Below are positions 1-64,000 of a stretch of 64,000 nt of DNA, piece after piece. Within the stretch, counting starts at the first letter, position 1. Each line of letters starts with the position of its first letter. The notes beneath the pieces are model-generated. The model saw only the letters and a program-made list of their open reading frames with translations. It was not told the origin of the DNA and made no database searches. The position numbers and the translations under genes were made by a program. Where the stretch lies: assembly GCA_965178125.1 (NCBI GenBank), contig OZ237763.1:372001-436000 (forward strand), written 5' to 3'. The stretch comes from Bilabrum cf. latius. Taxonomy: Eukaryota.

Positions 1-1286
1 CCCACCTTGCCGCCTTGATGACCAACTCCACCAACAGCGATGCAACTGAGATGGTCTGCCTTATCAACGTCGCCACAGGGGCCTGCGACCTGCAGCTGGG
101 ACCAGTGCTGGGGAACAGCGCCACTGGACTCACTGCCGTGCACAACGGATACATCTGCCTGCAGACCTCCCCTGATTCCTCTCACATCTACTCCCGGGAC
201 CTGGCCTGCTGGCCCGGGCGCGGCAACCGCATCATCACGATGGACGTGGTACCAGAGGGCCCCGTGGAGGACTGGCAGGAGATCGAGGGAATCATGGGGC
301 GATTCGACGAGCAGGAGGGAGTGATTGTTTCCATGAAGCACCCGATCTACGACGAGGGCCTCTACTTTGTGCAGCTGGTCGCCCCCTCACCGAGCCCTTC
401 TCCCACCCCATCGAGCAGCCCCACGCCATCCGCGACTCCAAGCCCATCACCAACGCCGAGCGTCAGCAGCAGCCCCAGCACCTCGCCCACGCCGAGTGTC
501 AGCAGCAGCCCCAGCACCTCGCCCACGCCGAGTGTCAGCAGCAGCCCCAGCACCTCGCCCGTGCCCAGCCCATCAACGAGCGAGCTTCCGGCAGCAGCCG
601 TCAGCACGGTACCGCGCGGTAGACGCAAGGGCAGTACCCCTGCAAGTTCCTCCTCTACGTGCGCCCAAGGAGCCTCCGTGGAGACCTCGCAGCTGCTTCT
701 GCAGACTACCGTGTCGGTGGCTGACGCCACGGCAGCCGAGGTGGGCTGCGACAACGCAGCGACGGTCGTGGCCGCCGCTGCTGCCGCTGCCAGCATCCGA
801 GTCGACGAGGTGACCTACTGGCTGCAGAGTACCGAGTCCGGGGGCACCGAGCTGGTGCTGCAGATACCCGTGGAGACCAGGGAACAAGGGGAGCTGATCC
901 TGCAGGGGATCGAGACGGTGCTGGGTGACCCGGCGCAGACTGCGGCGCTGCTGGATTCAGCTCCCGCTGGGGCCTCTGTGTCTGCGTGGGACCGCAGCGA
1001 CGGGGACACGACGGCCATTCTGGACTCGCCGTACCTGGAGGACGGGGAGGACGACGATGGGCTTGATCTATGGATCATCGTGGTGATCGCTGTGGTGGGG
1101 GCTCTGGTTGTAGGCGGGGGACTTATGGCATGGTGCTGCTGCTGCGGAGGAGGAGCGTCCAGGGCCAAGGTGCATAAAGATGAGAATGCAAAGAACAAGG
1201 GCGATGCCAGTGGGAAGAGGCAGGCAGGGGCCCCGGCTGGGGGAGCGGCTTGGACTGGCGCTGGTGCTGGGGCGCAGGCCGTGTGA
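1..1286 (+). CDS. C-terminal part of a type I membrane surface protein (Ser/Pro/Thr mucin-like stalk, single TM helix, Cys-rich juxtamembrane tail); probably 5'-truncated by the window
   Basis: Open frame from the window start, PSPSPT-rich stalk, hydrophobic helix LWIIVVIAVVGALVVGGGLMAW followed by CCCC, ends TGA at 1284-1286 with an AT-richer 3' flank. Confidence 0.75.
   Translation, partial: HLAALMTNSTNSDATEMVCLINVATGACDLQLGPVLGNSATGLTAVHNGYICLQTSPDSSHIYSRDLACWPGRGNRIITMDVVPEGPVEDWQEIEGIMGRFDEQEGVIVSMKHPIYDEGLYFVQLVAPSPSPSPTPSSSPTPSATPSPSPTPSVSSSPSTSPTPSVSSSPSTSPTPSVSSSPSTSPVPSPSTSELPAAAVSTVPRGRRKGSTPASSSSTCAQGASVETSQLLLQTTVSVADATAAEVGCDNAATVVAAAAAAASIRVDEVTYWLQSTESGGTELVLQIPVETREQGELILQGIETVLGDPAQTAALLDSAPAGASVSAWDRSDGDTTAILDSPYLEDGEDDDGLDLWIIVVIAVVGALVVGGGLMAWCCCCGGGASRAKVHKDENAKNKGDASGKRQAGAPAGGAAWTGAGAGAQAV
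456..563 (+). repeat. 36-bp coding tandem repeat, about 3 copies, encoding PSVSSSPSTSPT
   Basis: Near-identical ccgagYgtcagcagcagccccagcacctcgccc units in tandem. Confidence 0.85.
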
Positions 1287-1634
1287 GCGCATTGCATGTG
1301 GCCAAGACTAGAAAGGGCTAGGCCAGGCGGGCCTAAGAGGCTTTTCTTTTTGGGTTTAATCTCCGTGGTGACCATACTCTCGGGTGCACAATATGAGCAC
1401 CTGCGGCTTGATGGCCTACTCAGCAGTGCATGGCCTTGTTGCTAAAACTTAACAATCTCTACCAACTTGCGTGGTGCTTGCGTAAGCCGTGCGCCACTTT
1501 TTCCTTTGGGTCGCGGTCTTCCGTCAACCACACACAAGGGCCTGAGGGTTTGACCGCCTTGTTGATTCACCCTGCGATACATACATGCAGTCATGCACAA
1601 GTTGACGAATAAATTTAACCATTCATTCTATCTA

Positions 1635-1991
1635 TCATTTCCCATCCTCCCCGTCCTGCTTGCCCCCGTCCTCCCCCTTCCCTTCGTCCATGCCCAGCGC
1701 AGAGCTCACCGCCTCTGAGGTCGCGTCCATCGCCCCGGCCAGGCCCTCCCGTCGCACCTCCTTCCCCTCCGGTACGATAGCCTTTGCTGCCGATTCGCGA
1801 GTGGCGTCCGACTGCTCCTTGGTGTAGTCTGCCGCGTCGGAGGCAGTCTGAGCCACGGCGTTGTACGCGTCGGAAGCGGCCTGGCCCACGGCGCTGCCTA
1901 CTTCGCTGACTGCACCCGATGCCTTGTCAGCGGCGCCTTCAGCGTGCTGCATGGTTTTACTTTTAGTGTCATGGTCTGATGCGGAAGCCAT
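1635..1991 (-). CDS. Small hydrophilic LEA-like protein
   Basis: MASASDHDTK...AEGAADKASGAVSEVGSAVGQAASDAYNAVAQTASDAADYTKEQ has an Ala/Asp/Lys amphipathic pattern; ends TGA. Start codon uncertain. Confidence 0.5.
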   Translation of the reverse strand: MASASDHDTKSKTMQHAEGAADKASGAVSEVGSAVGQAASDAYNAVAQTASDAADYTKEQSDATRESAAKAIVPEGKEVRREGLAGAMDATSEAVSSALGMDEGKGEDGGKQDGEDGK

Positions 1992-2303
1992 GATGTGTGG
2001 ATTGCTCTGCGTGTTGTGGCCGGAGAGGTTGGATTCGGCCATTGGTACGTGGTCGGAACACTCGGCAAAACCAAGCAAATCCCCGCATTATTCGGCTCAA
2101 TTCGCAAGTTTCGAAGTATCACACGAATAACATGTACAATACTTCCCACTACCATAGATACGTGGCTCTTACTTTATCTATTGTCTTGATTTGTGAGTGT
2201 CGAAGGGCGAATTGGGCTCGATATATAATTCCGAATCTAATTCCGAATCCATTCAACAGTTCCGGTATAGGCCGAACCAGAACCGAAGAATCAAAACCGT
2301 GGC

Positions 2304-5300
2304 TCAGCTTCCAGGCGCAGCAAGCTCCTCCGGCAACACGATCACCCGGGCGGCCTCCTCTGTGCTCCCGCCGACCAGCTCCAAAGCGGGCACGAACGCC
2401 ATGCCGTGCTTTTCCCCTGTGCTTCTGCCCCGACCGAATTCGCAATCAGGATCCACGCCACCACCCGAGGACTTTGCATCGCTGCCTGAAACTAAAGTTC
2501 GACCAGCCAGTCCGCCCACGAGCGCAGCGGCCTTTCCGTCCAGCGATCCATCGGTGGAGTCACGAGAAGTGCCTGCCTTCTCTGCCGCAGCAAGTGCCAC
2601 CACAAGTGGGTCACTCGTCACACCGGATGGTTCACTCGTCACACCTGATAGCCGAATACCATCCGGTGAATTCTGCTTCTCCCCGCCCGCATACCCATCG
2701 CCTTCGCTTTCAAGGCCCCTCCTCACTTCGGCCAGCAGCTGCTCGTCCGTCGGCGGCCAGGACCGCTTGCCGGGCACGCCAGCACCACCCTCCCCAGCAG
2801 TTGCAGCAGCAGCACCACCACCTAAAGCATCGCCAGAGCTGCCCTGCGCCGCCTCCCGCGCCCTGGTGATGCACGTTTCCAGGTCCCTTACCAGGCGGCT
2901 GCCCGTTCCTTTATCTCCCAGGGGGCATTCGAGGGCAGCGGCAACACCTCGGAGGCTACTGACGGTGCTCGGCGAGGCGATGCAGCGCAGGACCGCCTCC
3001 TCCTTCTCGAACTCATCTCTCCTGGAGTTAGGTACCACGCGCTTATGCGAGTCTCTGCTCTTTCTCTTCGCTCTGCGCCTGCCGAACTCCTCCGCGGCGG
3101 AGTGCTGCCTGTGCGTGTACCTCCTATGCGCCTCTGCGGATGTCCTCACCGACCGCCTCCCGAAATCGATGCCCGTCACGTCCTTGGCCGCCATGGTGGA
3201 GAACATGGAGACCTTGGTGGCCTGGCTCTGACGAGACCAGGAAGACGACCCGGAGGCAGCCGATGCCCCACTGGCTCCCGTCACCCCAGACATGCCAGAC
3301 AGCACGGAGCTCACGCCGGTGGCCACAGATCCGGCAATGCTGGAAGAGTCCGTGAAGATGCTCTGGGCGTCGCCGAAGCCCCGTTCTCCGTCGGCTTGCC
3401 GAAGCAGCATGGCGTTGCCAAGCCTCGTGTCCTGCGCGAACCGATACAGGGCCTCAACCTCTGCGTCGCCGAGTCCGGAGGCGTCCTCACCGACCAGCTG
3501 AGGCACGGTTGCTGCCGCGACGCCACGAACGACCTCGGCAGGCTGCGCCTGAGCGGCAGCCGCCAGCAGTGCGGGCATGTCGGTCCCTTCCTCGCCGAAG
3601 CTCTTGTACAGCTCGAAGAGGGTCATGCCGGCCCTGGCCCGCCTCACCGAGGTGACAGCACGCATGGCAGCAGGGAGATTCGCGCTGTCCGATTGCACCT
3701 TCTGCAGCGTGTCTCGGGCGACACGCCGCGCGAGAGGAGCCAGAGCAGTCTCCACAAAGTCTTCTCGACCCGCGTCCTTGGCGACTTGCGCGGCCGCTTG
3801 GAAATCGAAGGCACCGGTGACCTCCACGCCAGAGGTTTCGTCCTCGTCCCCGTCCCCGTCCTCGTCCTCGCCAACGGCTGCAAGGCCGGCAAAGCCACCG
3901 CTGCTGATGCCACCGCCGCCGCCGCCGCCGCTAGTTTGCCTAGAACCGAAATCAATCACTCGGTTCGAGACGGTGGCCAGCAACACACTCGGCGCAGGCG
4001 GCTCACCACCTGCGGCACCGGACGCGGCGCCATCAGCAGCTGATCCTCCCGCCATGGCGCCAAACACACCGCCGGGCCCGTCCTCGCTGCTATCGGAATC
4101 GCTGTCATCTTCCACGCCCCCAGGATCGGCGGACTTCGACTCCAACGCGCCTGGCTCCTTTGACACGTCACAGACAGCATCGGCCACGAAGCCCGCCTTC
4201 TCGCCGTCATCCAAAGCCTGCTCCTCAGCATCGCTGGCTCGCTCCAACCTCCACAAGCAGTGCCGCAGCAAGCCAATAGCGAGAGGATACGCCCCACCGC
4301 ACAGCATGTGGGTCTCATCCTTTGACCCCTCCGTGTCCGCCGCTCGCAGTAGAGAAGCGCCTGGGGGGCGCACCACTGCCCCGCCGCACAGCAGCAGCGC
4401 GCGTTCCTCTACGGCATTTGCTGCCAGCAGCTCCGAGGCCGCAGCTCTGCCACGACCAGCAGAAATCAGCTGTACGCGAGCTTCAGTGGGGGACGCAAAA
4501 TCGCCGAGGCCTTGCTCCTCGAGTGAGCCAGCGGCGGATGCATCAGCAGCACCACCAGCGGCACCTGTCACAACGCCCTGGACACCCTGCGCACTGGCCG
4601 TTGCCGCCAGCACTGACGGTCGCGCTAGTTCCAGGGCATTCGTCCTGTCATCATCTAGCCGCGCGAGCTCGTTGGCCATGCATGTGGGTACAACTTGGCG
4701 GAACGTCTCCCGGTTCGCGTCCTCGCTCGAGATATCGTCAAGCAGCGAGCGGCAGGACGCTACGGCAGCTTCGTCCTCGGGGCAGCATGCGAGTGCGCAA
4801 GCCGCTGCGGCGTGCAGGGGTACCACGCATGACCTGAGCAGCCGAGCCGCCTGGTGGAACTCCGCGGCCACGTCAGCCACATCACCGCTCAGCTCCTCGC
4901 GAGCTGCCTGCAGCCTCTGCTTGGCCGTCCTCCCCGGCATGCTTCCACCCGCGGCTGCGACCATCCTGGCGGCAAGGCCGTCCTTTGTGATGGCTGCAGA
5001 CACCTCTGCGCTCCTTCGGGCTGCCGCCATCTGCAGCAGCTACAGCGCCCACGCGACTCGAAGGGCGTCGTGGGCACGGGGGTGCAGGGCCGGGGATACC
5101 TTACCATTGATCTTCTCAAAGAGGTCCTGCTTGCCGGCGAGGCCACGGAGGAACTTGAGCGGCTGGCTGGCGGCGGCGCTTTCCTCCTCGTCGACGCCGT
5201 CATCTGCGGCGAGCCGTGTCCTCTCAAGGGATAGTGCGGTGGCACCTTCCAGTGCCTTGTGTCCCGTTCGGTACGGGGCTCGAGAGGATGCCAGCCCAAC

Positions 5301-8300
5301 GCAGGTCGCGATCACGTTGTCCCACTGCTTCAGGTGCAGGTCAACAGCGAGCCTCAGCCGTCTGGCTGCTAGCGCTTGGGCGGGAGGTAAGGGATCCACC
5401 CAGCCCGATGCAGGGGACTCCACCGGGGGTGTAGGCACGGCCGATTCCGCGACTGCGTTTAGCCTGCCGACCCGCCGGAGCAACGCGGCGCGAGGGGCCG
5501 GATCCGCGCCGGTGATCTCCTGCACGAGGGCCGCAAGATCGGGGCGGTAAGTGGCCAAAGCTGCATCGCAGAGCGACTGGCTGTGTGCGAGCAGAGCCAG
5601 GTGCCTCAGTGCCTGCTCATGGGACACAATCGGCCTGACCCCAATCCCAACGGCGGCGCGTGCAGCGGACACCACGGCGAGGGCATCGACAAGCTGGGGA
5701 GGGCTGTGCCTAGCATGGGCTGTGAGGAGTGACAGCACCATCTTGCTGCCGCCGCCGGCCTTCGGTCCGAGCACGGAAGGCAGCTCCGCGCGGATGGCGG
5801 CCGCTGCGGCCAGGCACACCACGTTGGCCTTTTCGGCTACCACCGCAGTTCTCTGCAAGAACCCCTGGGGTCGCTCGCCCGGCGGGGGCCTGTACCGCTG
5901 CACAGACACGTCGTCGTCGGCAGCGTTCGCCAGCAGCAGGTCAAGCCTATCATGCGCGTCTGCTCCTAGCTGTCGCACCAAGGCACGGATTCCACTCTCC
6001 TCGGGCAGCGCGTCTAAACTTGCCCGCACCGTGTCCATCGATGGCGCCTCGGCGGGTACGCCTGCCCTGAGAAATGGAGTACCAAGGAAGAACCCGGCTG
6101 GGTCGTAATCCACCAGCAGATTCATGTCTACTCGCTGCGCCCGGCACAGCTCAAGGGCAGCTGCGTATCCCCTCGAGGCGATAAGCCGACGGATGACGCC
6201 AAGCACCAGGGCACGGGGGCGGATCTGCTCCAAATTCCCTCGCGGCATCTGAAGGGTTACCGTGGTGGAGCCCGTGCCGTTAGGCACCGCCACTATCCTG
6301 GCGCCGAGCTCCACGGCACGTCTCAATCCTGCGTCCGAGGCAGCGGCTTCAGCAAGTGCGTGCGACATGGCGGCCTCTGCGGCTGCACTCTGCGTGGCTG
6401 GCACTGCTGCTACTGCTGCTGCTGCTTCAGAAGCGGTCGCGGCAGGAGCGGTCGCGGGTACTTCCGCGGACTCTTTTTCTGCTTCTACCACCATGAGGCG
6501 GAGAGTGTCTCGAGACACCACGCAGAGAGCGGGCTGCGGCGCACCGCCCCCACCAGCCGTGGGATCAGCGTCGATATGGGACCCAAGCAGAGCCGACTGG
6601 TTCACCGGTCCGCCTGACCCGCTCCCTGCGCCTGACGTGGCGGCACCGTCGGTCGATTCGCCTTGCACGGCTGCGGCTGCCAGCTGCATGGCGCCTTCGG
6701 TTTGCACCCGCGCGGCAAGGGCAACGAACAGCACTGCGCGCTGGCCGCCATGCACAGCAACGGATGATGCCGCCGGGCACAGGAGATGCCCGTTTACGTA
6801 CAAACGCTGGGAGCGCGAAGACAGGCCCACAACCTCACCGCAAGACAGTCCGCCCGGAAGCCCTGTGCCAGAGCCAGTCGGACCCTCAGTTGGGATCCAT
6901 ACGATCTCCTCGCACGGCTCTGGGAAGGCAAACAGAGGTGCAGGCACCCCATCAGTGGGACGCACAGCAGCCAGCCGGCTGCTCGAATCCGCTGCGCTTG
7001 TTCCGTCCATGGCGACCAGCAGAGAGGTGGCGCCAGACTCCACGCAGCTGACCTATCCCCCAACTGACTGCAACAGGAGCCTCCTGGCCTCTTCGGCTGA
7101 CGGCGTCACGCTCGGCGCTGACAGGCGGATCATCTCCTGGCCAGCGCGGCCAGCGAGTGACTCGCAGCTAGTGGCCGCAACATGCAGCACTGAGATCGTG
7201 CCGCTGCCGCCATCACCGCTAGCCGGCCCCAGATCCACGCGGACCACCAGCTCCGCGACCGCCTGGTGCTACGCGCTGGCACCGCCAGTGCCGCTCGCCT
7301 GCGCTCTGCAGAGGGCTGCCAGACACAAGTCAAAGGAAGCCTCGCTCCTTACAGCGCTGCCGATCCAGCACAGGTCGTGCGCCGTGACCAAGTCAACGGA
7401 CACTTCGCTGCCCGCAGGGCCAAAGCCGTAGCCGGTCGCAGCGATTGTCTTGCCGTCGCCGAGTCGCACGGCCGCCGATTCTGTGTGGCAGCCCACCGGT
7501 GGACCATGGGCCCTTCCTGCTTTGGCATCTGCGGATCGGGGCGGTCGCAGCCGAGGCGCAACCACAGCGAGCATGCCACCGGAGCAAAGCACTGCAGAGG
7601 CTCCGTCCCCTGAAGCGAGGACAGCCGCCAGCGTCCCGGCTCCTGGCAGAATTAATCTTGCGTCTTGTGCTGTCGCAAGCAAGGGGGCATGCTGCTCATC
7701 TGCAGGCGCCAACGCGATCGACTGCACGGGGGCAGGCAGCCCGAGCGACGCATACGACATGGGCGGTGGCACCAGTGGGCCCGCCGTCGGTGTGAGCAGC
7801 AGCTGCCTATCATCTGACACCACGGTGGTGCCCAACCGCCCGCTGCACACTGCCGCTCCCCACCGGAACCGAAGCTTCTGCACCTGCGCGGGCACGCCGG
7901 GACCCCCGCTCACCAGGACCCACAGTCCCCTTGGGTCTTCCTGATCCCACTCCACCTGCTGCACGAACAGCCCAGGAGAGAACGACGCACCGTCACGCTC
8001 CTGATCCCCGCTGCTGCTACCAGCTGCAGCTGTCTGCCCCCCATCGGTAGCCTCAGCCTGTGGCGATCCAGCACCGCTGCCTGCTGCTGCCGCCTGAGCC
8101 TCTGGCCTCAGGTGCTCGGGCCGCAGCGAGGTCACAGGCAGGACACCACCGTCTCTGTACTGACCCCCTCCGGCTGCAGAGCCCCTCGCCCTGGCAGCTG
8201 CGTCCACCTTGCTCCCGCCACCCACCCCTCCAATCACCCTGACGGCACGCTCCGCTGCAGCGAGGTCCCCATACCTTCTCTCGAACTTGGCGTACCAGTG

Positions 8301-9558
8301 GTAGTTGCCGCGCACCCACACCTGCAGCACGCTCCACTGCGGGATGACGCCCCGGCCAGACCCTGCACCGTTCTACTCACTCGTCACACCAGCGCTCTCC
8401 GTGGGGCCCAGTACCACGCAGAGCGCCTCGCCGCCGCTGCCTCCTCCGGCGCCCCTGCCCCACTGCAGGTGGGTGACGGCCGCGAGCGCGGGGTCAGCGC
8501 ACGGAATCACGAATTCTCCGTGTCTGAGTCCGTTCCTCTCGAACAGGATCACAGAGAGCTGTTCCCGCCGCAGGTCTGCCTGGGATGCGGCGACCAGGGC
8601 TCCGCTGGGGGACCAGCACAACGGCCCCTGCCTCGCCCCCCTTGCTCGTTCCACGCCTGTGCCCGACGGGCAGCTCCTCAAGGGGCCACCCGCGAGCACG
8701 CCCTCCACTGCGCTGCCGTTTTCGTGCCTCCCGATGCCGTGCGGTCGCAGGTCCTGGGTGTAGACGCGGATGCAGGGGCCAGCCAGGTCGCCCGCACCGC
8801 GCTTGGGAGCTAGCGGAGCGGCGGCGCCGGCTTTTTCGAGGATGGCGCCCACATCGGATACTCCAGGCTTTGATTTTCCTTGCGTGTGTGATCCAGCTTC
8901 GGACTGGTCGCACAGGACAGCGAGGTACTGTCCATCGGTTCTCCACGCCATCGAGAGAGAGCTGCTCGCTCGCATTGGCACGGGCTGCGGCATCTCAGCG
9001 AGGGGTTCCCACTCTGAAGTCAAGACAATCATTGCACCCCCAGATTCTGCTACCCCGGTGGATCGAGTCGCGAGCATCATCACTTCTTGGTCCGCGCTGT
9101 GGCTCATTCCAGCGATTCCCTGCGGTGACAAAGCAGCCAGAGCCAGTGGCGCAGGACTAATCAGTGAACACACACAAAGGATCAAATTGATTCTTAGAGC
9201 AACTTGTTCTTACTCCTTCAATTTGACCGACTTCCTCAACCTCTACCGTGCGACAGTCCACGGATACTATCGTTCCGGTGCCAGTTGCACAGAGCACGGC
9301 CTACGCGTCCGTCCAAAACGATGCATGCTCCCAATCAAGGCGCTTTCCATCGCCGCCTGTGGATCCCAATTCAATCTACCAGAGCACTTTCTTTTGAGCG
9401 GGTCTAGCGGCAACAAGAGTGCCGTTCCTGGTCAGGACAAACACAGTCTGCGACAGGTGATCTGTTGCCATGGTGGCAGGCTCCTCGCAAGCCTTGACTC
9501 CAGCTTCATGTTCTTTGAGGACAATGATGTCTTCTCCGCTGAATAAAACGTTCCTCAT
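2304..9558 (-). CDS. ELP1: Elongator complex protein 1 (Elp1/IKAP), about 2386 aa; one intron (9120-9213) and 6 in-frame TAG read as Gln
   Basis: Starts MRNV. Motifs: GIAGMSHSADQE, AWRTDGQYLAV, FERNGLRHGEF, QVWVRGNYHWYAK, VPPPMS, LQMPRGNLEQIRPRALVL, RVDMNLLVD. TAGs at 9376, 9301, 8373, 7269, 7053 and 5040 keep the frame; ends TGA at 2304. Confidence 0.93.
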
Positions 9559-10153
9559 GCAGGACTTGGATCCTGGCGAAGTGCAACAAGAAAGTTGGAA
9601 GCTGCGCTTCCCGGAATTAAAAATGGATCCCCAAGGCATGCGGGGACTGTGTTGTAGAATTCGGACGAAGCGTGTAGCTCCAATCAAGCCCTTCCTTCTG
9701 TTTTCGCGCTTTAGGCATGCAGATGTGGGTGCCTTGCGGGCAACACCATCTTTGGACCGACGGAGTTCGCACGGTGACATGCTGGTTTCGGTATGCAGGG
9801 TGCCCATGAGTGATTTGGATGAAGATTGGAGTTGGGCTGAACCCGCATGGCGATTTCTGGATATCAGAGGTGGCAAGGCCACCCGACTAGGGGTTGATTT
9901 CAAGGCAGCACCAGACGCCTGGCACCCTGCTAGTTTGCACAAAGGTGATTTCAACGGCTGCTTTAATACACGCGCATCGATTCTTTTCCTGCGACATAAG
10001 CTGGGACCGCGAGATACAGCAAAGGCGGTCGACATCCGTGAGTGGCGGCGGAAGCTGGGTGATGAGGACAACGAAATGCTGGTCCCACATTCCTCTGATC
10101 AGGTATCTGGTATCATTTATCAAACAGTGTGGCCTCATCAATTAAAACAATAA
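9557..10153 (+). CDS. Hypothetical protein divergent from ELP1 (start uncertain)
   Basis: About 200-codon frame with globular-looking composition (DLDEDWSWAEPAWRFLDIRGG...), ends TAA; no recognisable motif. Confidence 0.3.
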   Translation: MQDLDPGEVQQESWKLRFPELKMDPQGMRGLCCRIRTKRVAPIKPFLLFSRFRHADVGALRATPSLDRRSSHGDMLVSVCRVPMSDLDEDWSWAEPAWRFLDIRGGKATRLGVDFKAAPDAWHPASLHKGDFNGCFNTRASILFLRHKLGPRDTAKAVDIREWRRKLGDEDNEMLVPHSSDQVSGIIYQTVWPHQLKQ

Positions 10154-10556
10154 CCGTCATCGTAGCTCTTTGGTTTGAATTTTCTAGTCATTGGCCCAAT
10201 TCAAGCAGACAACAACGCAGCAAGGAAAACATCGGCACGATCTCGGCCCTGCACTTACTTTGCGAGTCAACCGTGCATGAAATAAATCTTTTCGCCAATA
10301 CAAATGGTTGAACTATAGATTGAGCCGCAAGCGCTAGAATATGCGAGCTAGTCGAATGAATGGTCGTTTGAGCGAATCACCACGAGCTCCAAGCGAACCT
10401 TCGGCATCCTGACCCTCAAGTGGCACTTGACAAGTGCGGCCCGACGGCAGCCCAGAACCCTTGCATGCATGGCCACGCTATGCAGCATCGTAGTCTAGAC
10501 TGGGTCAAAAGCGCCACTCCGAGCCCACCAGACCCCCGGGCCCGTCACTCGCGCTC

Positions 10557-11755
10557 TCAGAGCCCCACCACGGCTCCCCCTGCCAGGCACACTCCGGCGG
10601 TCAGCAGCCCGCCCGCCATGACGGACGCAGCCAGCGAGCTCCCGCTGCCTCCTCCGCCACCGTTACAGGTGGAACTGGATCCCTTGTCGTAGGCGGCACG
10701 GTTGCCGTCCAGAATAGTGGCGGAGGCCTCGTTCAAACCGGCGTTCCGAGCGGCGTCCATGGATGGCTGGGGATCGCTGCCCGCGAGGTAGACGTTGCCG
10801 CTCTGCTTGGCAACCACGAACGTGATGTACCCAACGGACTGGCCATTCAGGGTGGCGGATCCAGCCACGAAGATGATGTCGGTGGCTCCCTGTGCGGCGA
10901 TGGCATTGGTGGAGTCCTCCATGGTGATCACGAGGGTGGCATCGCCGTTCGCCGTGACGGTGGATCCCGTGACGCAGTAGGTCGCATCGTTCTCGTTCGA
11001 GTCGTAGTACCCTCTGTAGGCCGAGACGAATCCGCTGGCGCTGCCTGTCCAGGTCACAGTGATGCCATCATCGTCAGCGGAGCCTGGATCATCGTCGGCA
11101 CCGCCTCCCCCGCTGGAAGAGCCTGCGATGGATGATTGAAGGCTTGCCGATTGCGTGCATGTGGGTACAAATGCAATTTAGGGGGTAGAATGTACGGTGA
11201 AGCATGGTTATGCTCGCGCTTAGTAAGACCCGCACCGATTGGATCCGTCCTATTTTCCTAGATCCGATCGAGCGTGTCAGATCCAGTGGCCCGATCCAGC
11301 CTGGCAGAGCTGCCAGGTACAGCTGCTGATTCGGGAGGCTTGAGCCCCGTTTGCTCGACAAACAGCTCAACGCCATTCACCGGATACGTAAATGCATCCA
11401 CGGCCTCAAGCATGATCGACACAGAACACTCCAAAGGGCGCCAAGCCGGCCCACCACTGGCGTCGCCAACGTACGAGGGACCGGTGAATCTACCAGCACT
11501 ACCTCAGCGTTGGAACACAGGGCTCCCCAAGCTAGCGATGCCGTTTGAATGAAATTTATATCAATTCTCACATGATGCACGCCGGGACCCCTGGCAGGAT
11601 CCGTACTGGTTGTTGCAAAGCTGTGCCGTGCAGCTACCGCAGTCCGAGACGTCGGTTGAGCCCTGATCCACGCCGTTGCAGATGCATTCGCAGCTCTCTT
11701 GTGCTTGTGCCGAGAAGGCAAGCACTCCGAAAGTTATGGCGGCGATAGTAAGCAT
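10557..11755 (-). CDS. Secreted, probably GPI-anchored Cys-rich surface protein, paralog A (249 aa, 2 exons; intron 11123-11571)
   Basis: Signal peptide MLTIAAITFGVLAFSAQA and a Cys-rich exon 1. A GTGAGA donor and CGCAG acceptor join the exons in phase (T|GC=Cys). C-terminal small-residue spacer plus hydrophobic tail; ends TGA. Confidence 0.8.
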
Positions 11756-12037
11756 GTTTAGTACCCTGCTTTTGGTGTTTTCCACGAGCCGCGAAGTGTG
11801 TGTGGCTCGGTTTGGTTGGATCTTTATTTCCGGAATCGCAATTGATGGTCGCAACACTTCCTAATCTGCATATCCACACAGTGACGTGCGATTTCCAGAT
11901 GCACAACTCTCGAGTGACCGCAGGATCGGTTCGGCGATCACCAGTCGAGGTGCAGGCCTCAGATTCCCAGGACTAGCATGTCCTCATGTCCTCCAGAGAA
12001 CGCGTCTCCATCAGACCCCCGGGCCCGTCACTCGCTC

Positions 12038-13073
12038 TCAGAGCCCCACCACGGCTCCCCCTGCCAGGCACACTCCGGCGGTCAGCAGCCCGCCCGCCAT
12101 GACGGACGCAGCCAGCGAGCTCCCGCTGCCTCCTCCACCGGCACTGTTACAGGTGGAACTGGATCCCTTGTTGAAGGCAGCGCGACCGCCGTCGAGAAGA
12201 GAGGAAAACGCCTCCTGCACACCCGTCTCGCGTGCATCTGCCAGGCTCGTCTTCGCATTGCCACTGGCCAAGTAGGTGTTTCCAATCTCCTTGGCTGACA
12301 CGAAGGTGAGAAATCCGATGGACTATCCGTTGATGGTAGCGGGTCCCACCACAAAGATGATGTCGGAGGTGGCACCCGAGCTGATGGCCCTCGTGGAATC
12401 CTGCAGGTCGAACACCAGCGTGCCCAACTCGATCTGCCCGGTCACAGTGCTCCCAGTGATGCAGTAGGTCTCATCAATCTCGCTTGAGACCCAGTAGCCC
12501 TAGAACGCCGAGACGTACTCGCTGGGGCTTCCAGTCCACGTCACGGTAAAGCCGCTTTCGTCATCGTCACCGCTGGAGCCACCCCCTCCTGACGAGCCTG
12601 AGGTAAGAAGACAAAGGATGCGTCGCAGTGCACGCCCACGTGAAAACTTATGTGCGTGCTAATGTTTATGAATACGAAAGCCAAATAAATGAGTAATCGA
12701 GGAGCAGCCTTGCATCACCCCTTATTGGATCTGATCGAGCGAGGCTGCTCCGATCCGCCGATCTTGCAATGATCGGATCTTCGATCTGATACGTAGGACC
12801 AGATCGAAGCGTGTGAATGCGCGGTTCCAACTACAGCGTCGCAGGGCAAGCCCAAGGGGAGGATTCTCGTAGCATTTATCAATTCTCACATGATGCACGC
12901 TGAGATCCTTGGCAGGATCCAAACTCGCTGGTGCACAGGTCCGATGTGCAGCTGCCGCAGTCCGAGACATCGACCGAGCCCTGGTCCTGGCTGTTGCAGG
13001 TGCATTTGCAGCTCTCCTGTGCTAGTGCCGAGAAGGCAAGCACTCCGAAAGTTAAAGCGGCGATGGTGAGCAT
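12038..13073 (-). CDS. Secreted, probably GPI-anchored Cys-rich surface protein, paralog B (247 aa; intron 12598-12889; 2 TAG=Gln)
   Basis: Same exon structure as paralog A (184-nt exon 1). TAG at 12323-12325 aligns with CAG of paralog A; second TAG at 12500-12502. 3' end nearly identical to A. Confidence 0.8.
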
Positions 13074-13596
13074 TTGATAGTACCAATGGCTGTTTTTATG
13101 GTTGCAGGAAATGAGCTGAGCACAACGGCACACCGCGGAGTGATCCCGTCCGGAGTCGCAATCTTGATCGCTGGATCGGATCTTGCTGATACCAGCAGGC
13201 GCGGCGGATCTTGCACGATGCACTTTGAGATTCCTTGGTTAGAAGCAGCCTCCTGCTTCTTTTTTGTACGTCTTCTGCCATGGTCGAGTCGGCGCCTCAT
13301 CGCCGTTTCAGTGTGCTCCTCGGCTGTTGGCTCTCCTTCTCTCGTCGTACTGAATCGACGGGCAGTTTTCCGTTTTGTCCGTTACAAGCGCATAATATGG
13401 ATTGATAGTAAAGCACTGTTTACTCCTGTTGGTGATTCGGCACTCTTTTGCAATCGCTCAGCAAGGGAGCCGTAATACTGTGCTCGACAAAAAGAGTCGT
13501 GGAGTTGTACGAATGTACAGCAAGCAATGCCCGGGTGCGCAGCAAGCACTACATGAGAATGTAATGTGTAGCTAAGAAGACCTGCATTGGGGTAGA

Positions 13597-14695
13597 TCAA
13601 GCGTGAATGGCAACAAGCAGGCCTCCAACCAGAATAGCAATCGTTGCGTGCCAATCACTGGCAGCACGACGTGACCCATCGCCTCGATCACCAAACTCTA
13701 CAGTCGATTGTACATAAGATAATTTGCTGTATGATGCCCTGTTGGTGTCTAGCAGCTGTCTGAACGCCTCAACGTGGCCAGCAGCTTTCGCCTCCTTCTC
13801 GGACACGGTGGGCTGGCTCGTCGCCGCGAAGACAAGCCCTCCTTCCGTTGCAGATACAATGCACATGAATCCAATCAATTGTCCGTTAAGCAGCGCTGGC
13901 CCAACAGCAAATGTAACTCTCTTTGTGTAGCCGATGTCGATGGGAGTTGCTGAGTCGCTGATTTCAATCGAAAGCGACGCCCCACCAAGCAGAGTGCCAG
14001 TCCAGTACCCCCTTGAAACGCAGAATGGCTCACTATTGTCGCGAGAGGCGTAGCATCCGGGGTAGGCAGCAACATAGGAGTCCGGGCTGCTGGTCCATTC
14101 GATGGCCGGCGGGTTGTCTGCATTTGTTCCGGCGTTGCCTAGCGGCGCCTCATTCGGGTGGTCGACGCGGCGATTCGCCTCGTCTGCATGCAAAAGCTAG
14201 ATCATGACAGTGTGTGCTATTTACTATGCTGGATGCTTCGAAGGCGGGCGTGATGGCGATGCGAAGCTGCTGGGTTGTGCGTGTCGACAGCGCGATTTGG
14301 ACACCTTCCGTCTCAGCGCCACCGGAGCGGCGATAGATTCGAATCATCGGCGAACCAGTAGTTTCTTGCAATAACATATAAAGGACATGATCATCAATGT
14401 CATGGGATGAGCTTGTGTCAGTGCTCCGCGCATTCATAGGCCATAGTTCTGCGCTTCGGCCGACCCCACCGGGCCTACCAGTAGCTGCAATCAAGCCCTA
14501 CAGTCATGTAAACATTGACGAGTACACTCACCTACGATATAAGTAGTCTTTCTGGAAGGAGCAGCGGGCTTGGCCTCCGCGACGGCCTGATTTCTGGTAG
14601 CGTGCCCTTCCCGAGGCGCGGTCGCTGCACTGGCCGGACGCTGCTGGCAGAACCCAACAAGAATAACAAGAATAACATGCAATGCACAAGCCATG
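13597..14695 (-). CDS. Divergent third paralog of the surface protein family (exon structure partly unresolved)
   Basis: WTSSPDSYVAAYPG...FCV...FAVGPALLNGQLIGFM...LLDTNRASY aligns with paralogs A and B; hydrophobic C-terminus. An upstream signal-peptide exon (MACALHVILVILVGF) has a GTGAGT donor near 14530. Confidence 0.55.
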
Positions 14696-14893
14696 GCGAG
14701 TTGCTCGGGTAAAATGGTACAAACTGTCAAATAGAATCGCCCGAATAAAGGACGAGGGATCTGCGGATCGTTTTGCTCCGGATAGATCCGAATGCATGAC
14801 CAAGATCGGAACAGCTGACTGGGCAGAAACCCTCGTCGAAAATGGGAAACCCAGAGACACTTCGAATCGAAGACTCGATCACCCCCCGCTGCA

Positions 14894-16202
14894 TCAGCGG
14901 GCCGCATTTTCCCACCCAGGCAGGGCTGCCATCCCGAGCGACTCCCTTGCCTCCCATAGCTCATCCTTGAGCTCGACACCCCAACCGGGGCCCGAGGGGA
15001 ATGCCACGCTTCCGTTGCGCAGATCAAAGGAGTACTTCTTGAAGATGTCCACGCTGGGAGCGCCATTGTCCACGCAGTTGAACTCCATCACGTCGGCAGC
15101 CGCAGTTGTGCTGTGCAGCAGGTGCATCGTGACTATGTTGTTCATCCCTGGCTACGGGGAGTGGGGCTCCACGGTGATGCCACCTACGTTCTCTGCATAC
15201 CTAGCCACGTCCAGCATCTGAGAGAATCCTCCAGAGTAGCCTGCGTCTGGCTGCACGAATGTCACTGCCTTTGTTCTCATGGCATACTTGAATAGGAAGG
15301 GGCGGTACTCCTGCTCGCCGGCTGCCACAGGTATGACCCCCATGGAGTTCAGCTTTTCGTCTTCGTCGTACAGCCAAAATACCACCGGCTCTTCAAAGAA
15401 ATGGAAATTGTTCTTGGCTATCAGCTTGGCTGTGGGCAGCGCGTGCTCCGCTGTCGTGTAGGCTCCATTGGCGTCGGCCATGAGCCGCGCCTGCGGCACC
15501 GCAGCTCGCACGGCCTCTACTACCTCCTCCGTGCGATTGGGCCACTAGTCTGTGTTGTTGCCCATCCGCTTCCCCACCTTGATCTTGAACGTGTCGATGC
15601 CGTACTTGCTCGCCGCCTCTGAGACCTTCTTGGCCAGCTGCTCGCCCGTGAGAGTTCTCGACAGGCTCGAGCCGTACACCCTCATGCGCCCGTTGGAAGG
15701 AACACTACCACCGGCCAGTTCCGCCACGGGCTTCCCCGCTCTCTTGCCAGCAAGATCCCAGAGAGCTTGGTCCAATCCGGCGATGGAGCGACTGAGCATC
15801 GCACCCGTTGTCTTGTAAAGCTCGTTCGGGTGCTGACTGTACGTTCTGAGATAATCCTACACGTACGGTGGATACGTTGGATCAACTCCGAGTGCGGCAG
15901 GCGCGATCGCCTGCTGGAAAAACTGAGCGATGTCGGCGGATTCGTTGTTCGTATCGCCGTACGAGGCTTGACCAAAGCCTGATAGGCCATCATCCGACCA
16001 CACTTGCACGTATGGTCTCTGCAATGCAGAATAAAGCGATAAATGCGCGATTTATTGTGAACACTGGAATGCAGATCCGACGATTGCTTGCAGCACGTGT
16101 GCCAGACTGCCTCACACCCTCCACTAAGAAAGACTCTAGCTTTGTTATCTTCAAGGCAGAAACATATGACAAGCAAGCAAGCATTCCAATGGTACCGTGC
16201 AT
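14894..16202 (-). CDS. Mandelate racemase/muconate lactonizing enzyme (enolase superfamily) protein, about 403 aa; intron 16019-16115; 3 TAG=Gln
   Basis: IAGLDQALWDLAGK, KIKVG, LMADANG, FFEEP, AAGEQ, VQPD and EPH motifs. TAGs at 15857, 15545 and 15152 are in frame; ends TGA. Confidence 0.88.
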
Positions 16203-16245
16203 GGTGCGACGTTCTGGTGCTGCGCTTGCGCTTGTAGTTGCACTT

Positions 16246-17378
16246 CATGCGGATCTACAGAAATACAGAAATACAGAAATACATTGTTGGGTAAAGATTC
16301 CACAAGCACCCAGATGCACCGTTGCCCCCGAAGGAGTTCGAGTGATCACCTGAATCCAGAGGAGTCCTCAAACAAGGACTACAAGACCCCCGACCCTTTC
16401 AGGCCAAAGGCCCCCCAATCTCAGCCTACACCGCCGAGTCCCCTTTATTCGCCATCAATGTGGTCCCCCACAAGCCCTCAGCCTGATGCCTTCACAGGGA
16501 GAAAGCATACAGGTGCGGAGCATGTGCCCGGCACAAAGCGCGGTCCAGTCCCACATCAGGGTCCCCTGCCGAGACCCACCATTTCCTCCTCCATGACCGT
16601 CTCTGCGTCTCACGGTCCTTCAGAGAGGCTAGCATGCACGCGCTCATGCCTTTGGCCCATTGCCTCTCTATGTCCCTTAGCAAGCCGTGGGGCTTAAACA
16701 TCCGTCGCTGTAGCCGAGCGTTCGCATTGGTTGCCGCTATCAGCTCTTGCGTGGCCGTGGCGGCAAGAGCAGCCGCCGCATCGCCTCGCATCCACTGCCT
16801 GCACGTCAGCTACTCCTGCTAGCGCAGCTGGTTCCTGATCACCTGCACCACTCGGTTGGCCAGCTCCTTGACAGCTGTCCGTTCCGATGACCGCGCAATC
16901 GTACGCTCTATCCGAGTGAGTGCGTCTTCGACGATTGGCTTGGCCCTGCTGGTGCGCTCCAGCTTCTCGTCCCAAGGGTCCTGAGCGAGAGCTGTCTTCG
17001 CCCATGCTTTCCGGAGAGAGGCAGGGGACCTCCCTCTATTCTGATCCGCATCATCGGGTTGCCACGGTCTCGTTCCGGCATGATGGTCATGCTCGGCCCG
17101 CTCCATCTGCTCTACCGCGGTGCCCATCACTTGAAGGTTGGGCGTGCCCTGTTGTGGGTATTGTCCAGCTCGGATGCGCAGAATTCGTCTTCCTTGGTGG
17201 CCGTATTCCTGCACCACCGCTGCTGTTGGCATGGCTCCTGGTCCGAAGGCATACCGTCCCTTCGTTGCGTACCGGTTAAGCATGACCACTCCGAGCGCAG
17301 CTCTCTCCCGGTCCCAATCCGACAGTGCCGGATCGTGCGAGCATGCGGATCTATACAGAAATACATTGTTGGGTAAAG
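16246..17378 (-). mobile_element. Candidate 5'-truncated retroelement remnant (LINE-like) bounded by direct repeats
   Basis: CATGCGGATCT..ACAGAAATACATTGTTGGGTAAAG occurs at 16246-16296 (with ACAGAAAT x3) and 17342-17378. Between them a minus-strand frame runs to TGA at 16492 through two TAGs (16819, 16810). Confidence 0.4.
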
Positions 17379-17471
17379 GATCTTGCGTCGCAAGTGGTTG
17401 CGCGCACTTATTATTGGCTACAATTAAACCAGTATTTTGAAACGAACACAAATTCCTGTATTAAGCTCACC

Positions 17472-17891
17472 ATGGCAGGTCAAAGCGCATCAGTTCCTAC
17501 GGTTACAGTATCAATAGAGTATTGGTGAGAGATTTGGATCAATTGCCGCGGTCTAACCTCGCACAATTTGCAGACACGCTATTGACACGTCACCAAGTTT
17601 CTTTGGATCCGCAGTGGCCGCTGAGGGTACGCACCCCGCGCTCGCGACTTGGCAATGCGTATATCGCGTCTTGCTGACGAAAGTGACGGCAAAGGAGCTT
17701 TCGAGGAGTCCACGACATTGGGAACTGGACGGACGGGCAGCTTTGAAGTCATCGTTGACAGCAAGTACCTGGCCTACTCCAAGCTATCCACTGGCAAGTT
17801 CCCGGATGCGGCGGAACTGGCATCGAATATTGCTGCATTTGCCACAACTGGCGAAACGCCTGATGGGTGGGCGGAGGTTGCCAGTACTTGA
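17472..17891 (+). CDS. SELENOW: Selenoprotein W-like Rdx-family protein (109 aa; intron 17525-17614; TGA 17622-17624 = Sec)
   Basis: The spliced product reads VSIEYCGRUGYAPRA...GRTGSFEVIVDSKYLAYSKLSTGKFPD, giving the CxxU motif and the GxFEV/SK...FP signatures of the SelW/Rdx family. Confidence 0.88.
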
Positions 17892-17958
17892 GCCGAGAGC
17901 TTCTGCGGCTAGTAGCAGGGTCGTGGAACCATCAGCTACACTTGCCCAGCCCCGATTT

Positions 17959-18007
17959 ACGACAGGCGGCGGCGTAATCCACGATTTGTGGATGCTGCCG
18001 GCTCGAA
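17959..18007 (+). promoter_or_regulatory. Candidate form-II SECIS element (ACGA..AA..GA) in the SelW 3' UTR
   Basis: ACGAC core, a 12-nt arm with CGGCGGCGT pairing to ATGCTGCCG, unpaired AA at 17976-17977, apical mini-stem CCAC/GTGG, and 3' CGAA; about 70 nt after the stop. Confidence 0.65.
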
Positions 18008-18263
18008 CTGATTGTCAATGTGACTCTGAGCGTGGTCCCGGTTTCGCGAGCGGGCGCCGCGCATGTCCGTCACATACAGACAAGCTCTGGGGCAGGGGCA
18101 AGTTTCTGAGAGTTGCCATATCTTGCTACATCATAATTTATCTGAAGATTAATCGCCCTTGCAACCGTTTGCATTTCAGACCTGCGCACCCTATTTCAAT
18201 TTCGAATCGTGGTCCGATATGTAGTAGCTCCGAAGGAGCGACGAAATGCTGCAGCGACGAAAA

Positions 18264-19274
18264 ATGGAGTACAAGCGGACTATATTAAAGGAAGATGCTA
18301 GAAAGGCGACGACGCAGAGATGCAGGGAGGCGCTGCGAAGGCATCGAGAACGAATGATACACCGAGCTCGAACCAGCCGGTGCAAACCAAAAGCAACACC
18401 GATATTGTCACCCCGTGCTGTTCGAGCCGTTGTAATTCGAGAGCTTATTGCAAGCGGGTATGCCCCTCCGAGTTCGGTTGGTCTTGCTGCTGGAGCGCCC
18501 TCTGGCAAGCGGCCATGGGACCAGGAGTTAGCGGATGCTATTGAGGGTATTCTTATCGAAGAGGAAGCATTCAGGCACGGCAATGGTGAAGCATGGGTTC
18601 ACGCTGGCGTAACTTCTGACGGTTTGGCTCAGAAAACGCTACGAGAGCTGGACGAAGACTCGATTGCAGTGGAGCGCCGCGCGGCCTGGCTGAGCAAGCG
18701 AGCAGCAGGACCGTCGCAATCACCAGCCGCCCCGCCGGCAGTGCATTCAGCAGCCATGGACAGCGACGAAGCTCCCGATTTCGCCGAGGGCAGTGGGCCA
18801 TTCGCTGCGCAGTTGCCACGCGCAGGTGCTTCGGCAGGAAGATCGCCAGGAACGAGCAGAGGCAATGCCCCCTCGTCCTCGTCCTCGTCCTCGTCCTCAT
18901 CCTCATCATCCAGCAGCAGTAGCTCTAGCGGTGCGTGGGCCATCCGCGTGCCCCGTGCAGGGGCCCCAGCCTGGGGAGCCTCCAGAGGCGACGGAAAATC
19001 AGGGTTTCGTGCGGCTGCGACGGCCCCCCCGGGGTGCGTGTCTGGTTGGGGGGCTGTTGGTGCACGACCGGGAGCAGGACCTGGGCCACGGACAACAGAA
19101 AGAATTGCAGCAGGAGCAGCATCCTGGGGAGGTCACCAGCCTGCTCATGGTGGAATGGGCAGTGGTGCAAGAGCGGAAGGCGTCATGGGGGGGGTCATGG
19201 GGGGGGTTCTGGGCGGCTGCACTGGTGGGGCCCAGTCGGGGCGGGGGGCCGGCAGTGCGAAAATGGAGACGTGA
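18264..19274 (+). CDS. Hypothetical protein with an RPA-interacting protein (RPAIN/RIP)-like N-terminal helix and a low-complexity tail
   Basis: RKATTQRCREALRRHRERMIHRAR resembles the RPAIN N-terminal motif; poly-Ser and Gly-rich C-terminus; ends TGA. Confidence 0.4.
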   Translation: MEYKRTILKEDARKATTQRCREALRRHRERMIHRARTSRCKPKATPILSPRAVRAVVIRELIASGYAPPSSVGLAAGAPSGKRPWDQELADAIEGILIEEEAFRHGNGEAWVHAGVTSDGLAQKTLRELDEDSIAVERRAAWLSKRAAGPSQSPAAPPAVHSAAMDSDEAPDFAEGSGPFAAQLPRAGASAGRSPGTSRGNAPSSSSSSSSSSSSSSSSSSSGAWAIRVPRAGAPAWGASRGDGKSGFRAAATAPPGCVSGWGAVGARPGAGPGPRTTERIAAGAASWGGHQPAHGGMGSGARAEGVMGGVMGGVLGGCTGGAQSGRGAGSAKMET

Positions 19275-19473
19275 CGCCAACTATGCAAGCGCTCCGACTT
19301 GGCGGGTGTGGGGCGGAAGTGTGAATCGGGGGATTTGTCAGCTCGGGGTTGCCGAGCGTATCTCTGAATCCAGACAAAAGTCTGGGTACATAAAACTGAA
19401 CGAATTAGTCGTTGTAGAACTACAAGCATAAAACAATCAGGCCTTCGCCCTGTACCTCCCGATCGTCATAGAG

Positions 19474-21114
19474 TTAGTCATCGGCACCTGATTCAGAATC
19501 CACCCCGCCCTCCACTTCTTCTTCCTCCCTCTCTTCTTCCTCTTTGCCCCTGTCGTCTTCCTCCTTGCCCCCCTCCTCTTCCTCCACGTCCTCCCAGCCA
19601 TCGCTCTCCTCTGCAGTGCCGGTGCTGGCAGCTCCATCCCGAATGCCTTGATCTTCACTACCCGCCTCTCTGCCGGATTCATCGTCTTCTTCAGCACCAT
19701 CTTCATCATCGTCTTCTTCAGCGCCGTCTTCATCATCGTCTCCACCGTACACCCCATGGCTCCACAACGAATACAGCACAAAGTACGCCTTCTCGGCGGC
19801 AAGGGCAAAGGCTACTGCTTTGCTGGGGCCCCAGCCACACAGTTGCATGCCGTCGCTCAGCGCGATATCGCATCTAACCAATTGAACTGGTACTGTCGTC
19901 ATAGCCAATCCTCGTCCGGTCGGGGTGCTCGCACCACCCTGCAGTGCAGCCTCGGTCGCTTGAATCGCAGCATCGTGCAACGCCGCCGCTTCCGATGGCG
20001 ACGGCGGTGGCGCTGTCCCCTCCTCCCCTCTTGCACCTGCACCCGAAGCGGCAGCATCGCTGTGTTCCCCAACTTGTTCCCCGGGTGGTGGCACCAAAGC
20101 GCATGCCTCGGCGTGCGGCGCCCCAGCAGCCCCTACCGCCCTCAGCCTGGGCACTAGGGCCGGGCCTGCATCTCCTTTCCTGCCTGCGCCTGCTCCCTCT
20201 GCACCTGCCGTGCACGCCGACAGGCTCACTTCAAACTCGTCGACCTGGTCCTCCTCGCTACCATCTGTCCCCGGGTCAACCGGACAGCTGTACCGAATGG
20301 ACTCCACCCCGGGCCCGCCCTCGAACTCTCCGATGAATCCCAGGAAGCTCTCAATTACGTCGCTCTGGCGAACTCGACTGGCAGCTTGGGCCAGGTACGA
20401 TGCGACGGCCTCCCCAGCCACCGTGGCTGCAGCCAGGGCGCCGTGCCCGGTAGCAGGAGCAGGACCTAGTGAACCAACTGAGGAGGGACTGGGGTGCCTT
20501 TCCCGACGCCCTCTGCCGCGCTGTCGTTCCTTATTCCCGCCATCTTTGCGTGTTCGTCCGAACGTCCCGCTGCTCGATGAGCCCGGCAGCGCAAGGCCCC
20601 TGCCCCCGAATCTCCCAAGAATTGCCTTTGCGGCATCCTCCCCACCTCGCTGCAGAGCTCGTTTCAGCTCTCGTTTCTACCTCCGCTTGTCGGCCGCCCG
20701 CTTCTTCCTGGCAGCCCTCTTCTGTTTCTCGGCGTGTTCAACTGCAAGCTAAACCTTGTCCGAGCAATCGAATGGAAGCGAGCGGGGAGGAAGAACAATG
20801 ATCTCTGTCGCTCGTTTTCGCGCAGCTTGTTCGGGTTTGGTATCGGAACCAGCTTCTTTGGCATCACCAGCAGAGGCTGGTCCACCGGTTGCAGTCGCTG
20901 CTTTGAAGCTAACTAGATCCCCAATCTACAGACCTGCGCCCTTCACTGAGGCGATGTCTGTTCTTTTAAACGAATACCATTTGCTCTGATCATCTGGATG
21001 AGCGCACTTTTCCTGAGAATCAGCGATTGGATACACAAAGCCGCCGCCTCCCCACCCAAGGCTTACGATCGCCCCTCTTCGCTATTTATGCTTCAGCCAG
21101 GCAGCTGAAGCCAT
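19474..21114 (-). CDS. Putative RNA-binding protein: cold-shock/OB-like N-terminal domain, basic coiled region, dsRBD-like domain and acidic tail (546 aa; 4 TAG=Gln)
   Basis: Single frame from ATG 21114 through TAGs at 21082, 20926, 20749 and 20677 to TAA at 19474. RRGAIVSLGWGGGGFVYP...YSFKRTDI...GL[Q]IGDLVSF...RATEI looks CSD-like; CGWGPSKAVAFALAAEKAY resembles the dsRBD C-terminal helix motif. Confidence 0.6.
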
Positions 21115-21310
21115 CTACAGCGAGCTATTACCCAGGTAGTTGACTTACTTTGTTGCAGAACCACCACACTGCGCAGTTTATGCCTGGAAGGGTGGTACGA
21201 GAAGGAGATCAAAAGCACGCACCGTGACCGTGACTTGTGGTCAAACACTTTACTTACTCATCGATAATGCCATTGGATGCTTTTAATTCAACTCTGCAGC
21301 TTCTACGGCG

Positions 21311-21925
21311 TCACTGGCCAGACTTTTTCAAATGCAGCAGCAGCACCTCCTTGCAAAAGCCAATCTTCTCAAACTTCATTTGAGTACCCCCAGCTTTGTC
21401 AGGATGGTACTTCAACGACATCCTCCGGAAATTGGATTTGATTGCAGATTCTGACAGGTCATTTACCGGCAGTTCCAGCAAGTCAGCGCACTCCTGAATC
21501 ACGCGGCTGCGAGACGGGTGGCCGATCCCCTGCTTCGAACTGAATAGGCTGACAGCAACAGCAGACCCGACTGTTTTGCCCACCTGCATGCCACCAGCCC
21601 CAAATATTGCCATGCCAATGTCTGCACCAAGCCTGCGAAATTCTGGACTCGCTTCTGAGCCGAACATGCCCTGGGAGATAACCTCTGCGGTTCCAGCACC
21701 AACAGTGAAACCGAATGCCCCACCTGCTAGACCGCCAACAATTTGTCCAACAGATCCTCCTGTTTGGCATGCCACACCTACGCTCTACAGGTCCAGCTTG
21801 CCATCGTACCATTTCTCGAGAGCTTCGATCGATTCAGGTGTCATATCGCAACCGTCCTCGGCACTGGCAGTTGCAGCGCACACGAACAAAACTAAACATG
21901 CCGTCACCACTTTGATGATGTTCAT
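21311..21925 (-). CDS. Protein with signal peptide, glycine-zipper region and C-terminal DnaJ (J) domain (1 TAG=Gln)
   Basis: MNIIKVVTACLVLFVCAATASA signal; in-frame TAG at 21785; GxxxG helices; IKSNFRRMSLKYHPDKAGG contains the HPD motif; ends TGA. Confidence 0.8.
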
Positions 21926-22128
21926 AGCAATGCCATTCAATAGCTTCATTGATGTTAATGTCTTTTCGTGAAAATGGAGGCGTTCTTCCACCACTTGCAA
22001 AATACCGGAACCGTCGCTTCATTTGTGGGTCACCAACGTGCGGGCCACAGCCAGGACTTGCTCTTCAGGCGCAAGCAACTGCATCCCACAGGTACACTTT
22101 CCTTAGCGATTCAATTCGCACTCAGCAA

Positions 22129-25100
22129 TCACTGCGCACTCAGCGCCATGTAGTTCGTCCTCGCCCTGCTCCTCAGGCCCTCAGCAGCGTCGCCCGTTGC
22201 GTCCACCATGGACGCAAAGATGCGCTCTCTCTGCTTTCCGCCCGCGCTGGAGCCAGCGCCCCCTTCCTCCTCCTGGGCATCGTGCCCCCCAGCTGCTGCA
22301 GCACCTTGGGACGACACGCCCTGCTGCTCCTCCCCCTGAAGAAGCTCCCACGGATGCCCAAACTCGCCGACCACGCCATCGTCCATCACCAGGATCTTGT
22401 CCGACCCGATGACCGTGTGCAGCCTGTGCGCGATGGTCAGGATGGTCGCCCGCTTGAAATCCTCGGACACTACCTGGTGCACGAGAGCGTCGGCCTCCTG
22501 GTCCAGCGAGGCGCTGGCCTCGTCAAGGCAAAGCACGCGCACGTCGTCGGCGCGCAGCAGCACGCGGCACAGGCAGATGAGAGCGCGCTGCCCCACGCTA
22601 AAGTTCTCGCCGCTCTCCGACACGGGAGCATCCAGCGCCCTGTCGCCCTTCTCCTTGAGCAGCTCCTCCCGCTGTTCCCTGTACTCCACCACGTCGAGCT
22701 CGCCGAAGCGCATGCAGGACGACCATCCGCCCGCGGCACCGCTCGCCACCATGGCCCTGTAGGCCTCCTCCACGGAGGCGGCCGCACCGCTGGCCACGAA
22801 GCCGGCGGCTGCCTGCTCGGCAATCGCGGCGATCTCTGCCTTACGCTGGGCCACGGCCTGCCCCACGGCCACTGCTTCGGCAACGCTGTCCACCTTCCCG
22901 TCGGGGCGCGCATCGGCGGCCACCTTCTCAAGGTCGAGGGGCTCCAGCCCCGCCGCCTCTGACGCCTCGTCCATGTCCACCAGGCCCAGCCTCAGCCGTG
23001 CCTGCACTCGAGCCTGCACTGGACCCATGCCCGCGCCCTCCAGCTCCAGCACCTTGTGCTGGTAGGATCCCCCGGCCTCTGCAGCAGCCGCTTCCTCGCT
23101 CCTCGCGTTCACGAACAGTTTGGCTTCGAGGGAGGACACGGCATCGAACCGCCGGTGGAAGCGGTCGTGCAGCAGCCTGCGCACCGAGGGGCTGGTCACC
23201 GACGCGGCCGCCGACGCACCGCCCGCGGCGCCGTCCTTGGACAGCCTCGCTGCCGCGATGGTGGCATCCCTGTCAAACTTGTCGCGGGCCTCCACGAGGG
23301 CGTCCACGTCGAACCCCGAGGGCAGCTCGAAGGTCCCCTCCAGGTCCTTGGACAAGAACTCGGTCCACCGCTTCTTGATCTCGTCCTCGAGCTTGACCCT
23401 CCGCAATGCCTTCCACATGGCCGCCTCCGCCCCCTCGTCCCCCAGCTTGCCCCTGATCTCGCGGACGGGGTCCAGGTTGTCGCGCACCGTGCCGATGAAC
23501 AGCGTCGGCTCCTGCGGGATGATCGCCAACCGCCTGCGCAGCTGGCCGAGTCCCATCGAATCGACGTCCCTGCCGTCGATCACGATGCTGCCTTCCTTGC
23601 ACTTGGTCTCAACGATCCTGAAGAGGGCAGCCAGCAGGCTGGATTTGCCGGAGCCCGTCCTGCCCACCACGCCGCACGTCTCTCCGGCCTTGAGCGAGAA
23701 ATTCACGCCATGCAGTACCTCCGGCGTGTTGTCGCGGTATCTCATCTTGTACCCCTTGAAGGCCACCTCGCCCTTGCTGGGCCACGAGTCGGGCAGGTCA
23801 GGGTCGTCCTGGGATACTTCCTGCGGGGTCTGCTCCGTCACGCCCATGATCCTCTCGGCGCTGTTCATCTGGTTCTCAACCTCCGCGGCCATGCGCGTGG
23901 TCCAGTTGAGGATGCCGGTGAGGGACATGGAGTAGGTCAGCGCGAAGCCGGCGAGGCCGGCGATGCCTCCGCGGCTCTAGTACTGCGCGCTGACGATCGA
24001 GAGGACTGCAGACACGGCCACGATGAGGTTGCCCATGGTCTCTAGACGGATGGACAGCCACCTGTCGATGGCCCTCTGGGTGTACCACGCCGAGATGTTG
24101 TTTGCCACCAGGCTCTCGTTCCGCATCGCGAAGGGCTGCGCCTTGCCGAAAGCGCGGATGGTGCTGAGGCCGCCGAGCGTCTCTCCAAAGAAGGCGTAGA
24201 TGGGTCCCCTGCTCACGCCCTCGGTCCTCTTGATCTCCCTGCTGGCGTTGCGGAAGTAGCTCATGGCGAAGAAGTAGACGGCCAAGATCGGCACCATCGC
24301 CACACCGAACCAAGGCGTGGCGAACACGATTGCACCCAGAGATCCAATAACTGCGAACAACTTGAAAGAAAATGGGAATCACGAGCGTGGTGAGACTTGG
24401 CGTTGTTTTTGGGGGGCCCATATGACGTGCCAAATAGCGGGCGTGCAGCCAAACGAATGCTAGCAATGAAGGCAGCAGACGAGTCCATAGCCAGACGAAA
24501 CTCACCCAGGAAGATCATGAATGTGAACATGCCGAGGGTCTCCCCGAGCTTGATGTCCACGTCGAAGAGGTCCTTTGAGAAGCGGCTGAGGATGCGCCCC
24601 GAGGGCACAGTGTCGTGGACCGACATGGGCGCCGAGAGCACGGTCTTGTACAGCGCGTCGTGCAGCTTCCTAGAGGCAGCGATGCCCTGCCAAACGAATA
24701 GAATCAGGCGCCCGCCGTTAAGGATAGACTGGAGCACGCCCAGCGCGGCTAGGATGCCCATGTAGAAGCCGAGGCTGTAGTCGCCATCCTCGCTGGTGTT
24801 GCTCCAGAACGCGATCCACCACTGGTTTGCCAATGAGGCGAACTGGGCGAGACCGGTGGACGTCAGCAGGCCGAACGCCATGAGCATCCAGCAGTTGCTC
24901 GTCTGCAGGTACCCGATGTAGTACTTGAGCTGGACCGCGCCCTCCTCCCGGCCCTCGGCGCCGTACTGCTGCCCGGCCTGGTCCGAGGTACCCAGCTGGT
25001 TGGTGCCACTGCTTGCGGTGGCAGGAGTCTTGCCGGCGGCTGCAGGCGAGGGGCGAACCACGGATCCGGACTTGGATGTGAGGACACCCTTGGCCGCCTT

Positions 25101-28100
25101 CTTGAGGTCGGCGCTGCTGGATGCCTTGAGCGACAGCTGCGACATCTTGGCGCGGAAGCCAGCAGACCTCGCCTTTCGGTCCTCCTCGGCGCGGCCCACC
25201 GCCTCCTGCTGGGCCTCACTGACGGGCTCGGCCACATTGAACCCGTCCCTCCACCGCACCTGCACTCCGCCCGAGGCAGGGATCACCAGAGCCACCGCGC
25301 CGTCCTCCTGGCCGACAGCCAGCGACACAGCCACGGCAGAGGCGTCCGCATCAGTGCTGTCCGAGTTCTTGCCCTCGTCCTCCTCCTTCTCCTCCTCGCT
25401 CCTGCTGCCGTCCTCCTCCTGCTTGCCCTCCTCCTTTCCGGCCTCGTCATCGTCATGCGAGTCCCTCGCGGCCTGCTTGTACTGCTCCACCTTGCCCGCG
25501 AACTCGGGGTCCTGCATGAGTGCCTCGAAGGTGCCTGCTTTGACGATCCGCCCGATGCCGTCAGGGCCCTTCTCCAGCACCGCCACGCCGTCGCACTTGC
25601 TCAGCACGTGCACCTGGTGCGTGACCAGGAGGCGGGTCCTGCCGTGCATCGCATCGCGGATGCATCCCGAGAAGAGTTGCTCGGCCACGGCGGGGTCCGT
25701 CGCGGACAGCGGGTCATCTAGAGCCACCACAGAGGCGCGCGAGTAGGCGGCGCGCGCGAGTGCGACCCTCTGCTTCTGTCCCCCGCTGAGGTTCAGCCCC
25801 CTCTCCCCGATCTCAACGAGGTCGCCCTTGTCGAAGATTGCGATGTCATGGCTCAGCTGGCATGCCTCGATCACGGCGGCGTACCGCTCGGCGTCATAGG
25901 GCATACCGAACAAGATGTTGTCACGGAGGGTAGCGTTCTGAATCCACGCCGTCTGCGCCACGTAGGCCATGTCCCCGCCTACCTCCACCTGCCCGGACCC
26001 CTTGAAGAGCTCTCCCAGCACGGCAGAGCACAGGGCACTCTTACCGCTGCCCACGGGGCCGATGACGGCCCACAGCTCCCCCTTAGGGATCTCGAGGTTG
26101 ATGCCTCCCAGCACGGGCGGGACGGAGGCGGAGGCGGCCACGGCCTTCTGGGCCGCTGCCTGGGCCTTCTGCACGTCGGAAGTACCTGCCCGTGCGACAG
26201 GGGTGGGAGTGGGCATGCCACCCGCGGATGCGTCGGAGGCGAGCCTCGCCCGGTCGATCTTGATGGGGGGCGGGACACCGCCGGGGGCGCCGCCAGCTGC
26301 AGTGGCTGCGACGGCCGCGTCGGCGCTGGTGGGTGCGGGCATGGGGCCTAGGTTGGGCGTGTTCTCTGCGGTTGAATCGGCCCTAGGCTTGCTTCCGTCG
26401 GCTGGCACCGCAGCAGATTCAGAAGCGCCGCCGGCCGCAGCGCCCTTGTCCTTCTAGCTCTTCTTTCCGGCCGTCTTGTTCTTCTTCTTGTTCGACTTCT
26501 TGACCTCCACGATGGGCTTGAGCTGGCGCGCAGGATCGTGCCAGTAAAAGGTTCCATCGTTCACGCGGATACCGAGAGCGTCACCGCCGCCGGCACCCGA
26601 GGAGGCTCCTTTTTTGGCCGGTCCGTCCGAGGTCCCGTTCTTGTTCTTCTTGCTGCCGCCCGCGCCATTGTCGATGGCGAGGTAGTCGTCAATCTCCAGG
26701 CCCTGCATGAACAGCTCCACGCGGTTCAGGGAATCGGTCGCGCTGGATACCTCGCTGAGCACGCGGGGGTAGAACATGAGCGGGAAGCGCAGCAGCAGGA
26801 GGATGTTCACTGCGGTGAACACGGTAGAGCTCCTGAACGTGTCGCTAACGCTCGCGTAGGTGATGAGCGTAAACACGGCGATGATGGCCGGCGCGGTGGC
26901 GAGGAGGACCCACGCGCCCACCCCCAGCTTCGCAGCAGCCTCGATGTCCTTGAGCTCCTTTTTACGAGCCTCGCTGACCATGGACATGAAGGACTCCTCC
27001 CAGTTGTAGTACTTGATCGCCTTGATGGACGCGATGCTCTCGTTGGTCAGCTTGACGCGGCTGTCACGGAGCTTGCTCACGCGGGCCCGAATGATCATCA
27101 TGCCGATAAAGAAGCACATGTTGATGGGCACAAGAACGATGCACACGCCGAGCCCCACCATGGCGGGGCCCCAGCCAATGTAGAAAACAAGCAGCCCAAT
27201 GTAACCGAGCATCTGGTAGATGCCATCCCAGATCACGTGGATCTGCAGCATCACAGTGTCGAGCTTCTCGGCGTCTACTTGCATGAGATTCACGATCTTC
27301 CCGACAGAGGTGCCCTGGCGGGCCGCAGGAGACAGCCGCAGCGCCTTGCGGTAGATGGCAGCGGTGAGGCCGGTCCGAACCCTGTAGCCGACGCGAACCA
27401 TCTCGTGGAAGTACTGCGGGCCCAATACAAGTTTACACTTTGAAATTCAAGCGGGTAGATTGGGTATGGAAGCGCATAGATCTAGCCGAGGGTGCACACA
27501 GCTCCCAGCAGTGTATATCCGCATCGGGGAAAGCGCAAGGAAACGCAGCTACAGCCCCCTTGCGAGGGGCAGGTAGCTCAAAATCGCCAACAAGATACTA
27601 TTTCATAACAATGATGACTAAAATGCGGCCTTACCCTATTTTCGGCGAGAGTTTTAAGCGAGAGGGCGAGCAGAATCGCACCTACCCAGACATAGCCGTA
27701 CCAATCCTCAACATCCTCGTCCGAGTCTCCGCTGTACGCTTCAATAGACTCGAGAAGAAAGTTAAGAAAGATGGGCGGCAGGAACTGCAGCGTTGAGTTC
27801 ATGAGCTTCAGAAATCCGGCGTAAATGAATCGGGTGCCCATGATCTCCCTAATCGCGGACTGCACCGGGTGGTCATTCTTCGCGTTCTTTGCATCCATAA
27901 AAGACTTTTCGAACAATTTAGATACCTTTCCTGGCTTGTCATCCTCGGTAACTGGGAACATGTCGTCGTCACCGAGGCGCTTGTAGCCTTGGGTGCCGTC
28001 GGGGCGCGTCACGGTCGTGTTTGCCAACTGCATGATCTCCCCGACCCAGTAGAACACAAGGTGTGAGCAACAGCTTGCTTCATCCTCCAGGGACTGCGAA

Positions 28101-28410
28101 ATAACGAGCAGTCGAGGGAAAAGGGAGAGAAGAGCAACTACTTGCAAACTACCGGGCAAAATGGGAAACAAAATTCAATCCGTCAAGTCCAAAACAAAAT
28201 TCGCGCAGCAAAACTGATCCGTAGGCGGCGTTCATGCCCGGAACCCTTCCACAGGGTAGAATCTGCCACCGCCGTCACTGCTGTTGAAAGATTTTCCCCG
28301 GCTGAGCACAGGCCAGCACACATGACTCCAAAGCTCACAACTGGAAAGGACTTCTTCGATGCATGTTCCGCGTCATGTTGTCCGTCCGCTGGGGACGAAG
28401 CAACTGACAT
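22129..28410 (-). CDS. ABC transporter subfamily C (MRP-like), about 1886 aa; introns 28094-28338, 27414-27634, 24351-24505; 2 TAG=Gln
   Basis: TMD1 (GKIVNLMQVDA), NBD1 (GPVGSGKS, LSGGQKQR), TMD2 (PSGRILSRFSKD, RWLSIRLE), NBD2 (GRTGSGKS, FSVGQ, LDEASAS, IAHRL). TAGs at 26454 and 23977; the exon sum is divisible by 3. Confidence 0.93.
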
Positions 28411-28642
28411 GACGCTCGATATGAGCCAATTTCAAAGTGATGTCGCAGGCGGGGAAATTTGCCGCAGTGTTTCGCACGCAACATTACATTCGGAGTCTAA
28501 ATACACGGATCCGATTTAATGAGACCAAACCATTACTATCTTGCCTGTTACAATATCGAGATTATTTTTTTCCTCTTCACGAGTCGTGGGTTGTAATTTA
28601 TACACAAGTTTCCGTAGCAGACTGGCGTTTGTGTCGGTTTTC

Positions 28643-30055
28643 ATGAAGAGAAGCCGATCAGCCATGGCAGCTTCAGGATCTGGAGCTGGAGAGTCGCCGA
28701 AACGACGCCGTGGGATGAAAGACGGACCTTCAGGGAAATCCACAGAAATCAAGACTGAAACTCTTGGTCTCGGATTCGAAGAGCGTGCTTGGCGCGATGG
28801 GCACTCCGTTGTAGCAGGTGTCGATGAGGCTGGTCGTGGTCCGCTGGCTGGCCCTGTGGTTGCAGCAGCCGTAAGTATACTGCGCAGCAGCAGCTTGGCC
28901 GGGGAGTCGGACTTAGATCCGCCTGTACCAGGTGTCAGGGATAGCAAGCTGATCACGGATGAGAGCGAGCGGGAGCGTCTCTACGAGCAATTGATCGCTC
29001 ACCCGAGGATTCGATGGGGCGTGGCGGCCGTAGACCCGCGTGGGATCGAGAAGATTAACATTCTCTAGGCAGCCATGCGATCGATGGAGCTGTCTTGCCT
29101 TGATATGGCCGGTAGGTTCGAGCCGAGCGAGGCAGACGCAGCAGAGTCATCTGCTTCTGCAGCGGCAGCAGCCGCCGCTTCCTTGCCTCTTGGAGTTTAC
29201 CCGTCCTACGTATTCGTAGATGGAAACCGCATGCCGAAGCGATTCAAGGCCATGGCCGAGTGTGCTGCTGCCAGGGAACAAGGAGAAGGCGTCGGCGTCG
29301 CGGCTTCTGCTGCTGCTCCGTCTGCCCCGGCATCTAAGGCCAAAAGCAAGGGCAAGGGCAAGGGCAAGAAAATCGTCGGGCCGCCAGAACCCACAGCTCC
29401 CGCTGCCGAGTACGCTGACGGTGTGGGAGCGGGGCACAGCGCGAGGGCACTGAAAATGGGGTGGGAGCAGCTCGAGCTAGATCGGGCGCAACGGGCTTCC
29501 GGTGCTGCTGCCTCCGGCGAGGAGCTGCTGGAGCCCGCACAGGCAGTTGCTCTGCCGGCTGGTCGCAAGACAGCTCTGCTGGCAGGGCCGCCCGCCGGCT
29601 TCACTGCCGAGATGGTGATCAAGGGGGACAGCAAGGTGTATTGCATTGCGGCAGCCTCCGTGATCGCCAAGGTGACCCGAGATCGGATCATGCGCCTGAT
29701 AGACCGGAAGTATCCCCAGTACGACCTGGCCCAGCACAAGGGGTATCCCACCCCTGCCCACAAGGGGGCCGTGGTGCGGCTGGGCCCCTCCCCTGTGCAT
29801 CGCTTCTGCTTTGCGCCCATCAAAGGGAACTTTCTGTGGGTGCCAGAGGAGGGGCGGGAGGGTGCGGACAGTAAGTGCTGGGTTAGGCTTGGTGCCAGCA
29901 AGGCCAAGAAGACGAATGGCAAGGGCAAGACGTCTGCCAAGCCGGCTGCCGCTGCTGGTGGCGCGGCGTCCGGGGCGGGAGCGGCAGAGGTGGCAGCACC
30001 GCCTTCGTCGAGAGCGGCACGAGCAGCTCGGAGGGCTGCCACGAAAGGTACTTGA
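28643..30055 (+). CDS. rnhB: Ribonuclease HII, bacterial-type (470 aa; TAG 29066-29068 = Gln)
   Basis: [26 protein letters not shown][TAG]AAM, VDG, KGDSK...[19 protein letters not shown] and HR motifs; ends TGA. Confidence 0.92.
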
Positions 30056-30237
30056 TCCTTGATTTGTTGTCTGGACCGCGGGCCTCTCACACGTTGCTGT
30101 CGCCGCGCGGCTGACTTGCGGAACCACAGCGATTCGGGAACAGGTCATCGGCCCATCACATCGCTACCTTTCCCGCTCTGCTCGACTCTGGGACATCCAC
30201 GTTTCGCAACCAGAACAATAATTGATAAGTCAGGATC

Positions 30238-32145
30238 ATGGCAGCAACAGATGCTTCGACTCCTTGGAGAGCGTACGGGTCGGACCCGTCGCACGAGTAT
30301 TTTCTCATCCTGTTCTACAAATACCTTTCCATTGAAAAGCCCGATGATTTCGCGAAAGGGCAAGAAACTATGTGCGATTCCTTGGGTCTGAGAGGACGCC
30401 TCTTGATTAGTGCCGAGGGAATTAATGGGACGCTAGCCTCCAAGGGAAAGGCAGGCTTGGAAGAGTACGTTGCTAGGATGAGAGCGGACGAGAGATTCAG
30501 CGATATTGATTGGAAAGGATCCTCCGCTGGCGTGCAACCGTTCCCAGATCTTCATGTGCGCCGTGTTTCCGAAATAATCAGTACTGGCGGACAGGTCTTG
30601 CCTCCGTTCAAGCCAGGCGCGCCTCAGCCAGGGCAGAGGCTGCGCCCGGAGGATTTCGACTCCTTGTTGCGGCACGTAATCTAGTAGAAGCATGCAGACG
30701 CCACGGCTGTCGCTGCGGGTGCGAAGCGGGCGAGCGCCGACCAGCCCATGCCGGCAGAGTCTGCAAAGAAGCCGCGCACGGAAGGAGCAGCTGCTTCAGA
30801 CTCGTCGAGCCCGTCTGAAAGTGCAAGGGCCAGCACCCCTCCTTCTGCCCGCTTGGAATCACTCGGCGTGGATCCCAAGGACGTCGTGGTGCTGGATTGC
30901 AGGAACCGAGCAGAGAGCGCAATCGGCTCGTTTGAGGGAGCAGAGCCCATCCCGATGTCCACCTTCGCTCAGTTTCCAAGATGGGCACAGCAGAACAAAG
31001 ATAGAATTCAGGGGAAAGCTGCGATCATGTTTTGCACGGGAGGAGTCAGGTGCGAGAAGGCGAGCGCACTGCTCAAGCAGCTGGGCGCCAAGGAGGCCTT
31101 CCACCTCTCCGGTGGCATCCACAGGTACGTCGAGAAGTTCGGGGATGGGGGGCTGTACAAGGGAAAGAACTTCGTGTTCGACCGGAGGGTTGCCCTCGGG
31201 GCAGACGACACGAAGGCACCCGCGGTGGCAAGCAAGTCTAGCGGTGTGGCTGCTGCGGCGGCTGGTGGCCCGGCCTCCGGGGCTGGGGCTGGGGCTGGCG
31301 ACCAGAGCACCGTGCCGTTCGGTCGATGCGTGGACTGCAGCAAGCCATGGGAGAAGCTTACCGGGCGGATGGTCTGCGAGGTCTGCCGAGAGCTGGTGCT
31401 GTGCTGTGACGAGTGCACGGGGAGGGACGGCGGGGTAGCTCTGTGCGAGGACCACAGGTACCTGCGGGGGCACTACTACTGGCATCTGGAACGGTTCGGT
31501 CTGGAGGCGCTCAAGAAACAGAGGGCGGCCATGGAGACTTTCGGTCGACGAATGGATGCACAGGCGGCGCACGAGCTGGCTCTAAGTAGGACGCGCAAGC
31601 TGGCCGAGAAAGCCCTGCGAGCACAGGCTGCGAAAGAAGCGGTGGCATCTGGCAGTTCTGGACAGCCTCCCGCAGTCGGGGCGGGGGCCGGGGTAGCAAC
31701 CGAGGCACGAGCTGAACCTCCATCAGCCCCTTCTGCTTCGTCCTCTTCATCCTCGGCTTCGTCTGCTGCCGCGGTTGCGCCCTCAGCAGCTGGTCCCGAT
31801 CCGGGGGCCGGCGCGGCGCCGCCTCAAGGTGCGGAACCAACGAATCCTGAGACCGTGCAGCTCCCCCCCGCCTCCAAGAACAGGCGAAAGATGGTTCGCA
31901 GGCAGATCGCCCGATTGGACGAGCGGATCGCAGCTCTGGAAGCCGGCACTGCTTCCAGCAGCGGCACCACTGCGGCCCCCTGCCGCACCTGTGGCAGGCC
32001 AGAGTGCCGGGGCACTTGCTGGGGGTTCTGGGTGGACGAGGGGCGGGCGGCGCACCACGAATTCAGGGCTAGGGCGAAGGACCACGTTGCTGAAGGGGCT
32101 GGAGGTGCGGGCGTGGGCAGCGCGCCTGTGGCAATGGCGAGCTAA
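30238..32145 (+). CDS. Rhodanese-domain protein of the TrhO/UPF0176/TSTD2 family (635 aa; tandem TAG-TAG at 30682-30687)
   Basis: ILFYKY...LGLRGRLLISAEGINGTL, FPDLHVR, VVLDCRNRAESAIGSF, MFCTGGVRCEK, LSGGIHRY, YKGKNFVFDRR and a Cys-rich tail; ends TAA. Confidence 0.88.
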
Positions 32146-32724
32146 TACTACTTTCTTCTAGTACTACTAGTAGCAGAGCGCTGCGATGGCTGGAGGCTAC
32201 GCTGCGACATTTTGAATCGTATTTGATGTTCACTTACGATTCCCAAGTTAACATTTCTTGCGATTGCTTTTTGTTTTCAACCAATAGGGTGTGTGGCCAC
32301 TTGCTTTTGCTCGGATCGGATCAAAGTCGGCGACACGAGGTGACGCGTTAGGTTCGATCGTTTGAGGTTCGACGGAAAAGTGCCACGCGGCAGTTCTCTG
32401 CAGAAGATTTTTCAATTGGTACTGGTTCGAAGCATAATGTTTCCGATAGTGTATCGCGCAAGATCAAAGAGTGATACTTCAAGCTCAGCTTCTTGGGCGC
32501 GTACGGGGCAATACGTAGGTACCGCCCAGCAGAACAATGCTTCGGACAGGGCATCACCCGTCTCGCTTGAGATGCCTGCTTCTGTCGAGCGTGCTCACTG
32601 TAAGAAAAGAAATGATAACTACAATTAAGATTGCGCCTCATTATATTTTTCGCCAATCTACCCGGAAAATCGGCGTAGCTATGCGGAATCGCCGAGCGGC
32701 CGCAGAGAGCGGCGCCAGGGCGCG

Positions 32725-34614
32725 ATGCTCGGACGCCCCTTGAAGCCTACCGCAGCATACAATCAAGCGCCACAACCACTGCCACAAGGATTCTTCACCC
32801 CAAACAATCGTTTTTCCTGTCTCTGGGACGCAGCTAGACAGGTAGGCCTGACGCCAGCGAATGCCTACCGGAGGGTGATATCTGGCCTGAGCGGTGATAG
32901 TGGGGTAGCGCTCGTACGCTTCGAAGCGGCAGGTATTGCCGGCGACACATACAATGAATCTCGATGGGCCGTTCCATAGGAGGCGCAGAGCGCTGCTTGC
33001 TCACAGGCCGCTCTGTCGGTGGCAGGCAGCCAGGCTGCGTTCGAACTGACGGCTGCCAGCAAGGCACAAGCCGACAAGGCTTCGACCGACGAGGCCAAGA
33101 ATGACGAGGAAAAGTACAGTACCCTGTGGAATATTGGGCTTGCAGCGCTTGTCTGCTGCGTGTATGCGTCTGGTTTCTTCGTGAACTCGGCGGCCTCGAG
33201 GCTCCTCCCAGAGGAGTCCACGGGGCCTGCCCAGCTCATGGTGATGATGGCCGTGGGTAGGATCATCGGACTAGCCAGCACGTTTGCCATGCTAGCTTGC
33301 ATGGGTGGCCTGCCGTCCAAGGAACACTCGGAGCGGATGTTCTGCTCCCCGTGTGCCGGCGGAGTCGTCTCCATCTTCATCCAGATGTTTGTGCTGCTGG
33401 GCTTCATCCCATACTTCATCCTGAGCGCGACCGGTGACATCTCGGCTATCGCACCTTTGGTTGGTGTGCACAGCATGGTTCCAGTCGTGTACGGCATGCT
33501 GATCGGAGGTGAGCGGAGGACCATGCTCAAGGTTATCGCGGCTCTGCTGTCGCTCGCCTCTGTGCTTCTGCTCGGGTTTGCTGCCACGGGTGGCAACCAG
33601 GGGGCGTCGGAGGAACACAACGTAGGTATCAGCTAGAATGGCACTAGTGGGATCGATGCCGTGCAGTCGGCAGAGCAGCCCGCTGGTGGATCTGCATCAA
33701 CGGCGCAGAGTGAAGGGGGCAGCTCGCTGGGGTAGCAGCTCACGCAGTTCGGGCTGCTCGCGCTTGTGATCAGCATCTGGGGTACAACCGACCAGATTTC
33801 GAGCGGCATGGCGAGGCGGATACAGCTGTACAGCGTCATCATTACGAATCTGTTTGGCGTGATGATCGTTCTGTGCGCCGGTCTCGCGTACACCTCGTGG
33901 GTGCAGCCCGTCGGATCGTGGGGACCATTTAGCTGGACGCACGCCATGTACGTGGGTAGCAACGCGCTTGCAATCTGGGCTTGGTTTTTGTTTGTGCGCT
34001 TGGGTAAGCAGTGCGAAGCCAGCATTTTTGTGCCAATTGTGGGATCCTACCCGACTGCTACTGCGCTGCTAAGCGTGGCGATCCTCGGGGAGACGATGAC
34101 ATGGGTCAAGGTCGGGGGGCTGCTGCTAACTCTCGCTGCAATCGGTGCGCTGGGCTGGTCTGACGCGGACTCAAAGCAACAGAAGCAAAAGGAAAATGCT
34201 ACAAAAGTTGTAGCCAAGGACGGAAGCGACCAAGGCAAGCTAGACAAGGATTTGCGGTCAGTGCGTGCCGGCCTCAGCGGAGCATTCGCAGCAGCTCTGC
34301 CCGCAGACAGCTCTGTTGCGGGCCTGAGTGCCAGTGCTTCGACTGCGGATCTTGCTTCCGTGCGCGCAGAACTCTTTCCTGGTGCGGGTCTGCAGGTCGC
34401 TGACAAGATTGAGGCCTTCGCGATAGCGGGTTGTGACCCGTCCTCACGAGTAGGGAGTCCCACTGCATACGGAGGGACAGGGACCGCGCAGGCCAGTGAA
34501 AGCAAGGAAGTTGACAGAGAATGCACGACAACACGGTATGAATGCCCGTCCTTGGAAAGTGGTGGTGCAGCTGCGCCGGCCCTACATTTGCCTGCTGTCT
34601 CTGGCACTGTGTGA
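32725..34614 (+). CDS. DMT/EamA-like multi-pass membrane transporter (start uncertain; TAG at 32977, 33634, 33733)
   Basis: Two 5-TM repeats (ISAIAPL...LIGGERRT; ASIFVPIVGSYP...ILGETMTWVKVGG) joined in frame across the TAGs; ends TGA. Confidence 0.75.
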
Positions 34615-34710
34615 TTGCGGCACGCTCTGTTGCTCTTGCACAAACGATCGCAGCGACTTCATTGCGCGATTGATACCTTTAAAATGGATACTATAGACTT
34701 ATTTATAAAT

Positions 34711-37700
34711 TTATAAGATGGACAACTTATTTTCACCAACTTCTGCGTCGATCGATCCAGAATGCTCACCACCAGGCATTTCCAGAATGTCCGCAGGTCT
34801 CAGGTCGTACTCAACGAATCCTGCTGGTACGGCACTCAAGGTCTACAGCACACCTTTACTGGCGGAATTACCATCAAGTACAGTAGTGAGTGAGCGATGC
34901 AGGCTACCCAACACTGCAGACTGGTATGCGTGCTTGCCAACGTATTTGTTGGGCATGTGCCACACGGTGCCGGCGCCGTAGCCTGGCGAGCCCGGCCTCG
35001 ACCATCCAGCGTCCACCACCTTTGTAAACCCGCATGCAAAGTACGGCTCTCCCTCCGCCAACTCGATAGGCGGGTATGCCCAGTGTCTTGCGCGCCACGG
35101 TATCGGTGACATGCAGCCCGCGTGCGAGGCCATGTATCGCAGCATGTAGGATGGGAGAATGAAGCCTGCCTGATGCACGTTGACAGGAGCGTGAAGCAGA
35201 ACGTCTGGACCACAACCACGATCTTGAAGTCTTTTCGGCAAATTTCCTGTGCCAGACCACGGGTTTTTGTAGTTCTAGTTCATCTCTGTTATACAGCCTT
35301 CACGCTGCCGGTAGATTGGCCAGCCGTCGTTCAGCTCAGGGCAGCCGTTCACCAACCTCCTCTCCTTCTGCCTGGTTGCCTATGAGGCCTCTAAATATGG
35401 ATTAAGTTTTTCGTATTGCAGTAGACCGGGAACCATGAGCCTTGGTAGTCGAGGCCTGTTCCACGACTGCCCATCGGCGGTTGTGTCCATCCAAGCCGCG
35501 AGTTCCGGGCGCACCCAGTCTGCGTGGACTCGCCCGAGCACGTGCAGCAAATGTTCAAATCGAAGCAAGTGGTCCTCCTCGTACATTGCGATGACGTCAT
35601 AATCAACAGCCCGTGTGTCTGCAGAGCCGGCTGTGCTTGTCTCGTGTTGCAGAGAGGAGGATGCAGCCGCGACCACATACTGCGACCGGACATACCACGG
35701 AAACGATACGCCCAGAGATGCCGGGGCAGGTGCAATCGCCAGAGACAGTGAGATGCCTTTCGATGACCGAGCACGGTCCCAAAATGGCTGCCTTGCCGCC
35801 CAGCAGACTAGGTGCGCCCCTGCTTCCTGTGCGCTCCTCGCGCTCGTAGGCAATGTATCGTTGCTGTTCTATTGGCAGCGACCCCACGCATCCTCTACAA
35901 ATTCGGTGTATATCCCCAGTGCCTGAGAACTATTCGCAGCTTTGCTACCCCAGCAAGAGGCGGATCTCCACGCCTAGTCGCACCGCGCTTGCTTGTGACC
36001 CTGACGATTTGTGCCTATGCTTGCATTGCTGCACAGCGAAGTGTCACTTAGTGATGCGCCAGCAGCCACACGGATATCAAGTGCCACAGCAACACCGTGC
36101 CGCCTTGAGAAAGTCTCGGCCGTAGTAGAGAGCGACTGCACCACTCGCTTGGCCCAATGCGACCTGGATACCAAGTCATGCGAAAGCAACACGACCAGGG
36201 CACGGATGGTGGGGGTGTGCTTCTCCACTACTTGGACACTGTCAGTGGAGCCTGAAGGGGCAGGCATTGCGTCCACTTGCTCCTCCTTCCGTATTGCTCG
36301 AGGCGATGCATGAAGCTGGAGGTCTTCGCCTCGTGCGCTCATCTGCAGCCGCCATTCACTGTGTGGATCCAGCGGGTGAATCTTAATGTGGTCCATAGAC
36401 AGTCGAATCGAATTAGTGTCTATGACCGGGCCATCACCTCCGCTTGTAGCCGCTCGCACGCAAGTAATTGGTCGTTGCTTGTGATCCCGCGACTGGGAGC
36501 TCCGCTCCAAACCAAGTTCTTCCAGGCTCGGGATGGGCGGCTGCCATCTGGGCATGTTCTACCGCGTCAAATCTCTATGAGTTAGGATGGCTTGCGGGTC
36601 ACCAACCCACCACTCTTTCCGAAGCAGCCGGCCCATCGAGTCGTCATTACCAGAGCCACCAATTGCTGCATCTTGCTTCCCGAACTGCACGTGAAGATCC
36701 TCAGCGCCCGACTTCGGCGTGCTTACTGCAAACGTGCTAGCAATGGCACCTCTCACGTGGCCTGCACAGCGCACGTGCCGGTCAGCTGGGAAGCGGAATG
36801 GGGTAGAGGACACCTCGCCATGCAGCTTGTGCAGAGTCCTGGCGGTGGCGGCCATGCAGTCATCCAGTGTCATCGACTAGCCAGCATCATCCACTCCATT
36901 TTGAGCGTCGATTACTGCTCGCATTAAAAAAGCTGCCATTTCCTAGCTGCTCAGGTTGGAAAAATCGAAATTTGGAGTACCGACTGCTTGTCTCACTGCG
37001 TCCACCACGCAGCACGCAGCCGAGTCGGCAATCGCACTGATCCTACGCATCTTTCCGACGAACGCATTCGCAGCTGCGATCTTTATGCATACAGCATCTT
37101 CATCTGAGCTTGGCATATCGATCGACTGTGCGATGGTATTACCAACTTGAGCTGCTCCGAAAGAGTTGTCGAAGAGCCCCGGAGGCAGCGCATAGGCAGA
37201 GACCGACGGCTCTGACACGGATGGGGGGCCCGTCCATCTCTAGAGGCCCGTGCTAGAGTCGATGTGCTGGGTGTACGTGGCAGCTGGTAAGCGGCGCCGC
37301 AGAGCATGCAGGGCAAGCACAAAGTCGCAGGCTCGCGCTATCCCGGAAGGAGCAGGATCTGCTGCTGCTGCTGCTGATGTCGTTGACTTGGAGCACCACT
37401 GCACGAGGGTGTCCCAGGCGGCGTCAGTGTTACCCGGGCTAGCCATGCCTGCAGACCTGCGTGGTTGCGTCAGATAATTTAAGCTCCGACGACTCTAAAA
37501 ACCGCCTGGGCTGCAATGTGTAGTCGTACTGCCAGCGGTGCAGTTGGCCTGTGCCGGACCCATGGCCGTGCCGCCCCCCAGGTCTGACAAGATCTCAACA
37601 TGGGATCGGAGGACTTCAGCCGCTCTCCGTTGCAGCCTACGACTCGCATGATACCGGATTTCCTTTCGCAAGCTCATGCTGGCACCCGCACTGCCTGGTG

Positions 37701-38499
37701 CTTTGGAGGCATCTGCGCTGCTTGGGGCTGGATCGGCCGCAGATTCCACCGAGTCCAAAACGGGGACACCATCCGCTGCCTCCCTGAGGCCAAGGTACAC
37801 CCGCGCAACGGCGAGGTCCGGATGCAGCTGATGGTTAGATGTTAGTGGTTGCACCTTTGCAGATGGTGCATGATTTCGTTGACGGGCGAGTTCCTTTGCC
37901 AAGCCAGAGCCGAGCAGCACCTGCCTCGTGGCCTCGACCAGGGCATCGTGGGAGAGTAGGTCGGAGAGCAGCAATGTGCTTCTGCGGTCCGTACGCGCCT
38001 GTCGTATTGTCTGAGCACTGGTGCTTGCAAACGACAAAACGGCGCCGTTCCAGAGCTCTCTGGCCCGGTGCAGCAGTTGCGAGGTTCGTCGTGCCGATCG
38101 AAGCAGCGGCTGGAGCTTGCGCCGTACGGTTGGTGGCAGCTACGGGGAGGATTCTTCATGATATTTGGTCCTCTAGGAAAACTCCCTTGGCGTTGCTTCT
38201 CCCGCCGCCGCCATTCGCTCCATTTCGCGGCCCAGCATTCGCTCCATCGAGTCAAAATGGCTCCACAGCTTTGCATCTCCATCTTGGGATGCAGCTCTCG
38301 AACGGATCCAGGTTAATGCGTCATGCTGTTCTCTTCTTGTCCAATGGGACGATGGCTAGGTCAGTGCATGACTGCCATTCTGCGTGCTCGAATCTGACGC
38401 GAGATTGACGCTGCCAAGCGGGCCATTGTTGACAATACCTTTGATTGTAGGCGAAAGGAAGGCATAGAAAAGCACCAATGCTATTGTATTTCGCGGCAT
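34711..38499 (-). CDS. Large intronless secreted/Golgi-type protein (1262 aa, 13 TAG=Gln) with a possible glycosyltransferase-like C-terminal domain
   Basis: ATG 38499 starts a signal-like MPRNTIALVLFYAFLSPTIKG. One frame runs 3789 nt with 13 TAG and no internal TAA/TGA. Motifs YDVIAMYEEDHLL, PGLLQYE, NVHQAGFIL, VWHMPNKY; ends TAA. Confidence 0.75.
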
Positions 38500-38632
38500 C
38501 TATATGCCTTATACATCAAGCCACCACATTTAGTCCGACGATTGGGAACCCGGAAGTCAGCAAGCTGCGCGCGTCTCTACAAGTTGGCACAGCAATAAGC
38601 CTCGCTGCGCTGCAAAAGATCACACCCTCTCA

Positions 38633-40686
38633 ATGAAAAGTGCATGCTACGTCGTCGCGGCGGCGGCTACGTGCTCAGCGATCCTCGCGGGAAGCACTTG
38701 TGCTGCAGCGGAAGTTGGCGGCAAGAAGAATATCCTGCTGTTCTACGTAGATGATTTGCGCTGGCAAGGCTTCGGCGATATCGGTCCCCAGTTCATGAAA
38801 ACTCCTAATTTTGCCCGACTCATGAGTGTGAGCCCTTCGTGACCTCGTTTCCTCCGCTACCAGTTGACTCACTTTTGGGCTCGTCGACGAGCAGGATTAA
38901 ACGATCGCAATTGTACCATTCTGATCGCAGATGGGCATGACTTTTAAGAATAACTAGGTGCAGCAAGCCGTATGTTCCCCAAGCCGTGCGAGCTCTTTGT
39001 GTGGCTTGCGGCCGGATTCGACTGGCGTCTGGAACCTCTACGATTACTTTAGGAACCAAATCGAGGACAGGTACGGTTACAACGTAACCACACTCCCTCA
39101 AGCTTTTAAGGACAAGGGCTGGCGCGTTGGTGGATCTGGCAAGAGTGAGTCACGCGGGGTCAGGCGAGTCACCATTGCAATCTGCAGTGTGATGCCACCG
39201 CTGGTGGCAGTACTGCCTCGCTTCCAGTCGCGCTATCGCAGTATTTCACCCGGGCCATGCATCTGGTGAGGGGGTCACGGGCCCCGGCGATGATTACCCC
39301 ATCTCCTGGACGGAGCCCTACTTCCACGCGCCTGCACGCTAGGAATTCCCCTGGAACGCAACTAGAGAGCACAGCTGGATCGACCTCGACAAGCCGGAAG
39401 AAGCCTTCCCAGACGCCTAGATCGTGCAGAACTCGATCAGTCAAGTCAAGCAGTTCACCGCTGAGACCCCCGACAAGCAGTGGTTCGTGGCTTGCGGCGT
39501 CCACAAGCGTGAGACTCGCCTGCCGATGCTTTTCAGCCACATATGAGACTGCCGATCCAGCTCCATCCATGCCCGCCAACTCACAGGCATTCTTGTACTG
39601 CCTCGCAGCCCACCTTCCATTTGTCGCCCCCAAGAAGTACTACGATATGTACCCGCTAGACACGATCAAGCCTGCCACAAACAGCTACGTCCCTAAGAAC
39701 CTGCCCGATATCGAGTGGAGCGACTGGGGCGAGCTGCGCAACTACGAGGACATCGCCGCCCTTAACCTCTCCCGTGCGGAGGCCAACGACATGCCTGACA
39801 GTGAGGCAGTGCTGTTGAGGAGGGGCTACTTTGCTGCCACCTCATTCACTGACAACCAGCTAGGCGTGATGTTGGATGCGCTGAAGGAGGGTGGACACCT
39901 TGACAACACGATCATCGCCTTTACGGGTGACCAGTGAGCACTGGACTGAATGCCGTCACATTGGCTGCCCTGCACAAGTTTGACTGCTCTAAGTAATTTT
40001 TGTCTACCCTGCATACCAAATATGCCATGCCGCACTCTCGCAGTGGATGGGACCTCGGCAACCACGCGCACTGGACCAAGCACACCAACTGGGCCAGCAA
40101 CACTGGAGCGCCACTGATCGTGGTCTCGCCCGACCACCCCCAGTCTCACGGGGTCATTAGCGATGCCATGACCGAGACCGTGGACATCTACCCCACCCTG
40201 CTTGACCTGGCGGGGTATCCAGTCCCCAAGCGTCTCGAGGGCTTCTCCCTGCGGCCTCTGCTGGAGCAGCCCAGCAAGCCTTGGAAGAAGGCTTCCTTCT
40301 CGCAGTACCCGCGTGACACCACCAAGGGTCCCCACAAGAACGAGAATTACCCCCACGCAATGGGCTACAAGGTCACCACGCAGGACTTCACCTACACCCG
40401 CTGGATGAAGTTCGACAATGCCACGGCTACCCGTCACTTTGACGAGGTCATCGCTGAGGAACTGTACGACCATCGCATGGACAACGGCTCGGCACCCCAG
40501 CGGTTCGAAGACTTCGAGAACGTCAACGTGGTGGACGATCCGGAGTTCAAGACCGAGCTGGAGAGCCTGCGGGCGATCCTCAAGGCCAACTGGAACGGCA
40601 CCGATGTGGTTCCCTAGTGGGCCGTGGAGGAGCACAACCGCAGGCAGCTGGAACTGGGCTCACCCGAGACGGTCTGGATGGACTGA
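38633..40686 (+). CDS. Secreted sulfatase, iduronate-2-sulfatase-like (4 introns; 4 TAG=Gln)
   Basis: Signal peptide, NILLFYVDDLR, QQAVCSPSRAS (CxPxR formylglycine motif), GKIFHPG, HKPHLPF, GDHGW. Introns at 38828-38930, 39145-39241, 39509-39608 and 39934-40043. TAGs at 38955, 39340, 39418 and 40615; ends TGA. Confidence 0.9.
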
Positions 40687-40876
40687 TACGCGTGAATCTG
40701 TGTTGGAGACCACTGCAGGTATAGGTCTAGAGCTGCGCATGCAATGGAATGATTGTACCCCATCCTGTATGCTGGAGTAGGTACGTCGTGGAGTGCGGCT
40801 CGTGAAGGTGAGGTACCTGGCAGATTTCTATGTGGATGCGGCTCCTGCGACGACATATATGGCATTATATCGCAAG

Positions 40877-43800
40877 TCACTGAATGGCTGGTCTTCGCAA
40901 TCCAAGCGGGCTGCCCCCGGCCTTCCTTAGAGTCTGCGTCATGTGCTGGCGCGCGTGCGCGTAGGCCACAGCCCCCTTGCCCGTCTGCGCGATCCTTTGG
41001 TCCCGCATGTGAGCGAATGCCTCCTCCTCATCCTCCTTGTCGTCTGCGGGCGCAGAGCCAAACTGCCGGCCCCAGGCACCGCCTGCCGCTGCGGGGGCAG
41101 TCGCTCCTGGGGTGGGCGCCCGCCCCCCGCCGCAACCCAACCCCTCCCCGTCCATGCCATACCCTCCGTACCCCCCGCCGCCCACTCGCATTCCGATGCC
41201 GCCGCCCGTACCCGTTCCCCAACCGCCACCAGTGGCACCCGAAGCCCCGCCCATGGACCGGATGGTTTCAGACGCAACGAAGGGTGAAGCCGTTGCACCC
41301 GTGCCCAAGGGTGTCCAGGAGTCGCCCAGCGCGGCCTCGGGCGTGACATTGCTGGCCATCGCGCCGCGCTCTCCGCTGGAGGTCGCAGATCCGTCCAGCT
41401 GGACACCGTTGGCGCTTGCCCAACGCTGGAATCCCTCCAGCAGCGCCCCGCGCGCGTCCTATGCGGCTGCCTCGGCCTCCCCCGCAGCCGCACGCGTATC
41501 ACGGAAGCGTCCAAACGTGTCACGGTAGGCTTTCCTCGCCTCTCTCTCTGCCTGCAGGAGCGACAGCTCTTCCTGGGTCACCACCAGATCGGGCTCTTCC
41601 TGCGGCGTGCTGCTGCCGCCTCGCGACCCGCCCTCGATTCCAATAGAGCGCGCAATGGCCTGCCACCTGGGAGCACCGCCGGTGCGCTCCGCGGCGTCCC
41701 GCAGCTGCCTCCTAAGCCCATCAATCCTCTCCTTTGCCTGGTTTACTGCGCTGGCAGAGCTCTGCGCTTCCGCGCGGCGCTGCTGCAGCCGCTTCCTTGA
41801 AAGGGCGAGCGATTCTGCCAGTCCGGAGCCAGGGGCGCCCGGCTTGCGGAACTCGTCCCATGCGCGGCGCCGGTCCATACCGCCATGCACCTGCCCCTGT
41901 AGCTGCGCTCGCCCAAAAGCAGGGCCCCCATCGTTTCCCGCACTCGTGGCCTCTTGCTTGCTCTCCTCTCCCCCGCCACCATCGAGATGGGAGCCTCTGC
42001 CGGCCCCGGTCCCGCTGCTGCTGCTGCTGCTTAAAGTTGGTTCAAACCCGAGAGCAGCTGCCTCTTGTCCCTCCAGCGCGGCGCCTACGTCTGCCCGAGC
42101 CTGGGCCTCGAGCGCGGTGGCGGGTCTAGCTGCGTGACCAGTCATAGGCCTGGCTGTCGAATCAGCCACACCGAGCCCGACCCCGTGGTCGTCTGACAGA
42201 GATCCAACCAGCTCACCCCCGCCGGCGTCAACGTGCCGCCCCCCAGCCGCACCGCCTACGCCTCCACCCATGTCTCCGGCCGCTCCAAGCCCCCCATCAG
42301 CGCCCCCTGCCCGCGCCACGGCCGAGCCCACGTCGGCCGCTCTCCTCTCGGCAGCGATGAGCCTCTCTTTCATGAGTGCCAGAGTCTCTCGCATCTTTCG
42401 AACGCTGTCAAGTTCCAGCGCATCCATCTCTTCGTCGGGTCCCCTGGCTTTCAGGAACGACTCCACTTCGCTTGCCAGCTGTGCCTGCTGCTCGGGGGTG
42501 TACTCGTCGTAGGCGGGGCCGCGCATGGCCCCACCACCGGACGGACCGGCAGAAGCTCCAGCTCCCGCACCGCCGGTGGCAGCCCCCCTTCCTGCCGCCA
42601 GTGCGGCATGCATGGCCAGTTCCTGCTTGAGCTCTCGAATGATCCTGGCCTGCTTGTGCGCGAGACGCACAGGGTCGGTGGTCATGCCTGCGGGCGCGGG
42701 CCCCGCCCCCGCCGAGTGCTGCTTCACCCTCATCATCCGCTTGGCGAGCTGCAGCGTCGACACAGTTTCTTCCAGGTGTCGAGCCTCGCACCACACGCAT
42801 GCCAGCAGCAGCGTCATCGAGGCGCCGCCCAGCGAGTCACGAAGGATGCTCGTCAGCTTGGTCTGACGGAATGGCACGTGGCCACTGCCGTCGCCTGCCG
42901 TCAGAGCCACGACGCATTGCTCCAGGAACGCGAGTGACCGGTTGATACTCATGGATTCCTTCTTGAGCGCGGGGTCCAGCATGGTCGCGGGGAGGTCTCG
43001 TGTGCCTCCGCGGCGGGTCACCATGGCCTCCGGAGGTACGTCTGCCAGCAGCGTCTTGCGCAGCCGCTCCGATCCAGCGAGATCCACGAGGTTGAGCTTG
43101 CTGTGGCGCACCCTCTCTCCCGCGCCGAGCCTGGACCGCTGCGCAACGTGCACGGTGAATATGCAGTGGGAGCGGTTAGAGCTCTTGTTGAGCAGGTGCT
43201 CGGCAGTTCTCCGTCGCAACTCCCCTTGGAAGAGCGCGTCCAATGCCTCCGTCTCTGACTTGACGGGCACTCTGGTCAGCCCTCGCACGACCACGCCCTG
43301 CGTCCGGTCATACGCCACCTAGTAGTCGGCCCCTCGCCCCACGGCGGCGGCACCAGCTGAGGACGGGGCCACTGCCCTCTGCATTCCGGTGGCTGTCGAG
43401 AGCTCGCCTCCCTGCATGGCTGCCTTCTTGAGCTCGGGTGCGACGTCCTCCAGAAGGTCGGTGATTCTTTCGTGGTATATCTCGAGGTAGGACACGGTCA
43501 CCTCGAACTGGGTGTCACGGCGGCCTGCGATTTCCTCGAATATGTGAGAGAGCGCTCGGGGCGCAACGCCCCGGCTGCGGTACTGCTTCGTGTCTCCTAT
43601 CATGGTGTACGTCTTGCCCGCACCTGTTTGTCCGTACTGCGTCGTGGAGGCGGGTATGGCGGGGTGGGTGCTGGTGGCGGTACTCTCTCGGCGGTCCAGT
43701 GTGCATGAAACGAGACAGCCTCCTTGGGCTCAAGACTGTCGAAGCAAATTCACAGCAAATACTGAGTCTCACAGCCATGATTGTCCCGCTCGTACCTGCG

Positions 43801-44277
43801 AGAGGACGTAAGTTAACAACAAACAAACTGGAATCGTATTGGTTTCATGGGCGTGCAATGCTGCCTGCATACTCCCTTTGCTCGGTCTCTGACAGAGTCT
43901 CACCATCAACAACCTATTGAACAACAGGTCTGCATTGTGTCTCGTACACAGTTTCTTGTTCGCTGTTGTGCAGCACGCTATCAAACTTGAAGCCCCAGTC
44001 CTCCCGTCGGTTCGATACTGAGTGTGTCGAATCTACTGCTCGATGCACTCGAACAGTCTGCGAAATGAGATTAAATGCTCAATTATTACATGATGTATTG
44101 TGCACTTGAACAGCAAGGGTAGCAGTGGATGCTACATCTCTGTCTTACACCTGCGTCCGGATCAATGCGGACCATATCAGCAGCAAATGATGCTGTTGGC
44201 CTCGTTCGCACCGCAACAGTAACACCACGCCGGGTTGCATCGCCAAATAATGCGGCTGCAGCTGACGCGCCAGACAT
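40877..44277 (-). CDS. Kinesin-9 family motor (KIF9/KIF6-like), 3 short 5' introns, 3 TAG=Gln
   Basis: VAVRTRP, YGQTGAGKTYTM P-loop, SYLEIY, SSNRSHCIFT, LVDLAGSER, HVPFRQTKLTSILRDSLGG, ELKQELAMH and a C-terminal LLEGFQRW. TAGs at 43914, 43319 and 41459; ends TGA. Confidence 0.9.
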
Positions 44278-44600
44278 CTTGGAACGATTCAGCCGCGTTT
44301 GCAGTTGAAAAGGAAAGTACTTTTCCGTTCAGGAGCTTGCCGGTTCTAACCAACTGAGGCGAGCATGATTGTATTTAGGCGGCAGCTCAGGCAATTTGCG
44401 CGTCTGCTTCCTACAAGCAGCGGCCTACATCCGCTTATAAATGTAATGGCAAGCTTTTTCGATTAATTGGATCGTTATGCATAGCGCATGGTGGAAGTGC
44501 TATGTTGCGACCAGACCGCCTCATGCGACCAACCTGAATCGACCGGTCCGAGCGACCGAGTGCGATTCACTCAATACAATCAGACGGGACAGAGTCCAGA

Positions 44601-46817
44601 ATGGAAACACTCCAACCTTTTGGTCGCCCCTCACGATGCTTATGTTGCGATATTTGCGCCAGAATCCTTGCAGGGGACGAGGAGGCTGCTCTCCAAATGC
44701 TTCGCAAAACCATCGCAGGGCAGCCATCGCGCGACAAGGGCTCAAAATCTTCGTGCGCCGAGGATATATGTACGCATATATCTTCACAGTCAGAGGGAAT
44801 CGGCGATGCTTGTGAGCGCAAATCGCATGAGGACGAAGCCAATGCGTATCCGTTGCCGGGCTGGGCCGCTTGCCGCAGGTCCTGCTCCATGCTGTCGACA
44901 GGCACGCTCCGCTGTTCGGATCCCCCAATCAAGAGAGTTTCTACCTCTCTCAAGTCGATGGGCACGGCTAGATCCGGCGGGAAAAGCTCGGGGCGGGGGT
45001 CAACTTCGACATCATCGCCAGCGGCAGCAGTCGCTCGCACAACGGCGGCGAAGCGGTTTCGCAGGATGAACGCGGAGTGGGGCCGATCGGTGCTGCACGT
45101 TGCGAGCGCCTGTAGCCAGCCCAATATCGTCGGCTTGCTTGTTTTGAACGGAATTCCAGTTGGCGTTCGGTCTGCCTTGAGCTACTGGGGTGGACTCACT
45201 CCCATGCACGAAGCTGCCGCTGCTCGGTCTACCGAAAGAAGCCTGGCCGTCGTTTGGATGCTCATCTCAGCAGGCGCGTCTCTGCACAGCACTACGCGTA
45301 CTATGTGCTACACTCCGATGCACTGGGCGTGCTCCTAGGGCGAGAAATCCATTGCGACTGTTGCGATGCTGCTGCACCACCCTGACGGGCTGGACAGCGC
45401 GCTGCGTCGGAACGCGGTGGGACAGTCGGCTATTCATGGGGCCCTGGATCGACTTCCTGCACGAAATTTACGCACCAAGGACGAGCTGTCATGCGGGGGC
45501 AAGAGCAGCGGCGCAGATACCCACGCTGGTGACGGCATCGATGCCAATGGTGCCTTGTTCGAGGCCGGCCCATCGAGCTTGAGGGGCGACGCTGCGGTAT
45601 TGCTCCTCTGGTCGGCAATGCAAGCTCGTCTGCACTACTTGCAGCTTGCGGGCGACCGTTCATCTACAGAACAAATACTGTCTCAGATCGAAGAGCTGGA
45701 GTACTGCTTCGTGCATCGTGTTGGCTCACTTGGCCCCGGCGAAGAGAACGATCCCTGTGATGGTGATAGCACTGCCACACAGGCAAACAGTCGCAGGAAT
45801 GCGGAAAATGCTGCATTTTCCGGTCGAATGTTGGGACTAGAGCACGTTCTCGCCAGTTCTGTTCGGGCAGAGTAGTGCTGCCATTTCTGGAGCACCATGA
45901 CGGTATCGGACCCACCAAGCACTGGCTCCCCTGAGAGCCCGACGTCTCCAGCTTCACCCACAGCGTCGATGACAAGAGACCATACAATGTATGGGGGAAA
46001 TGTGGCTGGAGCTTTTCCTCCTCAGTCCGCAAGCAGGCTGCCCCTGAGCAGTGGCAGTGGAAGCAGCCGTGCAGACTCGGCAACGGGTAGCGCTAGGAGG
46101 CCGCGAGGAGTCTATTTTTAGAGTCGTTGGGACACAATGGATGGAGATGTAGAAATAGAAGGGCACGATTTCGACTCACCGGGGTCAAGTACAACTAGCC
46201 CGTGGGCTGGCGTCGCTGCCAAGACCAGCCACGGGCCGCCTCCGCAGTCGACAGCACCAGTGGCACTTGCAGGAGCAGCTGGTCGCAACGGCGGCAAACG
46301 GTGCCGGGCAGACTCTGGGACGAGGTTCAAGTCGGTACCTTGCGATGGGATGTCAGCTGGTGCTCGGAGCGCGTTCCTGCTGCGAAAGGCGGCGAGCACG
46401 GCAAGCGGACAGCGATTTATTCGGCTGATTGCGAGCAGGGAGGCGGGTCGCGAGCAGGTTGACATGAGCACCTGCGTAGATGCGGTGCTGGATGCAAGCT
46501 CGATGGCGCATGGGTGCTGGTGGTGGTGGAGACAGTCTGCATGGACGGAAAGGGTGGCACAGCACCGGACATCGAGGCCAAGGGGTAGGGTTGGTGCGAG
46601 CGCGAAGCAAGTGCTCGAAGAGCCCTACGCGCTTCTGCTCGCTTCGGCTGAACGAAGCAGCTCCCGAGCTGCCCATCTTCTCCGTTTTCGGCGCGCTCGG
46701 GCATGGCAGCTAAAATTACTGCAGCGTGGTGCGTTGGTTGGGGCCCAGCTTGAGGGCGCTGCCGCTGGTGGCAAGCTGGGAGGGGATACTACGACCAGCT
46801 CATCGAGGCCGACGTGA
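44601..46817 (+). CDS. Ankyrin-repeat protein (738 aa; TAG at 45336, 45873, 46119)
   Basis: GRSVLHVA, GLTPMHEAA, YTPMHWACS[TAG]G and GQSAIHGA ankyrin repeats; four ORF-track fragments join in one frame; ends TGA. Confidence 0.75.
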
Positions 46818-46899
46818 AATGCCAAAGGTGATTGCACCAGCAGAACACTAAACTAAGTAGTCAACAAGATGATTTCGTTGCATTGAGCTGGCGATGCAA

Positions 46900-47373
46900 T
46901 CAGTGGCCACCAGCTGCCCCACCACCGGACACGAGGGCCTTGTTGTACGGACCTCTGCCATCTGCTTGCAGCTCGACATATCGTGCGGCAAAGGCAGTTT
47001 CGGGGCACGTTTTCTTAGGTAATCTGCGGTCCAGCCAAGGACCGTCGGGCTTAAAGGCTTCTTTCCAGAGCCAGCCAATCTCGTCCGATACTCGCGGTGG
47101 CAACCCATCTTTGCTCTTCTCTTGGGGGTCCTTCGAGAGGGCTTCTACCTTACCCTTCATCTCCGCAAGCGCTTTCCTATCGGTATCTGAGACTTGCACC
47201 TCGTGGCCAATTTTGCCGGTAATTGCTTTGAATTGCTTGTAGTTCGGCTCGAAGCTCCTATCAGGCTCTTTTTCGCACGCCGCCATTTCACGGCGGATTG
47301 CCTCGCGTTGCTGCTGCACTCGTGCAATCTCCGTAAATACCTGTTTCCCACTTACTCCTTGGTCAAGTGCCAT
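46900..47373 (-). CDS. FAM183/CFAP144-like ciliary protein
   Basis: PNYKQFKAITGK, PQEK...SDEIGW and PKKTCPETAFAARY resemble FAM183 motifs; ends TGA. Confidence 0.5.
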   Translation of the reverse strand: MALDQGVSGKQVFTEIARVQQQREAIRREMAACEKEPDRSFEPNYKQFKAITGKIGHEVQVSDTDRKALAEMKGKVEALSKDPQEKSKDGLPPRVSDEIGWLWKEAFKPDGPWLDRRLPKKTCPETAFAARYVELQADGRGPYNKALVSGGGAAGGH

Positions 47374-47987
47374 GATGATACGTTCGTGGCGTAGGCTGCG
47401 ATACTTGTTTGTGTCCGTTCGCGCAGAACGCCCTCGTCACATCATGCTGCGTTGAGGTCGCAGGAACGCTCGCAACTCGGTCGCCATGCCCATGCTATAA
47501 CAGCCACAATACTGCCTTGATTCCGCAGTTCACTGTCTTCAAGTGTCTAGGCAGCACTATATGGCATCTCTCTAGCCCACCGTTTTCTCCTGCACCAGCC
47601 ATTCGTGCGGCGTGGCATGCAGTGCCATGCACGGGGGGCCCCGCTCTACGCCCCGCGCCCTGGCTGCCGCCGGCGCATGATCCCGTGTGGCCAGGCGCGA
47701 TGGGGTGGGGCGAGGGCTGTGTTCCATAGCAGCCCTGTGCAGGCTCAGTTGGTGGAGGCCAGACATCCTGAGACTGGGCTGCTGTGAAATTGATTGATCA
47801 AGGCACTGATGGATCCGATCCGGATCGTCACACAGCGGCCCAGCTTGCGGAGCCCATGGCGTGAGCTTGCTGATCCGTTCGACCTGCCCAGTGCGATTAC
47901 CCCCCGGGGTGGTCGTTGTCATTTCGCAGTGCGTGCTTTGACTCAAACATATTTGCACTCTCTCTATGACACGCACAGGGAACGGCC

Positions 47988-48259
<272 letters not shown>

Positions 48260-48366
48260 GGGGGGGTTATAGGTCGGTGTAATTGGGTAGTGTGTGCTTT
48301 GATTCTCTCTCTCAAAGTACGGAGGCTCTCCAAGGATGCAGAATAATTGCCTTAAACCCGTTTGAT

Positions 48367-50686
48367 ATGCCAGACAAGTCCGGCTGGGATGTTTCTAATA
48401 TGCTGCCGAAATGCTCTTGGGATATTGACGACGTACTCTCCTTCTCGATGGTTCGAATGGTAGAGATAAAGGACCGGCGCCTTGGCGGGCTGAATCTGTG
48501 CTCACAAATCGCGATCGTCGGATATATTGTTGGATATGCGATTATTTATTAGCGTGGCTACAGGAAAAATGCCCCAGCAAGCGGATTTGCAAGACTGAGC
48601 GTATCTACTCCTTCTGATGAAGTGTACGATGCGTTCTAGCCGTTGCAGCAGAACAGGAGCTGCTTGCCGCGAGCAAGTAGCGGAGCGGGTGCAAGCAAAG
48701 AATATGTGACAGACTTTGGTCGAGGCCAGCCCAACAACGTCTTCAACCTCGACTGGCCAGAGTTCAAGGCGCCGCAGCACCCATGTGCCTACTGGGAGGT
48801 CAACGAGATTAGCAGGCAGGCTCCCAATGAGGTGCATCTCACCACTATGCGGCGAGCCATCCAGCTTGGCATACCCCCGGAGAATAGATGCGAGTACTCT
48901 ATTGACCGGGGATGCAACATGGTTCCGGTTGGGGAGCCCCAGGCCCCGACGTACACATGGCTGGCAGAGTATCACTTGCTGGAAATCGAGCACATCGCGA
49001 TTGCCCCGGAGCTGAGGCTGTTTCAGAGTGCCTCAAAGTTCACGGGCAAGATGCTCACTCGCAAGTGCAAGCCTAACAAAAGCCAGGTTCGTCCATTCAT
49101 CTGCGAGTCAGTCCCCTATGACCCATGTGATGCGTACGGCAAGGACAGCAGCTTGAGGGAACTGTGCGAGTTGGAAGGTGTTACCGCTGGCAAAAAGAAC
49201 ACTGTGACCAGAATACCAATCAAAGCAATCCTGAACGCAGCCGGATTTCCGTCGCTCGACACCTGGAACGGCCAGAACGCAGACGGCACCCCGGCCGAAG
49301 GGCCAGTGCCCAACGACGGCAACGGCACTGCAGGACTGCACACTTCCAGGGAAAACGGACTGGAGATCGTGCTGCAGATAGAATACCGGAATGATGAGTG
49401 AGTGGCGCGCTGATGTCACTCTGTTCCTGCAACTTTCTGTCGTTGTTGCGCGTGTTCGTGCCTGCATGCCAGCCCGTGGAGCTGAGCGGCTTCATTGCTA
49501 CCGGCTCTCTCCAGTCTGGCGCTTGCTCTTGTTTATTTATTTTGCATGCTTTATCGCAGGCAGGTGGGAAACGATGACGCTTTCACGTTCAGCATCCTTC
49601 CTTTTGTGGTGGAGGGCCTGGGGTCAAGGATCAACCAGACCACGGTCGACATCTCCGGGAACAACATGACCATCGTTGAGGTGAGAAGTGCAACCGATTT
49701 CACGTTCTCCTCTCCGCACTGTTCCAGACGCAACCAATGATCGTGCAATGCAATGCAAGCAGTCCCTATGAGTCACACCGAGTCTCACAAGGTACAACGA
49801 GTCTTCTTCAGTGCATCTGTCCGGCAAGAACGCCCTGACCCACGAACGCCCTGACCCACGAATGCCCTGACCCACGAAAGCCCTGACTCACGAATACCCT
49901 GACTCAAGCAATCTATCGCAGAGGAGTGGGCTCAGCATTCGGGTGGTACAGCTGGGCACCGTAGGGGCCTTCGATTTCCAGGCACTGCTGACCTCACTGG
50001 TCACGTCGATCGCTCTGCTCGCCGTGTCGAGCACAATAGTGCAGGTGATCGCGCTCAACTGCTGCCCACTCAAGGCGCTGTATCGCTAGTACAAGACGGC
50101 CGTCACGCCCGACCTCTACGACCTCAAGGGCCTCAACGAGGCGGTGATGGCCCGACTGGAGACCGAGGACCTCATCAACCCTCGGCCCGCCATCCTGTTC
50201 GAGGCAGGGCCCAAAGACGACGACGGGACCTCTGGAGTGGAGGCCGGGGCGCGCACAAAGCGGGGCGTAAGGGACGTGACAGACAGTTCAGGTACGAGCG
50301 GGATGATCGAAATGAGCGGGGGGTTGAGAAAAACGCGAGATGCGGTAGAGATTGGGTCGGGTGCCACGAGCGCTGGCAGCCGAGCGGACCGCGTTCAGTA
50401 CGCTGGAGCACAAGGCGGATCCCGCGGGCCCCGACTTGCTGATTACGAAACTAGGGCAGGCAACGGGGTGCTATAGAGCGACGTGATTCGGCAGGGTGGC
50501 TCGGCCAGGCAGCGGAGCGGTTCCGATGACAGCATCGGCAGCGCCCTGACCGACTTCGAGGAGGCTGTGGAGGAGGGTGGTGTGAGCACGACGAGGAATC
50601 CACTCCGGGGCGGAGGACGGATGCTGCCACGGGTGGACTCGGACGCTAGCGAGATGGCCGGGGCTGGGTTCATAGGGCTGGTCTGA
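48367..50686 (+). CDS. P2X purinoceptor-like ion channel, paralog 1 (introns 49398-49559, 49681-49921; 4 TAG=Gln)
   Basis: TM1 VEIKDRRLGGLNLCSQIAIVGYIVGYAIIY[Q]RGY, ectodomain GLEIVLQIEYRN, TM2 SGLSIRVVQLGTVGAFDFQALL...IALLAVSSTIV; the pattern resembles protist (Dictyostelium-type) P2X. TAGs at 48550, 48637, 50087 and 50474. Confidence 0.8.
49830..49908. repeat. 16-bp intronic tandem repeat, about 5 degenerating copies (ACGCCCTGACCCACGA)
   Basis: Directly visible just upstream of the acceptor of the second P2X-1 intron. Confidence 0.85.
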
Positions 50687-51174
50687 GCATTGGCGCCTTC
50701 TCCTCTACTTCTTCTTCTCGTGCTGCTGTGGTTGCTACTCGACCGGTTGCAGTGAGAGCGAGACCCTGCGTTCTTTGGGTCGGACACAGGCTGTGGGCTA
50801 GCTCTGCTGAAGCCGCTGTCGCGTTGTACCGCACAGCCTCACAGTGGCAGTGTTTACAGATTGGAGCACAAGGGGGGTCTCAGGCTGTGAGCCGGCACAG
50901 CAGTGACATGCTGAGCGTATTGGCAAGACTGTAGTCGCCACGGTTGGCATCGAGTTCTACTTGCCAGCATTGCCAAGATTGCAGGCCGCTCGGCTTCGAG
51001 GCGAATTGGCACAGGCGGCCTCTGCTGGCGGTGATGCGTGCCGTTACTTGGGATCATCAGTGGCGTAGCACGTGTGGGCGGTGCTGCATGCTGGAAGGGG
51101 CCCTGGGACGGGCGGGGTCTTGGTGCAATTACTGGTCAGCCTGGGAGCGCACTAATCATGCTGCAAATGCGCGT

Positions 51175-51355
51175 GGTGTAAAGCGAGAACGCAGCTCCCA
51201 TGGTGAGAGGTGGAGAGGCGAGAACGCAGCTCCCATGGTGAGAGGTGTAAAGCGAGAACGCAGCTCCCATGGTGAGAGGTGTAAAGCGAGAACGCAGCTC
51301 CCATGGTGAGAGGTGTAAAGCGAGAACGCAGCTCCCATGGTGAGAGGTGGAGAGG
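51175..51355. repeat. 34-bp minisatellite, about 5 copies (GGTGTAAAGCGAGAACGCAGCTCCCATGGTGAGA)
   Basis: Head-to-tail units at 51175, 51209 (variant), 51244, 51278 and 51312; no spacers. Confidence 0.9.
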
Positions 51356-51476
51356 TCGCCAGATCCGGATTCCTTTGGGGTGGGTGATGTGCGACGTTGC
51401 ATCGATACATATCATATGGACCATATGAGATTAAGGCGAGCATCCATGGATTACGCATGCCCGGATGCCTTGCACC

Positions 51477-52361
51477 TCAATCCCCCTTCATGCAAGCACG
51501 CAGCACTGACGCGCACTCCACATGCCCCCCAGCCTCTGCTGCCGCCAGCGCAGTCTCGCCGTCCACCAACACATCCACACCGCCCGCCAGCTTGCCCAGC
51601 CTCAGCCGCTTGGCCAGCTCCATGGGCCTGCCCTCAGCGGCGGCCTTGAAAACACACTTGGCATCGCGATGTGCCTGGTGCGCTGTTTGGAATAGGAGGA
51701 CCTGGTTCAGTCGGGAGTCGAATCGCCTGTTCCGTCGCAGGGCCTTGCGGATCGCCTCCGTGGAGGCCTCCGTGTCTCCCATGTCGTTCATCTTCAGCTC
51801 GAGCAGGGTGAAGTTCGTCTCCATCGCATTGACAAATGCTTTCATGTAGGCAGGCGTCATGAAAAGATCATAGTGCGTCTAAATGTTCAGGCTCCGCAGA
51901 GTGCGGTTGCCTTTCAATCCCTCAGCGATTCGCTGGAGATGGCAGTCGCCGAGGCGGTGACCGTTCAAATCAAGCACTCGGAGCGTCGTGTTCGACATAA
52001 TTGCACTTCGAATGTCACCTTCTAAGTAGTACACTTTCTGGTGGTGAATGCGCAGGACGCGCAGGGTCTTGTTGTGCTCGATGATTGTCGGAATGCACCA
52101 GTTCGTCTCCTCGTCCGCGCTACCGTACACCGTGAACGTTTCCAAACTTGAATTAGTGGCAACACTTTCTCCAATCGTGGAGCAATGGCACATCCTGGTG
52201 TACGACGTGCTGAGTGAGAGACTGCGCAGCTTGTTGCCCTCCACAAGCTGCACGATTTCGTCGACAACATCGTCCTCCAGTTCGCCAAGATCCCCAAGAT
52301 CTAGGTTATGCTTTCCTCTCACATCTATTCCAGTGGCATTGAGAATTGACTGCATGGACAT
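51477..52361 (-). CDS. RNI-like leucine-rich-repeat protein with a C-terminal ankyrin-like motif (1 TAG=Gln)
   Basis: NSSLETFTV, NKTLRVLRI, NTTLRVLDL, NRTLRSLNI[TAG], NFTLLELK; GETALAAAEAGGHVECASVL; ends TGA. Confidence 0.78.
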
Positions 52362-52617
52362 GCTACTCAAATATCCAGCGGAGTGTTTGTCGGTTTGTCG
52401 GCTCCGGATTGATGGGATGCGGTTGATCAGGTCTCACCACAGAGAATCACCTGGCTGCATGACATGCGGAGCATACGGCCATACTACCTGGGCTCTACAA
52501 TCTACATGGCGAGGCAAACACCCGCTGAGTGCTGAGGGGTTGGGAGGGTCCTGCCAGTGGCAGAGACACTGCCAGAACACGCGGTTTGCTCTGCAAGCAG
52601 ATGGCACCCCTTGCACC

Positions 52618-53450
52618 TCAATCCCCCTTCATGCAAGCACGCAGCACTGACACGCACTCCACATGCCCCCCAGCCTCTGCTGCCGCCAGCGCAGTCTCGC
52701 CGTCCACCAACACATCCACACCGCCCGCCAGCTTACCCAGCCTCAGCCGCTTGGCCAGCTCCATGGGCCTGCCCTCAGCGGCGGCCTTGAAAACACACTT
52801 GGCATCGCGATGTGCCTGGTGCGCTGTTTGGAATAGGAGGACCTGGTTCAGTCGGGAGTCGAATCACCTGTTCCGTCGCAGGGCCTTGCGGATCGCCTCC
52901 GTGGCATTGTCAGCCCAGAGGTCAAAAAGCTTCAGCTCAAGTGTAGTTGGTCTCCGCGGCGTTCACGAAAGCGTCTGTGCACTCCGCCCCTGCGTTTGTG
53001 CACGTATCCTGTCCCAATTCGACGCTCCTCAGGTGGCGAATGCCTGCGAGGCCCAGTGCGATTTGCTCTTAGTCGTGGCGCTCAGCCGATGCCGAGCCAA
53101 GGTAAGCCGGTACGGCCGTGCTCCACATCTGGAACATGCTTCCATGCGCCCTCTCACAGACCAGACTGTCGTGTGAGTATACTAGTAGCTCGATCTTTGG
53201 GCTGACTGCCAGTGCACGCCCAAGATCATTGGAAGTTCGACACACATGCAAGCATAGTTGGCCTGCAGGTATGCCGCAGTCAAAGCTCTTTGCCTCGCTC
53301 ACCACAAGGATGGAAGCCATGATGATGCCATGCCTGACCCATTGCAGTGCGACCTCGTTCAAGGGGGAGTTGAGATTCGCTGAATGTACGACAGCATTGT
53401 TGCCTGCTGAGAAGCGCGTGAATGCATGCATTTTACGTAAACCCTTACTT
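52618..53450 (-). pseudogene. Frameshifted paralog of the LRR-ankyrin gene
   Basis: The last 296 bp are almost identical to the neighbour. Upstream, the homologous frame is broken near 52940 (NYT then shift; 5 nt shorter than the neighbour) and again near 53070. Confidence 0.65.
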
Positions 53451-54101
53451 TACTCGTGGAGTGACTGCAGCTGTGCGACCCTTGCTCCCCAGTCTGCTGG
53501 CGACGAATGTAGCGAGCACTTCAAGTTGCAACAAATCCGTGAGCCTGGCTCGAGCACTTCGGGCCGCTACAAGCATGAATAAGCCACACCGTGAGAACAA
53601 TTCTTTATAATTTATGTCTATCTATGCAAGGTTCAATCGAAAGTGCTGCACCCTCACCCGGTCGAGGGGACGCCCAGTGAATTCTCCGTGTACGGCAGCT
53701 GATGGTCGCGTTTTCGTAGAGCACGCGGTTCAACAGGGCATTTATGCAGACTTGCAACGTCGTGTATTGCAATACAGCACTTTTATGGACCAGATTCCTC
53801 CCAAATTATCAGCAATGACTGCTACTCGCAGTACTACCCCGTGCAACTGCACTTGTCTGGGTAGTAACCATGATACAGATTGCCGGTGAGAAAACTAGAC
53901 GTGTCACTGAAGGCGTTACATTCGATTATTTGGATTCTTCATACGTGCCTCCTTAATGGCCGTTTGTGTCCCGGCGCACCAATACACTGCCAGCGACCTG
54001 CCCTGACCCAAGCCTGCTTCTTGACTGCACTATGAGTTGAAATTGAATACTATTATGGCATGGCAGGTACTGGCAGCATTGTTTACCGTCCACCATCGCA
54101 G

Positions 54102-57100
54102 AATGCGCCCAGCCATGGACAGGTGCTCGGATCAACGAAGTCCAGCAAGCCGCGATGTACGTGAACGGGCGCACGGTGCTCAGGTCGATTAAGCCGGGGC
54201 AGGCCTACTCGAACATTTTCATGGCTGCAAACGAAGGATTTGCTTCGGTAGGAGACATTGATGGCGACGGCATCGACGACGCAGTCTCGTGTGCGAAGTG
54301 GACGGGTATACCATCGCTCATGTTCATGAACGCCACGGGTGGCCCGAAGGCGCAGCACCTGCTGCTGTGGGACCAAGAATTGAGCCAGCTAATGGACTGG
54401 GGTGGTAGCAGGTATGGCTGGTCGGCTGCGGGTGCTGGCGATTTTGACGGGGATGGGATCCCTGACATTGCCATCGGTTCGCCCGAATACGACGGCGCGT
54501 CATGGAAGATTGGTGCCATATACGTCTTGCACATGCGACGCGACGGTTCGATTCGGAATGCAACCCGAGTATCCTACCCCCAGGGACAGCTGTCCGAGGG
54601 CGATAGAATCGGCAGGTCCGTGGTACTGCTCTAGGCGAGAAACGAGGAGGCCTCGCCCGGCAGCCCAGGGTCCCTGACCTTCTTCCTCGCAGGCGCTTCG
54701 GATCATGAGCATGCCAACGTCAGGCATGGCGCTGTATTCATTCTGGGAGTGAATCGCACGGGGGTCGCGGAGCACGTGCAGCGGATCACTGCAGGCGTGC
54801 TGGGCTTGACCACGGAGCAACTGCAGGGGTCAGATCTTGGGTATAGTGCGACACTTCTGCAACCCGCCGAGCCTGCCAGCGGGGTTGGCATGGTGACTGT
54901 AGCAAGCGCGTTTAGCTACTAGGGTGGAGACGGCAACGCACTGGTGATGTCGCATTCCCCGAACGCACCCTACAACGTCACGAGCGTGTCATGGCTCCGC
55001 GAGTCGATCGACCGCACGCAAGCATCGTCTGCCGGACTCAAAGAGCTCGGGGTGGCTGTTGCGGGCGCTGGAGATCTAGATGACAACGGATACTACGATC
55101 TGGCGATCTCAGCCAGCATTAGCCGCCCCAACTTGGAAGTCAGGTTGCCGCAGGCCCTCATCCTCGTCTACATGGGCGGGCACGTGCAGGCTGACGGCAT
55201 CCGGAAGATGTGGGCCGTCCACACTGTGGAGATTTCCGAGGTATCTAGGCATGGGCTACATATTCCAGCGCAGTTCTTTTCAGAGTTGGCGAGCTTCCTG
55301 TCGGGCGGTCACGATCTGACAGGGGACGGCAGAACAGACCTGGTGGTGGGTTTGGACAGGAGTGCGTATGCAATCCTGTCGCTGAGGCAGACGGGCACGC
55401 TTGCCACACCGAGCCCAAGTCCCTCCGAGGGTGCCCCGATGCCGTCAACGAGCGCCTCACCATCCACCACTATGTCAGTGGCCCCTCTTCCAACACCATC
55501 GGGCACCCCTTCAAATAGTCCCACGCCCTCTGCATCTTCCACGCCAGGATTCGGGATTGTGCAAGCGCAGTACGTGCACATCACCGCTGAGACAGTGACC
55601 TCGAGCGATCACAGCGGTGTGGCGCTCATTGGAGACCTCAACGGCGACGGGCACGAGGACATCGCTCGGAGCACAGGCATGTCCAGCACGAGCAAACAAG
55701 GGTTCGTTGAGATTCATTTCACGAATGCAACAGGGGGAATCGATCATACCGTTGTGATATCTGATGGGCTGAATGGCCTGCCAACCGGCACCGTGCTCGC
55801 CCGTGATGAATTCGGGGCCGACGTGGCCTCGATCGGCGACCTTGATGCGGACGGGGTGCCCGACATTGTGGTGGGTGCACCAAGCGACGACGACGAACGG
55901 GACTTGGAGACGGCGGAACGCCTGGCAGAGACAAGGTACGACGATGACGAGAATCGGTATTAGCTGGCAGACCGGGGCGCATTCTACGTTCTTTTCCTGC
56001 GCAGCAACGGCACTGTGAAGTCGTTCGTGAAAGTCTCTGACATGCACGGCGGGCTACCGGACCTGCTGGACTTGTGGAACCAGACTCGATTCGGGGCATC
56101 GCTGGAGATGATCGACAGCGGCGAGTACCCACCACCAGGTGCTGCTGGTTCGGGGGCTGAGGTATTCCTAGCAGTTGGTGCCCCTGGGCAGGACTTCATA
56201 GGGTATCAGTACGGTGCAGTGTACATCATCGGTCTCAATCGCACCGGCCAGGCAGTGTACGCGTGGAGGGTTGCAAGGGAGCCAAAAGGTGCGTTCCCCC
56301 ATTTGACCACTATCACATCTTTTGGCTATGGCTTCGGTTCGAGCGTGACGCAAGTCTAGGCACCTGATGCGAACGTCGGCAGGGATCGGATCCTGGCGGC
56401 GGGCGCACCATTGCTAAACCAAGGCATCGGAGACATCTTCTTGATTCGGATGGACCGCAGTTCGTGGGACGTTACGAAGTCGCAACGCCTGTTCTCGTAT
56501 GCCACGCAGCAGGCTCAGCTGCCGCAGGGGTACGCTGGGCTTGGAGCAAGCCTCTGCACCGTGGGAGACTTGGACCAGGACGGCATGCAGGAGATCGGGA
56601 CAATCACCGTCGGAACGAACTGGGCATCTGACGGTCTTTATGATCGCGTTGTCATATTGTTTGTGCGTCCGTCTGACTGGAGAGTAGAGCGACGGATTGA
56701 AATCTCTGAGAGAAGCCCGCAAGGGGTGCGCTTCTTCGGGTCGAGCAAGTTTATGTTTGCCTCTGGCGTCGGATTCGGTGGAGACCTTGACGGCGACGGC
56801 CTTCCTGATTTACTAGTGGCAGGTGCATACACTGGAGGGGGCCTCCAGCCTGGCGGCTCCGGCGCAATGCTGCACGCGCTGTCCCTGTATGCAAATGCCC
56901 CTTCGCCGACACCCACGCCGAGCCCCAGCCCTGTGAGCCCCAGCCCCACGCCGAGCACCACCACGACTTGCTCGGCTGCACCATCATCACCTGGACCGTC
57001 TACATCACCCTCATCATCCCAATCCATCCAAGCGTCTGCCAGCCCGAGCAGCTCGCAGGCGATCGGGCAGCCGACACAGCAGCCGAGTAGCCCCTCACCG

Positions 57101-58522
57101 TCGGCCACGGGGATGCCAGGCGGGAGCGGCGGCTCATCACCCGTCCCGAGCTCGGGTCCATCCGAGCCGGCGCCCAGCACCTCGCAGCCAGCAGCGTCCC
57201 AATCGCCGGCACAGCCAACGGCTTCGGCGGCTGCTGCAACTTCCTCCCCGTCACCGTCTCCGTCCCCAGTAGACGTGCTGACCGAGTGCGTTCGGTCCAG
57301 TGGGTCTGTGACCGGGTCGCCGACTCCGGGTCCCGGGCCCGAGGAGGCATACGACGACGATTTCGCTGGTGACGACACGGAGACAGGCGCGTTCGACGAT
57401 GTGGATGACACGACATACGCGGGTGGTGCTGATGAGCCGAGCTACGGAGGAGGTGGCACCTACGGAGACGATACCTACGGAAATGACACCTATAACACCG
57501 CCGTGGCGCAGTCTGCCTCGGCATCAGCAGACGACTACTACTACGATGATCCTGATGTCGATACGTACGAGGCCGGAGCCGACGACGACGATGCATCGGA
57601 TGGAGACGATGATGGTGCCTCCGCCGGTGTGATGGTTCGTCTCACCTTCGTGCTGCAAGTGCAGCCGGGCCTGCAGCTGTCGTGCCGGCAGTCGTTCCGG
57701 TTTGCCAACATCCTGGTGGGGCTGCTGCTCGACGGCCAGGACGAGGCGCGCGCGAGGCGGGGACTGCGGGTCTACGTTGTCACTAGAGAGAACGGGCCTG
57801 CCGATGCAGGTGGCAGCGGCGGCGGTGACACGAGTCCGGGCGCAGCTGGTGAGGGCGCAGCCGGGGTCAGGCTGCTCCAGTCCTCAGGATCCGGAGAAGC
57901 ATCCACGCTGGCCGTGGTGCTGCCAGTGGCCAGCGAATCAGATGCCAGCACCACGATCTCTGCGGCTGGTTCCACCGCCACTCTCGCGCGCCTGGCGGAG
58001 CAGGTGCGCCTGGATCCGGCGCTGAACGGCACCGTGGACGCGGCACAGGGGGGCTCTCTGCTGCAGCTCGATGCGCTTCGGTCCGGGTCGGGCACGCTGC
58101 AAGAGCTGCTGGCCATCGGCACGCGGGACGGAGGCGATGGCGATGACGATGGCGATGACGCCGGCGGGCTGGGCAGCCCAGAGGGTGGGGACGACGGGGG
58201 TGGTGGCGGAGGACTTGGGGGTGGGGCGAGCGCAGGGATTGCTGTGGGAGTGGTGGTGCTGTGCGGGGTGGTTGGCGTGCTGGTGGCGTGGTGGTTTGGC
58301 TGCTTCGACGGGTGCTGCGGCGGGTCAGACCGGCGCCGGAAGGCACTGAGCGAAACAGGGTCCAGCAGCGGGCCGCCGTCCATGGTTGTTGTGCCGAATG
58401 CCGCGTCTTTGAGCGCAAGAGCGCCGCAGTCGCAGGCTGGGTTCGGTCCTGGCTCGCAGGACGAGCCAGTGTCGAAGGAGGGCGATCCAGTGGCTCCGGT
58501 TGCTGGGGCGACCTTTGTGTGA
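54102..58522 (+). CDS. FG-GAP (integrin-alpha beta-propeller-like) repeat type I membrane protein with mucin-like stalks; 4 TAG=Gln; first exon unresolved
   Basis: Repeated GDxDGDGxxD Ca-binding loops with GAP/GAxY motifs, two S/P/T stalks, an acidic Tyr/Asp region and TM helix GIAVGVVVLCGVVGVLVAWWF. TAGs at 54632, 54920, 55961 and 56357; ends TGA. Confidence 0.85.
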
Positions 58523-58786
58523 GTGGCACTGTACGCCGTACAAAATTTTGCTTGCTTGTCTGCAAAGTGACTTGTTTTTATTACAACGTAGATTGAGAGC
58601 TCCAACCACGCATAAGTATCTTTATGGAAGACGTGATCGCAAGCTGCAGCGTCGGAGAATTGCAACCGAAGTCAAGTTGGGACTCCAGCCGGACCTGGAC
58701 TCGGAGCTCGATTGGTTGTGCCGAGCCTCACTGTCGGCTGCCTGCAGTCACGTTTCATCCACGAAGCCAGCAATACAGCCAACAGA

Positions 58787-61212
58787 ATGAGTAAACTATG
58801 CTGTTCGGTCGGTCTACCGGCAATGGATTGGGACCTCGACAGCGTTTTGAGCGTGCAAATGCCTCGTTAGGTGGAGATTCGAGACCGGCGCCTCGGCTGC
58901 CTGTCGCTTCTGAGCTAGGTAGCAATCGTTCTCTACATCATTGTTTGGGCGATCTTTCTTAATCGAGGCTACCGTCGGACCGTTTCAGCCGGCGGATTTT
59001 CTCAATTGGCGGTGCTGAAGCCAACTCGTCCGGTCGTCGCCGAGCATCGCTATGGCCCGGGGAATCGCAGCTGCACCCCTGCTGCTACAGAGTGGACTCC
59101 CAACATGACGTATTTCTCAAGCTCTGGAAAGGATTTGGCGGGAAACGAGTTTGGTTTTGACTGGCCAAGGTTCGAAGCCCCGAGGTACCACTGTGCCTTC
59201 TTCGAACCCACCGACGTTGCGACGTACGAGTACAACTCTGTTCACATCGCAAGCAGGCTCTCTGCATTTGTGTTTGGATATCCCGATCCCAGGAAGTGCC
59301 GCTTCTTGGTGGATGAGGACTGCGGGATGCAGCTGGTCGGCTAGAACCTTCCACTGTATACGTGGCTGCCGGAGTACTACGTAGTAGAAATCCACCACGC
59401 CGTCTCCGCGCCAGAGTTGAACTTGTTTATGGCAGGGGACCAGCTGGAGGGCACGCTAGAGCAGTGGGCATGCCGAGACGGATAGCATAAATGCAGCCGC
59501 GAGACGTTTGACCCATGCTCCGTGTATGAGAACCGTTCCCGGTGCCACGAACTTGGCATACGCTCCGGCTCGGCAGGCAAGGTTACGCGCCTTCCACTGA
59601 AATCAATACTGCGCGCCGCGGGAATCCCCGACCTGGACGTGTGGAACTGGGTGAACGGCGACGGGTCCACGACGAATTCGGGTGTCCCGAGGCATGAGGA
59701 CGTCGACAGCGACAGGCTCGCCACGATCCGAAACGGAGGCATGGACATCGTGCTGCTGATCGAGTATCGGAATGATAAGTGAGGAAGAGTCCTACAAGCC
59801 CACAGCCCGGCAGGCTTTCGCTGCGCGGTCCCCCCTCCGAGTCATCACACCGCCTCGCCTCGTCGCCATCAGATGATCCCTGCCCCTCTCTCACGCCCTC
59901 CGACTGCCGATTCCGCCCCTTTCACGCGTGCCCTGAAGCGCGCAGGCGACTCTTTGATTCCAGCCACATCACGTTCACGATTCGTCCCACGGCCCTACCT
60001 AACGGCCAGGGCATCTTAAATCAGACCATCCGGGAGCCGGCCTACCGCAACATGACCATCATAGAGAGGGCCGGCATCCGCTTGAGGGTGCTGCAGGTTG
60101 GAACGGTCGGCGTGTTTGATTTTCAGGCGCTCCTGCAGACGATCGTTTCGTCCATCGCGCTGCTTGCGATTTCCTCTACGGTCGTCCAGGTGATCGCGCT
60201 CAACTGCTGCCCCCTGAAAGCTCTCTACAGCTAGTACAGGAAGGCAGTCACTCCCAACCTGTACGAGATGAAAGGATTGAACGATGCGATCATGGCCCGA
60301 CTGGAGACCGAGGACCTCATCAACCCTCGGCCCGCCATCCTGTTCGAGGCAGGCCAGGAGCACTCGTAGGACGGCAAGTCGGGAGTGGAGGTGGGCGTGC
60401 GCTCGCACAGAAAGGTGCGCGTTGTGGACCCAGGGAATCCCGTCAGGTCTCATCTGGAAACCACCATGGGGGAGCAGTACAGGAAGCTAGGGGGTCGCCA
60501 GCGGTCCAGGCTGGGCTCTCTCGGGGACCCTGATTTCCACCACGACGTGCTGGAGAGGGGGAAAGCGAGGCACGACGGGGGCGGTGCTGGTGCCGGTGCC
60601 GGTGCCGGTGCCGGTGCCGGTGCCGGTGCCGGCTCGATGCAATCTGGCAGGCACGGTTACGGCGAGAATTAGGATGATGAAGAAGACGAAGATGAAGAGG
60701 AGGAAGAGGAGCACAGGGACCGATCGCTCACGTGGGACAGGAGTCGCCCGAAGCACTAGCGGCCACCAGGAGCGAGCAGCCCGAGGGCAAGGGGAAGGGC
60801 AGGCGGAGGCACAGAAAAAATGTCCCCAGATCGACAGCGTGTGGGGACAGGGGCACGGGCACGGGCGCAGGCTGCCTCTGCCAGTGGCAACTATCAATTC
60901 GGTGCCGGTTCTGGAAGACGAAGGAGCACCCTCGAGATGAGCACGCGGGCAAGTGCTTCTAGGGGAGGCAGCGCACGGGGCAGCTTGAGCCCTCCTGGGA
61001 GGCGAAGTTCTTCCATAGTTGCGAATCCAATGCTCCGCGGCGGACAGAGTGGGCTCGCACCGGTCCATTCCGGGGGTGACAGCCACGGTGCGGTTCGTGG
61101 TGCGGCCGGAGGTGCAGCTGCTCGAGGGACTTTGGCGGGCGGACGGGGTGATTCCAGGCGGTCCACGGTGGAGGAATTCAAAAATGGTTCCGCAGGATTT
61201 GCCGGACTGTGA
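58787..61212 (+). CDS. P2X purinoceptor-like ion channel, paralog 2 (intron 59779-59945; 8 TAG=Gln)
   Basis: VEIRDRRLGCLSLLS[TAG]VAIVLYII, GMDIVLLIEYRND, AGIRLRVLQVGTVGVFDFQALL. TAGs at 58868, 58916, 59342, 59483, 60232, 60367, 60670 and 60757; ends TGA followed by TAA. Confidence 0.8.
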
Positions 61213-61860
61213 TAAGTTACTCCATCGTGTGTGTCGACGAGCTCGAATGGCTCTGGCCCAACTGAAACGTGAAAAATTCTGCCAGTCAATAATCTGCACG
61301 CAACAATGCGCATCTGGTTTTGTTTGCGGTGGTGCCAATTCATCAGAACATTGGATTGCTTTATCGCACTAGCTGCTCATACAGATAAAAGAGTATATCT
61401 ACTTGCTCTAATTCCTAAATGTGAGGTGGTATTCGCTAGTCTTTGATATTTACGACAAGTTTGTGCGACCGTCAGCGTGCAGACGCGGTGTTTTCTGTTG
61501 GCGCGACCTGCCTCCAAAGCGTGGCATTGCAGAGACGCCTGCTGTCGGCCCTCTATAATCTGCATGCGCAATAGGAAAATTCTAAGGTGAAACGTGCGGG
61601 GCGCACTGCAAGCTGACGACGCTTGATTGCATTGCCTTCCGCACCAGTATTTTCTGTGTTGCCCCCTTGCTCAGAGTTTGCAACCTCTGGATCACAGTGC
61701 GATTTTCTAGTATTATTTGGTTTTTGGTGTTAAATTATACGCTAGTCAGCTTAAAGGCGCGCGCCATGGCGACATTGCTCCAAAGTGGACTCCTCGGATC
61801 CACGTCTCGACCCTACGCACGAGTTCGCTGTGGTCCACTTGCAGCCAACCGCAATCCCGC

Positions 61861-64000
61861 ATGTTGTATCGCAATTCTTTTCCCTCATTGCGCAGGAGTT
61901 GGAGCTAGAAACAGGCCTCCGCGGCGCTGCTAGCGCTGCTTCTGCTGTGCGGTGCTGTTGCCTAGCAGCAGTGCTCCTCCAGCGACGCCGCCGTGGCAAC
62001 AGCTCTGAGCAGCCCGAAAATTCTCTGCATCGGGGTGGACGGGCACAACCCGTACGATTAGGACTTCGTGCGGGCCTACAACGCCCTTCGCTCGTATGGC
62101 TCGAGCTCTGGCCGCGGGTGGTCTGTGTCGTACCACCTGCTGACGCCGTCGAAGCCGCTGTCCAAGACGACCCTAGACAACTACGACGTCATTTTCCTGT
62201 ATGATCTTGGGTCGTATTCTCACGACACTTCAACAAGCATGCGTAACTCGTTCTACGCGATAGGAGACTGGTACAACGCCAAGAGAACGAGTGTCGGTGA
62301 GGAAGCGTTGTTTGAGGGCTTTATTGGTGCCCCCGCCTTGGGGCGGCCCTGCTGTGTATGGGGTATAATCGCTTACCTGTATATTGGTAGTACGCACTGG
62401 TCGTGCGGAGGTCCCGTGTTTCTCCTTGTGTCGCCTTTCGTCCGTTTTGCCGAACGTTCGTTGGGCTTCACATCGCGTCACCGCCGGCACTGCATGGATG
62501 GCGCGCGCGCACTCATGCCAGACCCAGACCCAGACCCAGTCCCAGACCTATTTTGCAGGCGATAAACTTCACATCATTTGCGATGGACGGATCATTTCTT
62601 CTTGGTGGAAGAGTAGGTGGCAAATTGCCTATAAGTGAGTACCTCTCTACTGCCTATTGTCGCACATGGTAAATGTTATCTGCCAAAGCGTTGAGTAATT
62701 ATAATGCTATTTCTAGGACGTAGTAGAAATAGAATTTACTTATCTATTTAACGCAAAGCCTGCTGCTGCACCGGATGCACTGGCCGCACGTCTCACCTAA
62801 ACCTCTGCCACGCAGCTACGTGTACGCCATGGTGAAGCGTGGAGGCGGCCTGATTCTTTCTACTGATCATGCGCCGGCATTCGTAGATGGAATAAATTAC
62901 GTAAACGCGCGCATCGGCATTGCAGGATTCAGTGGTAACTTCCGGTGAGTCGTCGAGCGGCTCCAAGACTGAGCGTATCGCGTTGAAGCACCGAGCACAC
63001 AGCCGACACGTCCACACTTTCCTTTACAATAATCTCTTACCCAATGCAGTCTCACGTATATCCCCACCGATTCGAACCACGTGATCATGAAGGAGCCGGC
63101 TCAGGCCACATTCTCTGGCAGCACCACGAGGCTGTCAGACGGCCGCACGTTCAACCGCTACCTGTGGGACAACAGCAGCCCCTCGCAGACTCCTTACGGT
63201 CTGCAGTCTAATGGAGCATTCCTGTACAGCGTGGCGTTCCATTCTGGCAACACGCGCACGCCGGGCATTTCCACCACGATCACCGGTGCGCTCAACTTTG
63301 GAGTGAAGATCGACTCGCCCGCGTGCGACCACGTGCACACTCACGGGACCTCAATCACCATCCGAGGCTCGGTGCGCGTGGCTAGTCGCTCGCCGTACAC
63401 GTACAAGTGGTCCAGCGACGTGCAGGGAAACCTCGGCAGCGGCTCTTCCATCTCGGTTTCGACCCTGCGCACCGGCAGGCACATCATCAAGCTCGAGGGC
63501 AGGGACGCCTTCAACTCCCTGGCGATCGCCAACGTGCGCATCTTCGTCAGGAAAGCCGACGGAAACAGCTGCTCGGCCGATGACGATTGCAGGAGCGGCA
63601 ACTGCGTGGACGGCGTGTGCTGCAACGTGGACTCGTGCTCCGGGCACGGCAGGTGCCAGTCCGGCACTGGACGGTGCTTGTGCGACGCTGGCTTTGGCAA
63701 CAGCAAGTGCTCTGGCTGCCTGACCAACTACTACGGCACGAGCTGCAGGTATTGCCTGGCCTCGGAGACATGCTCCGGGCACGGCAGCTGCGCGTCCACC
63801 ACCGGGCTGTGCTCGTGCTCCTCCCCCTGGGAGGGCGGCTCCTGCTCCGAGGGCCCGTTGGCCGTGTGCACGGGCGGGTGGACCGAGTCTAGCGATGGAA
63901 ACAGCTGCTATCTGTACTCTGGCAACGAGGAGGCGGATCGCAAGACGTGGACGGACGCGCAGAGTGCTTGCAGGCAGGCGGGCGGATATCTGGCCACGCT
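61861..64000 (+). CDS. Secreted multidomain surface protein: unknown N-terminal domain, PKD/Ig-like domain, Cys-rich/EGF repeats and the start of a C-type lectin domain (3'-truncated; 3 introns; 3 TAG=Gln)
   Basis: Signal ASAALLALLLLCGAVA|[TAG]QQC; YKWSSDVQGNLGSGSSI...GRHIIKL; CSGHGRC...CLCDAGF EGF units; CTGGW...SCY...KTWTDAQSACRQAGGYLAT lectin start. TAGs at 61906, 61963 and 62059. Confidence 0.78.

Follow-up and report, generated by a model that had tools for sequence, protein, structure and literature searches.

In-frame TAG codons in a GC-rich eukaryotic DNA window most likely encode glutamine

Three neighboring paralogs (A, B, and C) raise the question of whether an apparent stop codon is an ordinary sense codon in the genome they come from and, if so, for which amino acid it stands. 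They lie in the stretch of DNA analyzed here (the window; 64 kb, about 0.6 GC, with GT..AG introns of 90-450 nt) and share the motif A-T/L-L/I-N-G-[Q/TAG]-S/L-V/I-G, in which the bracketed position is CAG in A, TAG in B, and CAA in C (Table 1). The first-pass annotation had read this as a sign that TAG is a synonymous glutamine codon and had pointed to two similar cases, one in a pair of P2X-like genes and one between repeats of an FG-GAP gene. Our codon check reproduced all three sets of positions exactly, and the paralog codons fall into a single column of alignment A1, where TAG 12323 stands opposite Q in both A and C. Paralog B has a second TAG (12500-12502), which aligns with Arg in paralog A and with Pro in paralog C.

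Table 1. Features of the window that bear on the meaning of TAG
Feature	Position	Strand	Codons of interest	Basis
Paralog A exon 1, ATG at 11755	11572..11755	-		inferred; donor and acceptor words same as in B
Paralog A putative intron	11123-11571	-		inferred only
Paralog A exon 2 and TGA stop (10557-10559)	10557..11122	-	CAG 10839-10841	ORF, alignment A1, codon check
Paralog B exon 1, ATG at 13073	12890..13073	-		spliced contigs
Paralog B intron, 292 nt, GT..AG	12598..12889	-		joint 12596>12889 (cut +1) in X6/X7
Paralog B exon 2 and TGA stop (12038-12040)	12038..12597	-	TAG 12323-12325, 12500-12502	ORF, alignment A1, X6/X7 contigs
Paralog C conserved part and TGA stop (13597-13599)	13597..14130	-	CAA 13879-13881	ORF, alignment A1
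ELP1 gene body, TGA end	2307..9118	-	TAG 8373, 7269, 7053, 5040	Pfam ELP1 domains
Mandelate racemase/enolase-family gene, TGA end	14897..16018	-	TAG 15857, 15545, 15152	homologs, spliced X6/X7 contigs
ABCC transporter	22132..27446	-	TAG 23977, 26454	Pfam domains
RNase HII gene	28790..30052	+	TAG 29066	homologs
Gene without known family	34714..37800	-	10 in-frame TAGs; candidate stop TAA 34711	
Sulfatase exon	38925..39146	+	TAG 38955-38957	
KIF9-type kinesin	40880..43729	-	TAG 43319, 41459	
P2X-like gene 1, exons 48364-49398 and 49871-50683	48364..50683	+	CAA 48505-48507; TAG 48550, 48637, 50087, one more in tail	
FG-GAP, integrin-alpha-like gene	54047..58519	+	TAG 54632-54634, 54920, 55961, 56357; CAA 54860-54862	
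P2X-like gene 2, exons 58796-59779 and 59959-61209	58796..61209	+	TAG 58868, 58916-58918, 59342, 59483, 60232, 60367, 60670, 60757	

That TAG is a sense codon here we regard as nearly certain. We delimited 20 coding stretches, 11,536 codons in all, from frames that are open when TGA is the only stop, and they contain 47 in-frame TAGs, no TAA, and no TGA; outside the reach of homology or RNA, the zero for TAA is partly by construction, because the stretches are TGA-only-stop frames. Off frame, the same stretches hold 131 TAG, 68 TAA, and 404 TGA per 23,032 positions. The longest open frame grows from 911 to 2301 codons if TAG is not counted as a stop and stays at 911 if TAA is dropped instead. 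TAG accounts for roughly 0.4% of codons and 11% of glutamine-type codons, and it occurs within conserved blocks whose frame is intact, namely, in the ABCC membrane domain, an RNase HII motif, the enolase-family enzyme, the first transmembrane segment (TM1) of P2X, and the active-site exon of the sulfatase. In the ABCC transporter, TAG 23977 is located inside membrane domain 2 with conserved blocks on either side in one frame, while TAG 26454 belongs to a linker. TAG is an ordinary sense codon, most likely for glutamine, in nearly all genes of the window, where it occurs in frame within conserved domains.

Transcript-like evidence points the same way. Contigs of runs X6 and X7, which are RNA-like by a guessed run type (X7 is marked "probably DNA"), lack the GT..AG introns 12598-12889, 9119-9212, 16019-16115, and 17524-17613, through which the contigs of X1 and X5 run. 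The joint of paralog B has a depth of 47 in X6 and 106 in X7; X1 and X5 lack it, their contigs reading straight through the intron. Over exon 2, the X6/X7 contigs cover 11823/11835-12596 with 0 differing letters. All TAGs are kept in the spliced contigs, again with 0 differing letters, in paralog B (two), ELP1 (four), and the enolase-family gene (three); the ELP1 contig of X7 joins 3939-9118 to 9213-9486. Paralog B is thus very probably transcribed and spliced, and the finding that the first-pass annotation would have taken as a refutation, an untranscribed paralog B, is countered by spliced contigs that cover the gene with both of its TAGs.

Spliced, paralog B gives a frame of 247 amino acids from ATG to TGA. 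Joining the putative exons of paralog A, whose exon 2 boundary was placed by analogy with B, yields an open frame of 249 amino acids with a hydrophobic N terminus and a Cys-rich part in exon 1 and the CAG inside the NGQ motif in exon 2. As read from the spliced translations, with a putative N-terminal signal peptide and a putative hydrophobic tail at the C terminus behind a run of small residues, the paralogs are candidate secreted, GPI-anchored surface proteins. They matched no Pfam family, a word-based protein search with paralog A returned no homolog in the length range searched (which is not proof that the family stands alone), and an AlphaFold2 model of A from a three-row alignment was unusable, with a mean pLDDT of 42.

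If TAG is sense, which residue does it encode? We compared TAG with the true glutamine codons in the same 22 pairwise alignments and found Q opposite TAG in 11 of 36 cases (31%) and opposite CAG/CAA in 40 of 156 (26%), against a background Q share of 3.2% among comparator residues; these comparators were chosen by ourselves (5 of 120 enolase-family hits, 3 of 13 unnamed-gene hits, and 2 of 80 sulfatase loci), and besides paralog A only one is closer than 65% identity. A site-weighted log-likelihood was highest for Gln (-80.7 bits), with Glu (-93.0), Lys (-93.8), and Asn (-94.1) following, so that Gln is about 12 bits ahead of all other residues; it was also best in all 21 leave-one-site-out runs. 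Ser came eighth, Leu lower, and Tyr outside the best eight. In a cruder comparison, a BLOSUM sum taken across 17 sites, Gln came first (20.7) and Asn a fairly close second (15.8). At least one comparator carries Q at 8 of the 21 sites and none does at the other 13, and true glutamine codons likewise often face non-Q residues at these divergences. The proposal that TAG is a synonymous glutamine codon is therefore supported, since TAG faces Q as often as CAG and CAA do and Gln is the best-fitting residue; that Gln is its main meaning we hold with good confidence.

Individual sites illustrate this mixture. In the P2X-like genes, TAG 58916 of gene 2 faces the CAA of gene 1, as had been noted before, and stands opposite Q in three solved P2X receptors as well; TAG 48550 of gene 1 is opposite Q in the best solved hit, TAG 48637 is opposite Tyr in the same hit, and TAG 58868 is opposite M/I/I. 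The residues facing the P2X TAGs other than 58916 are M, E/P, K, N, and R. We term the two genes P2X-like: their Pfam P2X_receptor scores of 23.5, 22.0, 22.3, and 20.0 bits stay below the gathering cutoff of 27, and the best solved match, 5f1c (listed as "Putative uncharacterized protein," which we take to be a P2X receptor), reaches E 7.6e-5 over TM1 only, with named P2X purinoceptors among the solved matches starting at E 0.0096. A word-based protein search with gene 2 returned no match within the length range covered, which does not prove that the family stands alone. In the FG-GAP gene, TAG 54632 follows VVLL and the CAA follows ATLL 76 residues on, in agreement with the first-pass annotation; when the two propellers are aligned, TAG 54632 is opposite Asp and TAG 56357 is opposite Q. 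In the gene without known family, TAG 35974 is opposite Q in a 79%-identical database fragment (P0001), within an 11-residue stretch that is otherwise identical. Among 120 homologs of the enolase-family enzyme, 12 have Q opposite TAG 15152, three of them in the same PHSP context, while TAG 15545 is opposite Glu in 88, and the four eukaryote-like relatives that are closest have Val there. TAG 29066 of RNase HII falls within the conserved motif I-N-I-L-x-A, where solved homologs have H or N. When ELP1 and the KIF9 tail are compared with solved structures, the TAG sites are either left uncovered or face Val in a coiled-coil alignment that is weak. TAG 43319 of the kinesin ends a 40-codon insertion of high GC3; that this TAG is an intron acceptor is unlikely, as the insertion has coding-like GC3 and no GT[AG]AG donor. 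Two metagenome contigs (GC 0.69) carry an enolase-family gene 51-57% identical to the one in the window, and their high-GC3 frames contain no in-frame TAG and provide no extra TAG sites.

One site conflicts with glutamine. The sulfatase TAG is located six residues before the Cys of C-x-P-S-R, at a near-invariant Tyr position: among 80 bacterial loci, 77 carry Y and two carry H, while the motif had no match in one; the residues in solved sulfatases are Y, F, and Y; and Gln was never seen among these loci and structures. This may hint that TAG is not always decoded as Gln, near-cognate tRNAs being one way in which that could happen.

We consider it most probable (roughly 0.6) that the window comes from the nuclear genome of a eukaryote with GC-rich DNA and spliceosomal introns, in which UAG is glutamine, UGA is the usual stop, and UAA does not code for an amino acid, a code of the NCBI table 15 type. 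Under such a code, CAG could have become TAG by a single C-to-T change, and TAG would be retained as a minor third glutamine codon, presumably read by a tRNA-Gln with anticodon CUA, with an eRF1 that would be blind to UAG and still recognize UAA and UGA. Scans of the 64-kb window returned 0 tRNA genes and 0 Rfam matches, and no eRF1 gene was found in it.

Other readings compete with this one. Under the standard code, the TAGs would have arisen by nonsense mutation of pseudogenes or through mistakes in assembly or sequencing; all that speaks for this is that stop codons are there, and we give it next to no credence, as the 47 in-frame stops are TAG exclusively and come without frameshifts while off frame TGA outnumbers TAG threefold, contigs of three studies are identical letter for letter in the paralog region, genes are spliced in the RNA-like contigs, and one TAG column is kept in two paralogs (60232 in P2X-like gene 2 and 50087 in gene 1). 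It is also conceivable that TAG is sense but not simply Gln, being read by near-cognate tRNAs, with no suppressor dedicated to it, as mostly Gln and sometimes Tyr, or meaning Asn, Glu, or Lys. In yeast, Gln, Tyr, and Lys are incorporated when near-cognate tRNAs read through UAG, and the sulfatase site, the Tyr opposite TAG 48637, and the second place of Asn in the BLOSUM sum would fit. We nevertheless find this quite improbable given the likelihood ranking, a negative Tyr score in the BLOSUM comparison at 14 of 17 sites, and the fact that true glutamine codons also face Tyr (2 of 156). Moreover, one discordant site in 21 is within the noise of accepted UAG=Gln cases, for which PMC11687900 gives 58-70% of internal UAG at conserved Gln.

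A further alternative, NCBI table 6, in which TAG and TAA both mean Gln and TGA is the sole stop, as in ulvophycean green algae, turns on which stops remain. TGA closes every gene with a reasonably clear end, at least 13 of them, including A, B, C, ELP1, the enolase-family gene, ABCC, KIF9, and FG-GAP; for EamA and RNase HII, the closing TGA is a candidate end only, because the coding score is low already before it. Three candidate TAA ends (32143, 34711, and 19474) were judged by coding score alone, which falls past TAA 32143; a GC3-GC2 screen was too noisy for use. That TAG also ends some genes, which the low scores in EamA and RNase HII would suit, is very improbable: no gene end at TAG was identified, and TAGs occur throughout gene bodies, 3' parts included. 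Among solved structures, the kinesin's best relative is entry 7n61, a kinesin-like protein presumably from Chlamydomonas, which would also suit table 6, as would the Ulvophyceae with TAR=Gln, in which TGA was the sole stop observed and TAG outweighs TAA in use (PMC2984419). However, TAA is missing although CAA accounts for 75 of the 390 CAA+CAG codons (19%): proportional use would give about 9 TAAs among the 47 noncanonical codons, and the absence of any, in what is a small sample, has P = 4e-5. On the table 6 account, TAA would be merely rare in a 64-kb sample because third positions are GC-rich; yet in the low-bias gene without known family, TAG:TAA is 10:0 despite a CAA:CAG ratio of 15:20. 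All 16 in-frame TAAs of the TGA-delimited frames can be placed elsewhere: two are intronic, two are the first codon of a listing, seven are in 5' flanks without homology, and five are at or after candidate gene ends. The intronic ones lie in introns spliced out of the RNA-like contigs, TAA 9210 (the only in-frame TAA of ELP1) in 9119-9212 and TAA 16052 of the enolase-family gene in 16019-16115. Table 6 is accordingly unlikely in our view; UAA is probably not sense and still a terminator, and we are reasonably, if not strongly, confident that it is not a second reassigned glutamine codon.

Reassignment of TAG to Gln has precedents among changes of the genetic code, although it is rare. UAG=Gln with UAA unreassigned is described for Iotanema spirale (PMC5304391) and for Hartmannula sinica, Trochilia petrani, and Protocruzia tuzeti (PMC11687900). 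As in those organisms, UAG is widespread inside genes here, and not every internal UAG stands at a conserved Gln (there a majority does). UAA is their preferred stop, whereas here TGA closes at least 13 genes and TAA at most three; they are also ciliates or an anaerobic fornicate, while the window has about 60% GC and GT..AG introns of 90-450 nt. The Ulvophyceae with table 6 (UAR=Gln), namely, Dasycladales, Cladophorales, Trentepohliales, and Blastophysa (PMC2984419), resemble the window in having TAG at conserved Gln, TGA as stop, and more TAG than TAA, and the organism of the window is likewise intron bearing and, judging by its KIF9-type kinesin, flagellate capable; they differ in that the window has 0 in-frame TAAs in 11,536 codons with CAA at 19% of CAR. 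UAG is likewise decoupled from UAA in the nuclear genomes of the rhizarian exLh, with UAG=Leu, and Scotinosphaera, with UAG=Ser, where the amino acid differs, according to PMC5304391 and a citation within PMC11687900, respectively. Giant viruses with TAG=Gln and TAA/TGA stops have apparently the same code as the window (PMC13524828), while the window, unlike them, is cellular (ELP1, kinesin, ABCC, and spliced introns). A scan of viral contigs with the unnamed gene's domain gave two weak, unusable matches (36% over 47 residues), and one with paralog A gave none.

It is tempting, if somewhat unlikely, to think of the source as an undescribed GC-rich, intron-bearing, flagellum-capable lineage that is neither ciliate nor fornicate and in which UAG alone was reassigned to Gln with UGA as the main stop. 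If so, it would represent an independent origin of a table-15-type code with an unusual choice of terminator and a candidate host kind, or cellular counterpart, for the giant viruses that read TAG as Gln. Nuclear code changes are rare, and separate meanings for UAG and UAA are rarer still, so that such cases bear on how release factors and tRNAs become decoupled. In practical terms, gene callers that use the standard code would fragment nearly every gene, and annotation of this genome needs TAG=Gln. Three fragmentary database proteins (P0001-P0003) look like products of such standard-code gene calling; P0001 terminates exactly at the position of TAG 35869.

Removing TAG from the stop set lengthened the longest open frame in the window from 911 to 2301 codons, and removing TAA left it unchanged. 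From frames in which only TGA was treated as a stop, we cut 20 coding stretches (11,536 codons), keeping the segments backed by homology, paralogy or RNA-like cover; these contain 47 in-frame TAGs, no TAA and no TGA, compared with 131 TAGs, 68 TAAs and 404 TGAs when the same stretches are read off-frame (n=23,032 positions). The TAGs lie within conserved blocks with the frame open on both sides: in membrane domain 2 of the ABCC transporter, the I-N-I-L-x-A motif of RNase HII, three sites of a mandelate-racemase/enolase-family enzyme, TM1 of a P2X-like protein and the sulfatase exon that carries C-x-P-S-R. Moreover, the two P2X-like genes (P2X1 and P2X2) each have a TAG in the same column, K-A-L-Y-x-TAG-Y-K/R, just after the second membrane span, which by alignment is a non-canonical codon retained since the duplication. 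With TAG alone occurring in frame, in conserved blocks and in a column shared by the P2X pair, these codons cannot be pseudogene lesions or sequencing errors.

Contigs from four sequencing runs (X1, X5, X6 and X7) cover parts of the window. Those of X6 and X7 omit four stretches bounded by GT..AG on the gene strand, which X1 and X5 contigs traverse uninterrupted where they cover them; we treat X6 and X7 as RNA-like, which is a guess, as no run is recorded as RNA and X7 is marked "probably DNA". The spliced contigs of paralog B, the TAG-bearing member of three neighboring minus-strand genes (A, B and C), show no differing letters and therefore contain both of its TAGs. Paralog B is thus represented by spliced, TAG-bearing contigs in the two presumed RNA runs, which argues against its being untranscribed. 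Spliced contigs of the enolase-family gene likewise include three TAGs, and that of ELP1 four. TAG is present, in frame, in mRNA-like contigs and behaves in alignments like a Gln codon.

Coordinates of the features discussed, with the residue found opposite each TAG (window-relative positions)
Feature	Position	Residue opposite, or remark
Paralogs A, B and C	10557-14220	
Paralog A CAG (minus strand)	10839-10841	
Paralog B TAG (minus strand)	12323-12325	Gln in both A and C
Paralog B second TAG	12500-12502	Arg in A, Pro in C
Paralog C CAA (minus strand)	13879-13881	
Paralog B joined frame	ATG 13073 to TGA 12038	247 codons
Paralog B spliced contig, X6	11823-12596 + 12889-13099	
Paralog B spliced contig, X7	11835-12596 + 12889-13084	
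ELP1 spliced contig	3939-9118 + 9213-9486	
Stretches skipped in X6/X7	12598-12889, 9119-9212, 16019-16115, 17524-17613	
Enolase-family gene	14897-16115	
TAG	15152	Asn in 91/120 homologs, Gln in 12/120
TAG	15545	Glu in 88/120 homologs, Val in the four closest eukaryote-like relatives
TAG	29066	His or Asn
Unnamed gene TAG	35974	Gln in P0001
Unnamed gene TAG	35869-35871	exact end of P0001
Sulfatase gene	38640-40683	
Sulfatase TAG	38955-38957	80 bacterial loci: Tyr 77, His 2, no motif match 1; solved sulfatases Y, F, Y
P2X1 CAA	48505	
P2X TAG	48550	Gln in best solved P2X match; Asn and Glu in two others
P2X1 and P2X2 shared TAG	50087-50089; 60232-60234	
P2X2 TAG	58916	Gln in P2X1 and in three solved P2X receptors
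TAG	58868	Met/Ile/Ile
FG-GAP TAGs	54632; 54920; 56357	Asp; Asn; Gln (propeller-to-propeller alignment)
FG-GAP CAA	54860	
In-frame TAAs in introns	9210, 16052	
TAAs at or after candidate gene ends	32143; 34711, 34699; 19474, 19405	
(GAGCAG)n tract	~47980-48260	open frame closes at TAA 48280
Segmental duplication	51388-52433 vs 52430-53200	
High-depth segments	16009-17342, 18677-19343	

The first-pass annotation had proposed that TAG is a Gln codon because it stands opposite CAG or CAA in three sets of related sequences, and its codons proved exact in each. Those of paralogs A, B and C occupy one column of the conserved N-G-[Q]-S/L motif, the P2X2 TAG faces the P2X1 CAA, and in the FG-GAP gene the TAG after VVLL is followed 76 residues on by a CAA after ATLL. 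It did not mention the second TAG of paralog B, the Asp opposite that FG-GAP TAG when the two propellers are aligned, or other P2X TAGs, which stand opposite M, E/P, K, N and R. Since a true Gln codon seldom stands opposite Q at 32 to 79% identity, we ran a control in which every residue of the same 22 pairwise alignments was counted, with the window's own paralogs, 3 of 13 matches of an unnamed gene, 5 of 120 enolase-family matches and 2 of 80 sulfatase loci as comparators. TAG faced Q in 11 of 36 cases (31%) versus 40 of 156 (26%) for genuine CAG/CAA, against a Q background of 3.2% among comparator residues; the other residues opposite TAG were E (5), N (4), R (3), D, L and Y (2 each) and seven others (1 each). 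This supports the interpretation of TAG as a Gln codon. When 21 sites were each scored once with substitution frequencies from the same alignments, Gln gave the best log-likelihood (-80.7 bits, compared with -93.0 for Glu, -93.8 for Lys and -94.1 for Asn) and ranked top in all 21 leave-one-site-out runs. Summing BLOSUM scores over 17 sites, a cruder measure, gave the same top residue (Q 20.7, N 15.8, E 6.4, Tyr negative).

At individual sites, the residue opposite TAG varies. The unnamed gene has a database relative, P0001 (206 residues, 79% identical), in which the Gln lies amid an 11-residue stretch otherwise identical; P0001 has the look of a gene predicted under the standard code in a close relative sharing the code of the window, and an end exactly at a TAG is expected where a standard-code gene caller meets one. 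Three of the Gln-bearing homologs at the first listed enolase-family TAG share a PHSP context. On alignment, the one strong clash with a Gln reading is the sulfatase TAG, which lies six residues upstream of the catalytic Cys in a near-invariant Tyr column. True Gln codons stood opposite Tyr in 2 of 156 control cases, so that a single Tyr site is unusual, not disqualifying. In ciliates with an accepted UAG=Gln code, according to one study, internal UAGs fall at conserved Gln positions in just 58 to 70% of cases (PMC11687900).

The main rival is a code of the ulvophycean type, in which both TAA and TAG encode Gln; TGA is there reported as the sole stop seen, with TAG more frequent than TAA (PMC2984419), and if it applied, the window would be an already known case. 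Here too TGA ends A, B, C, ELP1, the enolase-family gene, ABCC, KIF9, FG-GAP and others. Against this rival, however, TAA is lacking in the coding frames of the window. The TGA-delimited frames contain 16 in-frame TAAs: 2 fall in introns absent from the RNA-like contigs, 2 are simply the codon with which the listing opens, 7 lie in 5' flanking sequence that shows no homology, and 5 coincide with or follow three candidate gene ends, after one of which (32143) the coding score drops from 0.23 to -0.34. CAA makes up 75 of 390 CAR codons; as a proportional Gln codon, TAA would be expected about 9 times per 47, and the probability of none is 4e-5. The unnamed gene, whose codon bias is low, has CAA and CAG at 15:20 and TAG and TAA at 10:0. 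On this small sample, we put the probability that TAA is not a Gln codon here at about 0.7, with TAA stops as candidates.

By analogy with other such codes (PMC2984419, PMC11687900), a CUG-to-CUA anticodon change would give a tRNA-Gln that decodes UAG alone, and eRF1 would no longer recognize UAG. The tRNA scan found no tRNA genes and Rfam gave no matches in the 64-kb window. This kind of system is already known: UAG-only Gln is described for Iotanema spirale (PMC5304391) and for Hartmannula, Trochilia and Protocruzia (PMC11687900). As described there, these organisms prefer UAA as the stop, whereas TGA dominates in the window, which also differs in its GC-rich genome and its introns. It is unusual for TGA, and not TAA, to be the main stop, and the present instance may be new. 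The literature searched yielded no GC-rich non-ciliate with UAG-only Gln beyond the systems named here, a negative that carries little weight. Scans of viral contigs with proteins of the window revealed no link to giant viruses. Two eukaryote-like metagenome contigs (L001 and L002; GC 0.69) carry an intron-split enolase-family gene 51 to 57% identical to that of the window, and in-frame TAG and TAA are absent from their high-GC3 frames, suggesting that the code change may not reach this relative.

The window (GC ~60%) holds eukaryotic genes for ELP1, a KIF9-type kinesin, the ABCC transporter, RNase HII, a rhodanese/UPF0176 protein, an EamA transporter, an ankyrin protein, the sulfatase, the enolase-family enzyme, the two P2X-like proteins, an FG-GAP integrin-alpha-like protein and an EGF/lectin-like protein. 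Paralogs A, B and C appear from their layout to encode small surface proteins: after a hydrophobic N terminus come a Cys-rich exon, a Gly/Ser/Asp linker and a ~130-residue domain, and the C-terminal tail is again hydrophobic. A and B do not differ over their last ~50 residues. None of the three matched a Pfam family, and a protein search with paralog A found no homologs in the length range searched. For the enolase-family gene and the sulfatase, the closest homologs are bacterial (named matches are Rhodobacterales-type; Planctomycetota, Acidobacteriota and Verrucomicrobiota), yet spliceosomal introns interrupt both genes and each contains in-frame TAG; they look like old transfers into the present eukaryote. 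Upstream of P2X1 lies a long, perfect (GAGCAG)n tract that reads as (Glu-Gln)n over ~46 units with no TAG inside. A segmental duplication, with protein identity of 87 to 100%, takes in the C-terminal part of a leucine-rich-repeat/ankyrin-like frame. Finally, two segments with very high summed contig depth in all four runs (maximum 2664, compared with ~23 elsewhere in X1), many loose contig ends and long-range joints are repeated or low-complexity elements.

Follow-up and report, generated by a model that had tools for sequence, protein, structure and literature searches.

To our knowledge, UAA and UAG nearly always shift their meaning jointly, and the question raised by this locus is whether the two codons have been separated here, with UAG read as an amino acid and UAA retained as a stop. 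The preliminary description had proposed such a separation for positions 19474-34713 of the window (the whole 64-kb stretch of DNA that was analysed). It is very probable that, in the nuclear, cytoplasmic translation of this window, UAG specifies glutamine and that UAA and UGA are the sole terminators. The sample behind this reading is small, comprising one 64-kb window and a 2.7-kb relative locus, with three genes ending on TAA. The window is intron-poor eukaryotic nuclear DNA of about 60% G+C, and its source is probably a stramenopile outside oomycetes and ochrophytes; the named matches of two of its genes (KIF9 and TrhO) point to stramenopiles. The genes in the proposed range are as follows.

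19474..21114, minus strand: g19474, an ORF of 546 aa with no Pfam family; four in-frame TAG (first bases 21084, 20928, 20751 and 20679); ends on TAA at 19476-19474, preceded by ...GAT GAC.
21311..22018, minus strand: DnaJ-domain ORF (Pfam DnaJ, E 1.2e-7); one in-frame TAG; last codon TGA.
22129..28093, minus strand: ABCC/MRP-type ABC transporter (Pfam ABC_membrane and ABC_tran; PDB match to ABCC2, E 9e-122); exons seen at 22129-24350, 24506-27413 and 27635-28093; introns 24351-24505, 27414-27634 and 28094-28338, the joint 28093/28339 pointing to a further 5' exon beyond 28339; two in-frame TAG (23979, 26456); ends on TGA at 22131-22129.
28541..30055, plus strand: bacterial-type RNase HII with long inserts (Pfam RNase_HII); one in-frame TAG (29066); ends on TGA.
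30238..32145, plus strand: TrhO/UPF0176 rhodanese gene of 635 aa (Pfam UPF0176_N, Rhodanese and Rhodanese_C; PDB match 9j5o, tRNA uridine(34) hydroxylase); two adjacent in-frame TAG (30682, 30685); ends on TAA at 32143-32145, preceded by ...GCG AGC.
32425..34614, plus strand: EamA-family transporter gene (Pfam EamA); exons 32425-32599 and 32834-34614, with a GT..AG intron at 32600-32833; three in-frame TAG (32977, 33634, 33733); ends on TGA at 34612-34614.
34711..38499, minus strand: g34711, an ORF of 1262 aa with no Pfam family, convergent with the EamA gene; 13 in-frame TAG; ends on TAA at 34713-34711.

Further genes of the window, lying outside this range, entered the codon counts (as the ELP1 homolog did) or the alignments.

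2304..9185, minus strand: ELP1 homolog of 2293 codons (Pfam ELP1 beta-propellers and alpha-solenoid); four in-frame TAG and no TAA; ends on TGA.
12038..12721, minus strand: sm2, a small protein with three in-frame TAG; it belongs to a tandem trio of paralogs, the remaining two lying at 10557-11177 and 13597-14220, and each of the three ends on TGA.
14894..16051, minus strand: enolase-superfamily (MR/MLE) gene (Pfam MR_MLE_C, E 2.6e-41); three in-frame TAG; ends on TGA.
40877..43603, minus strand: last exon of a KIF9 kinesin, 908 codons (Pfam Kinesin and KIF9); two in-frame TAG; ends on TGA.
48283-50686: P2X-receptor-like gene A, a paralog of gene B; four in-frame TAG; ends on TGA.
58712..61212, plus strand: P2X-receptor-like gene B (Pfam P2X_receptor); eight in-frame TAG; ends on TGA.

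Across 18 coding segments totalling 12,871 codons, frame 0 holds 55 TAG, with neither TAA nor TGA, and frames +1 and +2 hold 34 and 44 TAA (78 together), 87 and 70 TAG, and 213 and 244 TGA, respectively. The share of CAA among CAA and CAG codons is 0.213 in these segments. At this usage, synonymy of the two codons would predict about 15 TAA in frame alongside the 55 TAG; none was observed (P = 1.8e-6). Within g34711, where CAA/CAG is 19/27, the 13 TAG are likewise accompanied by no TAA. Because the selection of the segments had required frames free of TAA and TGA, a separate control was made with the 24 TAA codons, in any frame, having at least 80 open codons on either side. None of these 24 lies, within a genuine gene frame, between two coding-like flanks: they belong to frames antisense to ELP1 or ABCC, apart from one in the intron of EamA (32626, seemingly in frame) and one at 48280, immediately ahead of the P2X-A start and beside a (GAG)n microsatellite. 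The earlier claim that intact genes contain no internal TAA was thus borne out by both the counts and the control. Moreover, the longest frame grows from 912 to 2302 codons once TAG is taken as sense, and taking TAA as sense brings little gain.

These counts bear on a code in which both UAA and UAG would mean glutamine, in-frame TAA being missing simply through GC-richness and the three terminal TAA being read through to a TGA. TAA is indeed scarce everywhere in the window (223 on one strand and 245 on the other, versus 525 expected from base composition), and a TGA follows the TrhO TAA by 27 codons. A-ending codons, however, are not that rare in the window genes, accounting for 21% (CAA), 29% (GAA) and 22% (AAA) of their respective codon pairs, and the expected TAA are missing from the coding frame, with 78 present in the other two frames. 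TAA is also absent in frame from L001, a metagenomic relative locus of g34711 (2.7 kb), whose 894 open codons include eight TAG, no TAA and no TGA. The sequence beyond the three TAA argues in the same direction: the coding score drops past each of them, from 0.63 to 0.16 (g19474), from 0.29 to -0.13 (TrhO) and from 0.32 to -0.10 (g34711), a fall resembling that seen after TGA stops, and in g34711 a second in-frame TAA (34701-34699) follows four codons on, in AT-rich sequence. Joint reassignment of the two codons is in consequence very improbable.

The gene ends agree with UAA having been kept as a stop. The three TAA stops named in the preliminary description were seen directly at their positions, and the 18 other ORF-defined ends are all on TGA, including, within 19474-34713, those of the DnaJ-like gene (21311), ABCC (22129), RNase HII (30053) and EamA (34612), as had been claimed for the remaining genes of the range. 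The AT-rich sequence described after the TAA at 32143 and 34711 was also recovered, with G+C of 0.42 and 0.49 in the next 150 nt against about 0.60 for the window; the stops of EamA and g34711 are separated by an AT-rich spacer of about 96 nt. In TrhO, GC3 falls to 0.46 over the 26 in-frame codons between the TAA and the next in-frame stop (TGA, 32224). As judged from ORF-defined ends, UAA is, in this window, absent in frame and used as a terminator. The next stop past the TAA (TGA or TAA) is close in two of the genes, within 27 codons in TrhO and within 23 in g19474, which makes read-through hard to see there. The tails of TrhO homologs are bimodal and have no power on the position of its TAA end.

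The corresponding statement for UAG, that it ends no gene, is partly built in, as the ORF calling reads every TAG through and would extend any true TAG end to the next TGA or TAA. Reassigned codons double as context-dependent terminators in Condylostoma or Blastocrithidia, and UAG could similarly be ambiguous here, meaning glutamine inside genes and terminating some of them according to context. The absence of TAG ends is independently backed only where a C-terminus matches those of homologs, and KIF9 is the only gene compared in this way: its 120 homologs extend a median of three residues past the query end, so that the C-termini coincide. In addition, the source ORF of P0241, a database protein 80% identical to g34711, ends at a TAG, though gene calling under the standard code would produce just that. 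Against such ambiguity, the 55 TAG are spread through the genes (12,871 codons), two of them adjacent in the highly covered TrhO transcript; no fall of the coding score follows the TAGs, in frames open for up to 2293 codons; and no instance was found of homology ending at a TAG. A dual role for UAG is unlikely.

It could also be supposed that the in-frame TAGs are never translated, either because RNA editing or splicing takes them out or because they mark pseudogenes or assembly errors. The transcript-like evidence speaks directly to this possibility. All 12 TAG of g19474, ABCC, RNase HII, TrhO and EamA lie, with no other letters, inside intron-less contigs that were named cDNA-like for their spliced joints and gene-sized pieces, the runs being guessed to be RNA and one of them (X5) being flagged "probably DNA". 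In g19474 the four TAG are contained in an X5 contig (19547-21156) with no other letters; the spliced ABCC joints, with CT..AC ends, are present in X5, X6 and X7 and absent from X1, the contigs of each of the former three holding both TAG; RNase HII is covered by an X5 contig (28550-30174), and TrhO by contigs from X5 (30209-32374), X6 (30175-32106) and X7 (30168-32238). The EamA joint 32599/32834 was likewise seen in X5, X6 and X7. RNA cover of g34711 is poor, with one of its 13 TAG within the contigs listed. Over the whole 20 kb, only two differences between contigs and genome are listed (20658 and 38664), neither of them in a TAG. As the 12 TAG are retained in spliced contigs, in up to three runs, neither editing nor splicing can account for them in the five genes with such cover. 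Furthermore, the frames are interrupted by TAG alone, never by TGA or TAA, the genes are conserved, and relatives carry in-frame TAG too, making untranslated TAGs an extremely remote prospect. UAG is thus a sense codon that is kept in mature mRNA. Together with the frame counts of TAG, TAA and TGA, these observations support, in the window and in one divergent relative (L001), the proposal that UAG is sense and that UAA and UGA terminate.

As to which amino acid is inserted, glutamine is the most likely meaning of UAG. The strongest evidence comes from a conserved block shared by g34711 and L001, R-x-N-M/L-P-R-W-x-P-P-I-P-S-L, in which the window has TAG where L001 has CAG and, six codons later, CAG where L001 has TAG, a reciprocal exchange. 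The relatives of g34711 comprise P0241, P0242 (56% identity), P0243 and nine others. At the TAG of the g34711 motif ARCD-x-AWRSASCW, P0241 carries Q, and the very next TAG is where the ORF called for P0241 breaks off; in P0243, another two of the TAG positions are occupied by Q. Opposite the P2X-B TAG in LLS-x-VAIV, both paralog A and human P2X1 have Q, and the sm2 TAG in NG-x-S is matched by Q in both of its paralogs. In the enolase-superfamily gene, the nearest homolog has Q at one TAG column; another column, with Asn in 118 of the 120 homologs, speaks against glutamine, and the third is variable. The glutamine implied by the preliminary description accordingly finds support in relatives, paralogs, human P2X1 and the nearest enolase homolog.

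The same alignments make glutamate the next best candidate among other amino acids. The enolase column with Q in the nearest homolog has E in 106 of 120 homologs and Q in four, one KIF9 column has E in 53 and D in 31 of 120, and two TAG positions are matched by E in L001. Substitutions of Q, however, usually involve E, N, H, K and R, and the reciprocal TAG/CAG exchange, together with Q in the 80%-identical ortholog, in two paralog sets, in human P2X1 and in the nearest enolase homolog, argues for glutamine. A meaning other than glutamine is for these reasons improbable. In a hand tally of the closest aligned sequence at 22 TAG positions, Q occurs at five, compared with the roughly 3.8% of codons that specify Gln. 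Elsewhere in the alignments, TAG is matched by M, K, R, D, T, S, H, E, N, G or A; the RNase HII TAG (motif NIL-x-A), for instance, lies opposite a His of chain 7uwe_C in the PDB alignment. Leucine (exLh type) and serine (Scotinosphaera type) were also considered, and do not fit this tally, with L at none and S at three of the 22 positions. Glutamine is the best, though not the sole conceivable, reading of UAG.

In the proposed mechanism, UAG would be decoded by a tRNA-Gln with anticodon CUA, which would come, via one anticodon change, from tRNA-Gln(CUG), the reader of CAG, the dominant Gln codon of this GC-rich genome. Anticodon CUA is unable to pair with UAA. eRF1, in turn, would have lost or weakened its recognition of G at the third position while still recognising UAA and UGA. 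Both changes follow logically from the code, by the same argument as that of Panek et al. (2017, PMC5304391), who state that only anticodon CUA can read UAG yet ignore UAA, and list the motifs of the eRF1 N-domain reading the third stop-codon base (GTS, L69, TASNIKS and YxCxxxF). The 64-kb window contains no tRNA gene detected by ARAGORN and no eRF1 gene.

The code of the window is of an already described, rare kind. NCBI translation table 15, that of Blepharisma nuclei, reproduces its reading of the stop codons, with TAG as Gln and TAA and TGA as stops. The ciliates using this table differ from the source of the window, which is a non-ciliate with GC-rich DNA, spliceosomal introns and ordinary gene spacing. 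As described by McGowan et al. (2024, PMC11687900), UAG alone has become Gln in Protocruzia tuzeti and in two phyllopharyngean ciliate lineages. A further parallel is the nuclear code of Iotanema spirale (Fornicata), where UAG is reported as Gln and UAA as the main stop, along with a T32G change in eRF1 (PMC5304391); here too UAA and UGA terminate in a eukaryote outside ciliates, although Iotanema belongs to another supergroup and is known from a transcriptome, whereas the present data are genomic DNA with introns. The rhizarian exLh and Scotinosphaera also separate UAG from UAA, keeping UAA and UGA as terminators, but read UAG as Leu and Ser, respectively (PMC5304391; PMC11687900), while the TAGs of the window align with Gln. 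Codes of the table 6 type, listed for many ciliates, hexamitin diplomonads, ulvophyte algae, Streblomastix and Amoeboaphelidium (PMC11687900), share with the window the reading of UAG as Gln, presumably via a tRNA-Gln derivative, but extend it to UAA, which in the window is not sense. Finally, giant-virus MAGs catalogued as reading TAG as Gln (PMC13524828) share the codon table; these are viruses, whereas the window, with introns and genes such as ELP1, KIF9 and ABCC, belongs to a cellular eukaryote.

Lineages that split UAA from UAG show that ribosome, eRF1 and tRNAs are able to distinguish the two codons, and each independent origin is a test of the eRF1 and tRNA changes required. In an intron-containing genome that uses this code, both the tRNA-Gln(CUA) gene and eRF1 would be directly readable, and a GC-rich one would offer a test of whether high G+C, with its CAG-dominant Gln usage, favours the capture of UAG only. 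Such a genome would also permit correct gene calling: judging from the fragmentary state of P0241 to P0243 in the databases, standard-code callers cut these genes at every TAG. Free-living protists with this code are conceivable as a type of host for giant viruses reading TAG as Gln, which use the same table. It is possible, although at somewhat less than even chance, that this is the first nuclear code change in stramenopiles, shared by a clade rather than restricted to a single species, as in-frame TAG is also present in relatives whose proteins are 80% and about 46% identical. If true, such a clade-wide change would represent an independent origin of UAG as glutamine in which UAA was kept as a stop.

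UAG is a sense codon in the window. With three stop codons the longest open frame measures 912 codons, against 2302 when TAG is read through, and reading TAA through besides TAG lengthens that same frame by only 74 codons. Across 18 coding segments (12,871 codons), frame 0 contains 55 TAG, no TAA and no TGA, and the off-frames +1/+2 of the same segments contain 87/70 TAG, 34/44 TAA and 213/244 TGA. Several unverified ORFs (3-1286 (+), 16492-17460 (-), 51477-52433 (-) and 61627-62565 (+)) and the sulfatase exons at 39149-40686 (+) were left out of the codon counts. Three antisense ORFs were excluded from all counts: those at 10372-11139 and 11865-12662 on the plus strand were rejected as antisense frames over real genes, a tandem trio of small paralogs, and the one at 39169-40635 (-), of 488 aa, as probably only the antisense frame of the sulfatase-like gene.

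The G+C content of the 64-kb window is about 60% and its genes are eukaryotic, encoding ELP1, an ABCC transporter, a KIF9 kinesin, an FG-GAP protein, two P2X-like receptors, an ankyrin protein, an EamA transporter, a bacterial-type RNase HII, the rhodanese TrhO, an enolase-superfamily enzyme, a DnaJ-domain ORF and a sulfatase fragment; ARAGORN found no tRNA genes in it. The adjoining RNase HII (28541-30055 (+)) and TrhO (30238-32145 (+)) genes are both of bacterial type, and in both the conserved segments are split by long Ala/Gly/Ser-rich inserts. In the P2X-like paralogs P2X-A (48283-50686 (+)) and P2X-B (58712-61212 (+)), the Pfam P2X matches cover the two transmembrane ends only, and an intron at a conserved position is suggested, because the first ORF stops at the same point (...IEYRND-E/K) in both. 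Shortly before P2X-A, at about 47991-48255, comes a long (CTC)n/(GAG)n microsatellite, with some 88 leucines in a minus-strand frame. The small paralogs (10557-11177, 12038-12721 and 13597-14220, all on the minus strand) encode about 200 aa each; the proteins contain a stretch rich in Gly and Ser and end in a hydrophobic tail (...GGLLTAGVCLAGGAVVGL), and the second and third, the two that were scanned, matched no Pfam family.

The TAG codons could also be followed in sequencing contigs. Those of runs X5, X6 and X7 on 19000-38999 are gene-sized pieces that leave out four stretches (155, 221, 245 and 234 nt) bounded by CT..AC or GT..AG, and in the DNA run X1, where a 212-kb contig contains the window, the same region is covered by a single piece without spliced joints. 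X5-X7 were treated as cDNA-like because their pieces are gene-sized and carry spliced joints missing from X1; their RNA status is a tool guess, with X5 flagged as "probably DNA".

Introns defined by joints in the X5-X7 contigs
24351-24505, minus strand, ABCC intron
27414-27634, minus strand, ABCC intron
28094-28338, minus strand, ABCC intron
32600-32833, plus strand, EamA intron

In-frame TAG in the five genes with cDNA-like contig cover
19474-21114, minus strand, gene without Pfam family, 4 TAG
22129-28093, minus strand, ABCC transporter, 2 TAG
28541-30055, plus strand, RNase HII, 1 TAG
30238-32145, plus strand, TrhO, 2 TAG, adjacent
32425-34614, plus strand, EamA transporter, 3 TAG

All 12 of these TAG appear in the contigs without other letters, and the only two sequence differences listed between contigs and the 20-kb stretch are not at TAG. 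The codons are therefore neither edited nor spliced out, nor do they result from an assembly error in a single data set. Cover in X5, X6 and X7 is scant or absent over parts of 35008-38342, within the gene at 34711-38499 (-), which encodes 1262 aa. Contig depth is highest over TrhO, and one run contains a GT..AG joint at 38828-38930 (+), ahead of the sulfatase-like gene at 39149-40686 (+). The window-identical contigs (X1, X5-X7) come from runs of three studies that carry three distinct coded labels for the organism, which may be kept in culture or live in association with others.

UAA, in turn, is a non-sense codon in the window. The A-ending shares of the counted codons are 0.213 for CAA/(CAA+CAG), 0.288 for GAA and 0.218 for AAA, and had TAA the same meaning as TAG, some 15 in-frame TAA should accompany the 55 TAG, against none observed (P = 1.8e-6). 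The 1262-aa gene alone, which has a low GC3, contains 13 TAG and no TAA, beside a CAA/CAG of 19/27. Since the coding segments had been chosen as open for TAA and TGA, a separate control took all TAA codons, whatever their frame, that are flanked on each side by 80 or more open codons. At none of the 24 do the two sides look like coding halves of one real gene: they fall in ELP1/ABCC antisense frames or weakly scoring frames, apart from the TAA at 32626, within the EamA intron, and that at 48280, which immediately precedes the start codon of P2X-A and where the adjoining (GAG)n microsatellite inflates the score. The absence of internal TAA claimed in the preliminary description thus holds over all 12,871 in-frame codons and in this control.

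The three genes said there to end on TAA do so, as seen directly in the sequence.

TAA gene ends
19476-19474, minus strand, gene without Pfam family, ...GAT GAC TAA
32143-32145, plus strand, TrhO, ...GCG AGC TAA
34713-34711, minus strand, 1262-aa gene, TAA, then ATT TAT AAA TAA

In this order, G+C in the 150 nt after the TAA is 0.47, 0.42 and 0.49, and the leave-one-out codon score, noisy over such short stretches, falls from 0.63 to 0.16, from 0.29 to -0.13 and from 0.32 to -0.10; most TGA stops display falls of comparable size. ORF-defined gene ends in the window comprise 18 TGA and 3 TAA, a fourth ORF, the unverified one at 61627-62565 (+), being also TAA-terminated; the count of zero TAG ends is partly built in, because TAG was read through during ORF calling. 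The KIF9 C-terminus, the only one so checked, matches the homolog ends (median of 3 residues beyond). TrhO shares a C-terminal Cys motif with 92 homologs, whose tails form two length classes (2-30 or about 105-130 residues) and therefore do not discriminate between the TAA stop and read-through to a TGA 27 codons on. For the 1262-aa protein, the C-terminal ends roughly coincide with those of homologs in a weak alignment, to which no weight is given as evidence. The observation that UAG is sense and UAA terminates is confirmed, and the corresponding reading of the code is supported.

The amino acid inserted at UAG is most likely Gln, judging from alignments. The strongest evidence comes from the 1262-aa protein and its relatives, of which a search of 1.84 billion representatives returned 12. 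The relative P0241 (80% identical) has Q opposite the window TAG in ARCD-x-AWRSASCW, and its called ORF stops exactly at the next window TAG, as expected if TAG occurred there too and calling had used the standard code; another relative, P0243, has Q opposite two further TAG. The two-row family alignment A2, used as query, returned a sole locus, a metagenome contig of 2682 nt (its best tblastn segment is 46% identical) that is open over all its 894 codons with 8 TAG, 0 TAA and 0 TGA. At one position of the conserved block R-x-N-M/L-P-R-W-x-P-P-I-P-S-L, TAG in the window corresponds to CAG in this contig, and six codons downstream the exchange is reciprocal (window CAG, contig TAG). The family is small and without Pfam match, with a conserved C-terminal module (NVHQAGF ... 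HW-x-YPPIE ... EPYF-x-CGFTKVV); a metagenome scan with P0243 gave no confirmed relative, and a viral-contig scan with A2 gave no match.

Elsewhere, the P2X-B TAG in LLS-x-VAIV is opposite Q in both P2X-A and human P2X1, and that of the second small paralog, in NG-x-S, is opposite Q in both tandem paralogs. Glu is the runner-up to Gln. At one TAG column of the enolase-family protein, 106 of 120 homologs have E and 4 have Q, the nearest homolog having Q, and the two KIF9 columns hold T 40/V 35/Q 23 and E 53/D 31 (120 homologs). The main result against Gln is the second enolase column, N in 118/120 homologs; the third is variable, and the RNase HII TAG is opposite a His of chain 7uwe_C. By hand tally over 22 TAG positions, Q stands in the closest aligned sequence at 5 and every other residue at 3 or fewer, the remaining non-Q residues being mostly usual exchange partners of Q.

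A tRNA reading UAG and ignoring UAA would have to carry a CUA anticodon, and the shortest route to it would be a single alteration of a duplicated tRNA-Gln(CUG); that tRNA reads CAG, the codon that dominates Gln usage here (339 CAG vs 92 CAA in the counted segments). The eRF1 would need to leave UAG uncontested and yet go on recognising UAA and UGA. A predicted tRNA(CUA) combined with a predicted eRF1 change would be a reasonable molecular basis, and the same argument is made by Panek et al. 2017 (PMC5304391), who report that Iotanema eRF1 has T32G in its GTS motif and that the rhizarian eRF1 has Ala at position 69.

The organism is probably a stramenopile. Among the 120 KIF9 matches listed, all 45 with an organism in the source name are, by our own count, stramenopiles (oomycetes, brown algae, Cafeteria, pelagophytes, Triparma and others). 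In a quick KIF9 tree of 35 rows, 34 of them picked from the 120 matches, the query's neighbours are Cafeteria and three sequences either unnamed or from transcriptomes, and its position is outside both oomycetes and ochrophytes, with an SH-aLRT support of only 89, a long query branch and deviant composition. The named TrhO matches come from diatoms, from oomycetes and from the green alga Cymbomonas.

The mapping is identical to that of NCBI table 15, as confirmed by translating the window with it. UAG decoupled from UAA was described in 2017, as Gln in Iotanema and as Leu in a rhizarian (PMC5304391); later cases, given in PMC11687900, are Ser in Scotinosphaera and Gln in Protocruzia tuzeti and in two lineages of phyllopharyngeans. 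This kind of code is therefore already known. Searches over the main text of openly accessible papers returned no report of nuclear UAG reassignment or of a changed nuclear code in a stramenopile. A protist lineage with a TAG = Gln table is a conceivable type of host for viruses that use the same table.
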